Shown: positions 1-49,900 of the stretch, piece by piece | Numbering within the stretch: position 1 is the stretch's first letter | How the letters are laid out: the number at the start of each line of letters is the position of its first letter | Assembly (NCBI GenBank): GCA_037441295.1 | Contig: JBBISK010000001.1 | Span: forward strand, 1 to 49,900 | From: Candidatus Aminicenantes bacterium | Lineage (GTDB): Bacteria > Acidobacteriota > Aminicenantia > Aminicenantales > Saccharicenantaceae | DNA length: 49,900 nt | Reading direction: 5' to 3' | Notes under the pieces: model-generated | What the model saw: the letters and a program-made list of their open reading frames with translations, nothing else | Database searches by the model: none | What the model was told of the DNA's origin: nothing | Position numbers and translations under genes: made by a program

Positions 1-727
1 GCACCTGGAGGACCTCCGGAAGCGGCTGTTCTATTCCGCGCTGGCCCTCCTCGTGGCCTTCGTCCCCGGATGGATCTTCGCAAAGCAGCTTTTCGACATC
101 CTGGCCCGGCCCGTAACGAAGTTCCTCCCCGCCGGGGAAAAGCTCGCCTACACCCACCTCATCGACCCCTTCATGCTCTATCTGAAGACCGGGTTTCTGG
201 CGGCCGCTTTTGTCGCCTCCCCGTTCATCTTCCTTCAGCTCTGGTATTTCATCGCCCCGGGCCTCTATCAGAAAGAAAGGAAGTACGTCGTTCCCTTCGT
301 CATCATGACGACCCTGTTCTTCGCGGCCGGGGCGGCCTTCGGGTATTTCGTCGTCTTTCCTTTCGCCTGTCAGTTCTTCCTTCAGCTCGGCGGAAACTTC
401 CGGCCCGTCATCACCGTCGACCAGTACTTCGGTTTCGCCCTGAAGATGCTCCTGAGCATCGCCGCGACGTTCGAGACGCCGACGCTCATCTTCTTCCTGT
501 CCAAGATGGGCATCGTCACCGCCCAGTGGATGATCAAGCACTTCAAGTACGCCGTGCTCGTTATCTTCATCATCGCCGCCGTCATCACCCCGACGCCCGA
601 CTGGGTCAACCAAAGCATCGTGGCCATCCCGATGATCGCCCTCTACGGCCTCAGTATCCTCATCGCGCTCGTCGTCGGACGCGGCAAGGCAAAGGCCAAG
701 GCCTCCGAGGAGACGCCGGCCGGATAG
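1..727 (+). CDS. tatC: Tat translocase subunit TatC (5' end cut by window edge)
   Basis: The frame is open from nt 2 and reads HLEDLRKRLFYS, the conserved TatC N-terminal HLxELRxRL motif. It continues through ORF 53..727, which has multiple hydrophobic helices typical of TatC. Confidence 0.9.
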   Translation, partial: HLEDLRKRLFYSALALLVAFVPGWIFAKQLFDILARPVTKFLPAGEKLAYTHLIDPFMLYLKTGFLAAAFVASPFIFLQLWYFIAPGLYQKERKYVVPFVIMTTLFFAAGAAFGYFVVFPFACQFFLQLGGNFRPVITVDQYFGFALKMLLSIAATFETPTLIFFLSKMGIVTAQWMIKHFKYAVLVIFIIAAVITPTPDWVNQSIVAIPMIALYGLSILIALVVGRGKAKAKASEETPAG

Positions 728-821
728 ATGAGCGGCCAAGCGGAGGCCGTCCGCCCCGGGACTTGGAGGTGGACGCGGTCGAGGGGACGAGGGAGACTCG
801 TGAAAGGACGGTTCTGACGCC

Positions 822-2465
822 ATGGACGGACGCCTGATCATCCGGAACGAACGCGTCGGGACGGCCGAGAAGCTCGTCTCCGAGAATCCCGCGACACTCG
901 AACCCGTCGGCGAAGTGAGCCTGGCCTCCGAAGACCTGTGTGAACGGGCCATCCAGGCGGCGAAAGAGGCCTTCCCCCTCTGGCGGGACCTCCCGTCGAA
1001 GAAGAAGGGAGAGATCTTCAAGCGGGCCGAGGGGATACTGGCCCGCCGCGCCGAGGAAGCCGGGCGGCTCATCGCCATGGAGAAGGGCTCGCCCTACCCG
1101 GAGTCGCTGGCCGTCGAGGTCTTCGGCTCCCTCCAGGCCTTAAGCTACTACGCCGAGAACCAGGAGCGGCTCCTCCAGCCCCACCGGACCCGCCACCACG
1201 TGCCGCTGTTCTACAACAAGAAGAGCTTCTTCCACTATCATCCGCTCGGCCCGACCCTGGTCATCTCCCCCTGGAACTTCCCCCTCCTCATCCCCGTGAG
1301 CGACGTCATCAGCGCCCTGACCGCGGGCAACACCGTGGTCCTCCGGCCCTCGACGACGACGCCGCTCATCGCCCTCCTCCTCGGGGAGATCTTCCTCGAG
1401 GCCGGCCTGCCCGCGGGGGTCCTCAACGTCGTCGTCTGCCGCGTGCCCCAGGCCGAGGCCATGATCGTCCACCCCGACGTCCAGACCGTCATGTTCACGG
1501 GCAGCGTCGGCATCGGTCGGAGGATCATGGAGCTATGCAGCCGCAACCTGACCAACGTGACCCTCGAGCTCGGCGGCAAGGACCCCATGATCGTCCTCGA
1601 GGACGCCGACCTCGAGCGCGCCGCCCGGGGAGCCGTCTGGGCATCCTACATGAACTGCGGTCAGAGCTGCGGCTCGGTCGAGCGGGTCTACGTGGCCAGG
1701 CCGCTTCTCGAGGAGTTCACGGCCCGGGTCGTCGACCTGACGCGCCAGGTCACGGTCGGCAACCCGCTGGACGACGGCGTCGGCATGGGACCCATGGCCA
1801 ACGCCGGACAGCTCGAGGTCGTCATGGACCACATCGAGGACGCGCGGGCCAAGGGCGCCCGCATCCTCGCCGGCGGGAATAGGATCAAGACGCTCCCGGG
1901 CTATTTCGTCGAGCCGACCGTCCTCGACCGCGTCGACCATACGATGAAGGTCATGGCCGAGGAGACGTTCGGACCGACCCTTCCCATCATGGCCTTCGAC
2001 TCCCCGGAGGAGGCCGTGGCCCTGGCCAACGACAGCCGGTACGGACTGACGGCCTCGGTCTGGACGCGGAGCCGGAAGCGGGCGGAGTGGTTCGCCGACC
2101 GGCTCGAGGCGGGCTCGGTGACCGTCAACGACCACATGTACTCGTTCGTCGAACCACGGGCCATCTGGGGCGGCATCAAGCAGACCGGCATGGGCCGCTG
2201 CCACGGGCCCTTCGGGCTCCACGAGCTGGTCAACATCAAGTACATCAGCCATGACTACCTCGCGAAGAAGTCCCAGCCCTGGTGGTATCCCTATGACCGC
2301 AGCCTGGCGACCATGTTCGAGAAGGCCATCCCGCTCTTCCACGGCCCCTCGCTTGGGGTGAAGCTGCGCTCGGCGTGGGGCCTCCTGCCGAGCTGGGGCC
2401 GGGTCCGGTCGACCGGCTCGCTCCTGAACTACGTCAAGGGCCTGCCGCGGATCCTGAAAAAATGA
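822..2465 (+). CDS. NAD(P)-dependent aldehyde dehydrogenase family protein with C-terminal extension
   Basis: 547 aa. ALDH hallmarks are present: LELGGKDP, FMNCGQSCGSVERVYV (catalytic Cys region) and EETFGPTLPI. The stop overlaps the next start (ATGA at 2462-2465). Confidence 0.85.
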   Translation: MDGRLIIRNERVGTAEKLVSENPATLEPVGEVSLASEDLCERAIQAAKEAFPLWRDLPSKKKGEIFKRAEGILARRAEEAGRLIAMEKGSPYPESLAVEVFGSLQALSYYAENQERLLQPHRTRHHVPLFYNKKSFFHYHPLGPTLVISPWNFPLLIPVSDVISALTAGNTVVLRPSTTTPLIALLLGEIFLEAGLPAGVLNVVVCRVPQAEAMIVHPDVQTVMFTGSVGIGRRIMELCSRNLTNVTLELGGKDPMIVLEDADLERAARGAVWASYMNCGQSCGSVERVYVARPLLEEFTARVVDLTRQVTVGNPLDDGVGMGPMANAGQLEVVMDHIEDARAKGARILAGGNRIKTLPGYFVEPTVLDRVDHTMKVMAEETFGPTLPIMAFDSPEEAVALANDSRYGLTASVWTRSRKRAEWFADRLEAGSVTVNDHMYSFVEPRAIWGGIKQTGMGRCHGPFGLHELVNIKYISHDYLAKKSQPWWYPYDRSLATMFEKAIPLFHGPSLGVKLRSAWGLLPSWGRVRSTGSLLNYVKGLPRILKK

Positions 2466-3001
2466 CCGTCAAGCCGAGGCTCATCGGACTGACCGGCACC
2501 AACGGCGCCGGCAAGGGGGAGGCGGCCGCCTTCTTCCGGGAGCGGGGCTACGCCTACGCGTCGCTGTCCGACATCCTCCGGGAGGAGCTCCGGGCCCGCG
2601 GCCTCGAGTCGGCGCGCGACAACTTGATCCGCATCGGCAACGAGCTGCGGCGCGCGTTCGGGCCGGACGTCCTGGCCCGGCGGACGATGGCCGGGGTGAC
2701 CGGGCCGTCGGTCATCGACAGCATCCGGAACCTGCGCGAGGTTGCTTTCCTGAGGGCCCAAGCGGGGTTCATTCTCCTCGCCTTCGACGCTCCGCCCGAG
2801 GTCCGCTTCGCCCGCGTCCGGGCGCGCGGCAGGGACGAGTCGGCGGCGACGCTCGACGCGTTCCTGGCGAAGGAGGCGGAGGAGCGGGCCGGGGGCGAGG
2901 CCGCCCAGCAGATCGAAGCCTGCATGGCCGAGGCCGACGTCCTCATCTGGAACGACGGGACGATCGAAGACCTTCACCGCCAGCTGGAGAAACTCCTATG
3001 A
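2462..3001 (+). CDS. P-loop nucleotide/nucleoside kinase-like protein (CoaE/dNMP-kinase-like)
   Basis: The internal ATG at 2462 gives MTVKPRLIGLTGTNGAGKGE, with a Walker A motif directly at the N-terminus. The upstream part of ORF 2375..3001 overlaps the ALDH gene and is rejected. ATGA coupling occurs on both sides. Confidence 0.65.
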   Translation: MTVKPRLIGLTGTNGAGKGEAAAFFRERGYAYASLSDILREELRARGLESARDNLIRIGNELRRAFGPDVLARRTMAGVTGPSVIDSIRNLREVAFLRAQAGFILLAFDAPPEVRFARVRARGRDESAATLDAFLAKEAEERAGGEAAQQIEACMAEADVLIWNDGTIEDLHRQLEKLL

Positions 3002-3516
3002 GCCCGACACGGACATCCAAGGACCTGTACTATCTGGGCATCGCCCGCGAGGTCGCGACGCGGAGCACCTGCTTCCGCCGAGCCATCGGGGCCATCATCG
3101 TCCGGGACGACCAGATCATTTCGACGGGGTATGTCGGGGCGCCCCGCAAGACCAAGGACAGCCTGGAACACGGCTTCTGCCTTCGCGACAAGCTCGGCAT
3201 CCCCCACGGCCAGCGCTACGAGCTCTGCCGGAGCGTCCACGCCGAGCAGAACGCCATCATCAACGCCGCCCGGGCCGGCGTCAGCCTCCTCGGCGGGGAC
3301 ATGTACATCTACGGCAGCGCGCCCGGGGCGGACAAGCCCATCGACGCCTTCCCCTGCTTCATCTGCAAGAAGATGATCATCAACTCCGGCCTCGACCGGA
3401 TCGTCTGCTCGACCGAGGACGGCGCGACGCGCGTCTTCCGCATCGACGAGTGGATCCGCGACTGGCAGGAGCGCGACATCGTCGACGACGAGCACCAGTA
3501 CGGAAAGAAGCCATGA
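2998..3516 (+). CDS. Deoxycytidylate (dCMP) deaminase, ComEB/CDA zinc-dependent family
   Basis: Carries the HAEQNAI (H-A-E zinc/catalytic motif) and PCFICKKMI (PCxxC zinc motif). Length is 172 aa. Confidence 0.9.
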   Translation: MSPTRTSKDLYYLGIAREVATRSTCFRRAIGAIIVRDDQIISTGYVGAPRKTKDSLEHGFCLRDKLGIPHGQRYELCRSVHAEQNAIINAARAGVSLLGGDMYIYGSAPGADKPIDAFPCFICKKMIINSGLDRIVCSTEDGATRVFRIDEWIRDWQERDIVDDEHQYGKKP

Positions 3517-5735
3517 CCGTCCGCAAGGCGGCGGGGGCTCGCCCCCTCGCCCCTCCGGCGTTCTTCCTCGTTCTACTGACGGCCTTGCTCTTTCTTTCCG
3601 CTGGCCGCTCTGAGCCTTGCTGCGGTCCCGGGCCGCGCCCAGCCGTCCCGGCGATGGGCCGGGAGGACGGGAGCGGGATCCTGAGTCTCCTCGGCCTGGA
3701 GCCGTCGGCGGAATCGGTCGACTACGTCAAGAACAAGACCCAGTTCCAGCTCCACACGCTGCTCACGGAGCAGCGTCACCCGAAGACCTGGGACCTCGGC
3801 GAGCGGGTCCGCAATGACACGCTCGAGGGGCTTCGGATGCTCTCATCCGTGGACGACGACATCCGGGCGAAGCTCGAGACGATGGCCGCCGACGCGGGCG
3901 TGCTCGAGACGCTCGACGCGGCGGCCGCCGCGGTCGAGACGGCGCTCCTGGCGAAAAGGAAGGTCTATATCTACGGCTGCGGCGCGACGGGGCGGCTGGC
4001 CAAGCAGATGGAGAGCGCCTTCTGGCGGCCGTTCTGGAGGAAGGTCCGGGCGGACGGCGAGGCCTGGCCGAAGCTCACGGGGCGTCTGTCCGCGGCCGTC
4101 GAGGACGAGCTCATCGGGGAGATGACGGGCGCCGACCGCGCCCTCATCAGCTCTCTCGAGGGCTTCGAGGACCTTCAGCTCATCGGCCGCCTCCAGCTCC
4201 GAGACCGGGGCGTCGGCAGGGGCGACGTCGTCATCTGTGTCACCGAGGGCGGCGAGACATCGTCGGTCATCGGCACGATCCTCGCGGCGCACGACCAGTG
4301 GACGGCCAAGCCGGGCTACGACCCGGCGGTCAGCCGGAAGAACCTCTATTTCGTCTATAACAACCCGGACGAACGACTGAGGCCGTTCGAGCGGAGCCGC
4401 AAGGTCCTGGAGGAGCCGGGCATCACCAAGATCAACCTGACGACCGGGCCGCAGGCGATCACCGGCTCGACGCGGATGCAGGCGACGACGATCGAGACGT
4501 ACGTTGTCGGCACCGTCCTCGAGGCGGCCGTCGGGCGGACGCTCGGCCGGTTCCTGGCGCCGCGGGAGATGCGGCGGCTGGGGTTCGAGCCGGTGTTCAA
4601 GACGGCGGCGCGGCTCCGCGAGTTCGGCGGCGTCCTCGAGGCGGCGCGCGAGTCGCTCCCGGCGCTCTCCCGGCTGACCGATATCGAGGCGGGGACCTAC
4701 GGCGGAGGCCATTTCTCGACATATTTCGCGGCCAGGGGCCTGATCACTGTCTTCATCGACAGCACCGAGCGGAGTCCGACCTTCCGGCTCTTCCCGCTCG
4801 ATACGGTCCGGGAGCCGGCGCGGAAATGCTGGATCGAGGTGTGGACCGGGGCGGCGACGCTCGGCGAGGCCTGGCGGGCGTTCCTGGGGCGGCCGTTCCG
4901 CGGCCTCGATGCGGCATTCTACCGGGTGCCGTTCGAAACGGGGATCGCAGACCCTTACCTGCGGCGGGCGGCCCTCGAGAGCCTGAAGAAGGCCGGGGAC
5001 GACCAGCAGGACCTCTACGACTTCTCGATGTCGGCAACGAACGCCGGTGGACGCGGCCCCGGACCGGGCGACCTGGGCGTCATGGTCGCCTTCTCGCCTG
5101 AGGACGCGGAGTTCGGGCGCGCGGATTCGGCCTTCCGGAAGTTCATGGACCTCTGCGCGGGCGAGCGCGCGCGCCTGGCCGTGCTGCTCGTCACGGACGG
5201 CCGGACGGAGGGGACGGAAGGGGCCGTGGGCCGGGTCCGGCGGGGTTGGCGCGGACTGACGGAGTCGCTCATCGTCGTCCCTATTCGCATGGGGACGGCG
5301 GGCGATCCCTTCGGGTTGAAGCCGCAGGTCGCGGCCAAGATGATCCTCAACGCCCACTCGACCGCGGTCATGGCCAAGCTCGGCAAGGTCATCGGGAACA
5401 CGATGACCAACGTCAGCCCGTCGAACCTCAAGCTTATCGGGCGCGCGACCTTCCTCATCCAGTCGCACGTGAACGACGTCCTTGGGCGGGCGGGCTGGAC
5501 CGAAGCGCATGGCCGGCGGGCTCCGATAGCGTATGCCGAGGCCAACGCCGTCCTCTTCGACGCCATCGGCTGGCTCAAGGACAGGCAGAACGAGGCGGGC
5601 CAGACGGCCGAGGTCGCCTTCTCGATCATCCGGATCCTCGAATCGCTGAAGGAGGGCCGGGGTGTCGCGAGGGAGGGGGCGCTCCGGATCGTGCGGACCG
5701 TCGGCCTCAGCGCCTATCTTTCCGCCATCAAGTAA
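3513..5735 (+). CDS. Large double-SIS protein related to MurNAc-6-P etherase (MurQ) and glucokinase regulatory protein, with hydrophobic N-terminus
   Basis: Start taken at the ATGA overlap (3513). MurQ-like blocks are present: VYIYGCGATGRLA, VVICVTEGGETSSVIG and ITGSTRMQATTIE. There is also a C-terminal KPQVAAKMILNAHSTAVMAKLGKVIGNTMTNVSPSNLKL block. At 740 aa the protein is about twice MurQ length. The N-terminus PPAFFLVLLTALLFLSAG looks like a signal or anchor. Confidence 0.7.
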   Translation: MTVRKAAGARPLAPPAFFLVLLTALLFLSAGRSEPCCGPGPRPAVPAMGREDGSGILSLLGLEPSAESVDYVKNKTQFQLHTLLTEQRHPKTWDLGERVRNDTLEGLRMLSSVDDDIRAKLETMAADAGVLETLDAAAAAVETALLAKRKVYIYGCGATGRLAKQMESAFWRPFWRKVRADGEAWPKLTGRLSAAVEDELIGEMTGADRALISSLEGFEDLQLIGRLQLRDRGVGRGDVVICVTEGGETSSVIGTILAAHDQWTAKPGYDPAVSRKNLYFVYNNPDERLRPFERSRKVLEEPGITKINLTTGPQAITGSTRMQATTIETYVVGTVLEAAVGRTLGRFLAPREMRRLGFEPVFKTAARLREFGGVLEAARESLPALSRLTDIEAGTYGGGHFSTYFAARGLITVFIDSTERSPTFRLFPLDTVREPARKCWIEVWTGAATLGEAWRAFLGRPFRGLDAAFYRVPFETGIADPYLRRAALESLKKAGDDQQDLYDFSMSATNAGGRGPGPGDLGVMVAFSPEDAEFGRADSAFRKFMDLCAGERARLAVLLVTDGRTEGTEGAVGRVRRGWRGLTESLIVVPIRMGTAGDPFGLKPQVAAKMILNAHSTAVMAKLGKVIGNTMTNVSPSNLKLIGRATFLIQSHVNDVLGRAGWTEAHGRRAPIAYAEANAVLFDAIGWLKDRQNEAGQTAEVAFSIIRILESLKEGRGVAREGALRIVRTVGLSAYLSAIK

Positions 5736-5738
5736 GAC

Positions 5739-5790
5739 GGGGTCAGGTCTACTTTCTATTAGTTTTCTGAAAGAAAGTAGACCTGACCCC
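5739..5790. repeat. REP-like perfect hairpin (copy A): 19-bp arms GGGGTCAGGTCTACTTTCT / AGAAAGTAGACCTGACCCC, 14-nt loop
   Basis: Read directly from the sequence. It sits 3 nt after the stop of the upstream gene and 85 nt before the RAYT gene. Confidence 0.9.
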
Positions 5791-5875
5791 CCCTCTTCTA
5801 GCGAGAAATCAAGCGGGCTGACCGCGTCTTCTTCTTTGTCATCCGACAACTCAGCGGCTTAGGTCATAAAGACTC

Positions 5876-6820
5876 ATGGCGAGGCCACTTCGGATCGAAT
5901 ATCCCGGTGCGTTCTACCATGTCCACGCGAGGGGAAATCAAAAGCAACCTATCTTCCTTTCGGACGAGGATCGTTTTTACTTTCTCAACTGCTTGCGTGC
6001 CGCTTATGAGAAGCTCGGGGCTGTCGTACACGCCTATTGCCTAATGGAGAACTATTACCATCTCCTGAACGAGACCCCTCATGGGAACCTCTCGAAGGTG
6101 ATGCATCTCATCAACACCACATACTCCATTTACTTCAACAAGAAGCATGCGCGTTGCGGCCACCCCTTCCAGGGACGTTTCAGCGCGATTCTCGTTCAGG
6201 CCGATATCTATGCGCGCGAACTGGCCGCCTACGTGCATCTTAATCCCGTGCGTGCCGGCATTGTCGGGTCGCCCGAAGAATACGCCTGGTCCAATTATCG
6301 GGAGTACCTTCGTCCCGAATCGTCGCAACCTTGGACCAGGACCTCCTTCGTCCTTCGCCTTTTCGCCTCAGATTCCCTGCGGGCCAGCCACCTTTATGCC
6401 GATTTTGTCCAAAGGCGCGCCGGGCAATCCCTTCCCGACCTTCTTAAGGCAGCCGAATCTGCTGGGATTCTCGGTGAGGCGGCCTTCCTCGCGCGCATTT
6501 ATAGCGCCTTCCCGGTTCGCCAATCTGATCCGATTCCCCGGGAAATCCCTCAACTTCGCAAACTCAAGTTCAGACCTCCGCTCCAGACCGTAGTGGCCGT
6601 TGCGGAACGCGTCCTCGGCCCGAAAAACGCCTTCGCCCGCAACGCCGCAATTTACGTTATCCACAAAAGAACAGATTACAGCCTCAGCGAGATTGCCGCT
6701 CATTTTAATATGAGCATTTCGGGCATCTCTGACGTCAGCCGAAAGATCCGCAGGGAACTGAACGGCAACGGCGTGCTCTCCAAAGCGATCGAAGAGATCG
6801 CCTTGTCAATCTTCCGTTAG
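5876..6820 (+). CDS. REP-associated tyrosine transposase (RAYT; IS200/IS605-like Y1 transposase) with C-terminal DnaA-C-like HTH
   Basis: The N-terminus YHVHARGN carries the HUH motif (H-V-H). YCLMENYYHLL and AAYVHLNPVRAGIV provide the catalytic-Tyr region. The C-terminal DYSLSEIAAHFNMSISGISDV resembles a DnaA domain IV type HTH. The gene is visibly lower in GC than its flanks. Confidence 0.85.
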   Translation: MARPLRIEYPGAFYHVHARGNQKQPIFLSDEDRFYFLNCLRAAYEKLGAVVHAYCLMENYYHLLNETPHGNLSKVMHLINTTYSIYFNKKHARCGHPFQGRFSAILVQADIYARELAAYVHLNPVRAGIVGSPEEYAWSNYREYLRPESSQPWTRTSFVLRLFASDSLRASHLYADFVQRRAGQSLPDLLKAAESAGILGEAAFLARIYSAFPVRQSDPIPREIPQLRKLKFRPPLQTVVAVAERVLGPKNAFARNAAIYVIHKRTDYSLSEIAAHFNMSISGISDVSRKIRRELNGNGVLSKAIEEIALSIFR

Positions 6821-6834
6821 CGGCCATACATGAA

Positions 6835-6887
6835 GGGGTCAGGTCTGCTCCTTTGCAGAAGAACTGATAGAAAGTAGACCTGACCCC
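6835..6887. repeat. REP-like element (copy B, degenerate left arm)
   Basis: The left arm GGGGTCAGGTCT (6835-6846) pairs with AGACCTGACCCC (6876-6887). The right arm AGAAAGTAGACCTGACCCC (6869-6887) is identical to copy A. Confidence 0.8.
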
Positions 6888-6894
6888 TTCCTAA

Positions 6895-8004
6895 TCAGGG
6901 CAAGGAGGGGTGGTCGAGAGTGTAGCAGGGCGCCGGGGCGGGCCGCGGCCGGCGCTTCGCCTTGGGCTTGGCCTGCGGGTAGACGTAGATCTCGCCGGCG
7001 TAGTTCCGCATCACAACCTGCTCGTCGTTGATGGACTGGACGTACTTCGGCAGAACCGGGATCTTGCCGCCCCCTCCAGGCGCGTCGATGCAGTAATACG
7101 GCACGGCCAGGCCGGACGTCCAACCCCGCAGCGCGTCCATGATCTCGATCCCCTTCTCGACCGTCGTCCGCAGGTGCTCCGTGCCGCTGACGTAATCGGC
7201 CTGGTAGATGTAGTACGGCCGGACGCGGACGGCGAGGAGCTTCTGCATCAGCCGCTTCATCGTCGCCGGGTCGTCGTTGACGCCCTTGAGCAGGACCGTC
7301 TGGTTGCCGAGCGGGATGCCGGCGTCGGCCAGCAGCCCGAGGGCCCGCGCCGCCTCGGGCGTAATCTCGTCGGGGTGGTTGAAGTGGACATTGACGTAGA
7401 GAGGGTGGTACTTGCGGAACATGGCCACGAGCTTCTCGGTGATCCGTTGCGGCAGGACACAGGGCACGCGCGTGCCGATCCGGATGATCTCGACGTGCGG
7501 GATGGCCCGCACGGCCTTCAAAATGTCCTCGAGCCGGCGGTCGCTCAACATGAGCGGGTCGCCGCCCGAGATGATGACGTCCCGGATCTCCGGGTGGTTC
7601 CGGATGTACTCGACCCCGGCCTCGATGTAGCGGGGGTGGATCTTCGACGGGTCGCCGACCTTCCGCTTCCGGGTGCAGAACCGGCAGTACGAGGCGCAGC
7701 TGTGCGAGACGAGGAACAGGGCCCGGTCGGGATAGCGGTGGACGATCCCCGGCACCGGGGAATCCTCGTCCTCGAGGAGCGGGTCCGCCTCGCCGGTGTG
7801 CTCCTTGAGCTCGGCCGGGTCGGGGACCATCTGGCGCCACATCGGGTCGCCCTTCTCCTTGATCAAACTGGCGTAGTGCGGAGTGATCTGGATCTTGAAG
7901 ACGCGGGCGATCCGCTTGACCTCCTCCAGATCGAGTCCGAAGGTGCGGGCGATCTCCTCAGGTTTCCTGAGACTGCCCTGAAGCAAACGTTGCCAGTCGT
8001 CCAT
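6895..8004 (-). CDS. kamA: Lysine 2,3-aminomutase (KamA family radical SAM/PLP enzyme)
   Basis: Start chosen at MDDWQRLL (ATG at 8004, preceded by GAGGAG). Motifs present are the CASYCRFCTRKR radical SAM cluster, SGGDPL, YYIYQADYVSGTEH and DAPGGGGK. The longer ORF to 8205 overlaps the GNAT gene. Confidence 0.9.
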   Translation of the reverse strand: MDDWQRLLQGSLRKPEEIARTFGLDLEEVKRIARVFKIQITPHYASLIKEKGDPMWRQMVPDPAELKEHTGEADPLLEDEDSPVPGIVHRYPDRALFLVSHSCASYCRFCTRKRKVGDPSKIHPRYIEAGVEYIRNHPEIRDVIISGGDPLMLSDRRLEDILKAVRAIPHVEIIRIGTRVPCVLPQRITEKLVAMFRKYHPLYVNVHFNHPDEITPEAARALGLLADAGIPLGNQTVLLKGVNDDPATMKRLMQKLLAVRVRPYYIYQADYVSGTEHLRTTVEKGIEIMDALRGWTSGLAVPYYCIDAPGGGGKIPVLPKYVQSINDEQVVMRNYAGEIYVYPQAKPKAKRRPRPAPAPCYTLDHPSLP

Positions 8005-8021
8005 CTCCTCAAGACTCCTTG

Positions 8022-8495
8022 TCAGCGAATGGATTTCGCATAGATGACGCGATCGTCGCCCGGCTTGTAATAGTCGGGAATCCGGGCGACTTCCTTGTAA
8101 CCCAGGTTGACGTAGAACTCCCGGGTCGCGTGGTACCGGGGCTGGGACGAGGTCTCGATGATGACCATCCGGCCGCGGCGCGTCCCGACCTCGGCTTCGA
8201 GCCACCGCACCAGCTCCTTACCGCGGCCCTTCCCCTGCTCCGACGGCGCGACGGCCATCCAGTAGAGGTCGTAGACGTCCTCGGCCATCGGCGTCGGCCC
8301 CCAGGTCAGGTAGCCCACGACGTCCTTCCGCTCGTTCTCGACGACGACGACCCGGTAGTCTGGCTGCTCCGGCACGCCGAGATAGATGTCGATGAGCTCC
8401 TCGGCCACGTCGACCTCGGCGGGAGTGAACATCCCCGTGGCCCGGACGAGGGCCAGCACGGGCTGCTTATCGGCCGGCTGCATTGGGCGGATCAT
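8022..8495 (-). CDS. GNAT family N-acetyltransferase (157 aa)
   Basis: Internal start MIRPMQPADK. The acetyl-CoA binding block is WMAVAPSEQGKGRGKELV (Q/RxxGxG/A). The upstream part of ORF 8022..8906 is an Arg-rich shadow of the ATP-grasp gene. Confidence 0.85.
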   Translation of the reverse strand: MIRPMQPADKQPVLALVRATGMFTPAEVDVAEELIDIYLGVPEQPDYRVVVVENERKDVVGYLTWGPTPMAEDVYDLYWMAVAPSEQGKGRGKELVRWLEAEVGTRRGRMVIIETSSQPRYHATREFYVNLGYKEVARIPDYYKPGDDRVIYAKSIR

Positions 8496-9501
8496 TGACG
8501 TCCTTCCTCCGGGCGGCGTTCCGGAGCATCGTCTTCCAGAACTCGGCGTACTCGACGCCGGCGGCCTTGAGGGCCCGGGCGTAGCCGGCGTTGAGGCTGA
8601 TGTCGGGGTTCGGGTTGACCTCGAGGATGAACAGGCGGCCCTTGGCGTCCATGCGGAAATCGACGCGGGCGTAGTCGCGGCAGCCCATCGTCCGGAAGGC
8701 GTCGACGGCCATGCCCTGAAGCCTGCCGCGCAGCTCGTCGTCGACCGGCGCCGGGCAGACCGGCGGAGTCTTTTGGTAGAGCGGATGGTCCTCGAACCAC
8801 TTCGCCTCGTAGCTGCAGATCTTCGGGGCGCCCTTGGGCATCTGGGAGAAGTCGATCTCCGAAACGGGCAGGGGCACGATCGCCTCGTTCTCCATGACGG
8901 AGACATTGAACTCCCGGCCGTCGATGTAGGGCTCGACGAGGGCCGGCTGCCGGTAGTTGTCGAGGACGCGCCGGACCTGCCGGCGGAAGGCCTCCTCGTC
9001 GTGGACCACGGAGTCGGGGTAGATGCCGAGGCTGGCGTCCTCGTTGTTGGGCTTGACGATGATCGGGAACTTGAGGTCGGCGGGCTGGTCGGCCGCGAGC
9101 ATGAGCTGAGCCTGGGCCGTGGGCAGGTTGCAGGATCTGAGGACGGCCTTGGCCTTGTGTTTGTCCTGGCAGATGGACAGGGTCTTCGAGTCGTTCCCGG
9201 TGAACGGCAGGCCGAGGAGCTCGAAGATGCCGGCGACGTTGGACTCCCACTGGGGCCGCCCGTAGTAGCCCTCGCAGAGGTTGACCAGGAGCTCGGGGGC
9301 TTCCTCCTTGACCCGGTTGAGGAAGTTGAAGAGGCTCCGCTGGAGCGGGATGAGGGTCGTCTTGAAGCCCAGGGACTTGACGGCCTCGCAGACCTGCTGG
9401 GCCATCTCGGCCACGGACTCCTCGGACAGGCGCTCGCCGGATGCCGTGGGCCGGGGCTCGAAGGCGTTGAAGACGATCCCGACGTGGGACGGAAGGGTCA
9501 T
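8467..9501 (-). CDS. D-alanine--D-alanine ligase family ATP-grasp enzyme (paralog 2)
   Basis: 344 aa. It has a Ddl-like N-domain and the ATP-grasp blocks IVKPNNEDASLGI, EPYIDGREFNVSV and ARVDFRMDAKGRLFILEVNPNP. Confidence 0.85.
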   Translation of the reverse strand: MTLPSHVGIVFNAFEPRPTASGERLSEESVAEMAQQVCEAVKSLGFKTTLIPLQRSLFNFLNRVKEEAPELLVNLCEGYYGRPQWESNVAGIFELLGLPFTGNDSKTLSICQDKHKAKAVLRSCNLPTAQAQLMLAADQPADLKFPIIVKPNNEDASLGIYPDSVVHDEEAFRRQVRRVLDNYRQPALVEPYIDGREFNVSVMENEAIVPLPVSEIDFSQMPKGAPKICSYEAKWFEDHPLYQKTPPVCPAPVDDELRGRLQGMAVDAFRTMGCRDYARVDFRMDAKGRLFILEVNPNPDISLNAGYARALKAAGVEYAEFWKTMLRNAARRKDVNDPPNAAGR

Positions 9502-10607
9502 GCTCGGGCTGCCTGGACCGCCGGCCTTTCGGCCGCCGCGGGCCGGACGCGGGTCGTCCGGAGGCCCCAGCGCTTAACCGCCTCGTCCACGACCCGGTGG
9601 ATCAGGTCCGAATACGAGTACCCCGCCGTCCGGGCCGCCTTGGGCAGGCAGGAATTGTCCTCGGGATTCGGCAGGATGCCGGGCAGGGGGTTGACTTCGA
9701 GGATGTTCGGCTCCCCCTTCTCGTCGAGCCGGACGTCGATCCGGCACCAGTCGCGGATCCGCAGCACGGCGCAGGTCCGCGTCACGACCGTCTCGACCTT
9801 CCGCTTCAGCTCCGGCGCGAGGTCGGCCGGGCAGCGGAAGATCTCGAGCGGCTTCGCCGGGGTGTCCCAGATCCACTTGGCTTCGTACGAGTAGATCGGC
9901 GCGGCGCCCGCGGGAAGCTGGGAGTGGTCGATCTCGACGATGGGCAGGATCTCGTGCTGGGGGTAGTTGCCGAGGACGCCGACGGTGAACTCCCGGCCGG
10001 CGAGGAAGCGCTCGACGATGGCCGGCTGCCGGTAGGCGGCGACGACCTCCTCGACGCGCTCGTAGAGCTCGGCGGGCGTGCGGACGAGGGAGTTGTCCTT
10101 GATCCCCTTGCTCGAGCCCTCAAAGAGCGGCTTGACGACCGCCGGCAGCTTGAGGTTGCTCGGCAGGACCCCGGGCGCCTCGACGATCCAGAAGGCCGCG
10201 TTCGGGATCTTGTAGTAGGACAGGATCTCCTTGGCCCGCGACTTGTCGAGCGCGATGCCGAGGGTCAGCGGGTCCGACCCCGTGTACGGGATCTCGAGCA
10301 TCTCGCAGACCGTCGGGATGTGGGACTCGCGGTTCGGCCCGTAGAGGCGCTCGGCGATGTTGAAGACGAGGTGCGGGCGGAGGCGCTTCAGCCGGGCGTA
10401 AGCCTTCTCATCGGCTTCGATGCGGAAGACTTGGTAGCGTTCCTGGAGGACCCGCTCGACGGCATCGATCGTCTCGTCCGAATCGCATTCCGCGAGCAGG
10501 TCGGGTGGCGATGGAGGCTCGTCCTCCTCCTCACGTCGTTCGTCGGGGCGACGAAAGAGCGTCGCTTCCATCCCCGATTTTGAGCTGCAAAGCAATGCTA
10601 CTTTCAT
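9498..10607 (-). CDS. D-alanine--D-alanine ligase family ATP-grasp enzyme (paralog 1) with acidic N-terminal linker
   Basis: 369 aa. ATP-grasp blocks are VVKPLFEGSSKGI, ERFLAGREFTVGVLG and CRIDVRLDEKGEPNILEVNPLPG. An ATGA overlap joins it to the next gene. Confidence 0.85.
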   Translation of the reverse strand: MKVALLCSSKSGMEATLFRRPDERREEEDEPPSPPDLLAECDSDETIDAVERVLQERYQVFRIEADEKAYARLKRLRPHLVFNIAERLYGPNRESHIPTVCEMLEIPYTGSDPLTLGIALDKSRAKEILSYYKIPNAAFWIVEAPGVLPSNLKLPAVVKPLFEGSSKGIKDNSLVRTPAELYERVEEVVAAYRQPAIVERFLAGREFTVGVLGNYPQHEILPIVEIDHSQLPAGAAPIYSYEAKWIWDTPAKPLEIFRCPADLAPELKRKVETVVTRTCAVLRIRDWCRIDVRLDEKGEPNILEVNPLPGILPNPEDNSCLPKAARTAGYSYSDLIHRVVDEAVKRWGLRTTRVRPAAAERPAVQAARA

Positions 10608-10712
10608 CGCTCATGTTCCTTCAACTGAAATTCTCGTAAGTTCCGAGTGCCGTAACCATGGAGTGGTCCTCAGTCTCGTTCCTTCTCGTTCTCCGTATCA
10701 AAATTCAATTTA

Positions 10713-10740
10713 TTTATAGACCTATTATATCAAATGTCAA
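10713..10740 (-). promoter_or_regulatory. Sigma70-like promoter for the ATP-grasp/GNAT/kamA operon
   Basis: On the minus strand: TTGACA (10740-10735), a 16-nt spacer, then TATAAA (10718-10713). It lies inside a conspicuous AT-rich island. The predicted leader to the ATG at 10607 is ~100 nt. Confidence 0.55.
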
Positions 10741-10858
10741 GAATTTTTTAAGGGAAGGCCACTTTTTTTGGTAGAGAACAAGATTCCCGACGCTATTTGT
10801 GGTGGCGAAAATGACGGCGCGCGGGCCTCACGTCGCCGCGTCGCGGACCGCGGCCGGC

Positions 10859-12109
10859 TCAGCGGAAGAGGACGAGCGTCGCGATGATGTAGAGCGGCCC
10901 CAGCACGGCCGCGGCGTAGCCCATGTAGCCGAAGAACGACGGCATCGCGTACCGATAATGCTCGGCGATGCGCTTGACCATGAAGTTCGGGCCGTTGCCG
11001 ATGTACGAGTTAGCGCCCATGAAAACCGCTCCGGCGCTGATGGCTCCGAGCACGGCCGCCGGAACCCCCGCGACACCGCCCCCGAGTCCGAGCCCGCGGG
11101 CCAGGGAGAAGAAGGTGAGGTAGGTCGGCGTGTTGTCGAGGAACGAGGACAGCCCGCCCGTGAGCCAAAAGAACTGCCAGGGCCTGGTCACGCCGAGCTC
11201 GGCGCCGCGTGCGCCGAGCAGGAGGAGGGCCGGGATCATGGTCACGAAAATCCCGGCGAAGAGGACAGCGACCTCGGCGATCGGGGCGTAGCCGAAGCGA
11301 TTCTCGTCCCGATAGCTCTTCCTCGTCGTGGCGAGCGAGAGAAGGGCCATGAGGACGAGGGCCGTCTCGCGGAAGGGGAACGGCAGGAACATCCCGCCGA
11401 CGACGCCCGCGACCCAGGCGAAGTTCAGCGTGCCCTTGAAATGGAGGGGAACGACGCGGGCCCGGTCGCGGATGAGGTCCTTCATCGTCTCCCGTTCGTA
11501 CGCGAGGCTGTCCAGGACGAAGAAGATGAGGAGAAGGCCGCCCAGGACGAGGGCCCACGCCGGAAAGAGCCGAAGCGTCCAAAAGAAGGGCACGCCCTTG
11601 AGGAAGCCCATGAAGAGCGGCGGATCGCCGAGGGGTGTCAGACAGCCGCCGATGTTGGAGACGGCGAAGATGAAAAAGACCGGGATGTGCCGCGTCCGCC
11701 GCCGCTCGCGGTTGGTCTGGAGGAGCGGCCGGATAAGGAGCATGCTCGCCCCGGTCGTGCCGATGACGTTGGCCAGGACCGCGCCGGCGAGGAGAAAGCC
11801 CGTGTTAACGAGCGGCGTCGCCCGGAGGTCGCCGCGGAGGACGATGCCGCCGGAGATGATGAACAGCGCCGCGAGGAGGATGATGAACGAGGCGTAGTCC
11901 TTGGCCGAGTGGAGGAGCTCGAGCGGCGCCCGCCACAGGAAATAGGCGGCGACCGGGGCCGACCACAGTGCGGCGACGAGGGCCTGGCCGCGCGGTCGTT
12001 CCCAGAACCGGGCGGCCCGGAGGGGCAGGAGCGCGATCGAGAGGAGCAGTCCGAGGAACGGCACGACCGACCAGAGCGGCAGGGTCCGGCCCAGGGTTTC
12101 CGCGCTCAT
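10859..12109 (-). CDS. ArsB/NhaD-superfamily ion transporter (putative Na+/H+ antiporter)
   Basis: 416 aa polytopic membrane protein. The N-terminus LPLWSVVPFLGLLLSIALLPL and overall pattern resemble NhaD/citrate-transporter-like permeases. Confidence 0.65.
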   Translation of the reverse strand: MSAETLGRTLPLWSVVPFLGLLLSIALLPLRAARFWERPRGQALVAALWSAPVAAYFLWRAPLELLHSAKDYASFIILLAALFIISGGIVLRGDLRATPLVNTGFLLAGAVLANVIGTTGASMLLIRPLLQTNRERRRTRHIPVFFIFAVSNIGGCLTPLGDPPLFMGFLKGVPFFWTLRLFPAWALVLGGLLLIFFVLDSLAYERETMKDLIRDRARVVPLHFKGTLNFAWVAGVVGGMFLPFPFRETALVLMALLSLATTRKSYRDENRFGYAPIAEVAVLFAGIFVTMIPALLLLGARGAELGVTRPWQFFWLTGGLSSFLDNTPTYLTFFSLARGLGLGGGVAGVPAAVLGAISAGAVFMGANSYIGNGPNFMVKRIAEHYRYAMPSFFGYMGYAAAVLGPLYIIATLVLFR

Positions 12110-12164
12110 CGTCCTTTTATCTCGTCATTCTCCGGCGTCCGGCCGCGGCGGCGCCCCCCCCGCG

Positions 12165-13025
12165 TCACGGAAGGAAGGTCGGCGGAAGATAGGAGGCCCG
12201 GAGAGGAAGCCCGCGCTTCCGGGCCTTCTCTTCGAGCGGCCGCTCGATCGAGCGGCGGTCGCTCGGCGCGGTGAGGAAAACGACCCCGGCGCCGGCGGCG
12301 AAGAGCCGTTCGAGCGTTTCGAGCGGCAGCCCCCGCTCGACGTAGAGGACGAGCCGCGAGCCGGCGGCGCGGGCCGCGCGGAGGATGCCGAGGCCGATGT
12401 CGACGGCCCCGGCCGCGTCGAAGCCGCGGTCGGAGGCGTGAACCCAGGCCCCCTGGGCGGCCGCACCCGCGAGCTCCTCAGAAAGCGGCCCGTGGTGGTA
12501 ATAAGCCAGGAACGCGCGCCCCTTCCTGGCCGCCTCGGCCAGCCCCGCCACGGCGGCGGGGTCGCGGGGGATCGTCCGGTTGGAGACGTGGACGTCCATC
12601 CCGGCCGCCGCGAGCGCGAGGAGCGAGGGCAGGGAGAGCGTCGGGACCTTGGGCTCGGCCTCCAGGGGTCCGTTCTGGAAGAAGGCCAGCACGGTCCGCG
12701 CCCGGCGGCAGGCGACGAGGAGCCGGTCGAGCTCGGCTTCGACGGGCCGCGCCTCGTCGGAGGTGAAGAGCCTGACCCGCTCGCCGATGAGCGCTTCGAG
12801 CTCGGTCGCGCCGAAGCGGCCGGTGTCGAGGAGGCCCACGCGGACCCTCCGTGTCCGGGCCGCGCGGACCGCGTCGAAAAGGGCCTCGCGCCCGAACTGG
12901 TCATCGCGGATGAGCATGTCGCGGCCCATGCGGACCCGGTCGAGGAGCTCGTACGTCCGGACGACGTCCTCGATGCCTTTCTCGACGGGGTGCTTGTCCA
13001 TGTTTCGAATGCCAAGATATACCAT
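12165..13025 (-). CDS. Hypothetical protein built from four ~50-60 aa tandem repeats
   Basis: 286 aa. Four repeat modules are visible by eye: RRVRVGLLDTGRFGATELEALIGERVRLFTSD; ARTVLAFFQNGPLEAE...LLALAAAGMDVHVSNR; GRAFLAYYHHGPLSEELAGAAAQGAWVHASDR; GSRLVLYVERGLPLETLERLFAAGAGVVFLTAPSD. No family was recognised. Confidence 0.6.
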   Translation of the reverse strand: MVYLGIRNMDKHPVEKGIEDVVRTYELLDRVRMGRDMLIRDDQFGREALFDAVRAARTRRVRVGLLDTGRFGATELEALIGERVRLFTSDEARPVEAELDRLLVACRRARTVLAFFQNGPLEAEPKVPTLSLPSLLALAAAGMDVHVSNRTIPRDPAAVAGLAEAARKGRAFLAYYHHGPLSEELAGAAAQGAWVHASDRGFDAAGAVDIGLGILRAARAAGSRLVLYVERGLPLETLERLFAAGAGVVFLTAPSDRRSIERPLEEKARKRGLPLRASYLPPTFLP

Positions 13026-13057
13026 CGCGACCTGGACCTGTCAAATGAGCCGGCCGC

Positions 13058-13086
13058 TTGAAAACGGCCAACATGTCCTTTATTAT
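13058..13086 (+). promoter_or_regulatory. Sigma70-like promoter for queCDE
   Basis: TTGAAA (13058-13063), a 17-nt spacer, then TATTAT (13081-13086), followed by the GGGGGAGAAG RBS and the ATG at 13101. Confidence 0.55.
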
Positions 13087-13100
13087 CGGGGGAGAAGACC

Positions 13101-13802
13101 ATGGCCGGGAATTCCTGCGTCGTCCTGTTCTCGGGCGGCATCGACTCGACGACCGCCCTCTACTGGGCCCTCGCCCGCTACGGCCGGGTCCTGCCGCTAA
13201 CGTTCGACTACGGCCAGCGCCACCGGGTCGAGGTCCGGCTGGCCGGCCGCCTTCTCCGCAAGCTCGGCCTGCCGCGCGCGGTCCTTCGGCTCGACCTCGG
13301 CCAAGTCGGCGGCTCGGCGCTGACCGACCCCCGGATCCCCCTTCCCCGCGTCCGCAAGCGCGCGGAAATCCCGGCCGGCCCGCCGGCGACCTACGTCCCC
13401 TTCCGCAACGGCATCTTCCTGGCCGTGGCCGCGGCCTGGGCCGAGGCCCGGGGCGTCCGCGAACTTGTCTGCGGCTTCCACGTCCTCGACTCGCCCGAAT
13501 ACCCCGACACGCGCCGGGAGTTCGTCCGGGCCATGGAGAAGGCCGTCAACCTGGGCACGTCGGCGGCCTTCGGCGGCCCGAGGACGCGGATCCTCGCCCC
13601 GTTCGTCGGGCTGAGAAAGGCCGAGATCATCCGCCGGGGCCTCCGCCTCGGCGCCGATTACTCCTATTCCGTCTCCTGCTACGCCGGCGGCGAAGCCCCG
13701 TGCGGGACGTGCTCGTCCTGCCTCCTGCGCCGCGAGGCGTGGCGGGAGGCCGGCCGCGAGGACCCGCTCCTGGCGCGGCTGCGAAAGGAAGGCGCGCGAT
13801 GA
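13101..13802 (+). CDS. queC: 7-cyano-7-deazaguanine synthase
   Basis: Has the LFSGGIDS PP-loop and a C-terminal Cys cluster, CYAGGEAPCGTCSSCLLR. Confidence 0.93.
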   Translation: MAGNSCVVLFSGGIDSTTALYWALARYGRVLPLTFDYGQRHRVEVRLAGRLLRKLGLPRAVLRLDLGQVGGSALTDPRIPLPRVRKRAEIPAGPPATYVPFRNGIFLAVAAAWAEARGVRELVCGFHVLDSPEYPDTRREFVRAMEKAVNLGTSAAFGGPRTRILAPFVGLRKAEIIRRGLRLGADYSYSVSCYAGGEAPCGTCSSCLLRREAWREAGREDPLLARLRKEGAR

Positions 13803-14146
13803 GCTGGACACTCAAGGTCAGGGACGCGTTCTCCGCCGCCCACTTCCTCCGGGGCTACAAGGGGAAGTGCGAGAAGATCCATGGCCATACCTTCCAGGTC
13901 GAGGTTGAGGTCCGCGCCGCGGAGCTCGACGCGTCCGGCATCGGCTTCGACTTCACCGAAATCAAGAAGGCGCTGGCCGGGACCCTGCCCGACCACACGC
14001 TCCTCAACGAGGCCTATCCGTTCAACCCCTCGGCCGAGAACCTGGCCCGGCACCTATTCGGCGAGCTCCGGAAGCTCTACCCGGTGCGGGCCGTGACCGT
14101 CTGGGAGTCCGATGATGCGTCGGCAACATACACTGAGGACGACTGA
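13799..14146 (+). CDS. queD: 6-carboxy-5,6,7,8-tetrahydropterin synthase
   Basis: The internal ATG at 13799 forms an ATGA overlap with the queC stop. Motifs are FSAAHFL and CEKIHGHTFQVEV (Zn His triad region). Length is 115 aa. Confidence 0.9.
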   Translation: MSWTLKVRDAFSAAHFLRGYKGKCEKIHGHTFQVEVEVRAAELDASGIGFDFTEIKKALAGTLPDHTLLNEAYPFNPSAENLARHLFGELRKLYPVRAVTVWESDDASATYTEDD

Positions 14147-14744
14147 GGTCTTCGCCTCCGTCCAGGGCGAAGGGCTGCGCATGGGCGAGCCGGCGATCTT
14201 CATCCGGCTGGCCGGCTGCAACCTGCGATGCTCCTTCTGCGACACGAAGCGGGCCTGGGGGCGGGGCCGGGCCCGGACCGTGGCCGAGATCGTGGCCGAG
14301 GTCCGCTCCCTCCACCGGGATTTCCCGGCCCGCTGGGCCTGCCTGACCGGCGGCGAGCCGCTCCGCCAGGCCGTCGCTCCCCTCATCCGCGCCCTGCGCA
14401 GGGATGGTCTCGCCGTCCAGGTCGAAACGAACGGGACGTTCGCGCCGCGGCCCGACGCCGACTGGTACTCCGTTTCGCCGAAACCGCCCGATTACGCCGC
14501 CCATCCCCTCTTCCGGAGAAAAGCGAAGGAGGTCAAGCTCGTCGTCAGCCGCGGCCTGACCGTCGACGACGTCCGGGCCGTCCGCCGCGCCTTCCCCCCG
14601 GCGACCCCGGTCATCCTCCAGCCGCAGGGCAACGCCGGCTGGAGCCTGCGGAAGGCGGTCCGGCTCCTCGAAGAGGGCTCGCGCCAAGGGCTCGGCAACG
14701 TCCGCGTCGGGTTCCAGCTCCATAAGGTCTACAAGCTCAAATGA
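14112..14744 (+). CDS. queE: 7-carboxy-7-deazaguanine synthase (radical SAM)
   Basis: Motifs are EVFASVQGEG and the CNLRCSFCDT cluster. The exact start (14112 or 14115) is uncertain. Confidence 0.88.
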   Translation: MMRRQHTLRTTEVFASVQGEGLRMGEPAIFIRLAGCNLRCSFCDTKRAWGRGRARTVAEIVAEVRSLHRDFPARWACLTGGEPLRQAVAPLIRALRRDGLAVQVETNGTFAPRPDADWYSVSPKPPDYAAHPLFRRKAKEVKLVVSRGLTVDDVRAVRRAFPPATPVILQPQGNAGWSLRKAVRLLEEGSRQGLGNVRVGFQLHKVYKLK

Positions 14745-14760
14745 GCGCGGGGACGGAAGG

Positions 14761-15837
14761 TTAGTAGCGCTTCCAGAGATCGCCCCATTCCGTCTTCATG
14801 AACTTCCGGATGCGACGGCGGCCGGCCGTCGGGTACCACAGCAGGTCGTGATAGACGTTGCTGGCGAAGGGCGCCCAGACGACGAGCGGCGAGTGGAGGA
14901 GGAGCTTTTCGAAGGGCCGCAGGCAGCCCTTGCGGATCGTCTGGTCCCCCCAGATGACGAAGCTCCGCTTCGAACAGAACCCGAAATCGAGACCTGAGAT
15001 GTCGTCGCCGGCGACCTCGATCTCGGCCGGGTCGCCGACGCCGAGGCCGCGCTCGTGGGCCATGCGGATGTATGGGATGGACATCGGGTCGAAGCCCATG
15101 ACCCTGGCCGCGACGGCGTCGATGGCCACCGAGTCGCCGCTGGCTAAGATGATGTTCTTGACGCACGGGACCATCGTCCGGGGCCCGGCGCCGTCGCCGC
15201 AGACCGTCCCGTCCATGACGCAGAACAGGCTCGGGTGGAGCTCCCTCTGCATGTAAAGCAGGTCGACCAGGACCTCGTGGATGTACTTATGGGCGTAGTG
15301 GCGGACCTCCTTGAGGAGGCCGCCGAAGGCGTTCTTGACCGCGCCCGTCGTCGTCGAGTGGCCGTGCGTCTTGACTGTTGGGAGATGGAGGACGTTGCGG
15401 CCGATGAACATCTTGGGGATCTCGATGCCCTCGGGAAAGATCTCGTTCAGCTTGAGGAGCGGGCTGCGGAAGGGATAGACCGTCCACTCGACCTCGGGCA
15501 GGGGCGTGAAGCCGAGGCCGTAGCGCTCGAGGACCGGCAGCCACTTGTTGTTCCGGGCGCCCTGGCGCGGATTGGTCACGACCGTCTTGTTCTCGATGGG
15601 AAGGAGCCGCCCTGCCGGGAAGCCGTCGCCGACGAGCGTCCGGACGACGCCCTCGACCTGCCAGGGCTCGCTCGAGCAGGCCGGGAAGTACTTCGTCCAG
15701 GACAGGTTGAGCTTGATGAGGGTATCGCGGTCCTTGGACAGGAACCGCTGGTAATCGGCCAGCGCCATGAGCCGCCCGTAGTCGTCGAGGACCGTGGCGG
15801 GGCTCGTGCGGAGGACGGCGACCTTGGCTCGGGTCAT
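14761..15837 (-). CDS. DUF362-like domain protein
   Basis: 358 aa. The N-terminal VAVLRTSP...VLDDYGRLM and overall pattern are recalled as DUF362. The assignment is from memory only. Confidence 0.55.
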   Translation of the reverse strand: MTRAKVAVLRTSPATVLDDYGRLMALADYQRFLSKDRDTLIKLNLSWTKYFPACSSEPWQVEGVVRTLVGDGFPAGRLLPIENKTVVTNPRQGARNNKWLPVLERYGLGFTPLPEVEWTVYPFRSPLLKLNEIFPEGIEIPKMFIGRNVLHLPTVKTHGHSTTTGAVKNAFGGLLKEVRHYAHKYIHEVLVDLLYMQRELHPSLFCVMDGTVCGDGAGPRTMVPCVKNIILASGDSVAIDAVAARVMGFDPMSIPYIRMAHERGLGVGDPAEIEVAGDDISGLDFGFCSKRSFVIWGDQTIRKGCLRPFEKLLLHSPLVVWAPFASNVYHDLLWYPTAGRRRIRKFMKTEWGDLWKRY

Positions 15838-15844
15838 GGGCGCC

Positions 15845-16729
15845 TTACCGGAAATGGAGGATCAGGGCCGCGGCCACGACCCAGAGGAAGATCGCGGCGA
15901 GGAGCGGCTTGTCCCGGATGATGAGGGCTTCGGGCGTCCCGCCCCCCCCCTTCCGGTGGATGAGGTAGAGGTAGCGGAAGATGCCGTAGAGGACGAAGGG
16001 CACGGTGAAGACGAGATGACGCGTCCCGAACTTGGCCACCGTCTCGGCCGAGATCGTGTAGAGGCAGTAGGCGACGAGCGTCGAGGACGTGACGACCGAG
16101 ATCATCTGGTCGAGGAGGTCCGTGCTGTATTCCCGGAGGATCGGGCGGTGGCTGGCGGCGTCCTTATCGAGGAGGACGAGCTCGTAGCGGCGCTTGCCCA
16201 TGGCCAGGAAGAGGGCGAGAAGGGTCGTGCAGAGGAGGAGCCAGGAGGAGATCTCGACCCGGATGGCCAGGCCGCCCGCGACGACCCGGATGAGGAAGCC
16301 GGCGGCGATGACGAAGATGTCCATGATGACGACGTGCTTCAGCCACATCGAATAAACGGTCTGGAGGACGAGGTAGCCGAGGGCGGCGAGGAAGAACGGC
16401 AGGCCGAGCGTCGCGGCCAGCCCGAGCCCGGCGGCGGCGAGGACGAGAAGGGCGGCGACGGCCGGGCCCTTCTTGAGCCGGCCCGAGGCCAGCGGCCGCA
16501 GGCACTTGACGGGATGGCGGCGGTCCTCCTCGATGTCGCGGAGGTCGTTGAAGATGTAATGGGCGCTCGAGACGAGGCAAAAGGCGACGAAGGCCTCGGC
16601 CGTCTTGAAGAGGAGCGGGCCGTTCAGGAGATTCCGGGAGAAGACGAGGGGGGCGAAGATGAAGAAGTTCTTGATCCACTGCTGAGGGCGCAGGGACTTG
16701 AAAATCTCGATCGTCGTCATCCGTCTCAT
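15845..16729 (-). CDS. UbiA-family prenyltransferase, decaprenyl-phosphate phosphoribosyltransferase-like
   Basis: Motifs are RPQQWIKNFFIFAPL and NDLRDIEEDRRHPVK (NDxxDxxxD). It has ~8 TM helices. Confidence 0.8.
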   Translation of the reverse strand: MRRMTTIEIFKSLRPQQWIKNFFIFAPLVFSRNLLNGPLLFKTAEAFVAFCLVSSAHYIFNDLRDIEEDRRHPVKCLRPLASGRLKKGPAVAALLVLAAAGLGLAATLGLPFFLAALGYLVLQTVYSMWLKHVVIMDIFVIAAGFLIRVVAGGLAIRVEISSWLLLCTTLLALFLAMGKRRYELVLLDKDAASHRPILREYSTDLLDQMISVVTSSTLVAYCLYTISAETVAKFGTRHLVFTVPFVLYGIFRYLYLIHRKGGGGTPEALIIRDKPLLAAIFLWVVAAALILHFR

Positions 16730-16735
16730 CCCATT

Positions 16736-17698
16736 CTAGGAATTCGGCCCGGAAATATCAACCGGATTCTCGACCGCCGGCCGCCGCTCGAAGAACCGGT
16801 AGCCGGAGCGCGTCAGGTAGACGCCGGCGAGGACGACGGCCGCCCCTGCCGCTTCGGCGCTCGTCAGGCGCTCGCCGAGGAAGAGGCCGGCGAAGACGAC
16901 GGCGAAGATGGGCGTCAGGTTGCTGTAGACCCCCGTCTTGGCGCTGCCGACCTTGCGGACCGAATCGTACCAGATGAAAAAGCAGAGGGTGATGGAAATG
17001 AGGCCGCAATAAGCGATCGCCCCCCATTCCGCCAGGGAGACTCGCTGCCAGGCGACGGCGGCCGCGTCCCGGGCGGCGAACGGGAGGTAAAGGGCGGTCC
17101 CGGCGGCCGTGCCCAGGGCCGCCAGCCCGAACGGCGAGTTCCGCTCGAGGACGGGCTTGGAGAGGACGGTGTAGACCGCCCAGCAGATGTTGGCCAGGAG
17201 GATGAGGATCGCGCCGCGCATCCCGCTCCAGGTCAGGGCCTGGCCGCCGTGGTCCCCGGCGGCGACGAGGAAGAAGCCGGCGAAGGAGATGAAGATGCCC
17301 AGCCAGCCGGCCCAGGACAGGCGCTCCTGGCCCAGGGCGGTGCTGAGGAGGGCGATGAAGATCGGGCTCGTGGCCATGATGACGGCCGCCGTCGAGGCGT
17401 TGGTCGTGCGGATGGCCTCGATGAAGAAGAGCTGGTAGGCGGTGATGCCCAGCACGCCCAGCCCGACGGCCTTCCACCCGTCGCCCTTGGCCAGGGCGAA
17501 GCGGCGCCGGCCGAAGGCGAAGACGGCGAGGTAGGCGAGCGAGGCGAGGGCCAGCCGGACGGCGTTGAAGACGTGGGGCGCGAGCTCCCGCAGGCCGAAC
17601 TTGACCACCGAAACGTTGACGCCCCAGAAGAGGACGGTCATGAGCATAAGGAGGTCCGTCCCCCCGATGCGGGAACCGTTCGTCAGCTTTGGCATCAA
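16736..17698 (-). CDS. EamA/DMT-family transporter
   Basis: 320 aa with ten hydrophobic segments arranged as two EamA-like halves. Confidence 0.8.
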   Translation of the reverse strand: MMPKLTNGSRIGGTDLLMLMTVLFWGVNVSVVKFGLRELAPHVFNAVRLALASLAYLAVFAFGRRRFALAKGDGWKAVGLGVLGITAYQLFFIEAIRTTNASTAAVIMATSPIFIALLSTALGQERLSWAGWLGIFISFAGFFLVAAGDHGGQALTWSGMRGAILILLANICWAVYTVLSKPVLERNSPFGLAALGTAAGTALYLPFAARDAAAVAWQRVSLAEWGAIAYCGLISITLCFFIWYDSVRKVGSAKTGVYSNLTPIFAVVFAGLFLGERLTSAEAAGAAVVLAGVYLTRSGYRFFERRPAVENPVDISGPNS

Positions 17699-17778
17699 CT
17701 TACTCCGTTAACCAAATGGGGACATAACATTTCGTTCCCATTCTGCTTCAAATCAGGGACAGAGTGTTGTGTCCCCAC

Positions 17779-18168
17779 TCAGGAAGGCCGGCGTCTGGAC
17801 CGCGGGTGGCGGGCCTCGATGACGGACCGCATGCCGCCCCGGGCGTTGAACTCGCCGGTGACGACGGCTGTCTTAGGCCGGCAGGCCCGGACGATGTCCT
17901 CGAGGAACCGGTTGACGACGTTCTCGTAGAAGATGCCCAGGTTCCTGTACGCCAGGACGTACTCCTTCAGGGACTTGAGCTCGAGGACCTTCGCCCCGGG
18001 GACGTAGCGGATGATGATCGTGCCGAAGTCCGGCAGGCCCGTCTTGGGGCAGACCGAGGTGAACTCCGGGATCTCGATGGTGATCTCATAGTCCGGGAAC
18101 TGGTTGGCGAACGTCTCCAGGCGGGGGAGCCTGGCCTTCAGGCCGGCTCTCGCCTCTTTGTCCGTCAT
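17779..18168 (-). CDS. queF: NADPH-dependent 7-cyano-7-deazaguanine (preQ0) reductase, unimodular type
   Basis: Motifs are EFTSVCPKTGLPDF (catalytic Cys) and ELKSLKEYV (QueF motif). The start could also be 18177 or 18189 (MRHAMARMTD). The longer 239-aa ORF extension has no protein-like character. Confidence 0.88.
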   Translation of the reverse strand: MTDKEARAGLKARLPRLETFANQFPDYEITIEIPEFTSVCPKTGLPDFGTIIIRYVPGAKVLELKSLKEYVLAYRNLGIFYENVVNRFLEDIVRACRPKTAVVTGEFNARGGMRSVIEARHPRSRRRPS

Positions 18169-18552
18169 GCGTGCCATGGCGTGCCTCATTACTACGGGGA
18201 GCAGTAAATATATCACATAATCCTTACTGCTTCCCAAGTACGAGCCGGGCGACAGAGAGATCTGAAGACAACTATTTTCTGCCCGGCTTATTAACTCGTT
18301 GAGTTCCCGTATGATACACGAAAGCTGCTCGGCGCGCAATGGTCCCTCCTCCACACGGGTCCTGGCCCAACGTGCCACCAAGCGCAGCTGGCGCCAAGGC
18401 CATCCGAAAGACCCCGTTTGGAAGGGGACCCGTGCAGGTTCCCGGGGCCGGGGGATAAGGATGGCCTTGGCGCCGGCTGCGCACCACGCGTGCGCCAAGA
18501 GAGGAGCCCTCCACTCCGGATAGCCCCTCTTTCAAGGGCCGGCGGACTCCCT

Positions 18553-18558
18553 TATAAT
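18553..18558 (+). promoter_or_regulatory. Candidate -10 box (TATAAT) for the small Cys-rich protein / radical SAM pair
   Basis: TATAAT at 18553-18558, with a weak -35 (TTTCAA, 18530-18535) at 17-nt spacing. The GGGAGAGGG RBS and the ATG at 18590 follow. Confidence 0.4.
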
Positions 18559-18589
18559 AAGGATAACTTCCTTAATAGGGAGAGGGCTC

Positions 18590-18793
18590 ATGAGCGAATG
18601 CCGCAGCAAGAAGAACCTGGAGCGCTGCAACTGCAGCTGGGAGCCCTGCAGTCGGAAGGGGCTCTGTTGCGAGTGCCTGGCCTACCATTGGAGCCACAAG
18701 GAGCTGCCGGCCTGCCTCTTCCCGGACGCGGTCGAGAAGACCTACGACCGCTCCCTGCGGATGTTCCTCCAGACCTACAAGGACAGGGCCTGA
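18590..18793 (+). CDS. Small cysteine-rich protein of unknown function (67 aa, 8 Cys)
   Basis: Sequence [45 protein letters not shown], with a strong RBS. I believe this matches a conserved small DUF family but cannot verify that. The stop overlaps the next start (TGATG). Confidence 0.7.
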
Positions 18794-19755
18794 TGGGCGG
18801 AGCTCCGAAGGCCCGCCGGCGGGCGGCCGCCCCGCGCCGCTTCGTCTACGGGCCCGTCCCCTCGCGCCGCCTCGGCTTCTCCCTGGGCGTCGACATCCTG
18901 CCCTTCAAGACCTGCAGCCTCGACTGCGTCTATTGCCAGCTCGGTCCGACCGGCCGGACGACAACCCGCCGCCGGCCCTATTTCAGCGTCCGGGAGGTCT
19001 TGGCCCATGTCCGCGAGGCCCTCCGCTCCGGCCGCCGGGTCGACCACGTCACCTTCTCGGGCTCCGGGGAGCCGACGCTCAACAGGAACCTGGGCCGCCT
19101 CATCCGCGGCATCAAGAGAATGACCGGCGTCCCCGTCGCCGTCCTGACCAATGGAACGCTCCTCGGCCGGAAGGACGTCCGGGCCGACCTCATGGCCGCG
19201 GACATCGTCGTGCCTTCCCTCGACGCGGCCACGGCGCCGCTCTTCCGCGCCGTCAACCGCCCCCACGCCTCGCTCGACGCCGCCCGCATGATCGACGGCC
19301 TGGCCCGCTTCCGCACGGAGTTCCCCGGCGAGATCTGGCTCGAGGTCATGCTGGTCAAGGGGGTCAACGATTCCCCGGCCCATATCCGGGCCCTGAAGAG
19401 GGCGGTCGCGGCCATCCGGCCCGACCGCGTCCAGCTCAACACTGTCGTCCGCCCTCCGGCCGAAGCCTCGGCCGGTCCGCTCTCGGCGCGGGAGCTCGGG
19501 AGGATCGCCCGGGCCCTCGGCGGCGGGGCCGAGGTCGTGGCCGACTTCGGGCCCCGGCTGGCTCGCGGCCGGACTGTCGCCTCCGAGGAGGCCATCCTGG
19601 CCATGGTCAGGCGCAGGCCGGTGACTTCGGAGGACATCGCCGCGTCGCTCGCCGCCCATCGCGACGAGGTCCTCAAGACCGTCGCCCATCTCCTGGCCGC
19701 GGGCAGGGTCCGCGGCGTCCGCCACGGCCGGAAGACCTTCTACGAGCCGGCCTGA
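18793..19755 (+). CDS. Radical SAM protein (COG0731-like) with C-terminal winged-helix-like tail
   Basis: Internal start [10 protein letters not shown]. Motifs are YGPVPSRRLGFSLGVDILPFKTCSLDCVYCQ (CxxxCxxC) and FSGSGEPTL. The upstream part of ORF 18418..19755 lies out of frame across the small gene. Confidence 0.8.
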   Translation: MGGAPKARRRAAAPRRFVYGPVPSRRLGFSLGVDILPFKTCSLDCVYCQLGPTGRTTTRRRPYFSVREVLAHVREALRSGRRVDHVTFSGSGEPTLNRNLGRLIRGIKRMTGVPVAVLTNGTLLGRKDVRADLMAADIVVPSLDAATAPLFRAVNRPHASLDAARMIDGLARFRTEFPGEIWLEVMLVKGVNDSPAHIRALKRAVAAIRPDRVQLNTVVRPPAEASAGPLSARELGRIARALGGGAEVVADFGPRLARGRTVASEEAILAMVRRRPVTSEDIAASLAAHRDEVLKTVAHLLAAGRVRGVRHGRKTFYEPA

Positions 19756-19956
19756 CCCCGATAAGGTGGCGGGCCGCCGGGCTTTACTTCCGCCGGGCCG
19801 TGTGATAGCATTTTTATTTGAACGGGTCCCGGACCAAAACCACAAAGCATCGAAGAGGTCGTGCTTTCTTCATCCGTGACATGATCCCCGGCAGGGCCCG
19901 GCGGCATCCCCGCGCCCGGACTTTCTCCATCCCCCATCCTTGTCAAGGAGACGCCC

Positions 19957-20922
19957 ATGTTCGCTAACACCCATTTCCCCAAGGCCGGCAAGTACTGGTA
20001 CAACGGGAAATTCCACGACTGGTCCGAGGGCGCCTGCCACCCGATGATGCACGCCCTCCATTACGGGACTTCGGTCTTCGAGGGCATCCGCGCCTATGCC
20101 ACGGCCAAGGGCCCGGCCGTCTTCCGCCTCCCCGAGCACATCGACCGCTTCCTCGTCTCGGCCTCGGTCGCCAAGATGACCTCCCCCTACGCGAGGGACG
20201 AGATCATCCGCCACGTCAAGGCCACGGTCCGGGAGAACCGCCTCGAGAGCTGCTATATCCGTCCCCTGCTCTTCTACTCCTACGGGAACCTGGGTCTCGT
20301 GCCCAAGGCCTGCCCGGTCGAGCTCGTCATCGGCGCCTGGGAGTGGGCCGCCTACCTCGGCGAGAAGGCCGACCTCGGCACGAGCGTCTACATCGGGCCC
20401 TGGCGGCGCATCCACCACACCCAGATCAACATGGCCGCAAAGCTCGGCGGCATCTACGTCCAGTCGACGATCAACGGGCTCGAGGCCCGGGCCCAGGGCT
20501 GCGACGAGGCCGTCTTCCTGAACATGGAAGGCCGCATCGCCGAGGGGCCCGGCGAGAACGTCTTCCTGGTCAAGGGCCGGACCCTCTTTACCAACGGCCG
20601 GCAAGAATCGGTGCTCGAGGGCATCACCCGCACGAGCCTCCTCGAGATCGCCCGCGACGCCGGGTACAAGACAGCCATCGGCCCGATGACCAAGGCCGAC
20701 TTCTTCGGCGCCGACGAGGCCTTCTTCAGCGGCACCGCGGTCGAGATCATCCCCATCGTCAAGGCCGTCGACGACTCGACGCCCGGCGGCTCCCGCTCCG
20801 AGCACGTCATCGGCAGCGGCAAGACGGGCCCCGTGACGCGGGCGCTGGTCAAGGCCTTCCGCGAGGCCGTGACCGGGAAAGCGCCCCGCTACGCGAAGTG
20901 GCTGACGCTCGTCAATGATTGA
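19957..20922 (+). CDS. ilvE: Branched-chain amino acid aminotransferase (class IV)
   Basis: Motifs are GTSVFEGIRAY, KLGGIYVQS and EGPGENVFLVK. Length is 321 aa. Confidence 0.9.
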   Translation: MFANTHFPKAGKYWYNGKFHDWSEGACHPMMHALHYGTSVFEGIRAYATAKGPAVFRLPEHIDRFLVSASVAKMTSPYARDEIIRHVKATVRENRLESCYIRPLLFYSYGNLGLVPKACPVELVIGAWEWAAYLGEKADLGTSVYIGPWRRIHHTQINMAAKLGGIYVQSTINGLEARAQGCDEAVFLNMEGRIAEGPGENVFLVKGRTLFTNGRQESVLEGITRTSLLEIARDAGYKTAIGPMTKADFFGADEAFFSGTAVEIIPIVKAVDDSTPGGSRSEHVIGSGKTGPVTRALVKAFREAVTGKAPRYAKWLTLVND

Positions 20923-21016
20923 GCCGGGATGAGGCCGGACCCGGCCCGCCCCCGGCGTCCCGCCCGATGGACTCCCTCGCGCCGTTTCTGCTATAGTTCG
21001 GCTGAAGGAAACGACC

Positions 21017-23107
21017 ATGCGACATGAGCCATCTCTCCCCGCTTTCGCGCCGCGGCGCCTCGCCCGCCCCGTCCTGGCCCTCCTCGTCCTGGCCCTCGTG
21101 GCCGGGCCCGGGCTCTCCGGGCAGGACATGCTGAGCAAGCTCGGCGAGAAGCAGAACTACCGGAGCAAGAGGATCTCGTCCTACGACCGCACCGGGGGCA
21201 ACCGGGACTCGATCCCGATCGAACCCGGCAAGACCGCGGTCCTGGCCGAGATCAAGGGCCCGGCGGCCATCCACCACATCTGGATGACGATCGCCGGCGA
21301 AGCCTTCTACGGCCGCAAGGTCGTCCTCCGCGTCTACTGGGACGGCGAGGACTCTCCGTCGGTCGAAGCCCCGGTCGGCGACTTCTTCGGCGTCGGGCAC
21401 GGCCTCAATCGGAATCTCACCTCCCTGCCCATCGCCTGCTCGTCGGAGGGCCGGGCCCGCAACTGCTACTGGTACATGCCCTTCCGCTGGTCCTGCCGGG
21501 TTACCGTGACGAACGAGGGCACGAGGCCCGTCGACGCGTTCTACTACTACATCGACTACCGCGAGCTCGACGGCCTGCGGCCCGACGCGCCCTACTTCCA
21601 CTCCCAGTACCGGCAGGAGTTCCCCGCGACGGGTGACAAGAACTACGTCGTCCTCGACGCGGCCGGCGCCGGCCACTACGTCGGCTGCGCCCTCAGCATC
21701 CTGCAGCGGACCGCGGACTGGTGGGGCGAGGGCGACGACATGATCTACGTCGACGGCGAGACGTCCCCGTCGCTCCACGGCACGGGGTCGGAGGATTATT
21801 TCTCCGACGCCTGGGGCATGCGCCAGGACCAGCATCCCTTCTACGGCTGCCCCCTCCAGGAGGAGGATTTCCAGCCGGGCTCAAAGGCCACCGTCTACCG
21901 CTTCCATATCCCGGACCCCATTCCCTTCAAGAAGTCCATCCGGGTGACGATCGAGCACGGCCACGCGAACGACCGCTCGGACTACGATTCCTCGGTTGCT
22001 TACTGGTATCAGACGGAGCCGCACGTCCCCTTTCCGGCCCTGCCACCGGCCGACAAGCGCCTGCCCTATGCCCTGGAATCCCCGGAGAACTTCATCTTCC
22101 CGAAATGGGAGACGGCCAAGGCCGACGGCCCGGCCGTCGTCGAGGACCGCACCGCCGGGCTCCGTTTCACGGCACCCCGGCTGACGACTTCCCTGACCTC
22201 CTATTACGAGGCGTCCGGAGCGCGCTATCCGCTCGTCCGGACGGAGGGGGCGGCGGCCGCGACACAGGCCGAGCTCCGTTTCCCGGTGGACACGCCCGAC
22301 CTCTACTCGGTCAACCTCTATTTCCTCAAGACGCCGGCGTCCGGCAATTTCCACATCCTGCGGAAACGGCCGACGCCCGAGAATCCCGAGGGGGCCTTCG
22401 AGGCCCTGGGCACCTTCGAGGGGTACGCCCGGGAGGGGCAGCTCGTCGCCATGACGCTCAAGGACGTCCTGCTCGAGGCCGGGCCGAACGCCCTCGTCCT
22501 TGAGGCCGCGGGCAAGGACGAGAAAGCGGCGGGCATGGAGGTCGCCTTCGTCGGGCTGAGCCTCAGCCCCTCGGCCCGCCGCTTCATCCCGGAGTGGAAC
22601 CTCATCGGGCCCTTCCCGGCCGCCGACATGAACGACCTCCTGACCGTCTTCCCTCCGGAGAAGGAGACCGACCCGGGGAAGAGGTACAAGGGCAAGAACG
22701 ATGTCGAGGTCGGCTGGCGGACCATCCAGGCCGAGGCGGGCGGCTACATCCGGCTCGACGCGGCCGTGCAGCCGAACGAGCAGGCGGTCGCCTACGGGCT
22801 CGTCTACGTCCTCTCGCCCGACGACCGGACGGCGACCGTCCTCCTCGGCAGCGACGACGGCGTCCGCGTCTGGGTCAATGATGCCCTCGTCCACACGAAC
22901 CCCATCTACCGGGGCGCGGCGCCCGACCAGGACCGCTTCACCGTCGGCCTCAAGAAGGGCTGGAACAAGGTCCTGGTCAAGGTCCTGCAGGGCGGCGGCG
23001 GATGGGGGTTCTATTTCCGCTTCTCGGACCCCAAGGGCGAGCTCCGCTGGAACTTGAAGCCGGAGGAGGCAAAGAAGCCGGACGACGTCCGCCCCTTTCT
23101 TAACTGA
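21017..23107 (+). CDS. Secreted DUF2961 (GH172-like) protein with C-terminal beta-sandwich domain
   Basis: Has a signal-like N-terminus. SSYDRTGGNRDSIPIEPG...IHHIWMTI is typical of DUF2961 as I recall. The C-terminal block is WNKVLVKVLQGGGGWGFYFRF. Confidence 0.7.
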   Translation: MRHEPSLPAFAPRRLARPVLALLVLALVAGPGLSGQDMLSKLGEKQNYRSKRISSYDRTGGNRDSIPIEPGKTAVLAEIKGPAAIHHIWMTIAGEAFYGRKVVLRVYWDGEDSPSVEAPVGDFFGVGHGLNRNLTSLPIACSSEGRARNCYWYMPFRWSCRVTVTNEGTRPVDAFYYYIDYRELDGLRPDAPYFHSQYRQEFPATGDKNYVVLDAAGAGHYVGCALSILQRTADWWGEGDDMIYVDGETSPSLHGTGSEDYFSDAWGMRQDQHPFYGCPLQEEDFQPGSKATVYRFHIPDPIPFKKSIRVTIEHGHANDRSDYDSSVAYWYQTEPHVPFPALPPADKRLPYALESPENFIFPKWETAKADGPAVVEDRTAGLRFTAPRLTTSLTSYYEASGARYPLVRTEGAAAATQAELRFPVDTPDLYSVNLYFLKTPASGNFHILRKRPTPENPEGAFEALGTFEGYAREGQLVAMTLKDVLLEAGPNALVLEAAGKDEKAAGMEVAFVGLSLSPSARRFIPEWNLIGPFPAADMNDLLTVFPPEKETDPGKRYKGKNDVEVGWRTIQAEAGGYIRLDAAVQPNEQAVAYGLVYVLSPDDRTATVLLGSDDGVRVWVNDALVHTNPIYRGAAPDQDRFTVGLKKGWNKVLVKVLQGGGGWGFYFRFSDPKGELRWNLKPEEAKKPDDVRPFLN

Positions 23108-24509
23108 GGAGGCCGGCGGCGGCCACGCGGATGATCTCCCAGGCCTGCCGGACGTGCCGCTCCTCCGTCGTTCGCTGACCCACGACCAGCCGGATGGTGA
23201 ACTTCCCCTTGAGAGAGGTGTGCGTCAGGAAGACGGGACCGGCGGCGTTGACCTTCTCGAGAAGCTCGCGGTTCAGCGCGTCGAGCCCGGCCTCGTCCCG
23301 GCCGTCGTTTAGCCGGAAGCAGACGAGGCTCAACTCGACGGGGGCGAGGAGTTCGAAGCGCCGGTCGGCCTCGAGCCAGCCCTTGAACAGGCCGGCCAGC
23401 CGGAGGTGCTCGCGGACCATGGCCTGCAGGCCCTCGACGCCGTAGGAGCGGACGACGAACCACAGCTTGAGGGCCCGGAAGCGGCGGCCGAGCTGGATGC
23501 CCCAATCGCGGAAGTTCCTGACCTCGGCGCCGGCGCCGTCCTTGAGGTACTCCGGATGGATCTCGAAGGTCCGGACGAGCGCGGCCGGGTCGCGGACGAA
23601 ATAGGCCGAGCAGTCGAAGTTCGTCATCATCCACTTATGCGGGTTGAAGACGAACGAATCGGCCTCCGCCGCCCCGTCGAGGATCCAGCGCTTCTCCGGC
23701 AGGAGGGCGGCCGTCCCGGCGTAGGCGGCATCCACGTGGAGCCACAGGCCGTGGGCGCGGCAGACCCGGGCGATCCGGCCGACCGGGTCGATGGCCCCCG
23801 ACGAGGTCGTGCCCACAGTGGCCACGGCGCACGCCGGTCGCAGCCCGGCCGCTTCGTCCCGGCGGACGGCCTCCTCGAGGGCCTCCGGGACCATGGCGAA
23901 ACGGTCGTCGGTCGGGATGAGGCGGAGGTTGCGGCGTCCGAAGCCGGCGATCTTGACGCCCTTCTCGACGCTCGAATGGGCCTCTTCCGAAGCGTAGACG
24001 GTCAGGGTGCGGCAGGGGCCGGCCTCGTTGGCCTCGAAGGCGGTGGCCCTTTCGCGGGCGGAGAGCAGGGCGCAGAGGGTCGCCGTCGAGGCGGTGTCCT
24101 CGATGACCCCGGCGAAGCCTTCGGGCAGGCCGATCATTTGGCGCAGCCAGTCGAGGACGACCTCCTCGAGCTCGGTCGCCGCGGGCGAGGTCTGCCAGAC
24201 CATGCCCTGGGTGCCGAGGCCGGCCGCCAGGAGCTCGCCGAGGACGGAGGCCGGGCTGTTGTTGGCCGGGAAATAGGCGAACCAGCCCGGGTGCTGCCAG
24301 TGGGTGATACCGGGGACAATGACGTCGGTGAAGTCGCGGAAAATCCGGTCCATGGGCTCGGCCGCCGGGGGAGGCGATGACGGCAGGTTCCCCTTGACAT
24401 CCCCGGGCTTAAGGGGCGAGCGGACGGGGTATTTTCCCACTTTTTCGAAATAATCGGCGATCCAGTCGATGAATTCGTGCCCGTAGCGCCTGAAAGCCTC
24501 TTTTTCCAT
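23100..24509 (-). CDS. PLP-dependent aromatic-L-amino-acid/tyrosine decarboxylase family protein
   Basis: Motifs are the group II decarboxylase N-terminus HWQHPGWFAYFP and NPHKW (PLP lysine). Length is 469 aa. Confidence 0.88.
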   Translation of the reverse strand: MEKEAFRRYGHEFIDWIADYFEKVGKYPVRSPLKPGDVKGNLPSSPPPAAEPMDRIFRDFTDVIVPGITHWQHPGWFAYFPANNSPASVLGELLAAGLGTQGMVWQTSPAATELEEVVLDWLRQMIGLPEGFAGVIEDTASTATLCALLSARERATAFEANEAGPCRTLTVYASEEAHSSVEKGVKIAGFGRRNLRLIPTDDRFAMVPEALEEAVRRDEAAGLRPACAVATVGTTSSGAIDPVGRIARVCRAHGLWLHVDAAYAGTAALLPEKRWILDGAAEADSFVFNPHKWMMTNFDCSAYFVRDPAALVRTFEIHPEYLKDGAGAEVRNFRDWGIQLGRRFRALKLWFVVRSYGVEGLQAMVREHLRLAGLFKGWLEADRRFELLAPVELSLVCFRLNDGRDEAGLDALNRELLEKVNAAGPVFLTHTSLKGKFTIRLVVGQRTTEERHVRQAWEIIRVAAAGLLS

Positions 24510-24705
24510 GCCGTTCTCCTCCTTCCGGGCCTCTTTTCACGGACCGGAAGCTTGCCCTCACTATACGTCTTTCCTGGGAAAACCTCAAAAAACGACCCCC
24601 TCGAAGCGCTCGCGGCGAAAATCAGGAGAAAAGGCCTTCTTTCGCCCCTTCCAACGGTCGTCGGCAGGGTCGAAGGGTGATTTATTGGATCTTCCCGAAA
24701 ATCTC

Positions 24706-24735
24706 TTGCTTGACCGGGGCCGTTTGTGGTATAAT
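24706..24735 (+). promoter_or_regulatory. Orphan promoter with extended -10 (TGGTATAAT)
   Basis: TATAAT at 24730-24735 is preceded by TGG, giving an extended -10. -35 candidates are TTGACC (24710-24715, 14-nt spacer) and TTGCTT (24706-24711, 18-nt spacer). No CDS follows. Confidence 0.5.
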
Positions 24736-24741
24736 ATTAGG

Positions 24742-25017
24742 TAGTCGCAAAGGGGAATTCGGAAAGCCCGAAAAAAATCGTCGCGCCCCTGGTCTGTCCG
24801 CCCGCCTGAAAGATCCAGCAGTTTCATGCAACGGCCGTCGTCCGCCCGTCGTTTGATATTCCAGAGTGGTAAGATGACAGCGAGAAACGGCACTGGACGG
24901 GAGATGGGCATCGAATCTTAGCGCCCTCCTATATGTGAGAGTTATCGTATCCACTCCGCCTCATTTCAACCCCCGAGAGGCTGCCCTGACTTGAGACCGA
25001 GGCCAGGGCAGCCTCTC
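24742..25017 (+). ncRNA. Candidate unclassified noncoding RNA (promoter to 14-bp hairpin)
   Basis: There is no credible ORF here; only short, RBS-less or compositionally odd ORFs. GC is lower than in coding DNA and several local stems are visible. The region ends in GAGAGGCTGCCCTG (24975-24988) paired with CAGGGCAGCCTCTC (25004-25017). No match to RNA families I can recall. Confidence 0.3.
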
Positions 25018-25117
25018 CCCCTCCTCACCTTGAAACAAAGAGGGACCTTCCCCCCCGAAGGGGACTGTCCCTCCTAATAATTTTGGTTGTTGGACGGGCC
25101 CTGTCTTTGTTAAAATG

Positions 25118-25262
25118 GCCCCGGGTTTAACCGAAGGGAAGTCCGTGCGATGCGGACACAGCCCCCGCTACTGTAACCGGGGACGAATCCCAGACGGAGC
25201 CACGGCGGCGGCGCCGGAAGGCCTGGGAAGAGGACGATCCGGGAGTCAGGAAACCTTCCTTA
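25118..25262 (+). promoter_or_regulatory. Cobalamin (B12) riboswitch aptamer upstream of btuB-like receptor
   Basis: Consensus blocks are present: GAAGGGAAGTCCGTGCGA, CAGCCCCCGCTACTGTAACCGGGGACGA, the B12-box-like GAGCCACGG, and CCGGAAGGC. A candidate promoter with TGtTAAAAT (25108-25116) precedes it. Confidence 0.85.
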
Positions 25263-25362
25263 AGCCCCGAGCGACCGGTCTTCGGGCGGAAGACAGGGGC
25301 TGTCCTTCATCCCCTCGATCCCCCAGGATAAAAGCAGCGGGGGCGGCTGTGGAGTTCCTGTC

Positions 25363-27324
25363 ATGGACAGAAGCACCTCCGTCCTCATCGTCGCGGCCAT
25401 CCTGGCCGCATCCGGCGCGGCGCCCGGACGGGCCGAAGACGGCCAGGCCAAGCCCGCCGCCTCGCTCCAGTACGACCTCGTCGTGACGGCGACGCGCGTC
25501 GAGACGCCCGGACGCGAGGTCGCGAGCTCCGTCACGGTCATCACGGCCGCGGAGCTCGCCCGGACGCGGCGGACGACTGTCCTCGACGCCCTGCGGGACG
25601 TCGTCGGGCTCTCGGTCATCCAGAACGGGGGCCCCGGGGCCACGGCCTCCGTCTCGATCCGCGGCGCGAACAACGAGCATACCCTCGTCCTTCTCGACGG
25701 CGTCGCCCTGAACGACCCCGTCAACCCCTCCCGGTCTTACGACCTCGCCCATATGTCCCTGGCCCAGGTCGAGCGCATCGAGATCCTGCGCGGGCCGCAG
25801 AGCCCCCTTTACGGGTCGGACGCGATGGGCGGGGTCATCAACATCATCACGCGGAAAGGCCGGGGCCGGCCCCGGCTCTCGCTCTCCGCCTCGGGCGGGA
25901 GCTACGGCACGGCCGGCGCCGACGCCGGCCTCTCCGGCTCGTCCGGCCGGGCCGATTATGCCTTCGGGCTGTCGGCCCTCAGCACGGCCGGGGTCTCCGC
26001 GGCCTCCTCCCGCTATCCCGGCAACAGCGAAAAGGACGGCTACCGCAACCTGACGCTCTCCGGGAGGGCAGGGTACGCCCTCCGGCCGAACCTCGACCTC
26101 GCCCTCACCGTCCGGGCCGTCTCCGCACGGACCGAGATCGACGCCTTCGGCGGCCCCTACGGCGACGACCCGAACGACCTCCAGTATTACCGGTCCGCTC
26201 TCGCCCGGGTCCTCCTCCGCGGCCTGTTCCTCGGCCAGCGCTGGGAGCAGAAGCTCTCGCTCGCCTGGGTCGGCTCGGACCGCAAGCTCGTGAACCCGGC
26301 GGACCCGGCGCATCCGCTCTCGAGCGAGTCGGGCGACTTCGCGAGCGGGCTCGTCCAGGCCGACTGGCAGAACAACCTCTTCCTCAGCCCGTCGCAGACG
26401 CTCACGGCCGGGCTCGAGCTCGGCCGCGAGCAAGCGCGGTCGGATTACGTCTCCACGGGCCCGGACGGGGCGTACGAGAGCTCGTTCCCCCGGGAGCGGG
26501 CCGAGGTCGCGGGCCTATACATCCAGGACCAGTGGAAGGCCGGGAACGCATTATTCCTCGCCGCGGGAGGCCGGCTCGACCTCCACAGCCGGACAGGGGC
26601 GGCCCTGACGTACCGCCTCGCCCCGGCCTTCGTCATCGAGCGGACGCGGACCAAGCTCAGGGCCACCCTCGGCACGGGCTTCAAGTCGCCCTCCCTCTAC
26701 CAGCTCTTCGCCCCGCCTACGGCCTGGGGCCCAATAGGCAACTCCCGCCTCCGTCCGGAGCGCGTGACCGGCTGGGACGCGGGCCTCGACCAGGACTTCC
26801 TGGCCGGGCGGGTTCGCCTCGGCCTGACGTACTTCGCCGATTCCTTCCGGGACCTCATCGACTTCGACTACCTCGCGGGCTACGTCAACATCGGCCGGGC
26901 CAGGACCCGCGGGCTCGAGCTATCGCTCGACGCGAGGCCGCTCGGGGCCGACCGCCCGCTGACCTTCCGGGCCGCCTACACCCGGCTCTCGGCCCGCGAC
27001 GAGATCTCGGGCGAGGCGCTCTTGCGCCGCCCCAAAGATAAGTTCACGGCCGAGTGCGGCACACGGCTCTTCCGGCGCTTCGACGTCACCGCCTCGCTCC
27101 TGGCCATGGGTCCGCGCCCCGACCGCGACTACAGCGCCCCTCCCTACCCGACCGTCGCCCTGCCCGGCTACCTCCTTCTCAACGCCGTCGTCTCGACGCC
27201 CGTCGGCCGTGACCTCGACCTCTTTGTCCGCCTCGACAACATCCTCAACACTCATTACGAGATGGTCTGGGGCTACGGGACGTACAGCTTCTCCCTCGTC
27301 GCCGGCGTCCGGCTCGGCCGCTAG
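25363..27324 (+). CDS. btuB: TonB-dependent receptor, vitamin B12 transporter BtuB-like
   Basis: Has a signal peptide and the plug domain VVTATRVETP...VTVITAAEL...LRDVVGLSV...SIRGA, followed by a beta-barrel. A B12 riboswitch lies upstream. Confidence 0.85.
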   Translation: MDRSTSVLIVAAILAASGAAPGRAEDGQAKPAASLQYDLVVTATRVETPGREVASSVTVITAAELARTRRTTVLDALRDVVGLSVIQNGGPGATASVSIRGANNEHTLVLLDGVALNDPVNPSRSYDLAHMSLAQVERIEILRGPQSPLYGSDAMGGVINIITRKGRGRPRLSLSASGGSYGTAGADAGLSGSSGRADYAFGLSALSTAGVSAASSRYPGNSEKDGYRNLTLSGRAGYALRPNLDLALTVRAVSARTEIDAFGGPYGDDPNDLQYYRSALARVLLRGLFLGQRWEQKLSLAWVGSDRKLVNPADPAHPLSSESGDFASGLVQADWQNNLFLSPSQTLTAGLELGREQARSDYVSTGPDGAYESSFPRERAEVAGLYIQDQWKAGNALFLAAGGRLDLHSRTGAALTYRLAPAFVIERTRTKLRATLGTGFKSPSLYQLFAPPTAWGPIGNSRLRPERVTGWDAGLDQDFLAGRVRLGLTYFADSFRDLIDFDYLAGYVNIGRARTRGLELSLDARPLGADRPLTFRAAYTRLSARDEISGEALLRRPKDKFTAECGTRLFRRFDVTASLLAMGPRPDRDYSAPPYPTVALPGYLLLNAVVSTPVGRDLDLFVRLDNILNTHYEMVWGYGTYSFSLVAGVRLGR

Positions 27325-27389
27325 GAGACCGGCCCGGAAGGCCGCGGCCTCGAGACGAGCCTGGTCGAGGTCTCGAAGGAGATCTAGCC

Positions 27390-29192
27390 CTACTCAGGCG
27401 AGCGGAAGCCGCGGACCGTCGCCGGCTTGAGAGCGCGGAGGTCGAAGACGATGACCTCGTTCGTCCCGACCTTGAGGAACGGCGCCGGGCAGTAGAGCCG
27501 CTTCTGCGGCCCGACGTCCCAGTAGCGGCCGAGATTGTGCCGGTTGACCCAGACGACCCCCTTCGACCAGCCGGACATGTCCAGGCAGGTGTCGCCGGTC
27601 TCCGCGAGCTCGAAGGCGCCGCGGAAGAAATTCCCCGGCCGCGTCGCCGCCGCCGGCCCGAACCTCAGGGCGGCGAGGTCGTCCTCCGCCATCGGCAGCG
27701 GATAGGCCTCCCAGTCCATGAGCGTCATGGCGTTGATGGTGACGCGGTCCGTGATCCCTTTGCGGTCGAGGAGGAGCGGGCCGTAATTGACCCGGCCCAT
27801 GGCTTCGACGAGGATATCGAGCGAGCCGTGGGGCGGATCGGACTTCGGGATGTCGAGGGCCGTCTCCTTCCTGCCCCGGTCGAGCGAGCCAACGTAGGCG
27901 CCGTCGACATAGATATTGGCATAGTCATGGAGATCGGTGAGGGTAAGCTTGCCGCCGTGGTGTCCGACGAGCTTGGTCCGGTAGAGGATGAAGCCCTGGT
28001 TCTGGCCGTAAGCCTCCATGGGCCAGGGCTGGGGGCTGCGGACCGCGGCCGGCAGGTTGTCGAAGAGGGAGGCCGACTCGCGGAATGCGACCTCCGGGAT
28101 GTCGATGGCCGGGAGGGGCCCGGGCAGGCCGGGAAGGACCGTGCCCTTGGGCTGGAATTTGGCCAGGGCGTCCCGAATGGCGAAGTACTTCGGCGTCGGC
28201 CGCCCCATCTCATCGAGCGGCGCGTCGTAATCGTAGCTCGTGACGTCCGGCTCGTACTTGTCGCTGAAGTTGGCCCCGGCCGTGAAGCCGAAGTTCGTTC
28301 CGCCGTGGAACATGTAGAAGTTGAACGACTTGCCGTTTTCGAGGAGCCAGCCGAGGTCGCGCAGGACCTCGGCGGTCCCGACCCGGGCCCACTTCTCGCC
28401 CCAATGCGTCAGCCAGCCCGGGTAGAGCTCGCTGCAGAAGACGGGAACGTTCGCGCCGAGCTTCGCGGCCTCGGCGAAGTCCCTGTCGCTCGTGCCCGGG
28501 TCGAGGCCGATGGCCGCGCCCGGGACCGTGCCCGCCTCGAGCATGGCCGGCGACGCGCCGTCCGCCGTATAGAACGGCCCCTCGACGCCCGCCTCCTCCC
28601 ACATCTTCTTGAGCGCGGCCGTGTAGCCCCGGTCGTTTCCGTAGCTCCCGTACTCGTTCTCGACCTGGACCATGAGGACCGGCCCGCCCCTCGCGCACAT
28701 CAGGCCGCGGACCTCGTCGGCGAGCCGGCGGATGTAGCTCCCGCAGGCCTCGAGGTAGCGGGGGTCCGCGCAGCGGACCTTGATGTCCGGCGTGCGAAGG
28801 AGCCAGGCGGGCAGGCCGCCGAAGTCCCATTCGGCGCACGCGTACGGCCCGGGCCTGAGGACGACCCACAGCCCGGCCCGCTGGGCGGTGCGGAGAAAGG
28901 CGGCCAGGTCGTTCATACCGGAGAAGTCCCACTGCCCTGGCTCGGGCTCGAGGGCGTTCCAGAAGACGTACGTGCAGACGGTGTTGAGCCCCGCGGCCCG
29001 GACCTTGACCAGCCGGTCCGCCCAGTATTCGCGCGGGATGCGCTGGAAATGGACCTCCCCGGCCATGATGCGGAAAGGCTTGCCGTTGAGGACGAAGGCG
29101 GCGCCCTCGAACCGGAAGCCCGGCGGCTTGGCGGCAGGAGCCGCGGCAACCATGGTCAGGATGGCAAGAGCGATCGCGGCCGTTCTCTTCAT
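27390..29192 (-). CDS. Secreted beta-galactosidase, glycoside hydrolase family 35
   Basis: Has a signal peptide. GH35 blocks are GEVHFQRIPREYWADRL, NTVCTYVFWNALEP and VQVENEYGSYG. Confidence 0.88.
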   Translation of the reverse strand: MKRTAAIALAILTMVAAAPAAKPPGFRFEGAAFVLNGKPFRIMAGEVHFQRIPREYWADRLVKVRAAGLNTVCTYVFWNALEPEPGQWDFSGMNDLAAFLRTAQRAGLWVVLRPGPYACAEWDFGGLPAWLLRTPDIKVRCADPRYLEACGSYIRRLADEVRGLMCARGGPVLMVQVENEYGSYGNDRGYTAALKKMWEEAGVEGPFYTADGASPAMLEAGTVPGAAIGLDPGTSDRDFAEAAKLGANVPVFCSELYPGWLTHWGEKWARVGTAEVLRDLGWLLENGKSFNFYMFHGGTNFGFTAGANFSDKYEPDVTSYDYDAPLDEMGRPTPKYFAIRDALAKFQPKGTVLPGLPGPLPAIDIPEVAFRESASLFDNLPAAVRSPQPWPMEAYGQNQGFILYRTKLVGHHGGKLTLTDLHDYANIYVDGAYVGSLDRGRKETALDIPKSDPPHGSLDILVEAMGRVNYGPLLLDRKGITDRVTINAMTLMDWEAYPLPMAEDDLAALRFGPAAATRPGNFFRGAFELAETGDTCLDMSGWSKGVVWVNRHNLGRYWDVGPQKRLYCPAPFLKVGTNEVIVFDLRALKPATVRGFRSPE

Positions 29193-29323
29193 GGCGCCCT
29201 CCGTTTCGTCGTCCCTCGTCGCGCCCGGGATTCTATCATAAGCCAGCGGGACTGTCCCCGAGAGTGGGATAGTCCCTCTTGGGGGCTTTGACTTTCCGGC
29301 CCGGCCCCATTAAACTGCCCCCG

Positions 29324-31708
29324 ATGGACAGCAGCCGTTCCAAAGGCCAAAGGCGCTCGACGCTCGCCCTGGTTGGGATGGCGGCGCTCTTCCTGGCCGT
29401 CACCGCGCTCCGCCCGCAGTCATCGGACCCAGTCCGGCGCGCCTATCCGGAGACGATCCCCCCGGACGTTTCTTTCGAGACCGTCGTCTCGAGCCAACCC
29501 TTCCCGCCGGTCAAGTACCCCGTGCCCATCATCGGCTGGAAGGACCACCCCGAGGAGGTCCACGTGGCGCCGAACGGCGCCCTGGTCTTTCCCCGGGATA
29601 ACGTCCCCGGCGGGCTCTACCTCCTGCCGCGCCTCCGGGCCGGCGCCGGACCCGAACTCCTCGACCCGAACGCCGTCACCCAGGACCTCGTCGACGGCTA
29701 TCTCCCGGGCGTCCGGAGCGCCTGGCGGGCGGGGGCGTTCACGGTCCGGGAGCTCGCCTTCGCCACCCTGCTCGAAAACCCCTCCGTCCGGACCGGCCGG
29801 GAGACGCTGCTCACCGCCGCCCGCTGGACGGTGAAGAACGAGTCGGCCCGGGCCGTAGCCGTGCGCCTGTCCTTCCTCGTCGGGTGGGCCGCGCCTGAGC
29901 TCAGCCTGTTCAAGCTCCCCCCGTCCTACCCAGGGAAGCTCTCCTTCCGCAGCCCCTTCGTCCTCGACCACAACGGCCGCATCCTCCTTCGCGTGAACGC
30001 GCCCGGCTCGGCCGTCGTCCTCTCCCCCGCCCCGTCGAAGGGGGACGCCGGCGGGACGGCCCAAGATGAGCTCGACGTCGACGTCCGGCTGAAGCCGGGC
30101 GAGGAGAAGACGGTCGACCTCTTCATCCCCTACTTCCCGATCGTCATCGAGAAGTTCGGGGAGATGGAGCGCCTGGCCGTCGCCCCTCAGCTCGAGGTTT
30201 TCCGCAATTTCTGGACCCGCGAGCTCAACCGGCGGGCCGAGTTCGCCGTCCCGGAGAAGCGCGTCCGCGACTCCTACCGGGCCTCGCTCGCCTACAATAT
30301 GATCCTCGTCGACCGCGACCCGAAGGGCTTCCTGGTGCCGCACCCGGACGCGACGGCCTACGAGCACGCCTGGGCCGGCGACAGCGGCTGCATCATCCAG
30401 GCCGCCGACCGGCTCGGCTATCACGAGGAGGCCGCCGACTACCTGAGCTACTTCCTCGCGCGACAAGGCCTGCGCAAGCCCGACGGCGATGTCTCCTCGG
30501 CCGACGGCTTCTTCTCGGGCGACGTCCCGGGCGTGTGCTGGATGGGCGACAACGGCTTCATCCTCTGGGCCCTCGCCGAACACTACAAGCTCACCGGCGA
30601 CCTCCTCTGGCTGAAAAAAGTCGCCCCCCGCATGATCAGGTCCTGCGACTGGATCATCCGGGAGCGGGCCCGGACGAAGGCCGGAGCGGCGCCGGGCTCC
30701 GAGCGTCCCCGCCACTACGGCCTCCTGCCCAAGGGCCGGGCCTCGGACAACGACGAGCTCGATTACTTCTACTGGACGGACACCTATTCGTACGCCGGCC
30801 TCAGGGGCACGGCCGACGTCCTGCCCGAGGTCGGCATGACCAAGGAGGCCGCCCGTCTGCGGGCCGAGGCCGACGACTACAAGGCCTGCATCCTGGAGTC
30901 GGTCGAGAGGTCGATCGTCAGGGACGCCGACCCGCCCTTCGTGCCGCAGGGGCCGTACATGAACACGCCGCCCACGGCCGAGCACCTCGCCGCGAGCTGG
31001 TACAGCATCTGCAGCCCGGTCTACATGGTCGAGATGGGCCTTTTCGGCGCCGACGACCCGAAGACGACATGGGTCAACCGGACGATCGAGAAGTATGTCA
31101 TGACGACCGGCCTGCCGACGATCGTCCGCCCCGGCTATATCGACCCCCACTACGTCTACAACCAGGCGCTGAGCCAGCTCCTGCGGGGCGAGACGGAGAA
31201 GTTCCTCTGGACCTTCTACAGCCTCTTCGCCTACGGCCAGGCCCGGTCGACCTACGCGACGCTCGAAGGGAACGACATCGTGACCGGCTTGTCGAGCGAC
31301 GCTTGGGATTCCCTCCGCATGCCGCACATGCATTCGGCGAGCCGCGTCCTGGCCATGCTGCGGATCGCCCTCCTCCTCGAGGACGGCGAAACCCTGCATC
31401 TCCTGGCCGGCACACCGCGGAGCTGGCTCGCGCCCGGCCGGACGATCGAGGTCCGGCGGGCGCCGACCCACTTCGGCGAGGCCGGCCTTCGCTGCGTTTC
31501 CCGCAGCTCGGGCCGCGAGATCACGGTCGTCGTCGACCCGCCCGTCCGCAGGCGGGCCCGCGTCGTCCTCCACGTCCGTCCGCCCTCGGCCTTCGGCCCG
31601 GCGAAGAGCGTCGCGGTCAACGGGAAGCCGTGGGCGGGCGTCAGCGGCGAAGCCGTCGACCTGGGACAGCTCGCGTCACGGGCGGTCGTCGTCTGCAGGT
31701 ACCAGTGA
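29324..31708 (+). CDS. Hypothetical exported/anchored protein, possibly an (alpha/alpha)6 glycoside-hydrolase-like fold
   Basis: Start at MDSSRSKGQRRSTLALVGMAALFLAV. Length is 794 aa. The function guess rests only on context (GH35 neighbour) and weak resemblance, e.g. AWAGDSGCIIQAADRLGYHEEA. Confidence 0.45.
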   Translation: MDSSRSKGQRRSTLALVGMAALFLAVTALRPQSSDPVRRAYPETIPPDVSFETVVSSQPFPPVKYPVPIIGWKDHPEEVHVAPNGALVFPRDNVPGGLYLLPRLRAGAGPELLDPNAVTQDLVDGYLPGVRSAWRAGAFTVRELAFATLLENPSVRTGRETLLTAARWTVKNESARAVAVRLSFLVGWAAPELSLFKLPPSYPGKLSFRSPFVLDHNGRILLRVNAPGSAVVLSPAPSKGDAGGTAQDELDVDVRLKPGEEKTVDLFIPYFPIVIEKFGEMERLAVAPQLEVFRNFWTRELNRRAEFAVPEKRVRDSYRASLAYNMILVDRDPKGFLVPHPDATAYEHAWAGDSGCIIQAADRLGYHEEAADYLSYFLARQGLRKPDGDVSSADGFFSGDVPGVCWMGDNGFILWALAEHYKLTGDLLWLKKVAPRMIRSCDWIIRERARTKAGAAPGSERPRHYGLLPKGRASDNDELDYFYWTDTYSYAGLRGTADVLPEVGMTKEAARLRAEADDYKACILESVERSIVRDADPPFVPQGPYMNTPPTAEHLAASWYSICSPVYMVEMGLFGADDPKTTWVNRTIEKYVMTTGLPTIVRPGYIDPHYVYNQALSQLLRGETEKFLWTFYSLFAYGQARSTYATLEGNDIVTGLSSDAWDSLRMPHMHSASRVLAMLRIALLLEDGETLHLLAGTPRSWLAPGRTIEVRRAPTHFGEAGLRCVSRSSGREITVVVDPPVRRRARVVLHVRPPSAFGPAKSVAVNGKPWAGVSGEAVDLGQLASRAVVVCRYQ

Positions 31709-31739
31709 GGCCGGCCATACCCACTCTCCGGAGGTCCCC

Positions 31740-33029
31740 ATGAGGCTCCCGAAGGCACCCGCCCCCGTCATCGCCATCCTGCTCGCGGCCGCGGCCGTCG
31801 CCGCGCCGCCCCTTGCCGGCCAGGCCGACAAGCCCTCTTCCGGCTTCGGCATCTCCTTTTCCGGCTACGTCAAGACCGACATCTTCTACGACTCGCGGCA
31901 GACGGTGAACATCCGCGAGGGCCATTACCTCCTCTTTCCCAAGGAGCCATCCCTCGACCCGCTCGGCCGAGACATCAACGCCAAGTCGAGCTTCAACATC
32001 CTGTCCATCCAAACCCGCCTGGCCGGCAAGATCACCGGGCCGGACGTCCTCGGCGCCAAGACCTCCGCCTACATCGAGACGGAGTTCTTCGGCACGTCCG
32101 ACGCCGACCTCAACGGCTTCCGGCTCCGCCATGCCTTCCTGACCCTCAAGTGGCCGAGGTCCGAGCTCACGATCGGTCAGTTCTGGCACCCGATGTTCGT
32201 CACCGACTGTTATCCGGACGTCGTGTCCTTCAACACGGGCTCGCCGTTCCAGCCGTTCAATCGGAGCCCGCAGGTCAGGTTCACCCGGACGTTCGGCGGG
32301 CTGAGCGTCTCCGCCACGGCCCTCGCCCAGCGGGACTTCGTCTCGAACGGCCCGCAGGGGGCGAGCTCGGTCTACCTGCGGAACGCCGCGCTGCCAGAGG
32401 TCAACCTCAAGCTCCAGTACGCGAAGGCCAACGCGGCGGCAAAGACGGAGACGGTCGCCGGGGCCGAGGCGGACTTCCTGAAGCTCGTCCCCCGGCTGGC
32501 GACCGCCTCGGGCTACAAGACGGACGAGTCCGTGACCAGCCTCGCCGGCCTGGCCTATCTCAAGGTCAAGCGGCCGCGATGGACCTTCAAAGCCGAGGGT
32601 GTCTACGGCTCGAACCTCTACCATCTGACGATGCAAGGCGGCTACGCCGTCCGCGACGAGGTCGTCCTCTCCGACTCCGTCCCCGACGCTTGGGCTTATT
32701 CGCCCACGTACGGCCTGTCCGTGTGGTCCGAGGTCCAGACGAACGGCGCCCCATGGCAGGCGGGGCTCTTCGCGGGCTACTTCAGGAACTACGGGGCCCG
32801 GGCCGCGCTCGCCCCGGTCGCCGCGGAGGTCTTTTCCAGGGGCTACAACATCGCCGACCTCTACCGGGTCTCGCCCCGGCTCCTCTACAACGTCGGCAAG
32901 ATGCGCTTCGCCGCCGAGGCCGAGCTGACGGGCGCCGCCTACGGCACGCCCGACGCCTTTGGCGAGGTCCGGGGGGCCAAGACGGTCACGAACCTCCGAC
33001 TGCTCCTCGCGGCGTACTACTTTTTCTAG
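31740..33029 (+). CDS. Putative outer-membrane beta-barrel porin
   Basis: Has a signal peptide, alternating beta-strand pattern, and a C-terminal LLLAAYYFF ending in aromatic residues. Confidence 0.6.
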   Translation: MRLPKAPAPVIAILLAAAAVAAPPLAGQADKPSSGFGISFSGYVKTDIFYDSRQTVNIREGHYLLFPKEPSLDPLGRDINAKSSFNILSIQTRLAGKITGPDVLGAKTSAYIETEFFGTSDADLNGFRLRHAFLTLKWPRSELTIGQFWHPMFVTDCYPDVVSFNTGSPFQPFNRSPQVRFTRTFGGLSVSATALAQRDFVSNGPQGASSVYLRNAALPEVNLKLQYAKANAAAKTETVAGAEADFLKLVPRLATASGYKTDESVTSLAGLAYLKVKRPRWTFKAEGVYGSNLYHLTMQGGYAVRDEVVLSDSVPDAWAYSPTYGLSVWSEVQTNGAPWQAGLFAGYFRNYGARAALAPVAAEVFSRGYNIADLYRVSPRLLYNVGKMRFAAEAELTGAAYGTPDAFGEVRGAKTVTNLRLLLAAYYFF

Positions 33030-33044
33030 AAGGAGACAGCCGCG

Positions 33045-34934
33045 ATGTCCGTGAAGCCCGCCCGTCCCGTCCCGAGCGATATCGAGATTGCCCAGGCCGC
33101 GACCTTGCTCCCGATCGTCAAGGTCGCCCAGGGCATCGGCCTCGGCGAGGACGACCTCGACCTCTACGGCAAGCATAAGGCCAAGGTCCATCTCGATGTG
33201 CTCTCCCGGATCCAGGACCGCCCCCAGGGCCGTTACGTGGATGTGACGGCCATCACGCCGACGCCGCTCGGCGAGGGCAAGACGACGACGACCGTCGGCC
33301 TCAGTCAGGCCCTCGGCGCGCACCTCGGGAAGAAGGTCGTGACCGTCGTCCGCCAGCCGAGCATGGGCCCGACCTTCGGCATCAAGGGCGGCGCCGCGGG
33401 GGGCGGATACTCCCAGATCGTGCCCATGGAGGACTTCAACCTCCACCTGACGGGTGACATCCATGCCGTCACGATTGCCCACGACCTGCTGGCCGCGGCC
33501 ATCGACGCCCGGATCCTCCATGAATATCACCAGGAAGACGCGGGGCTTTTCGATGCTTTTTGTCCTCCCGACAAGAGGGGCGAGCGTCGCTTCTCCCCAA
33601 CCATGCTCCGCCGCCTCGAGAAGCTGGGAATTGCCAAGACGAACCCGTCGGACCTAACGCCCGAAGGAAAGCGTCGCATCTTCCGCCTCGACATCGACCC
33701 GGCGAGCATCACCTGGAACCGGGTCATCGATGTCAACGACCGCTTCCTTCGCCGGATCAGGATCGGACTCGGGCCCGAAGAGCTGGGCTTGGAGCGCGTG
33801 ACCGGCTACGATATCTCGGCCGCCTCGGAGATCATGGCCATCCTGGCCTTGACGACGGGCCTCGCCGACATGAGGGAACGGCTGGGCCGGATGTTGGTCG
33901 GCACCAGCAAGGCGGGCGAGGCCATCACCGCCGAGGACCTTGGCGTCGCCGGCGCCCTGGCCGTTCTGATGAAGGACGCCATCATGCCCAACCTCATGCA
34001 GACGCTCGAGAACACCCCGGCCATCGTCCACGCCGGGCCCTTCGCCAACATCGCCCACGGCAACTCCTCGATCATCGCCGACCAGATGGCGCTCCGGCTC
34101 GTCGGTGAGGACGGCTATGTCCTCACGGAATCCGGGTTCGGGGCCGACTGCGGCATGGAAAAGTTCATGAACATCAAGTGCCGTGTGAGCGGCCTCGTCC
34201 CGAGCTGCGTCGTCATCGTGGCCACTATCCGGGCCCTCAAGATGCACGGCGGGGGCCCCAAGGTCGTGGCCGGGAAGCCCCTGGCCCCGGCCTATACCGA
34301 CGAGAACCTCGACCTCCTGGGCAAGGGGTTGCCCAACATGGTCGCCCACATCAAGAACACCTTGCGATTCGGGGTGCCGGCCGTCGTCGCCGTGAACCGG
34401 TTCGTCACGGACACCGACGCCGAGATCCAAATGGTGCGCCAGGCGGCCGTCGCCGCCGGGGCCGAGGACGCCGTCATGGCGGATCATTGGGCGCAAGGAG
34501 GGGCGGGGGCGGTCGACCTGGCCAGAGCCGTCATCGAGGCTTGCCGGAAGCCGTCGCGTTTCCGCTTTCTCTATCCCCTCGAATGGGACATCAAGAAGAA
34601 GATCGAGACGATCGCCACCGAGATCTACGGCGCCGATGGCGTGGACTACGAACCGGCGGCCGAGGCCAAGATCGAGCTTTACACCCGCCTCGGCTTCGGC
34701 AAGCTGCCCATTTGCATGGCCAAGACCCACCTCAGCCTGAGCCACAACCCGACTCTGAAGGGGGTGCCGAAGAACTTCCGTGTGCCCGTCCGGGACATCA
34801 AGGCCAGCGTCGGGGCCGGCTTTCTCTACCCGCTTTGCGGGGACATGAGGACCATGCCCGGTCTGCCGACACGCCCGGCCTTTTACGATGTCGACCTCGA
34901 CCTCGCCACGGGCAAGGTCGTGGGCCTGTTGTGA
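33045..34934 (+). CDS. fhs: Formate--tetrahydrofolate ligase (long, eukaryote-like form)
   Basis: Motifs are [41 protein letters not shown] and TMPGLPTRP. Length is 629 aa. Confidence 0.93.
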
Positions 34935-34948
34935 ATCGGAGAGAGCTC

Positions 34949-36220
34949 ATGTCGACAGCCAAGCGCATGACCCGCCGTCGGTTCATCGGCCGGACGATCG
35001 CGGCCGGAGCGGCCCTGACCATCGTCCCCCGCCGCGTCCTCGGCGGGCCGGGCTACACGCCCCCGAGCGACATTCTGACCAAGGCCGTCGTCGGCGTCGG
35101 CGGCATGGGCCGGGCCCACCTCGGCTATCCCGGCTCCGTCCTCGTCGCCGTCTGCGACGTCGACGCCGGCCACCTCCGGACCGCGCTCGAGCTGGCCGGT
35201 CCCGGCGTCAGGGGTTACCACGACTTCCGCGAGGTCCTCGAGCGGCCCGGCGTCGACATCGTCCACATCGCGACACCGCCCCACTGGCACGCCCTGATCT
35301 CCATCGCCGCGGCCGAGGCCGGCAAGGACATTTGGTGCGAGAAGCCCATGACCCGGACGATCGCCGAGGGCCGCGAGGTCGTCCACGCCGTCGGACGGAA
35401 CGGCCGCATCTTCCGCGTCAACACCTGGTTCCGGTTCGAAGACGTGTTTTACGGGTTCGGCACGGACGTGCGGCCCGTCAAGAAGGTCGTCCAGAGCGGC
35501 CTCCTCGGCTGGCCGCTCAAGGTCACCGTCAGCGCGACGACGGGCTTCGACTGGAAGTTCTACTGGAGCGGCCGGACGGACCTCCGGCCCGAGCCCGTGC
35601 CGCCGGAGCTCGACTACGACTTCTGGCTCGGTCCGGCACCCTGGAAGCCCTATCACCCTCATCGCGTCCACGGCACTTTCCGCGGCTACTGGGACTACGA
35701 CGGCGGCGGCCTCGGCGACATGGGCATGCACTACCTCGACCCGGTCCAGTACCTGCTCGGCAAGGACGAGACGAGCCCGGTCGAGGTCTGGGCCGACGCG
35801 CCGCAGCAGCATCCCGACGCCTGCGGCTCCTGGCGCCGGATCGAGATGAAGTACGCCGACGGCTGCACCATCGTCCTCGACGGGGAGAACAGGGATACCC
35901 GGGCCGCCTTCCTCGAGGGCCCGGCCGGGAAGCTCTTCCGCGGCTTCGAGTCCGACATCCCCGGCCTGAAGGACAAGGTCGCCGGACTGCCGGACCCCGA
36001 GCCCCAGGTCACGGACTTCGCCGAGGCCGTGCGGAAGCGCCGCCGCTTCGCCCTTAACGAGCGCAACGGTCACCGCTCATGCACGCTCGTCAACCTCGGC
36101 AAGATCGCCGTCCAGCTCGGACGGCCGCTCCGATTCGACCCGGAGCGGCAGACGTTCATCGGGGACGAGGAGGCCGACCGCCTGGCCGGCCAGCCCATGC
36201 GGGCCCCCTGGCACCTGTGA
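34949..36220 (+). CDS. Gfo/Idh/MocA-family oxidoreductase with twin-arginine signal
   Basis: The internal start gives MSTAKRMTRRRFIGRTIAAGAAL, a Tat motif. Other blocks are the Rossmann VVGVGGMGRAH and CEKPM. The upstream part of ORF 34178..36220 overlaps fhs. Confidence 0.85.
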   Translation: MSTAKRMTRRRFIGRTIAAGAALTIVPRRVLGGPGYTPPSDILTKAVVGVGGMGRAHLGYPGSVLVAVCDVDAGHLRTALELAGPGVRGYHDFREVLERPGVDIVHIATPPHWHALISIAAAEAGKDIWCEKPMTRTIAEGREVVHAVGRNGRIFRVNTWFRFEDVFYGFGTDVRPVKKVVQSGLLGWPLKVTVSATTGFDWKFYWSGRTDLRPEPVPPELDYDFWLGPAPWKPYHPHRVHGTFRGYWDYDGGGLGDMGMHYLDPVQYLLGKDETSPVEVWADAPQQHPDACGSWRRIEMKYADGCTIVLDGENRDTRAAFLEGPAGKLFRGFESDIPGLKDKVAGLPDPEPQVTDFAEAVRKRRRFALNERNGHRSCTLVNLGKIAVQLGRPLRFDPERQTFIGDEEADRLAGQPMRAPWHL

Positions 36221-36246
36221 GCGCCGTGAGCGCGAGGAGAGGGACC

Positions 36247-39200
36247 ATGAAGAGGACACGCATTCCGGCGCTCATCGCTCTCGCCGCCCTGGTCGCGGCG
36301 GCCGCCGCGGCAGGCGGCGCCGAGGACGCGGCGGGCGTCAAGGCCAAAGTTGCGGCCCTCGTCGCGCGCTTCCCGGCGGCGAACGCCGCCGACCGCGACG
36401 CCCTCGCGGACGCCATCCTCGTCCTCGGCCCGGCGGCCGTGGCGGACGTCTGCGCCCGGGTCCTGCCGCCGGGCGCTGGCGACGACAGCGCGTCCCGGTT
36501 CACCCTCAACGGCCTGGCCGTCCGGGCCGGCCGTCCGGGCGCGGAAAAGGACAGGCGGCTTGTCTCTCGGGCTCTCATCGATGGCATCCGCGGACCGGCG
36601 GACAAAGAGGTCAAGGCTTTCTTTATCTCCCAACTGGAGCTCGCCGGCGGCCCCGAAGCGGTCAAGCCCCTGGCCGCGTGTCTCGGCGACGAGCGTCTGG
36701 CCGCGCCCGCCGCCCGGGCCCTGCTCGCCATCCGCGCCCCAGGCACGGCCGCGGCCTTCCTCAAGGCCCTCGACGTCGCGTCCGGAGCGGCCAGGGTCAC
36801 GATCGTCGAGGCCCTGGGCGAGCTCCGCAGCCCGGAAGCGGTGAAGAAGCTCCTCCCCTACGCCTCGAGCCCCGACGAGGTTCTCCGGCGGACGGCGCTC
36901 TACGCCCTGGCCAATACCGGTGACCCGGCGGCCGGGCCGGCCCTCGAGCGGTCGCGCGTCGCCGCCCCACTCCACGAGAGGTCCCAGGCCCCCGCCCTTT
37001 ACCTCCTTTACGCCCGGCGGCTCGTCGAGTCGGGCCGGACAGCCGAGGGCCTGGCCGTCGCCCGCGACATCCTGAAATATTACACGGCGCCCGCCGAAAG
37101 CCACGTCGCCTCGAACGCCCTCGGGCTCGTCGTCTCGGCGCTCAAGGACAGGGCACTGCCCGACCTTCTGGCGGCCATGGACGGCCCGAGCGCCGCCCTG
37201 CGCGGCGCGGCCCTCGAGCTCGCGGACTCGCTCCCCGGAGCCGAGGCGACCGCGAAATGGGTCGCGAAGGCGTCCGGCGCACCCCCGGACGTCCGGGCCG
37301 AGGTCGTCGGCATGCTCGGGCGGAGAGGCGACCGGGCGGCGCTCCCGGCCGTGCGCGAGGCGCTTCGCGGCCCCGATAAGGCCGTCCGGCTGGCTGCCAT
37401 CCCAGCCGCCGTGCGCCTCGGCGGCGCCGATGTCCTGCCCGAGATCTATCCTTTCTTCAGCTCAACGGAGGCGGACGAGGTCGCGGCGGCCAAGGACGCG
37501 CTCCTCGGCTTTGAAGCCGGCCGTGTCGTCGCCGAGGCCGCCCGGCTCATCGGCGAAGCGCCGCCCGCGGGCCGGGCCGCCCTTATCGACGTCCTGGCCG
37601 CCAAAGGGGCCCATGACAGGATCGACCTCGTCTTCGCCCAGGCCGGAAGCCCCGAGCCGGCCGTCCGCTCAGCGGCCGTCGCCGCCCTGGCCGCGCTGGC
37701 CGAAGAAAAAGACCTGGCGCGGCTCCTCGACCTCCTTTCCGTCGCTTCGGACAGCGAAGAGACGACCAACCTCGAGAAAGCGGTCGCGGCCGCGGCCGGC
37801 CGGGCCGCAGACCCCGAGCACCGCGCCGACGCCCTGGCCGGCTTCCTTGCGGGCGCGCCGGCGCCGCGCCGGGTCGTCATCCTGAAGGTCCTGCCGCGCG
37901 TCGCCGGGCCGCGCGCCCTCCGGGCGGTCGAGTCGGCCCTCACTGAGAAGGACCCACGGGTCCAGGCCGCGGCCGTCTATGCCCTGTCCCGCTGGCCGGA
38001 TCTTACGGCCGGCGACGACCTCGTTCGCATCGTCTCGAGCGGCGCGAACAATAAGTACGTATCGATGGCCCTCGAAGGCTACGCCAGGATCATCAACGGC
38101 TCCGACCTGCCGGTCTTCAAGAAGCTCGCCCTGCTCAAGGACGCCCTGGCCCTGCCCAAGGAAGAGGCCGGCAAGAAGCTTGTGCTGCGCGGCATCGCGG
38201 AGAATAGGGACCCGGGCGCCTTCCGCCTGCTCGCGGACTCGCTCGGCGGCAAGGAGCTCCGGGCGACGGCCGCCCCGGCCCTCCTCGACATGGCCGCCGA
38301 GCAGGCGCCGGAGGAGCGCTGGCTTTCCGGACACGAGGCCGTCTCCATCCTCGGGCGGGTGGAGGCCGGGGCCGAGGACCCGGCGGAAAGGGAGCTCGCC
38401 GCGCGGACGATCGCCGACCGTCTGCGCCAGGGCGGCTACGTCCCGCTCTTCGACGGCCGGACGCTCGGCGGCTGGAAGGGGCTCGTCGCCGACCCGCCGG
38501 CGCGGGCCAAGATGTCGCCGGAAGAGATGATCAAAGCCCAGGCCGCCGCCGACGAGCGCATGCGGGCCCACTGGACCGTCACCGACGGGCTTCTTGTTTT
38601 CGACGGCAAGGGCGAGAGCTTGTGCACAGCGCGGGACTATGGCGACTTCGAGATGCTCGTCGACTGGAAGATCGCCAAGGCCGGCGACAGCGGCATCTAC
38701 CTCCGCGGCTCTCCCCAGGTCCAGATCTGGGACCCGGACGCCAACCCCGAGGGCTCGGGCGGGCTCTACAACAACCAGAAGAACCCGCGCAAACCGCTGG
38801 AGAAGGCCGACCGCGCGGTCGGCGAGTGGAACACCTTCCGCATCGTCATGATCGGCGAGCGCGTCACGGTCTACCTCAACGACCGGATGGTCGTGGACAA
38901 CACCGTCCTCGAGAACTACTGGGAGCGCGACAAGCCGATCTACCCGACGGGGCAGCTCGAGCTCCAGGCCCACGGCAACCCGCTCTGGTTCAGGAATATC
39001 TGGGTCCGGGAAATCCCGCGCGATACGGCCGCGCCCGCCCTATCCGAGAGCGAAAAGGACGAGGGCTTCGTGCCCATCTTCGACGGCAGGGACCTCGGCG
39101 GCTGGACGGGCGACGCCAAGGGATACCAGGCCGAGAACGGCCGCATCGTCGTCCACCCCGAGCTCGGCGGCGGCAATCTCTACACGGAGAAGGAATACGC

Positions 39201-39636
39201 CGACTTCGTCCTCAGGTTCGAGTTCCGGCTGACCCCCGCCGCTAACAACGGCGTCGGCATCCGGGCGCCGCTCGAGGGGGACGCCGCCTACGCCGGAATG
39301 GAGGTCCAGGTCCTCGAGGACGGCTCGCCGGTCTACTGGAACCTCCAGCCGTACCAGTACCATGGCTCGGTCTACGGCGTCGCGCCGGCCCGGCGCGGCG
39401 TGCTGCGGCCGGTCGGCGAATGGAACACCGAGGAAATCGTCGCCCGCGGGCGGAAGGTCACGGTCACCGTCAACGGGACGAGGATCGCCGACGCCGACCT
39501 CGATCGGGCGAGCGCCGGCGGCACCATCGACCATCGCGACCATCCGGGCCTGGCGCGTGACCGCGGCCACATCGGCTTCCTCGGCCACGGCTCGATCGTC
39601 GAGTTCCGGAATATCCGGCTCAGGGAGTTGAAGTAG
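36247..39636 (+). CDS. Secreted HEAT-repeat protein with two C-terminal DUF1080 (3-keto-disaccharide hydrolase-like) domains
   Basis: Start at MKRTRIPALIALAALVAAAAA. The first ~780 aa are Ala/Leu-rich helical HEAT-like repeats. Two jelly-roll modules follow: PLFDGRTLGGWKG...LELQAHGNPLWFRNIWVREI and PIFDGRDLGGWTG...GHIGFLGHGSIVEFRNIRLRE. Confidence 0.8.
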   Translation: MKRTRIPALIALAALVAAAAAAGGAEDAAGVKAKVAALVARFPAANAADRDALADAILVLGPAAVADVCARVLPPGAGDDSASRFTLNGLAVRAGRPGAEKDRRLVSRALIDGIRGPADKEVKAFFISQLELAGGPEAVKPLAACLGDERLAAPAARALLAIRAPGTAAAFLKALDVASGAARVTIVEALGELRSPEAVKKLLPYASSPDEVLRRTALYALANTGDPAAGPALERSRVAAPLHERSQAPALYLLYARRLVESGRTAEGLAVARDILKYYTAPAESHVASNALGLVVSALKDRALPDLLAAMDGPSAALRGAALELADSLPGAEATAKWVAKASGAPPDVRAEVVGMLGRRGDRAALPAVREALRGPDKAVRLAAIPAAVRLGGADVLPEIYPFFSSTEADEVAAAKDALLGFEAGRVVAEAARLIGEAPPAGRAALIDVLAAKGAHDRIDLVFAQAGSPEPAVRSAAVAALAALAEEKDLARLLDLLSVASDSEETTNLEKAVAAAAGRAADPEHRADALAGFLAGAPAPRRVVILKVLPRVAGPRALRAVESALTEKDPRVQAAAVYALSRWPDLTAGDDLVRIVSSGANNKYVSMALEGYARIINGSDLPVFKKLALLKDALALPKEEAGKKLVLRGIAENRDPGAFRLLADSLGGKELRATAAPALLDMAAEQAPEERWLSGHEAVSILGRVEAGAEDPAERELAARTIADRLRQGGYVPLFDGRTLGGWKGLVADPPARAKMSPEEMIKAQAAADERMRAHWTVTDGLLVFDGKGESLCTARDYGDFEMLVDWKIAKAGDSGIYLRGSPQVQIWDPDANPEGSGGLYNNQKNPRKPLEKADRAVGEWNTFRIVMIGERVTVYLNDRMVVDNTVLENYWERDKPIYPTGQLELQAHGNPLWFRNIWVREIPRDTAAPALSESEKDEGFVPIFDGRDLGGWTGDAKGYQAENGRIVVHPELGGGNLYTEKEYADFVLRFEFRLTPAANNGVGIRAPLEGDAAYAGMEVQVLEDGSPVYWNLQPYQYHGSVYGVAPARRGVLRPVGEWNTEEIVARGRKVTVTVNGTRIADADLDRASAGGTIDHRDHPGLARDRGHIGFLGHGSIVEFRNIRLRELK

Positions 39637-39645
39637 GCGGGGCGG

Positions 39646-41247
39646 TCAGCGAGGGCGCCGAGCGAGGCCCAGCGCCTCGCGCATGACGGCGTTGACCTGG
39701 GTGTTGTCGATGATGGGACCCGGGTACCAGAGGCCTTCGTAACCCAAGAACAGGCGGGCCGCGGCCCCCCTGGCGGCCAAGGTCACGAGTTCGTTGGTGT
39801 GGCCGATGGTCGAATAGCTAACCTCGCCCCCAGGATAGAAGAAGGGGGACTTCCCGGGAGGGACCCATGGGCCGACGGGGACGTGCCGGCGGCCGTTGGC
39901 CGCCTGCCCGGGTTCGGAAACGTGGGCCTCGGCGGACGCCGGCCTGGCGATCTGGCGCGGCAGCTCCCCGGAGGCCAAAGGCCGATGCGGGTTCAGCCGC
40001 AGCCCGCCCGTCGCATGGTCGGCCGTGACGATGAGCAGCGTGTTCGTCCAGTCGATATCGTCGCCCGGCCGGTCGACGAAGGCAATGGCCGCCCGGACGG
40101 CCGCGTCGAGGTCGGCAACGCAGGCGACCATCCGCCGGAAGTCGTTGTCGTGGTTGGCCCAGTCGATATCGCCCTGCTCGACCATGAGGAAGAAGCCGCG
40201 GGGGTTCCGGCCGAGGACCTCGAGCGCGGCGACGGTGGCGTCCTCGAGGGTGGGGTCTCCGGCGGACTCGCGCGTGAAGCGCGGCGCGCCCGGGCTCTCT
40301 TCCGGGAGGGCCGGGCCGAAGTTGCCGCCGGGCCCGCCGAACAGGCCGAAGAGCTTCTTGCCCCGGGCGACCGCTTCCCCGGCCGCCGCGGCGAGCGTCC
40401 GGCCGCCGTCGGCGCCGGCCTTCTCCTCGGCCAGGATGTAGTCGTTCGAGCCCTGAAGGGCGTGGTAGAGCTTCTCCGAGATATAGCCCTTTTTCGGGTC
40501 GAATCCGGGGTTATCGAAAAGAGGGTGCCCGGCGCCGATTACGACATCGGGTTTCGTCCGGAGGATAACCTCGTCGGCGATGCCGAGCCCGTCGTATCCC
40601 CTGTAGCCGGTGTAGTAATGGCCCCGGCTGGTGTTGTGGCTGACGAAGCCCGCCGGTGTCGCGTGGCTGAAGGGCACGGTCGTGACGACGCCGATCGCGC
40701 CGCCGGCCGCGGCCCGGAAGTCCTCGGCGATCGTCGGCAGGCGGCCGTCCGGAGCGTCGCCGGGCCGCCAGGCGATGTTGCCGCTGATCGTCTTGACGCC
40801 CGTGGCCAGGGCCGTGGCGGCCGAGGCGGAGTCTGTGGCGGGCGCGGCCACGGGCCGGTCGGCACCCGTCGACCCCTCGTCCGGGTACGGGCGGGCCCCT
40901 TCCCGGCGGACGTCGTAGCCCATGGACGGAGTGAAGACGGCCTCCGAATAAGCCGGACGGGCGGCGGCCTTGGCGTTGAGGTCATAGGCCGTGACGTCCC
41001 AGGTCGCGGCGTACCACTGGCCGGGGAGGGAGTGCCAGGCCAGGGTCCGGTCCCTGCCGGTGAGGTAGCGGCTGCCGGCGATCTCTGATTCGAGCGACAT
41101 GCCGTCGCCGATGAAGAGGATGACGTGCTTGGCCCGGGGCTCGGGCGGCGCGGGCGAGGGGGAAGGCCCGGCGGCGACGAGATGCAGCGCGGCCGCGGCC
41201 GCCAGGACCGCGAGCGAACTCCTCAGTGTCGTCCGGCGTTTCAGCAT
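39646..41247 (-). CDS. Secreted alkaline phosphatase (PhoA family)
   Basis: Has a signal peptide. Motifs are ILFIGDGMS, the active-site TDSASAATALATG, and VTADH. Confidence 0.88.
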   Translation of the reverse strand: MLKRRTTLRSSLAVLAAAAALHLVAAGPSPSPAPPEPRAKHVILFIGDGMSLESEIAGSRYLTGRDRTLAWHSLPGQWYAATWDVTAYDLNAKAAARPAYSEAVFTPSMGYDVRREGARPYPDEGSTGADRPVAAPATDSASAATALATGVKTISGNIAWRPGDAPDGRLPTIAEDFRAAAGGAIGVVTTVPFSHATPAGFVSHNTSRGHYYTGYRGYDGLGIADEVILRTKPDVVIGAGHPLFDNPGFDPKKGYISEKLYHALQGSNDYILAEEKAGADGGRTLAAAAGEAVARGKKLFGLFGGPGGNFGPALPEESPGAPRFTRESAGDPTLEDATVAALEVLGRNPRGFFLMVEQGDIDWANHDNDFRRMVACVADLDAAVRAAIAFVDRPGDDIDWTNTLLIVTADHATGGLRLNPHRPLASGELPRQIARPASAEAHVSEPGQAANGRRHVPVGPWVPPGKSPFFYPGGEVSYSTIGHTNELVTLAARGAAARLFLGYEGLWYPGPIIDNTQVNAVMREALGLARRPR

Positions 41248-41309
41248 GACCCTCTATTATACCCCGCGGGAAAAACCGGGCGAACGAGGCTCGCGGACGC
41301 CGCGGTCCC

Positions 41310-41665
41310 TCAGGCCTTTCGGACCTCCCCGATGGGCAGGACCGTCCGGCCCCTGGCCTCGTTCAGGACCTCGGCCATGGCCAGGTAGATCGCCGAAAGC
41401 CCGCACAGGATGCCCTCGAAGCCGGCGGCTCTCCCGACGAGCGCCGAGCCGGTCCAGTCGCGCGTGGCCAGCAGCCAGAACAGGACCGTCAGGCTCAGGA
41501 AGACGAACTGGATGGCCCGGTTCTTGCCGAAGGTCCCGAGCCACATGAAGAAGGTGAACAGGCCCCACAGGAAGAGGTACCAGCCTATGAACGGGACGGG
41601 GTCGCGCCGCCGTTCGGCGCGTTCAGGCCGAGGGGCGCGGGGTTGGCCAGCTCGGTGTCGTCCAT
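41310..41665 (-). pseudogene. Remnant of a GPR1/FUN34/YaaH (SatP-type acetate channel) gene: frameshifted and internally deleted
   Basis: An RBS (AAGGAGGG) and the ATG at 41665 give MDDTELANPAPLGLNAPNGGATPSRS*, which contains the family signature NPAPLGL. A different frame (ORF 41310..41714) then encodes only the C-terminal three helices, FIGWYLFLWGLFTFFMWLGT... Confidence 0.6.
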
Positions 41666-41766
41666 CTTGACCCTCCTTGGGGAATGAAAAATGGTTTTTT
41701 ATGGTATATCTCACCCTTCGCGGGTGTCAAGATGGAGACGGGGCGCCGGCCGGTCCGTCGGCGGCG

Positions 41767-42201
41767 TTACTTGAGCTTGACGTCGACCTCGTTCAACCAA
41801 ATCCCGTGGATATTGCAGCGCTCGAAAACCTTGAGTTTCTCGGGAAAGGCCGCCAAGTGGAAGGTCGCGGTCGGAGCCGAGTCGGTGGGTTTGAATTCGT
41901 GCTTGGCCAGGACCTTGCCGTTGACGTCCTCGACCCGGATCCACATGATGTAGTGCGGCTTGTTGGGATCCATGGGGTGGTTGTCGACCTTTACCGTGAC
42001 CATCAGCGCCGTGCCCATTTTTTCCAAGGTGACCTGGGGAACGTGGGTCTTGGCCACCGCCTCATTCCAGGGGCCGAAGAATTTGGCCGTAAAGGGCTTC
42101 GCCTGGCCCGCTTCCTGGGACCCCCGAGTGACGGTCGAGAGCGCGACGAGGCCGGCAACCACTAGAACGACGGGAACGAGGACCGAAAGAATCTTTTTCA
42201 T
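41767..42201 (-). CDS. Superoxide-reductase-like (desulfoferrodoxin Fe-binding domain) protein with N-terminal signal/anchor
   Basis: Start at MKKILSVLVPVVLVVAGLVAL, preceded by the RBS GAGGAGGG. SOR centre II ligand pattern is present: KTHVP, HPMDPNKPHYIMWI and CNIHGIW. Confidence 0.7.
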   Translation of the reverse strand: MKKILSVLVPVVLVVAGLVALSTVTRGSQEAGQAKPFTAKFFGPWNEAVAKTHVPQVTLEKMGTALMVTVKVDNHPMDPNKPHYIMWIRVEDVNGKVLAKHEFKPTDSAPTATFHLAAFPEKLKVFERCNIHGIWLNEVDVKLK

Positions 42202-42304
42202 CTCACCCTCCTCGATTCCGGGCATCCGCCCGGCTCGCATCCAATATCCCAGAATCCTGACAAAATTTCAAGGAAGGGGAAAAGAGGGACTGTCCCTCTT
42301 CTTC

Positions 42305-43552
42305 TTACATTCCGTACTTGGCGATGATCTCCTGCTTCGTCTTGCCCAGGATGTCGAACTTCTTGCCGACCTTTTTGAACGCGTCCAGGGCCGTGTCGAG
42401 GTGACGGGTCTCGTGGCCGGCCGAGATCTGCGTCCGGATCCGGGCCTGGCCCTGCGGCACCACGGGGAAGAAGAAGCCGATGGCGTAGATCCCCTCGTCG
42501 TAGAGGGCCCGCGAGAAGTCCTGCGACAGCTTGGCGTTGAAGAACATGACCGGCACGATCGGCGTGTCCCCTTCCTTGAGGACGAACCCGGCCTCGGTCA
42601 GCCCCTTGCGCCAGTAGGCGGCGTTGCGCTCGAGCTTGTCGCGCCGCTCGGTCGACTTCGACAGGATGTCCATGACCTTGAGGACGCCGGCCACGACGAC
42701 CGGGGCGATCGTGTTCGAGAAAAGATACGGCCTGGCCCGCTGCCGGCACATCTCGACGAGCTCGCGGCGGCCGCTGACGCAGCCCCCGGACGCCCCGCCG
42801 AGGGCCTTGCCGAAGGTCGTGGTGATGACGTCGATCTTGCCCAGGACGCCGCACTTCTCGTGGGTGCCGCGCCCGGTCTTGCCGATGAAGCCCGAGGCGT
42901 GGGACTCGTCGACGAGGAGCATGGCGTCGTACTTCTCGCACAGGGCGGCCATCTCGTCGAGCTTGGCCGTGTCGCCGTCCATGGAGAAGACGCCGTCGGT
43001 GATGACGACCTTCATCCGCTTGTCGGCGTGGAGCTGGAGCTTCTCCTCGAGGTGGCCCATGTCGGAGTGCTTGAAGGTGTCGTGCATGGCGCTGCACAGC
43101 CGGATGCCGTCGACGAGCGAGGCGTGGACGAGCCGGTCCGAGATCATGACGTCATCCTTGGTCAGGATGGCCTCGAAGACGCCGGCGTTGGCGTCCATGC
43201 AGGAGGGGAAGAGGAGGGTGTCCTCTGTCCCCAGGAACTCGGTCAGGCGATGCTCGAGCTCGCGGTGGATGTCCTGGGTGCCGCAGATGAAGCGGACCGA
43301 GGACATGCCGTAGCCGCGCGACTCGAGCCCCTCGTGCGCCGCCTTGACCACGTCGGGGTGGCTCGACAGCCCCAGGTAGTTGTTGGCGCACATGTTGATG
43401 ACCTTCCGCAGGGGCGAGCCGGCCGGGAACTCGACCTCGATGTCGGCCGCCTGGGGGGAGTGGATGAACCGCTCCTGCTTGAAGAGCCCGGCGTCCTGGA
43501 TGCCCTTGATCTGGGCCTGGTACGTGCCGCGGACGTTGTCGCTGTAGGCCAT
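42305..43552 (-). CDS. Alpha-oxoamine synthase, glycine C-acetyltransferase (Kbl)-like paralog with C-terminal extension
   Basis: Motifs are [30 protein letters not shown] and [12 protein letters not shown] (PLP Lys). By eye it is ~50% identical to the second kbl at 46684..47883. Confidence 0.85.
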   Translation of the reverse strand: MAYSDNVRGTYQAQIKGIQDAGLFKQERFIHSPQAADIEVEFPAGSPLRKVINMCANNYLGLSSHPDVVKAAHEGLESRGYGMSSVRFICGTQDIHRELEHRLTEFLGTEDTLLFPSCMDANAGVFEAILTKDDVMISDRLVHASLVDGIRLCSAMHDTFKHSDMGHLEEKLQLHADKRMKVVITDGVFSMDGDTAKLDEMAALCEKYDAMLLVDESHASGFIGKTGRGTHEKCGVLGKIDVITTTFGKALGGASGGCVSGRRELVEMCRQRARPYLFSNTIAPVVVAGVLKVMDILSKSTERRDKLERNAAYWRKGLTEAGFVLKEGDTPIVPVMFFNAKLSQDFSRALYDEGIYAIGFFFPVVPQGQARIRTQISAGHETRHLDTALDAFKKVGKKFDILGKTKQEIIAKYGM

Positions 43553-43572
43553 GATGTCAACTCCCTACTTTC

Positions 43573-43830
43573 TTACTTCTTCGCCACGAACTCTTCGACC
43601 AGGGTCGCGATCTTGTTGACCGAGTCGAAGGCCTCGGGGGTCGCCTTGTCGTCGGGGATCTGGATGGCGTACTTGTTCTCGAGGAACCGCTTCAGCGAGA
43701 CCATCGAGAACGAGTCGACGATGCCGCCCGAAATGAGGGGCGTATCATAGGTCAGCGGCTCGCTGTCGTCCTCGAGGTATTCCTTGGTGACGTACTTCAG
43801 GACGATGTCCTTCAGGCCTTCGATTGCCAT
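43573..43830 (-). CDS. Carrier protein (phosphopantetheine-binding, DltC-like)
   Basis: 85 aa. GGIVDSFSMVSL carries the DSx Ser attachment motif. The overall pattern resembles D-alanyl carrier proteins more than FAS AcpP. Confidence 0.8.
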   Translation of the reverse strand: MAIEGLKDIVLKYVTKEYLEDDSEPLTYDTPLISGGIVDSFSMVSLKRFLENKYAIQIPDDKATPEAFDSVNKIATLVEEFVAKK

Positions 43831-43846
43831 GGTATGACTCCTTTAT

Positions 43847-45550
43847 CTAATCGTTTTCGAGCGTCGAGGTGTCGCCGATCTCCTCGCCCCATTCCTTGGC
43901 GTGGAGGATGCGGCGCATGATCTTGCCGCTCCGCGTCTTGGGGAGCGACGGCACGAACTCGATCTCCTGGGGCATGGCCAGCGGCGAGAGCTTCTTGCGG
44001 ATGAAGTTCATGATGTCGAGGTCGAGGTCCTTGCTCGGCGCGAAGCCCGGCTTGAGGGTGACGAAGGCCTTGACGACCTCGAGGTTGATCGGGTCGGGCT
44101 TGCTGACGACGGCCGACTCGGCCACGGCCGGGTGCTCGAGGAGGGCCGATTCGACCTCGAACGGGCTGACGAGGTGGCCGGCGGTGTTGATGATGTCGTC
44201 GTCGCGGCCGGCGAACCAGAAGTAGCCGTCCTTGTCGAGCTTGGAGCGGTCGCCGGTGATATACCAGCCGCCGCGGAACTTCTTCTCGAAGGCCTCCTTG
44301 TTGTTCCAGTAGGTCCGCATCCGCGAGGGCCAATCGTACTTGAGGCCGACGAGGCCGATCTTGCCGTGCGCCGGGTACGGCTCGTTCTTCGAGGGGTCGA
44401 GGACGGCGCCGGTGATGCCGGGGAACGGCTTGCCCATGGAGCCCGGCCGCACCTCCATGCCCGGATAGTTGCCGATGACGATGCAGCCGGTCTCGGTCTG
44501 CCAGTAGGTGTCGTAGAAGGGCTTGCCGAAGACCTTCTCGGACCAGACGACGGCCTCGGAGTTGAGGGGTTCGCCGACGCTCGCGAGATGCCGGAGCGAG
44601 GAGAGGTCGAACTTCTTGACGATCTCGTCGCCGGCCTTCATCAGGGAGCGGATGGCCGTCGGGGCGGAGTACCACATCGAGACCCGCCGCTTCTCGATCC
44701 ACTTGTACCAGGCCTCGGCCGAAAATCCGGCGTCGAGGACGCACTGGGTGACGCCCAGGGCGAAGGGGGCGATAATGCCGTAGGAGGTGCCGGTGACCCA
44801 GCCGGGGTCGGCCGTGCACCAGTAGATGTCGTCGTCGCGGAGGTCGAGGACCCACTTGGCCGTGAGGTACTGGGAGATGAGCGAGTAGTGGACGTGCTGG
44901 ACGCCCTTCGGCATGCCCGTCGTGCCCGAGGTGTAGTGGAGGACCGAGGGCGACTCGGCCAGCGTCGGGTGGACGCCGAATTTCTCGACGGGCGCGGCCT
45001 TCTCGAGCGAAAAGGCGACTTCGCGGTCCTTGAGCGGGGCGACGCCGTCGTAATCGACGACGATGATGTGGCGGAGGTGGGGCAGCTTGTCGAGGATCTT
45101 CCGGACCTTGGGGGCGTGCTTCTTCTGAGTGACGACGGCCGAGGTCTCGGCGTTCGAGAGCCGGACGAAGAGCGACTCGTCGCCGAAGGCCGAGAAGAGG
45201 GGCTGGGCGATGCCGCCCATCTTCAGGATGCCGAGAAACCCCAGGTAGAGCTCGGGGATGCGGTCCATGAACAAGCAGACGCGCTCGCCCGGCTGGAGCC
45301 CGAGGCCGCGGAGGAAGGCGCCGATGGTGTTCGTGGCCAGGCGGATGTCGTTGTAGGTGTAGGTCTTCTCCGCGCCGGTGAAGCCCTCCCAGTGGAGGGC
45401 GACCTTCGAGCCCTTGCCCTGGGCGCAGATCCGGTCGGTGCAGTGCCAGCCGATGTTGAGGACGTCGCCGGGCTTCCACCCGAGCTCCTTTTCCGCGATC
45501 TGCCAGGAGAAGTTCTTCAGCCGCTCGTCGTAGGAGCCGATGTTCGACAT
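43847..45550 (-). CDS. AMP-forming acyl/acetyl-CoA synthetase-like adenylating enzyme (AcsA type)
   Basis: Start at MSNIGSYDERL (RBS GGAGG). Motifs are YTSGTTGMPKGV, YSAPTAIR, YWQTETG and PKTRSGKIMRR. The 5' extension of ORF 43847..45814 overlaps acpS. Confidence 0.85.
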   Translation of the reverse strand: MSNIGSYDERLKNFSWQIAEKELGWKPGDVLNIGWHCTDRICAQGKGSKVALHWEGFTGAEKTYTYNDIRLATNTIGAFLRGLGLQPGERVCLFMDRIPELYLGFLGILKMGGIAQPLFSAFGDESLFVRLSNAETSAVVTQKKHAPKVRKILDKLPHLRHIIVVDYDGVAPLKDREVAFSLEKAAPVEKFGVHPTLAESPSVLHYTSGTTGMPKGVQHVHYSLISQYLTAKWVLDLRDDDIYWCTADPGWVTGTSYGIIAPFALGVTQCVLDAGFSAEAWYKWIEKRRVSMWYSAPTAIRSLMKAGDEIVKKFDLSSLRHLASVGEPLNSEAVVWSEKVFGKPFYDTYWQTETGCIVIGNYPGMEVRPGSMGKPFPGITGAVLDPSKNEPYPAHGKIGLVGLKYDWPSRMRTYWNNKEAFEKKFRGGWYITGDRSKLDKDGYFWFAGRDDDIINTAGHLVSPFEVESALLEHPAVAESAVVSKPDPINLEVVKAFVTLKPGFAPSKDLDLDIMNFIRKKLSPLAMPQEIEFVPSLPKTRSGKIMRRILHAKEWGEEIGDTSTLEND

Positions 45551-45572
45551 GTGTTCGATCCTCCGTTCGGGC

Positions 45573-45956
45573 TCAGGCCGGGGCCTTTTCCAGGACAACG
45601 ACCGCCTTGGCCAGGTCCTTGATATGAGAAAGGGAAACCTGCATTCCGGTGATGCCGTGGCCGGCGCAGAACTCGCCGACCTTGCCGTGGACGAAGAGCT
45701 CGGGCTTGCCCAGGGCGTTGTTGATGACCTCGATCTCGGAGAACTTGTGGCCGCCGCTCCAGCCCGTGCCCATGGCCTTGAGGAAGGCCTCCTTGGCGGC
45801 GAAACGGGCGGCATAGTGCTGGGCGGGCCGGTGCTTCGAGTCGCAGTAGGCGATCTCGGTCGGCGTGAAGAGCTTGGTCTTCAGGCCGCCGGTGCGGAGG
45901 AGCTTCTCCTCGACTCGCGCGACCTCGATGATGTCCGTACCAACCCCGAAAATCAA
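45573..45956 (-). CDS. acpS: Holo-[acyl-carrier-protein] synthase (4'-phosphopantetheinyl transferase)
   Basis: MIFGVGTDIIEVARV and AAKEAFLKA are present. Length is 127 aa. The start codon is TTG. Confidence 0.9.
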   Translation of the reverse strand: MIFGVGTDIIEVARVEEKLLRTGGLKTKLFTPTEIAYCDSKHRPAQHYAARFAAKEAFLKAMGTGWSGGHKFSEIEVINNALGKPELFVHGKVGEFCAGHGITGMQVSLSHIKDLAKAVVVLEKAPA

Positions 45957-46053
45957 TGAGATATCGCCTTTCTCAGTGGACGCCGCAGTCGGGGGCGCCC
46001 GGCCCGGCCGCGAGGCGGCGGCCTCGTCCGGGGGCCCGCAAAGACGGACTAGT

Positions 46054-46081
46054 ATTATAAATAAGGCGGGTTAAAAGTCAA
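46054..46081 (-). promoter_or_regulatory. Near-consensus sigma70 promoter for the acpS operon
   Basis: On the minus strand: TTGACT (46081-46076), a 16-nt spacer, then TATAAT (46059-46054). It lies ~95 nt upstream of the acpS start. Confidence 0.6.
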
Positions 46082-46091
46082 AGATCAAGAA

Positions 46092-46144
46092 GGGGTCAGG
46101 TCTACTTTCTTCCAAAAAAAGTGGAAGAAAGTAGACCTGACCCC
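46092..46144. repeat. REP-like perfect hairpin (copy C): 23-bp arms, 7-nt loop
   Basis: GGGGTCAGGTCTACTTTCTTCCA (46092-46114) pairs with TGGAAGAAAGTAGACCTGACCCC (46122-46144). It has the same 19-nt core as copy A at 5739. Confidence 0.9.
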
Positions 46145-46169
46145 ATCCGGCTGACCTGACCCGATCCGG

Positions 46170-46556
46170 CTAGAGGGCGGCGACGACCTTGGCCAGTTTC
46201 GCCCGGACTTCCAACCCGATCGGTTCGAGGGCCGGATTAGCGACCGCCGCCATGGAGGCAATGGGATCGATGGCCGCGACCTCGACCCGGCCGTCCGCAG
46301 TTTCCTGGACGATGACATTGCAGGGAAGCATCAGGCCGATCTTATCCTCGGCCAGAAGGGCTTTGTAGGCGAACGGCGGGTTGCAGGAGCCGAGGATGCG
46401 ATAGTTGCGGAAGTCGACGTTGAGCTTCTCCTTGAGGGTCTTCCGGACGTCGATCTCCGTCAGGACGCCGAAACCCTCCTTCCTGAGCTCCGCCTTGACC
46501 TTCTCGACGGCCGCGTCGAACGGGCCGTCAATTGTCTTGCCGAAATAGTAGCTCAT
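46170..46556 (-). CDS. DUF302 domain protein
   Basis: 128 aa. The pattern GFGVLTEIDV...FRNYRILGSCNP is typical of DUF302, from memory. Confidence 0.7.
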   Translation of the reverse strand: MSYYFGKTIDGPFDAAVEKVKAELRKEGFGVLTEIDVRKTLKEKLNVDFRNYRILGSCNPPFAYKALLAEDKIGLMLPCNVIVQETADGRVEVAAIDPIASMAAVANPALEPIGLEVRAKLAKVVAAL

Positions 46557-46576
46557 GGATCACCTCTCCAAAAGAC

Positions 46577-46680
46577 GGGGTCAGATCTTTATTCTGCCAT
46601 TTTTCAGCGGACATCGCCATGCGGCCATCGTGACCAAGCTTGTGACTCATTAAAAAGTGGCAGAATGGAGATTTGACCCC
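46577..46680. repeat. MITE-like 104-bp element with 23-nt imperfect terminal inverted repeats related to the REP core
   Basis: GGGGTCAGATCTTTATTCTGCCA (46577-46599) pairs with TGGCAGAATGGAGATTTGACCCC (46658-46680), with 20/23 positions complementary. The arms match 18/23 positions of the copy C arm. Confidence 0.75.
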
Positions 46681-46683
46681 ATA

Positions 46684-47883
46684 TTAAACGGCGCCGAGGC
46701 GCTGGCCGACCTTGCGGAATTTTTCGATGGCGAAGTCGATCTGTTCGGGCGTGTGGGCCGCGCTGACCTGAACGCGAATCCGCGACTTCCCCACCGGCAC
46801 GACGGGATAGTAGAAGCCGATGACGTAGATCCCCTCGTCGAGCAGCGCGTTGGCGAAGTCCTGGCTGAGCTTGGCGTCGTTGGGCATGTGGCCCAGGAGG
46901 ACCGGAACGATCGGATGGACCCCGGGAACGATGCGGAACCCGGCCTCCTCCATCCCCTTGCGGAAGCGCCGGGTGTTGGCCATCAGGCGGTCGCGGAGTT
47001 CGGCCGACTCCTCGAGGATCTTGAGGACTTCGACCGTGGCGCCGGCGATGGCCGGGGCGAGCGAGTTCGAAAAAAGGTACGGCCGGGAGCGCTGCCGGAG
47101 AAGGTCGATGATCTCCTGACGCCCCGCGACGCAGCCGCCCGACGCCCCGCCCAGGGCCTTGCCGAACGTCGTGACGATGAGGTCCACCTTATCCATGACC
47201 CCGCAGTGTTCGTGCGTGCCGCGGCCGGTCGGCCCGATGAACCCGGTCGCGTGAGAATCGTCGACGAGGACCAGGGCTTCGTACCTCTCGGCCAGATCGC
47301 AGATCCTGTCGACCTGGGCGATGATGCCGTCCATGGAGAAGACGCCGTCCGTGACTATGAGCTTGAACTTGGCCTCCCGGGCGTGAATGAGCTGGTCTTC
47401 AAGGTCGGCCATGTCGTTGTTGCGGTAGATGTACCGTTTCGCCTTGGCCAGCCGGACGCCGTCGATGATCGAGGCGTGGTTAAGCTCGTCGGAGACGATG
47501 GCGCACCCCTCGTCGAGGAGCGGCTCGAAGACGCCGCCGTTGGCGTCGAAGGCCGACGAGTAGAGCAGCGCGTCATCCATCCGCAGAAAGTCCGCCAGGC
47601 GGCGCTCGAGTTCCTTATGGACACCCTGGGTGCCGCAGATGAAGCGGACCGAGGCCATGCCGAAGCCCCAGCGGAAGAAGGCGTAGTTCGCGGCGGCCAT
47701 GACCCGCGGCTCGTTGCACAGCCCGAGATAGTTGTTGGCGCAGAAATTAAGGACTCGGGCCCCCGACTCGGTGCGGATCTCGACGCCCTGGGGGGTGGCC
47801 AGGACCCTTTCCGTCTTAAAGAGGCCTCGATCCCGGATCTGGCGGAGTTCGGCCTCGAGGTGGTCCTTGAATCGTCCGTACAT
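46684..47883 (-). CDS. kbl: Glycine C-acetyltransferase (2-amino-3-ketobutyrate CoA ligase)
   Basis: 399 aa, collinear with E. coli Kbl as I recall it: [79 protein letters not shown] and SAAHTPEQI. Confidence 0.9.
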
Positions 47884-48000
47884 GATCGTAATCCCTTTCT
47901 CGAACGACGATTAATTATACAGGATAGAGAAGGGACCCGAAAGCGGCCCAACCCCTCAGGCCTAGTCGGTTTCACTCTCATTGCTTCTGACCCCTCGTCA

Positions 48001-48029
48001 TTGACCGACATGATGGGTTGGGATATAAA
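48001..48029 (+). promoter_or_regulatory. Sigma70-like promoter for the MFS gene
   Basis: TTGACC (48001-48006), a 17-nt spacer, then TATAAA (48024-48029). The first ATG (48039) would be only ~3-5 nt from the predicted TSS, implying a leaderless or very short leader mRNA. Confidence 0.45.
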
Positions 48030-48038
48030 CGGACCGCC

Positions 48039-49290
48039 ATGACAGGGGACGTGGCGGCCGTTCAAAACGGAGGCAAGGCGGCTCTCGCTCCGGGGGACAA
48101 GCGTCGCGCCCTCGCCTGCCTCGCCCTGGCCGAATTCCTGGGCATGTCGGTCTGGTTTTCGGCCTCGGCCGTCGTCCCGGCCCTCGGCGCGACCTGGAAC
48201 CTGGGCCCGTCGGGACAGGCCTGGCTGACGATGTCCGTCCAGCTCGGGTTCGTCATCGGCGCCTTCGGGTCCGCCGTCCTTAACATCGCCGACCGCCTCG
48301 ATTCCCGCCTCCTGTTCTCGGCGTCCGCAGTGCTCGCGGCCGGCGCGACCGCCCTCATCCCGGCGACGGCAGCCGGTCCAGGAGCAGCGCTCGTCCTCCG
48401 TCTCGTTGCCGGCATCTTCCTAGCGGGCGTCTATCCCGTCGGCATGAAGATCATGGCCACGTGGACCCGCGCCGACCGCGGCTTCGGGATCGGCCTCCTC
48501 GTCGGGGCGCTGACCCTCGGGTCGGCCGCCCCACATCTCGTCCGGGCCCTGGGCGCGGCCGCGGACTGGCGGCCCGTCCTCTACGTGAGCGCCGCCCTCG
48601 CCGCAGCCGGCGGCCTCGTCGCCCTCGTCCTCTTCCGCGAGGGGCCCGACCGCGCGCCCGCGCCCCGCTTCGACTGGAGATATGCCGGCGGGATCTGGCG
48701 GGACCGGGCCATCGCCCTCGCCAACCTCGGGTACTTCGGGCATATGTGGGAGCTCTACGCGGTATGGACCTGGGTCCCCGTTTTTATCGCCGCGAGCTTC
48801 CGGGCCGCGGGTGTGGCCGACCGGCTGGCCGCCCTAGCGGCCTTCGCCGTCGTCGCCGCGGGCGGCGCGGGCAGCCTCGTCGCGGGGCGGCTCGCCGACC
48901 GCTTCGGCCGGACCGCCGTGACCTCCGTCGATGGCCGCGAGCGGCCTGTGCTGCCTCACGGCCGGCCTTCTTTTCGGGGGAGAACCCTGGTTCCTCCTGG
49001 CCGTCTGCATCGTCTGGGGGTTCACCGTCGTGGCCGATTCGGCCCAGTTCTCGGCGGGCGTGAGCGAACTTTGTCCGCCGGAGCGGACGGGCACGGCCCT
49101 GACGCTTCAAACCAGTCTGGGGTTCCTGTTGACGCTGGTGCCAATCCGGCTCATCCCGACGCTCGAGCGGGCCGTCGGCTGGCGCTGGGCGTTCGCGGCC
49201 CTGGCCGTCGGGCCGGCCCTCGGCATCCTGGCCATGCTCAGGCTGCGGCGTCTCCCCGCCGCGGTCCGGATGGCCTCCGGCCGCCGATGA
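48039..49290 (+). pseudogene. MFS transporter interrupted by a +1 frameshift near 48922-48931
   Basis: The first ~300 codons (ORF 48018..49319) are MFS-like up to ...GRLADRFGRTAVTSV and then degenerate into an Arg/Pro/Gly tail. The continuation MAASGLCCLTAGLLFG...VADSAQFSAGVSEL... lies in frame +1 (ORF 48931..49290). That frame is closed upstream by a TGA at 48919. Confidence 0.7.
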
Positions 49291-49299
49291 CCAGGCAAC

Positions 49300-49725
49300 C
49301 TATAGCCCTTCGATCATGAGGCAGAACTCGTTGTTCTTCCGGTCGGCGTCCGGGATCTTTTTCTTCCGGTCGGAGGTGCCGCAGATCTCGTAGAGCCCGA
49401 TGCTCAGCTTGACCGAGAAGGTGTAGGAGAACTCGTCGCCGGGGTCCAGGGCCCCGATCTGCCGCTTGAAGGTCTTGGCCACCTGCCGGGGGGCGTGGCC
49501 GTTTTTGACGATGATGTCCATGTCCGATTCCGGCGCCGCCGCGGCGCCTTTGTTCCTGACGGTCACGGTGATCTTGACGTCCTGGTTCGGCCTCAGGAGG
49601 GGTGTGGACTTGAGCTGCACGGCCAGGTCCGGCCGGGGCTCGGCCGCAGGAGCGGCGGCTTGGGGGCGGGCCGCCGTCGCGGCCAGGAGCGCCGCTCCGA
49701 CGACGAAAGCGATCCTCTTTCCCAT
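49300..49725 (-). CDS. Secreted CARDB-domain protein
   Basis: Start at MGKRIAFVVGAALLAATAA (RBS GGAGG). PDLAVQL...VKITVTVRNKGAAAAP is the typical CARDB pattern. Confidence 0.7.
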   Translation of the reverse strand: MGKRIAFVVGAALLAATAARPQAAAPAAEPRPDLAVQLKSTPLLRPNQDVKITVTVRNKGAAAAPESDMDIIVKNGHAPRQVAKTFKRQIGALDPGDEFSYTFSVKLSIGLYEICGTSDRKKKIPDADRKNNEFCLMIEGL

Positions 49726-49754
49726 GCCGACCTCCTGGGCGGACAAGGCCCGGC

Positions 49755-49900
49755 TCATGTTCTCCTGAAGGTCAGCGTCGTCGAGGCCTGGGCCGTCGGC
49801 ATGACGACGATCTCGGCGACGTTGACGTGCGGCGGCCGCGTCGCGCACCAGACGACGGCGTCGGCGATATCATCCGGCGAGAGCGGCGTCAGCCCCTGGT
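49755..49900 (-). CDS. Short-chain dehydrogenase/reductase (SDR), C-terminal fragment (5' part beyond window)
   Basis: The minus-strand translation ...QGLTPLSPDDIADAVVWCATRPPHVNVAEIVVMPTAQASTTLTFRRT* matches the conserved C-terminus of YdfG-like SDRs. Confidence 0.75.
   Translation of the reverse strand, partial: QGLTPLSPDDIADAVVWCATRPPHVNVAEIVVMPTAQASTTLTFRRT

Follow-up and report, generated by a model that had tools for sequence, protein, structure and literature searches.

Four genes lie on the minus strand of the window, i.e., the whole stretch of 49,900 nucleotides of Candidatus Aminicenantes DNA that was analyzed. G1 (9498–10607) encodes a Ddl-clade ATP-grasp ligase of 369 aa, G2 (8467–9501) a second Ddl-clade ATP-grasp ligase of 344 aa, the GNAT gene (8022–8495) a small N-acetyltransferase of 157 aa, and kamA (6895–8004) a KamA-family radical SAM/PLP lysine 2,3-aminomutase of 369 aa that starts with MDDWQ. 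G1 and G2 meet in an ATGA, in which the ATG of G2 (9501–9499) overlaps the TGA of G1 (9500–9498). G2 and the GNAT gene overlap by 29 nt, and the 17-nt gap between the latter and kamA contains AAGGAG/GAGGAG. Re-reading the sequence reproduced, exactly to the base, the coordinates and junctions of an earlier, sequence-only reading, and each of the motifs listed there (CASYCRFC, YQAD, CIDAPGGGGK, and RREEEDEPPSPP) is present.

The single upstream TTGACA-16-TATAAA proposed in that reading also stands. This sigma-70-type promoter (10713–10740, minus strand) consists of TTGACA at 10740–10735, a 16-nt spacer, and TATAAA(T) at 10718–10712, and neither hexamer varies when the locus is aligned with its counterparts (10 related Aminicenantes loci in the alignment). 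A consensus promoter scanner chose another site in the same AT island (TTAAAA-16-TATAAT, 10751–10724), but its −10 element is not kept in the relatives. Further upstream, in the region 10758–10806 (minus strand), columns 55–70 and 89–101 of the alignment are invariant or nearly so across the 10 loci. They cover an A-tract, CAAAAAAAGTGG, at about 10771–10760 and a GACAC..GTGTC-type inverted repeat at about 10806–10793, a candidate UP element and regulator site. Since the genes are translationally coupled behind one phylogenetically conserved promoter, they are a genuine four-gene operon.

Directly 3′ of the kamA stop lies a hairpin with a perfect 15-bp stem (6835–6887), and the 76-nt stretch that contains it (6825–6900) folds at −35.3 kcal/mol (z = −5.1). 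The transcript probably ends here. The 12-mer arms are found again at 5739–5790 and 46092–46144, and the hairpin is probably a REP-like repeat of the neighboring Y1 transposase. The genes neighboring the cassette are for the most part housekeeping genes, and no salt-stress signal was found among them.

Conservation and fusions of the cassette

In a scan of species-representative genomes, of which the best 80 loci were counted, the order G1-G2-GNAT-KamA recurs in 64 loci from more than 10 bacterial phyla. Its carriers include Aminicenantes, Verrucomicrobiota, Kryptonia, Lentisphaerae, Bacteroidota, and Ignavibacteriota, as well as Desulfuromonadales, Planctomycetota, KSB1, Calditrichaceae, and Neomarinimicrobiota. 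Such recurrence across many phyla places the grouping of these genes beyond chance. The permuted order KamA-G1-G2-GNAT occurs in Desulfovibrio, the gammaproteobacterium Woeseia, and other lineages. In seven of the 80 loci, and likewise in locus L001, no kamA adjoins the ligase pair.

Gene fusions, found alongside the conserved and permuted orders when synteny was checked in other genomes, link the same components. KamA~G1 fusions of about 700 aa, in which the partner of KamA is a G1-type domain, fall into over 100 clusters when grouped at 90% identity, and most of these are archaeal. An archaeal locus (L092) carries a G2~GNAT fusion, and other proteins are ligase–ligase tandem fusions, with both Ddl-like domains on a single chain. 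The cassette is found even in small-genome DPANN archaea.

Properties of the four enzymes

The catalytic residues are intact in all four cassette enzymes. Both ligases match Pfam Dala_Dala_lig_C with E about 1e-32 (1.5e-32 for G1), and G2 is 38% identical to G1. The match of the ligase-family profile to Ddl is full-length (E = 4e-53), while other ATP-grasp proteins score far worse among the best 60 of 84 PDB matches; by this comparison, G1 and G2 would belong to a small-molecule ligase clade. The Ddl residues for ATP, Mg, and catalysis (Lys97, Lys144, Glu180, Glu187, Lys215, Arg255, Asp257, Glu270, and Asn272) are kept in 57 G1 and 59 G2 orthologues, the sole exception being one G2 orthologue with Asp at Glu270, and both ligases thus look active. 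Tyr216 is replaced by Trp in every one of the 116 orthologues. In the same sets, G1 and G2 are consistently unlike at positions 150, 276, 281, and 282, where the G2 pocket shows Ser150 → Ala, Gly276 → Asp, Ser281 → Ala, and Leu282 → Gly. The two ligases thus have distinct, conserved substrate pockets.

As the earlier reading requires, these are not bona fide cell-wall Ddl enzymes. Reaching 171 and 151 bits where 243 would be needed, they score under every NCBIfam Ddl cut-off; the invariant Trp216, the distinct pockets, and the presence of the ligases in murein-free archaea argue in the same direction. The acidic RREEEDEPPSPP stretch of G1, previously taken for a low-complexity linker, is not a conserved linker but a lineage-specific N-terminal insertion in Aminicenantes and one other representative; G1 orthologues from other phyla can be aligned only from about residue 36.

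KamA contains the Pfam domains Radical_SAM and LAM_C and matches PDB 2A5H with E = 7.9e-116. It has the CxxxCxxC motif and equivalents of Asp293, Asp330, and Lys337; these three residues and the cysteines of the cluster motif do not vary in any of the 56 cassette KamAs compared. The lysine-binding acidic residues named in the sequence-only reading are Asp293 and Asp330 (with Lys337) of 2A5H, so that the enzyme is predicted to be of the lysine type and its product would be β-lysine. The zinc cysteines are found in none of the 56 orthologues; KamA is a short form lacking the zinc site. Its best NCBIfam match is AblA, at 476 bits under a cut-off of 525, and it reaches 242 bits for EpmB, where the cut-off is 369.

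The GNAT matches Pfam Acetyltransf_7/1 and PDB 2R7H (E = 1.3e-30), a structural-genomics "putative D-alanine N-acetyltransferase", while the AblB model gave no match to it even at E ≤ 1. Membership in the Ddl, AblB, or EpmB families was thus ruled out by scores under cut-off or by lack of a match. Archaeal cassettes carry a non-orthologous GNAT, and the acetylation step therefore appears to be conserved by function.

Proposed pathway and alternative readings

The best reading, in which we place moderate confidence, is an ATP-dependent, two-ligation, N-acetyl-dependent path from β-lysine to a small amide conjugate. KamA would convert L-lysine to β-lysine (3,6-diaminohexanoate), and G1 and G2 would each form one amide bond via an acyl-phosphate intermediate, using different pockets. 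The GNAT would N-acetylate a primary amine of an intermediate or of the product, most likely an epsilon-type amine, with the acetyl group serving as a cap or as a transient protecting group. Together, these steps would therefore give a cytoplasmic product, either an N-acetylated β-lysine-containing pseudo-di- or tripeptide or a β-lysyl-amine conjugate, whose role is likely that of a compatible solute or a polyamine-like polycation. That the ligases use β-lysine is our inference, and so are the sequence of the reactions, the identity of the remaining building blocks, and what the product does in the cell. The earlier proposal of ATP-dependent amide ligation with β-lysine gains support from the synteny, the non-Ddl ligases, and the KamA residues.

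Accessory genes in other lineages broaden the range of possible substrates. A fusion with an HDAC-type amidohydrolase adjoins the cassette in six loci from at least four lineages (L040, L046, L085, L088, L089, and L090), in keeping with a pathway that works on acetylated amines. Six KamA-less Desulfobacterota loci have, in KamA's place, a module of DHS-like, agmatinase, and arginine decarboxylase genes. The pyruvoyl arginine decarboxylase lies directly 5′ of G1-G2 in all six (L029, L030, L031, L054, L055, and L071); the DHS-like gene was detected in L029, L030, L031, and L055 and agmatinase in L030, L031, and L071, with L054 and L071 cut off upstream. Some of these loci have a GNAT and a methyltransferase downstream. 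The L031 DHS-like protein passes TIGR00321 (315 vs 304 bits), and its agmatinase passes TIGR01230. Both the fusion and the module suggest that the chemistry involves a 1,4-diamine. No residue position separating the ligases of these loci from KamA-linked ones was found. Because the module replaces KamA next to indistinguishable ligases, β-lysine may not be their sole or direct substrate, and their specificity may extend beyond it.

These genes argue for an unlikely alternative, in which β-lysine and/or other amino acids are joined by the ligase pair to an amine of the 1,4-diaminobutane type (putrescine, agmatine, or homospermidine). KamA would supply the acyl donor and polyamine genes, clustered or elsewhere, the acceptor, while the GNAT and the HDAC-type enzyme would act on acetyl-amine intermediates in the way known from polyamine metabolism. 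β-Lysine is, chemically, 1-carboxymethyl-putrescine. However, KamA and the polyamine module were never seen together in one locus, the module was found in a single clade, and no polyamine or HDAC gene lies near the operon in the 49.9-kb window.

It is improbable that the cassette instead acts on the conserved EF-P lysine (in archaea, that of aIF5A), either modifying it or extending its modification, and so replaces or adds to EpmA/EpmB-type β-lysylation or DHS-type aminobutylation. At the verrucomicrobial locus L022, an efp gene with KPGKG and a true epmA, which passes TIGR00462 (329 vs 287 bits), lie 1.3 kb 5′ of the cassette and no separate epmB was seen; yet efp/epmA are nearby in only one of about 90 loci, a supposed second case (L030) proving to be an ordinary LysRS. 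KamA and DHS/agmatinase as feeders would fit both known EF-P/IF5A lysine-modification chemistries, the cassette occurs in DPANN archaea and amid housekeeping genes, and bacterial DHS orthologues are without an assigned EF-P link (2026 review). Against this, Desulfuromonas is reported to have a separate yjeK adjoining efp (PMC2821294), the ligases are full-length members of a small-molecule clade, and this reading gives no account of what the GNAT and the HDAC-type enzyme do.

Very doubtful is a plain Nε-acetyl-β-lysine osmolyte, with KamA/GNAT acting as AblA/AblB and the ligases being unrelated cell-wall Ddl paralogues that share the operon. AblA is the nearest model to KamA, an acetyltransferase adjoins it, and comparative work classed such pairs as ablA/ablB (PMC2821294), but the sub-cut-off KamA score, the small GNAT lacking any AblB match, and the ligases themselves (failing every Ddl cut-off, carrying Trp216, present in murein-free archaea, and fused elsewhere to KamA and GNAT) all speak against it. 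A catabolic role is hardly credible: KamA-family enzymes open clostridial lysine fermentation, but genes for lysine 5,6-aminomutase, 3,5-diaminohexanoate dehydrogenase, and the cleavage enzyme are absent from L001, L002, and L004 (±10 kb), no fermentation genes lie beside other cassettes, and the conserved feature is the partnership of KamA with the ligases and GNAT that this role would leave unrelated.

Relation to known systems

A search of the full-text searchable literature found no description of this cassette, in line with the earlier remark that no characterized system is known to have this composition; a 2009 computational survey of amidoligases by Iyer et al. may have predicted such a link already. 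The AblA/AblB system of methanogens and some bacteria likewise pairs a KamA-type aminomutase with an acetyl-CoA-dependent GNAT, whereas here two Ddl-clade ligases are integral and even fused to other cassette parts, the 157-aa GNAT does not match AblB, and the sub-cut-off KamA lacks the Zn-binding cysteines and the C-terminal cysteine motif. Ddl and Van ligases share full-length homology and all ATP, Mg, and acyl-phosphate residues with the cassette ligases. The latter differ in scoring under every curated cut-off, in Tyr216 → Trp, His63 → Glu, and the altered second-substrate site of G2, and in lying outside a cell-wall gene context, with archaea among their carriers.

In EpmA/EpmB, a KamA-family enzyme also feeds β-lysine to an ATP-dependent ligation, and efp and epmA adjoin the cassette at L022. 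However, the ligase fold is here ATP-grasp instead of a class II aaRS paralogue, KamA falls short of the EpmB cut-off, and EpmA/efp are absent from the window (tblastn with bona fide EpmA gave no matches, as the sequence-only reading had it) and from the other loci. Polyamine acetylation and deacetylation, by a SpeG-type GNAT and an acetylpolyamine amidohydrolase of the HDAC type, and homospermidine synthesis by DHS-like enzymes draw on exactly the families whose accessory genes are found with the ligase pair in several lineages, though this window has no such accessory gene; we know of no polyamine pathway with Ddl-clade ligases or KamA.

In pyrrolysine biosynthesis, the radical SAM lysine mutase PylB forms an unusual diamino acid, which the Ddl-like ATP-grasp ligase PylC joins to an amine. 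PylB/PylC(/PylD) thus share the logic of a radical SAM lysine mutase followed by a Ddl-like ligase. PylB, however, lies outside the KamA family of PLP enzymes; PylC does not appear in the best 60 of 84 PDB matches to the ligase profile, and the pyrrolysine system has neither a second ligase nor a GNAT, while the cassette has no PylD. The Ngg/AsnO system for the osmolyte N-acetylglutaminylglutamine amide uses an ATP-grasp of another clade and an AsnO-type amidotransferase that is missing here, and the substrate supplied here would be β-lysine instead of glutamine. Nevertheless, a GNAT and an ATP-grasp enzyme, fused in Ngg, cooperate there to make an acetylated dipeptide, an architecture mirrored by the archaeal G2~GNAT fusion.

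Organization of the operon and its surroundings

Four genes are packed on the minus strand within 6895-10740, as the sequence-only reading had claimed and as the ORF listing and the reverse-strand sequence bear out. G1 (9498-10607, 369 aa) and G2 (8467-9501, 344 aa), the two Ddl-like ATP-grasp ligases, each match Pfam Dala_Dala_lig_C (E ~1e-32) and share an ATGA overlap. They are followed by the small acetyltransferase GNAT (8022-8495, 157 aa), which overlaps G2 by 29 nt, and, after a 17-nt gap containing a Shine-Dalgarno sequence, by the lysine 2,3-aminomutase-type enzyme KamA (6895-8004, 369 aa; Pfam Radical_SAM and LAM_C); these overlaps and the gap are all present in the sequence as described. 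The promoter proposed in the AT-rich island, TTGACA-16-TATAAA (10740-10713, minus strand), was confirmed as well. In an alignment of upstream regions its -35 and -10 hexamers are unchanged in all ten related loci; further upstream, conservation extends to an A-tract and an inverted repeat. A motif scanner chose TTAAAA-16-TATAAT in the same island instead, a candidate whose -10 element is not conserved in relatives. Downstream, the 76-nt stretch 6825-6900, which includes a perfect hairpin 3' of the kamA stop codon, folds at -35 kcal/mol (z = -5.1). We are highly confident that the four genes form one functional unit.

A riboswitch or other leader RNA upstream of G1 was considered and rejected: Rfam gave no match at the gathering threshold, a relaxed search returned one spurious miRNA match (E = 0.69), and the leader varies in length among relatives. 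Elsewhere in the window, Rfam places a cobalamin riboswitch (RF00174, 91.7 bits, E = 1.5e-21) at 25074-25276 on the plus strand, ahead of a 653-aa ORF (25363-27324).

The flanks have features of their own. An IS200-like Y1 transposase gene (5876-6820, plus strand; Pfam Y1_Tnp) is flanked by a perfect palindrome (GGGGTCAGGTCT...AGACCTGACCCC) at 5739-5790 and 6835-6887, the latter being the hairpin 3' of kamA; a third copy is found at 46092-46144 and a half-site with one mismatch at 46577. The arrangement resembles a REP/RAYT ('REPtron') unit placed between kamA and the SIS-like gene convergent with it, and in L002, a 98%-identical relative, the corresponding position also has a Y1_Tnp gene. The SIS-like gene itself (3450-5735, plus strand) encodes a 761-aa protein with only faint SIS/GKRP_SIS_N similarity, and 13 Aminicenantes loci (cluster 5) have it as their convergent neighbour downstream; further along, relatives encode a cytidine/deoxycytidylate deaminase-family protein and an AAA_18 kinase-like protein. 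On the other side, six Aminicenantes loci (cluster 10) carry, upstream of the operon, a gene for a 286-aa protein without a Pfam match (12165-13025, minus strand), and this gene is followed in the window and its closest relatives by a CitMHS_2 transporter gene (10859-12109). A divergent queC-queD(PTPS)-queE cluster for queuosine precursors (13101-14744, plus strand) lies upstream of the operon region and recurs in the loci L001, L002 and L004. Beyond it, relatives carry queF, EamA, UbiA and DUF362 genes, an arrangement conserved within Aminicenantes only.

Properties of the encoded enzymes

KamA aligns with the Clostridium lysine 2,3-aminomutase structure 2A5H at E = 8e-116. The CxxxCxxC cluster and the two acidic residues claimed earlier are present in this alignment (Asp293 and Asp330 in 2A5H), together with the PLP lysine, and all of them are invariant in the 56 cassette KamAs compared. 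We take the two aspartates to be the residues that bind the lysine epsilon-amine. Glutamate 2,3-aminomutase presumably has Lys and Asn at these positions, in contrast to the cassette KamAs, which hold Asp at both. Among curated models, KamA passes the family model TIGR00238 (303 bits, cut-off 199). Its top-scoring model is AblA (TIGR03820), although the score of 476 bits is below the cut-off of 525, and it falls short of glutamate 2,3-aminomutase (TIGR04368; 426 bits, cut-off 650) and EpmB (TIGR03821; 242 bits, cut-off 369) and lies far under the arginine-aminomutase cut-off. The cassette enzymes also differ from clostridial lysine 2,3-aminomutase, which has a zinc site formed by Cys268 and a C-terminal CxCxxC, plus a C-terminal multimerisation domain. 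At the position of Cys268, 54 of 56 cassette KamAs carry Asp, Asn or Glu and the remaining two Ser or Lys; Cys occurs in none of them, and none of 57 C-terminal tails contains three or more Cys. In lysine fermentation clusters kamA adjoins kamDE, kdd, kce and kal. The cassette is unlike them, as these genes are missing from its recurrent neighbours and from the +/-10 kb gene tables of L001, L002 and L004.

G1 and G2 are paralogues with 38% identity. Ddl structures align with their family profile from end to end (E = 4e-53), and other ATP-grasp enzymes match it far more weakly. Curated cut-offs, the D-Ala site, gene context and occurrence in archaea set G1 and G2 apart from true Ddl. Both proteins miss every curated Ddl/Van cut-off; the best NCBIfam Ddl model, NF002378, gives 171 bits for G1 and 151 for G2 against a cut-off of 243, and the equivalog models are missed by wider margins. 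The residues for ATP, Mg and the acyl phosphate (Lys97, Lys144, Glu180, Glu187, Lys215, Arg255, Asp257, Glu270 and Asn272 in DdlB numbering) were compared over 57 G1 and 59 G2 orthologues and are kept throughout, with Asp for Glu270 in one G2 as the sole exception. In the same orthologues Tyr216 is replaced by Trp (116 of 116) and His63 by Glu. Neither ligase matches the Ddl D-Ala-site set of Ser150, Tyr216, Ser281 and Leu282: G1 retains Ser150 and Ser281 with Cys282, while the G2 pocket has Ala150, Asp276, Ala281 and Gly282. In the loci read, no mur genes lie beside the ligases and the neighbours are always KamA and GNAT. The ligases are not confined to murein-containing organisms, being present in Thermoplasmatota, Methanocellales and Woesearchaeota. 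From the conserved catalytic residues and the consistent differences between G1 and G2 at positions 150, 276, 281 and 282, the pair is read as two presumably active ligases with two different pockets. The alternative that one is a dead paralogue serving as a structural partner was rejected because both keep all catalytic residues.

GNAT scores above the cut-off for Pfam Acetyltransf_7/1. Its acetyl-CoA motif (Q/R-x-x-G-x-G/A) reads QGKGRGK, with both glycines kept at >=90%. The protein matches PDB 2R7H, a structural-genomics entry named 'putative D-alanine N-acetyltransferase', at E = 1.3e-30. Its best NCBIfam match is RimI (36 bits, cut-off 86), and the AblB model, which we take to be TIGR03827, is not among its 13 matches at E <= 1 in a searched set that may not include that model.

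Distribution, fusions and accessory modules

Searched exhaustively, the representative proteins include 974 clusters (50% identity) of G1-like sequences at E <= 1e-30, and a scan of species-representative genomes with a 9-sequence alignment gave at least 590 matching stretches; the cassette is thus not peculiar to one genome. The best 80 scan loci were classified by tblastn with the four window proteins. The gene-neighbourhood survey suggested by the sequence-only reading revealed conserved synteny, with a complete same-strand G1-G2-GNAT-KamA order in 64 of the 80. Four more are variants that still include KamA, KamA is not nearby in seven, and four or five end at a contig edge (four clear cases, and L030, which is taken up again below). 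Complete loci occur in Aminicenantes, other Acidobacteriota, Verrucomicrobiota, Kryptonia, Lentisphaerae, Bacteroidota, Ignavibacteriota, Desulfuromonadales/Geobacteraceae, Planctomycetota, KSB1, Calditrichaceae and Neomarinimicrobiota. Close G1 homologues, at 71-98% identity, are from Aminicenantes and Acidobacteriota. With ~55% identity from phylum to phylum and neighbours that are housekeeping genes, such conservation implies that an important metabolite or modification lies behind the cassette. Extra conserved cassette genes were sought in type-I loci and rejected: clustering of 919 ORFs from the first 84 loci (L001-L084) gave lineage-specific housekeeping neighbours only (recG, plsY, gpsA, dnaG, an M24 peptidase, que genes and the SIS-like protein).

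A search begun with the 2R7H sequence uncovered a permuted cassette in the order KamA, G1-like, G2-like, GNAT; its carriers include Desulfovibrio mangrovi, a D. alaskensis-like organism and Woeseia, and in Desulfovibrio a sigma-54 activator is encoded upstream. Cultured carriers appear to exist (these two Desulfovibrio, as well as Ignavibacterium album and Melioribacter roseus, to which Ignavibacteriota MAGs with the cassette are assigned), so the function of the cassette is directly testable.

Tandem ligase-ligase proteins and KamA~ligase fusions are among the best G1 matches. The KamA-fused ligase domain is of the G1 type (41-47% identity to G1, 32-35% to G2). KamA~G1 fusions form more than 100 clusters, mainly archaeal (Thermoplasmatota, Methanocellales, Woesearchaeota and Nanoarchaeota), and stand beside a G2-type ligase and a GNAT of another subfamily; in the locus L092, G2 is itself fused to the archaeal-subfamily GNAT. 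Through changes of gene order and fusions of three kinds, the four activities thus travel jointly in Bacteria and Archaea, and acetylation is retained where a different enzyme has taken over the step. At the GNAT position of a woesearchaeotal locus (L091, 10369-11691), a 440-aa protein without a Pfam match carries a PP-loop-like SFGKDS motif; its gene is closely preceded by those for MscL, Na+/H+, Na+/Ca2+ and CorA.

Two accessory modules recur. A protein of ~578 aa, with a weak GNAT-like N-terminus and an HDAC-type amidohydrolase but no NCBIfam name, is encoded inside or beside the cassette in six loci (L040, 9340-11067; L046, 4933-6663; L085, 8629-10386; L088, 5268-7004; L089, 5222-6959; L090, 5250-6980) from Calditrichaceae, Desulfuromonas, Desulfovibrio, Woeseia and others. 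HDAC-type amidohydrolases deacetylate primary alkylamines, which suggests that an epsilon-type amine bears the acetyl group, perhaps only transiently. The second module belongs to six KamA-less Desulfobacterota loci (L029, L030, L031, L054, L055 and L071, that is, five of the seven KamA-less scan loci and L030). All six have a pyruvoyl arginine decarboxylase (ADC) gene directly upstream of G1, translationally coupled in L031, and in some, G2 is followed by a GNAT, a methyltransferase and a second GNAT. A gene resembling deoxyhypusine synthase (DHS) was found in L029, L030, L031 and L055, and an agmatinase gene in L030, L031 and L071; L054 and L071 are truncated on the upstream side. Of the L031 proteins, the DHS-like one scores above the cut-off of the dhys model and the agmatinase above that of its equivalog model. 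A search for a residue position separating DHS-linked from KamA-linked ligases returned none. Since beta-lysine (3,6-diaminohexanoate) is putrescine with a carboxymethyl group, we infer that the KamA and polyamine feeder modules both supply a 1,4-diaminobutane motif.

Proposed pathway and comparison with known systems

G1 is the fusion partner of KamA, so it is likely that KamA makes beta-lysine and G1 uses it. The cassette would most probably encode a small-molecule pathway in which two amide bonds are formed with ATP and one N-acetylation takes place; the predicted product is a pseudo-peptide of acetylated beta-lysine or a conjugate of beta-lysine with an amine. Such a product could serve as a compatible solute, for which AblAB and NAGGN offer precedents and which fits the MscL and ion-transporter neighbours of one archaeal locus, or as a polyamine-like polycation, to which the HDAC and polyamine modules point.

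A role in protein modification, on EF-P/aIF5A, is a minority possibility. In the verrucomicrobial locus L022 (61-1552), the cassette is directly preceded by efp (loop KPGKG) and a bona fide EpmA gene, a separate epmB is not visible, and the cassette KamA may double there as the source of beta-lysine for EF-P. This is the sole such link: no efp or EpmA gene was found near the cassette in the other loci. A tblastn match in L030 belongs to an ordinary LysRS of 497 aa that includes the anticodon-binding domain. A 2026 review lists three systems of EF-P modification in bacteria, of which none includes an ATP-grasp enzyme, and describes bacterial DHS orthologues as being without an experimental link to EF-P.

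A broader reading, which we consider rather improbable, makes G1 and G2 the core of a pan-prokaryotic system for amide conjugates on a 1,4-diaminobutane scaffold. It would span Bacteria and Archaea including DPANN lineages, and the scaffold would be beta-lysine with a KamA feeder or agmatine, putrescine or homospermidine with a DHS-like/agmatinase/ADC feeder. Its output would be polyamine metabolites of a new, beta-lysyl/aminoacyl class or, as the more radical option, a fourth way of modifying the conserved EF-P/aIF5A lysine; in the latter case, bacterial DHS homologues would gain their missing function.

Identification of the metabolite or modification behind the cassette would reveal a new fate for beta-lysine, establish the substrates of the large, misnamed 'D-alanine--D-alanine ligase family protein' annotation class and explain the entry 2R7H; it could also account for the DHS-like genes of some bacteria.

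In keeping with the claim that no characterised system has this composition, no description of the cassette was found in the searchable literature, and no relevant paper there combines 'aminomutase' and 'ATP-grasp'. The amidoligase survey of Iyer et al. from 2009 may include a prediction along these lines. Bailly and de Crecy-Lagard 2010 (PMC2821294) reported 'ablA with ablB' pairs in Desulfuromonas, separate from yjeK-efp, and we suspect that these pairs include the present cassette. The Pelobacter genome paper lists a plain ablA/ablB pair, and the cassette genes are absent from the paper on the D. vulgaris sigma-54 regulome. We class the operon as a widespread, uncharacterised variant of the known beta-lysine and ATP-grasp pathways.

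Follow-up and report, generated by a model that had tools for sequence, protein, structure and literature searches.

A conserved operon that may link acetate and glycine through a carrier protein instead of coenzyme A in Candidatus Aminicenantes

What does a carrier protein do between two enzymes of small-molecule metabolism? The question is raised by an operon of a Candidatus Aminicenantes bacterium (assembly GCA_037441295.1, contig JBBISK010000001.1), which lies in a stretch of 49,900 nucleotides, hereafter the window. It consists of four minus-strand genes encoding AcpS, an AcsA-like adenylase, a carrier protein and a Kbl-like alpha-oxoamine synthase (AOS), all found where they had been predicted (Table 1). 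The current annotation describes the two enzymes as an ordinary acetyl-CoA synthetase and a glycine C-acetyltransferase. In the original prediction, the adenylase would load a short-chain acid onto the neighboring carrier for condensation by the Kbl-like AOS; this proposal, made at the sequence level, agrees with every computational check. With moderate confidence, we read the operon as a candidate CoA-independent, carrier-tethered link between acetate, glycine and 2-amino-3-oxobutanoate.

The genes are as tightly spaced as predicted, with intergenic gaps of 22, 16, and 20 nt and a GGAG-type ribosome-binding site at each. The near-consensus promoter was likewise present; the scan of positions 41000-48500 returned 5 promoter-like sites, compared with 0.7 expected from shuffled sequences. 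A palindrome upstream of the promoter, with further copies at 5740-5789 and 6836-6886, insulates the operon and is probably the terminator of the DUF302 gene. The short hairpin at the other end is a possible weak terminator of the operon and was not flagged by the terminator scan.

Table 1. Features of the operon and its surroundings in the window
Feature	Position	Strand	Basis or remark
satP acetate-transporter remnant, internal deletion or frameshift	41310..41714	-	intact SatP recurs downstream in relatives
Short hairpin AGAGGGA-CAG-TCCCTCT, then TTT	42283..42299	-	sequence reading, directly 3' of AOS stop codon
Kbl-clade alpha-oxoamine synthase, 415 aa, conserved C-terminal tail	42305..43552	-	TIGR01822, NJ tree
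Carrier protein, 85 aa, Ser40 in motif GGIVDSFSMVSL	43573..43830	-	AlphaFold2 fold, fold matches, family conservation
AcsA-like adenylating enzyme, 567 aa	43847..45550	-	NF003313; best PDB match 9g79
acpS, AcpS-type 4'-phosphopantetheinyl transferase, 127 aa, TTG start	45573..45956	-	TIGR00516 and PF01648
Sigma-70-like promoter TTGACT-16-TATAAT	46054..46081	-	11/12 positions match; top promoter-like site in 41000-48500
26-nt-arm palindrome	46089..46147		REP-like element between operon promoter and upstream DUF302 gene
Orthodox kbl, 399 aa	46684..47883	-	NF005394; recurrent operon neighbor

The arrangement is not due to chance: species-representative genomes from several phyla show this gene order again, at 80 loci. 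The adenylase-carrier-AOS triad is kept in Aminicenantes, Bacteroidales, Zixibacteria, Delongbacteria, Elusimicrobiota, and Cloacimonadota MAGs, among others. The adenylase gene directly precedes the carrier gene in 67 of 74 loci, and the AOS gene directly follows it in 67 of 68. Identity to the window proteins is 73-92% for the adenylase and 69-95% for the carrier, with a median of 83% for the AOS. Since the hosts range from 32 to 68% in GC content, such identity indicates constraint and not recent transfer. Co-conservation of the four genes in relatives is thus nearly universal for the triad, and acpS lies upstream of it in 52 of 70 loci. AcpS itself scores 90 bits against TIGR00516 (cut-off 59.8), so the phosphopantetheinyl transferase was correctly recognized. 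The idea that it is dedicated to this operon is not supported: it is of the ordinary AcpS type, diverges far more than the triad (31-95% identity), and in some genomes lies apart from it.

The carrier protein has no Pfam match. Its AlphaFold2 model (pLDDT 86) shows a carrier-protein fold in which Ser40 starts helix 2, and PigG, PltL, and DltC lead its fold matches in the PDB, which also include the glycine carrier 4h2u. The expected motif VDSFSMVSL is present, and the described likeness to DltC is borne out by these matches. By sequence and fold, the nearest relatives are PigG, PltL, the Bmp1 carrier domain, DltC, and glycine carrier proteins, all loaded by stand-alone adenylases, and distant relatives also adjoin AMP-binding enzymes. 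Across loci, the carrier gene overlaps or almost touches the AOS gene and is as conserved as the genes of both enzymes.

The adenylase starts at the ATG at 45550 (MSNIG...); a 655-aa reading frame reaching 45814 overlaps acpS and is an artefact. The enzyme carries both predicted hallmarks, YSAPTAIR and YWQTETG, and scores 752 bits against NF003313, NCBI's curated acetate--CoA ligase model (cut-off 729). In the PDB, its best match (578 bits) is chain 9g79, an acetyl-CoA synthetase of 572 aa that we take to be B. subtilis AcsA. The acetate pocket of the E. coli and S. enterica enzymes (V310, T311, V386, W414) and the catalytic K609 are kept in 58-60 of 60 clade members, in agreement with the expectation of a short-chain acid. 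At the position of Arg526 in the A8 motif, where E. coli Acs and 9g79 have Arg, all 60 AOS-linked and all 4 MBOAT-linked adenylases examined have Leu, and Ser523 is replaced by Ala or Gly. Three arginines, Arg526 among them, have been shown to matter for binding CoA and forming the thioester (PMC10455477). The clade thus appears to have a changed thiol step, having lost an arginine of the CoA/thioester step. Nevertheless, the enzyme passes the curated acetate--CoA ligase model and keeps Arg584 and an Arg aligned to Arg194 (the alignment near Arg191 is ambiguous), so it could still use CoA. Comparative genomics and the residues of the active site lead us to propose that it is an acetate:[carrier protein] ligase.

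The same adenylase clade and carrier recur in Bacteroidales sister loci, where a DltB-like MBOAT protein takes the place of the AOS. The sister adenylases (567 aa, 71-76% identical) have the same GHL motif, and the sister carriers are 60-67% identical; the best family match of the MBOAT protein is DltB, and the arrangement is present on independent contigs (L090 and L169-L175). In Dlt systems, an adenylase loads the carrier and an MBOAT protein then takes the acyl group from it. The pairing with either an AOS or an MBOAT protein suggests that adenylase and carrier behave as an acetyl-carrier module.

The AOS scores 565 bits against TIGR01822 (cut-off 493), and its best PDB match is Kbl (E = 2e-139). 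As described, it resembles the housekeeping-looking Kbl of the window (52% identity; about 50% had been estimated) and carries an extra tail (ILGKTKQEIIAKYGM), a conserved 15-aa C-terminal segment. Placement among AOS families put it in the Kbl clade on a separate branch of the neighbor-joining tree; the orthodox Kbl (616 bits against NF005394, cut-off 460) groups with E. coli Kbl. Assignment to Spt, BioF, ALAS, or CqsA was rejected, as the AOS falls below each family cut-off (236-308 bits against Spt models with cut-offs of 500-670, and 359 against 426 for BioF). The cavity of Cupriavidus necator Kbl is formed by N52, V81, H138, H215, L274, F275, and R370 (PMC9814548). All seven residues and the PLP residues are kept in 66-68 of 68 AOS sequences, which makes glycine plus acetyl the likely chemistry. 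Eleven fixed substitutions relative to orthodox Kbl, including Y108F, S109P, F112M, G116A, and N135V, lie outside the cavity. The AlphaFold2 model of the AOS is poor (pLDDT 58.5). We propose that the enzyme is a carrier-dependent glycine C-acetyltransferase; given the unchanged cavity and the score above the curated Kbl cut-off, it may instead simply use acetyl-CoA.

In the proposed pathway, AcpS would convert the apo-carrier to its holo form, as is known for its family. The adenylase would turn acetate into acetyl-AMP and then load the acetyl moiety onto the phosphopantetheine thiol of the carrier encoded next to it, not onto CoA. The Kbl-clade enzyme would then join acetyl-S-carrier and glycine by a Kbl-type Claisen condensation to 2-amino-3-oxobutanoate, which could be reduced to L-threonine by threonine dehydrogenase (Tdh) or decarboxylate spontaneously to aminoacetone. 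A literature search found neither a description of a CoA-independent threonine/glycine/acetate link through a carrier protein nor a characterized pathway or paper containing the cluster.

Several known systems come close. The Tdh/Kbl pair (E. coli Kbl 1FC4; C. necator Kbl 7BXP) shares the PLP fold, the NCBIfam equivalog family, and identical cavity and PLP residues with the AOS, and Tdh is a recurrent neighbor of the triad; unlike in that pair, the AOS gene consistently follows the carrier and adenylase genes, and the acyl donor would be acetyl-S-carrier and not acetyl-CoA. AMP-forming AcsA-type synthetases (9g79; S. enterica Acs 1PG4/2P2F) share the length class, acetate pocket, K609, and PKTRSGK with the adenylase, which differs at the Arg526 and Ser523 positions, adjoins a carrier gene, and is predicted to acylate a protein thiol. 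The Dlt D-alanylation system (DltA, DltC, DltB, DltD) likewise combines a stand-alone ANL enzyme with an AcpS-modifiable carrier of about 80 aa (AcpS-DltC complex: PMC9338922, PDB 7r49). Unlike in Dlt, the predicted acyl group is acetate instead of D-alanine, the adenylase descends from Acs and not DltA, and the acceptor in the window is a soluble PLP condensing enzyme and not an MBOAT protein. The Caulobacter-type sphingolipid start (Spt, dedicated ACP, and acyl-ACP synthetase) follows the same adenylase-carrier-AOS logic. This analogy, drawn earlier, stands for the mechanism and fails for the enzyme type: the AOS belongs to the Kbl clade with its glycine/acetyl cavity, the acid would be C2 and not long-chain, and, as had been noted, no reductase or ceramide synthase was found nearby. 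BioF with pimeloyl-ACP is a precedent for ACP-dependent AOS chemistry, and AlmE/AlmF and the Bradyrhizobium glycine:[carrier protein] ligases show that a stand-alone adenylase can load a small carrier; substrates and enzyme clades differ in each case.

The neighboring genes support acetate as the acid and a link to threonine. SatP lies downstream of the triad in 18 of 61 loci, and SatP or ActP acetate transporters occur in varied arrangements in the flanks of 24 of 80. Tdh genes lie near the triad in 11 loci: an SDR-type gene is the immediate upstream neighbor of acpS, without an intervening orthodox Kbl, in four (L082, L026, and L031, annotated as Zixibacteria, and L044, as Ignavibacteriales), is fragmented in another (L032, Zixibacteria), and is within about 7 kb in five (L001, L017, L043, L068, L072); a zinc-type gene occurs in L035. 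Orthodox Kbl is upstream of the triad in 17 of 60 loci, and a second Kbl-type enzyme (orthodox Kbl, AOS2, or a 34-36% paralog) recurs, which has no clear rationale under the acetyl-carrier model and counts against it. The same enzymes might instead run in reverse as a threonine-fermentation module, a reading that we consider unlikely yet worth weighing. Tdh would oxidize threonine, the holo-carrier thiol and the Kbl-like enzyme would cleave 2-amino-3-oxobutanoate to glycine and acetyl-S-carrier, and the adenylase, working backwards with AMP and PPi, would yield ATP and acetate that leaves through SatP. The Kbl reaction is reversible, with cleavage as its usual physiological direction, SatP-type channels work both ways, and AMP-forming Acs has reportedly been found running in reverse in Syntrophus aciditrophicus. 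Tdh and orthodox Kbl recur as neighbors, the hosts are uncultured bacteria of anaerobic lineages, and the window also encodes other amino-acid enzymes (lysine 2,3-aminomutase, a class IV aminotransferase, and a PLP decarboxylase). Against reversal, the same adenylase clade must activate acetate in the MBOAT-linked sister system, the ActP-type symporter adjoining the adenylase in L059 points to uptake, and ATP synthesis offers no obvious reason for a protein thiol instead of CoA.

It is improbable that the operon reflects ordinary metabolism, with a normal acetyl-CoA synthetase, a second CoA-dependent Kbl isozyme, and an unrelated or housekeeping role for acpS and the carrier. Both enzymes do exceed their NCBIfam equivalog cut-offs and keep the acetate pocket, K609, R584, and the Kbl cavity, and Acs genes typically have acetate transporters and a Pat-like acetyltransferase close by. 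This reading leaves unexplained, however, an equally conserved carrier between the enzymes in 67 of 68 loci across phyla, the Leu at Arg526 in every clade member examined, the recurrence of the pair with a DltB-like MBOAT protein, and a separate AOS clade with its fixed differences and tail, often alongside orthodox Kbl.

Sets of AOS, carrier, and adenylase are common in natural-product and sphingolipid pathways. A specialized-metabolite or signaling route, in which acetyl-carrier and an amino acid give an alpha-aminoketone such as aminoacetone for pyrazines, a short sphingoid-like base, or a cofactor precursor, is nonetheless very improbable: although pyrazines are known to arise from aminoacetone made by the Tdh/Kbl route (PMC9814548), no conserved tailoring, reductase, N-acyltransferase, or export genes adjoin the triad, the AOS falls under the Spt, BioF, ALAS, and CqsA cut-offs, and the very high conservation across phyla and primary-metabolism neighbors argue for a core metabolic role.

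If the carrier-tethered acetate-glycine link is correct, the module probably provides the cell with a private acetyl pool, and a Kbl-type reaction driven by that pool would not depend on the acetyl-CoA/CoA ratio, to which the adjacently encoded orthodox Kbl is subject.

Four genes lie head to tail on the minus strand of the window, encoding an ordinary AcpS-type phosphopantetheinyl transferase (AcpS; TIGR00516), an AMP-binding adenylase, a small carrier protein and an alpha-oxoamine synthase (AOS). They are separated by gaps of 22, 16 and 20 nt, and every gap holds a GGAG-type ribosome-binding site. The original prediction had described this four-gene layout, its promoter and several protein motifs, and all of these are present. 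The promoter-like sequence TTGACT-16-TATAAT matches at 11 of 12 positions and is the top site of 41000-48500, a region in which 5 promoter-like sites were observed against 0.7 expected. A palindrome with 26-nt arms lies between this promoter and the upstream DUF302 gene, and a short hairpin directly follows the AOS stop codon. Scanning 41000-48500 against Rfam (E <= 1) revealed no riboswitch or leader RNA; its hits were hairpin-type chance matches far under the gathering scores. An open reading frame of 655 aa for the adenylase (43847-45814) was discarded as an artefact, as it runs 264 nt into acpS in another frame and all orthologues are 567 aa long.

Several features surround the operon. A REP-like family of intergenic palindromes, GGGGTCAGGTCTACTTTCT...AGAAAGTAGACCTGACCCC, occurs at gene ends, including a longer variant; its core motif has 9 copies versus about 2 expected, and the two copies flanking the DUF302 gene produce spurious microRNA-like Rfam matches. 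On the plus strand, an MFS transporter gene contains a frameshift near 48923-48928. Its orthologue in L001 (L numbers denote loci or contigs carrying related genes) aligns to frame 3 up to 48923 and to frame 1 from 48928, and the gene is either a pseudogene or the product of an assembly error.

Coordinates of features in the window and in related loci
Location	Feature	Coordinates	Strand	Remarks
Window	acpS	45573-45956	-	TTG start; 127 aa; TIGR00516 90 bits, cut-off 59.8
Window	adenylase (AMP-binding)	43847-45550	-	567 aa; ATG start at 45550 (MSNIGSY...); GGAGGA ribosome-binding site
Window	carrier	43573-43830	-	85 aa
Window	AOS	42305-43552	-	415 aa; class-II aminotransferase fold
Window	orthodox Kbl	46684-47883
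Window	desulfoferrodoxin-fold protein	41767-42240	-	157 aa
Window	satP remnant	41310-41714	-	start at ~41666
Window	promoter-like site	46081-46054		TTGACT-16-TATAAT
Window	palindrome	46089-46147		26-nt arms
Window	REP-like palindromes	5740-5789; 6836-6886; 46093-46143
Window	REP-like palindrome, longer variant	46572-46685
Window	MFS gene	48018-49319	+	frameshifted
L082	SDR-type Tdh	1021-1992
L044	SDR-type Tdh	3876-4847
L072	Pat-like protein	9187-11871		894 aa
L090	adenylase-carrier-MBOAT sister system	1367-6067

The adenylase, carrier and AOS genes form a triad that is found far beyond this genome. The carrier belongs to a large, tight family: a protein search returned at least 7999 clusters, the best 120 of which are all at least 84% identical. 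When clustered at 50%, no more than about 60 representatives have E <= 1e-10. Carrier relatives are encoded in at least 594 stretches in a carrier-alignment scan of one genome per species. We compared the best 80 of these by tblastn with the window proteins. Their source MAGs carry the labels Aminicenantes, Acidobacteriota, Bacteroidales, Zixibacteria, Delongbacteria, Elusimicrobiota, Cloacimonadota, Bipolaricaulota and others. The closest among the matches listed are Candidatus Aminicenantes MAGs (AOS 96% and carrier 95% identical), which makes an Aminicenantes origin of the window probable. The gene order proved to be kept in relatives, as the original prediction had proposed to check: the adenylase lies directly upstream of the carrier in 67/74 loci, the AOS directly downstream of it in 67/68 and acpS upstream in 52/70. 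Where an adenylase or AOS is missing, in a few loci, the contig is frameshifted or truncated. Identity to the window proteins is 73-92% for the adenylase, 69-95% for the carrier, 31-95% for AcpS and 83% (median) for the AOS, while the GC content of the host loci ranges from 32 to 68%. Such high identity across this GC spread indicates strong long-term constraint and not recent transfer. The best 120 relatives of one Bacteroidales AOS are all 415 aa long and all derive from metagenomes or MAGs, with no cultured host among them. The module has been found almost exclusively in uncultured anaerobes. In public databases, its parts are named 'acetate--CoA ligase', 'acyl carrier protein' and 'glycine C-acetyltransferase', the last being carried by the named AOS relatives.

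The adenylase narrowly passes the acetate--CoA ligase model NF003313 (752.6 bits, cut-off 729). Among solved structures, it is closest to the 572-aa acetyl-CoA synthetase chain 9g79 (578 bits), which we take to be B. subtilis AcsA. Sixty clade members, that is, adenylases of triad loci, were aligned with E. coli Acs and 9g79. The acetate-pocket residues V310, T311, V386 and W414 (Acs numbering) and the adenylation lysine K609 are kept in 58-60 of the 60 sequences. This conservation indicates that the acid is acetate, or propionate at most, in line with the earlier suggestion that an AcsA-type loader would use a short-chain acid. The adenylase differs from acetyl-CoA synthetases in one defining feature. 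In the A8 motif, Arg526 (GHRL), present in both E. coli Acs and 9g79, is replaced by Leu (GHLV) in 60/60 clade members, and HMMER alignments show the same change. This residue (Arg526/528) belongs to a set of three highly conserved arginines required both to bind CoA and to form the thioester; the R528A variant of the Methanothermobacter enzyme could not be saturated with CoA, and R528K and R528Q decreased kcat 130-326-fold (PMC10455477). Arg584 is retained in the clade. The R191 position is occupied by P, S, G or A, in a Lys/Arg-rich stretch where the alignment is ambiguous, and it was set aside for that reason as a sign of lost CoA binding. The three-arginine set of acetyl-CoA synthetases (R191, R526 and R584) is incomplete in the adenylase, with R526 missing. 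The lysine motif PKTRSGK, the target of Pat-type enzymes in Acs, is retained. A Pat-like protein of 894 aa, with NDP-forming acyl-CoA synthetase domains and a C-terminal GNAT domain, is encoded in 16/80 loci. The retained motif and this neighbour make control by lysine acetylation possible.

The carrier has no Pfam match, PP-binding not being reached at default thresholds. Its best NCBIfam match, "ACP for OlsHI", was rejected, since it scores 57 bits against a cut-off of 130 and the OlsH/OlsI paper concerns another carrier. In the PDB, its sequence is most similar to the Bmp1 carrier domain, PltL, PigG and DltC. The AF2 model (pLDDT 86) displays a carrier fold with helices at residues 3-18, 40-54 and 71-83, the second of which opens with Ser40. 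Foldseek searches with this model gave PigG, PltL and DltC as best matches, including DltC in complex with DltB and with AcpS, at TM 0.84-0.87 for PigG and PltL. The modelled helical bundle, with the position of the modified serine at the start of helix 2, supports assignment as a predicted acyl/peptidyl carrier protein. Distant relatives of 31-45% identity usually adjoin some AMP-binding enzyme, and a metagenome scan for such relatives mostly recovered other pairs of ACP and AMP-ligase without an AOS. These pairs help only as precedent.

A second type of locus contains the same adenylase and carrier beside a different partner. In L090, a Bacteroidales-type metagenome contig, a 567-aa adenylase is followed by a carrier, a 490-aa MBOAT protein and a 354-aa protein without a family match. 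The L090 adenylase is 73% identical to that of the window and shares the motifs GHLVSPFE and DTFWQTETG, its carrier is 67% identical, and its MBOAT matches PF03062, with DltB as the top NCBIfam match (157 bits). The L090 carrier as a query retrieved 2821 relatives, and the gene context was checked for three of them. The order adenylase (567 aa), carrier, MBOAT recurs on the independent, likewise Bacteroidales-type metagenome contigs L169-L175, once within a glycosyltransferase-rich region. The MBOAT-linked carriers are 60-67% identical to the window carrier. Identity between MBOAT-linked and AOS-linked adenylases is 71-76%, matching that among AOS-linked ones from different phyla, and Leu occupies the Arg526 position in 4/4 of the MBOAT-linked enzymes. 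A protein of 292-354 aa without a family match adjoins the MBOAT in L090 and L169-L173 and is absent from L174 and L175. L169 and L170 have an extra 477-aa gene after the carrier, and the L169 MBOAT is on the opposite strand.

Dlt systems work by adenylase-catalysed loading of the carrier, from which the acyl group passes to the MBOAT. AcpS modifies DltC (PMC9338922). The adenylase-carrier module shares with Dlt a stand-alone ANL enzyme beside a carrier of about 80 aa with a DS(x) phosphopantetheine site; the window lacks the MBOAT (DltB) and DltD partners, and an MBOAT occurs only in the sister loci. This adenylase clade and its carrier are most simply read as an acetyl-carrier-generating module serving two alternative acceptor enzymes. 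The MBOAT-linked loci provide the strongest comparative argument that the window adenylase loads the adjacent carrier, and they may themselves constitute an acetate-driven, Dlt-like O-acetylation pathway.

The AOS scores above the cut-offs of the Kbl models TIGR01822 (564.9 bits versus 493) and NF005394 (564.1 versus 460), and the top hit in the PDB is Cupriavidus necator Kbl (CnKBL; E = 2e-139). It is 52% identical to the Kbl encoded upstream in the window, close to the 50% estimated from the sequence; the latter enzyme is orthodox (616 bits). Assignment as Spt was rejected (236-308 bits versus cut-offs of 500-670), as were BioF, ALAS and CqsA, which fall under the curated family cut-offs. 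We set 68 AOSs of triad loci against 19 orthodox Kbl sequences, that of E. coli (EcKbl) among them. The substrate cavity of CnKBL is formed by N52, V81, H138, H215, L274, F275 and R370 (PMC9814548). All the cavity residues (N50, V79, H136, H213, L272, F273 and R368 in EcKbl) and the PLP residues S185, D210, T241 and K244 (EcKbl numbering) are kept in 66-68 of the 68. Glycine is thus the most likely amino acid, and acetyl the most likely acyl group. Outside the cavity, 11 positions separate the AOS from orthodox Kbl without overlap (L9Y, Y108F, S109P, F112M, G116A, A128V, N135V, L264C, S268A, F309W and V352A), and a C-terminal tail of 15 residues (ILGKTKQEII.KYG) is conserved. A neighbor-joining tree, answering the proposal to place the AOS against Kbl, puts it in a tight clade of its own, outside orthodox Kbl and sister to a tailed paralogue, AOS2. 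The AF2 model of the AOS is poor (mean pLDDT 58.5, from a shallow alignment), with the tail helix 406-413 as its only confident part. As for the thioester partner, the gene context points to the carrier protein instead of acetyl-CoA/CoA.

A second Kbl-type enzyme is frequently encoded beside the triad. Orthodox Kbl lies upstream in 17/60 loci. AOS2, a protein of 419 aa about 58% identical to both AOS and Kbl, has the same C-terminal tail as the AOS and Kbl-type residues at most clade-specific positions; it directly follows the AOS in L027, L057, L059, L060, L062 and L073, which are Delongbacteria-type loci. In L032, L044, L061 and L082 (annotated Zixibacteria/Ignavibacteriales), an AOS-family gene of 34-36% identity is located downstream.

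Metabolic neighbours offer further clues to the substrates. One neighbour of the triad, an SDR protein of 323 aa, is L-threonine 3-dehydrogenase (Tdh), with threonine dehydrogenases as its top PDB hits (E = 1e-128 to 1e-75). Its gene is directly upstream of acpS, without an orthodox Kbl between, in L082, L026, L031 (annotated Zixibacteria) and L044 (annotated Ignavibacteriales), and is fragmented at this position in L032 (Zixibacteria). Five further loci have an SDR-type Tdh within about 7 kb and L035 has a zinc-type Tdh, giving 11 loci in total; neither type was found in the window. Together with the unchanged cavity, these neighbours tie the AOS to 2-amino-3-oxobutanoate. For acetate transporters, three placements are seen (SatP downstream, a divergent SatP upstream, or ActP upstream), which ties the adenylase to acetate. 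SatP is downstream in 18/61 loci, and SatP or ActP is present in the flanks of 24/80. An intact SatP follows the AOS in many relatives. The satP gene of the window is a remnant: it retains an intact ribosome-binding site and start, MDDTELANPAPLGL, has lost about 100 codons by an internal deletion and changes frame after the start, and it aligns with the full-length SatP of relatives only over its C-terminal 86 residues (41334-41591). Between it and the AOS lies a gene found at this position only in the closest relatives (L006, L007 and L013). Its product combines an N-terminal membrane anchor or signal with a desulfoferrodoxin/neelaredoxin iron-binding domain, and may be an extracytoplasmic, superoxide-reductase-like protein.

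We consider it moderately probable that the operon converts acetate into an acetyl-S-carrier and, with glycine, into 2-amino-3-oxobutanoate. Observation covers the arrangement of the genes and how well it is conserved, family membership, residue patterns and the sister loci; all of the catalysis, the AOS acyl donor and the direction are inferences. AcpS would convert the apo-carrier to the holo-carrier, the adenylase would activate acetate as acetyl-AMP and transfer it to form acetyl-S-carrier, and the Kbl-like AOS would condense this with glycine. The resulting 2-amino-3-oxobutanoate could be reduced to threonine by Tdh or decarboxylate to aminoacetone. Marcus and Dekker reportedly found in 1993 that threonine can form by the coupled Kbl/Tdh reaction. 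A protein-bound acetyl pool would allow an ATP-driven condensation independent of the acetyl-CoA/CoA ratio that governs orthodox Kbl. The same enzymes could also run in a catabolic direction, yielding acetate and ATP, which we regard as unlikely. The public annotation would be correct if an ordinary Acs and a Kbl isozyme merely stood beside an unrelated carrier; the family-model scores agree with this, the Leu at position 526 and the conserved triad order speak against it, and we judge it improbable. A specialised-metabolite route is highly improbable.

The carrier-dependent condensation that we favour can be likened to a hybrid of Dlt, where a stand-alone adenylase loads a small carrier, and Tdh/Kbl chemistry. 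The Caulobacter Spt/ACP/ACP-synthetase system resembles it in outline only. A sphingolipid system was rejected on the Spt model scores. The adenylase has a Trp-closed acetate pocket, and a long-chain acyl-ACP synthetase, ketosphinganine reductase and ceramide synthase are absent from the window and the conserved neighbours; the original prediction had likewise seen no reductase or ceramide synthase nearby. Full-text searches found no prior description of such a carrier-linked Acs/Kbl system, and one on the role of Arg526 yielded none either.

With a carrier relative encoded in at least 594 stretches, the module is widespread. It is strongly constrained across phyla, yet its parts are named as routine housekeeping enzymes, and it is probably mis-annotated. 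If the carrier-dependent reading holds, the Acs lineage would gain a substrate class, a protein thiol in place of CoA, and a carrier-dependent Kbl would be defined. It would also introduce a new coupling of acetate, glycine and threonine that matters for reconstructing the metabolism of Aminicenantes, Bacteroidales, Zixibacteria, Cloacimonadota and others. The sister adenylase/carrier/MBOAT loci offer a testable source of the acyl group for some MBOAT O-acyltransferases. More tentatively, and with considerable doubt, many uncultured anaerobes might possess a CoA-independent two-carbon metabolism, in which an Acs-derived acetate:[carrier protein] ligase maintains a private acetyl-S-protein pool for an ATP-driven, Kbl-type condensation of acetate with glycine to 2-amino-3-oxobutanoate and threonine and, in the sister loci, transmembrane O-acetylation by DltB-like MBOAT proteins. 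In that case, the annotations 'acetate--CoA ligase' and 'glycine C-acetyltransferase' would be wrong in thousands of instances, and the acyl donor would be identified for at least one class of bacterial MBOAT O-acetyltransferases.
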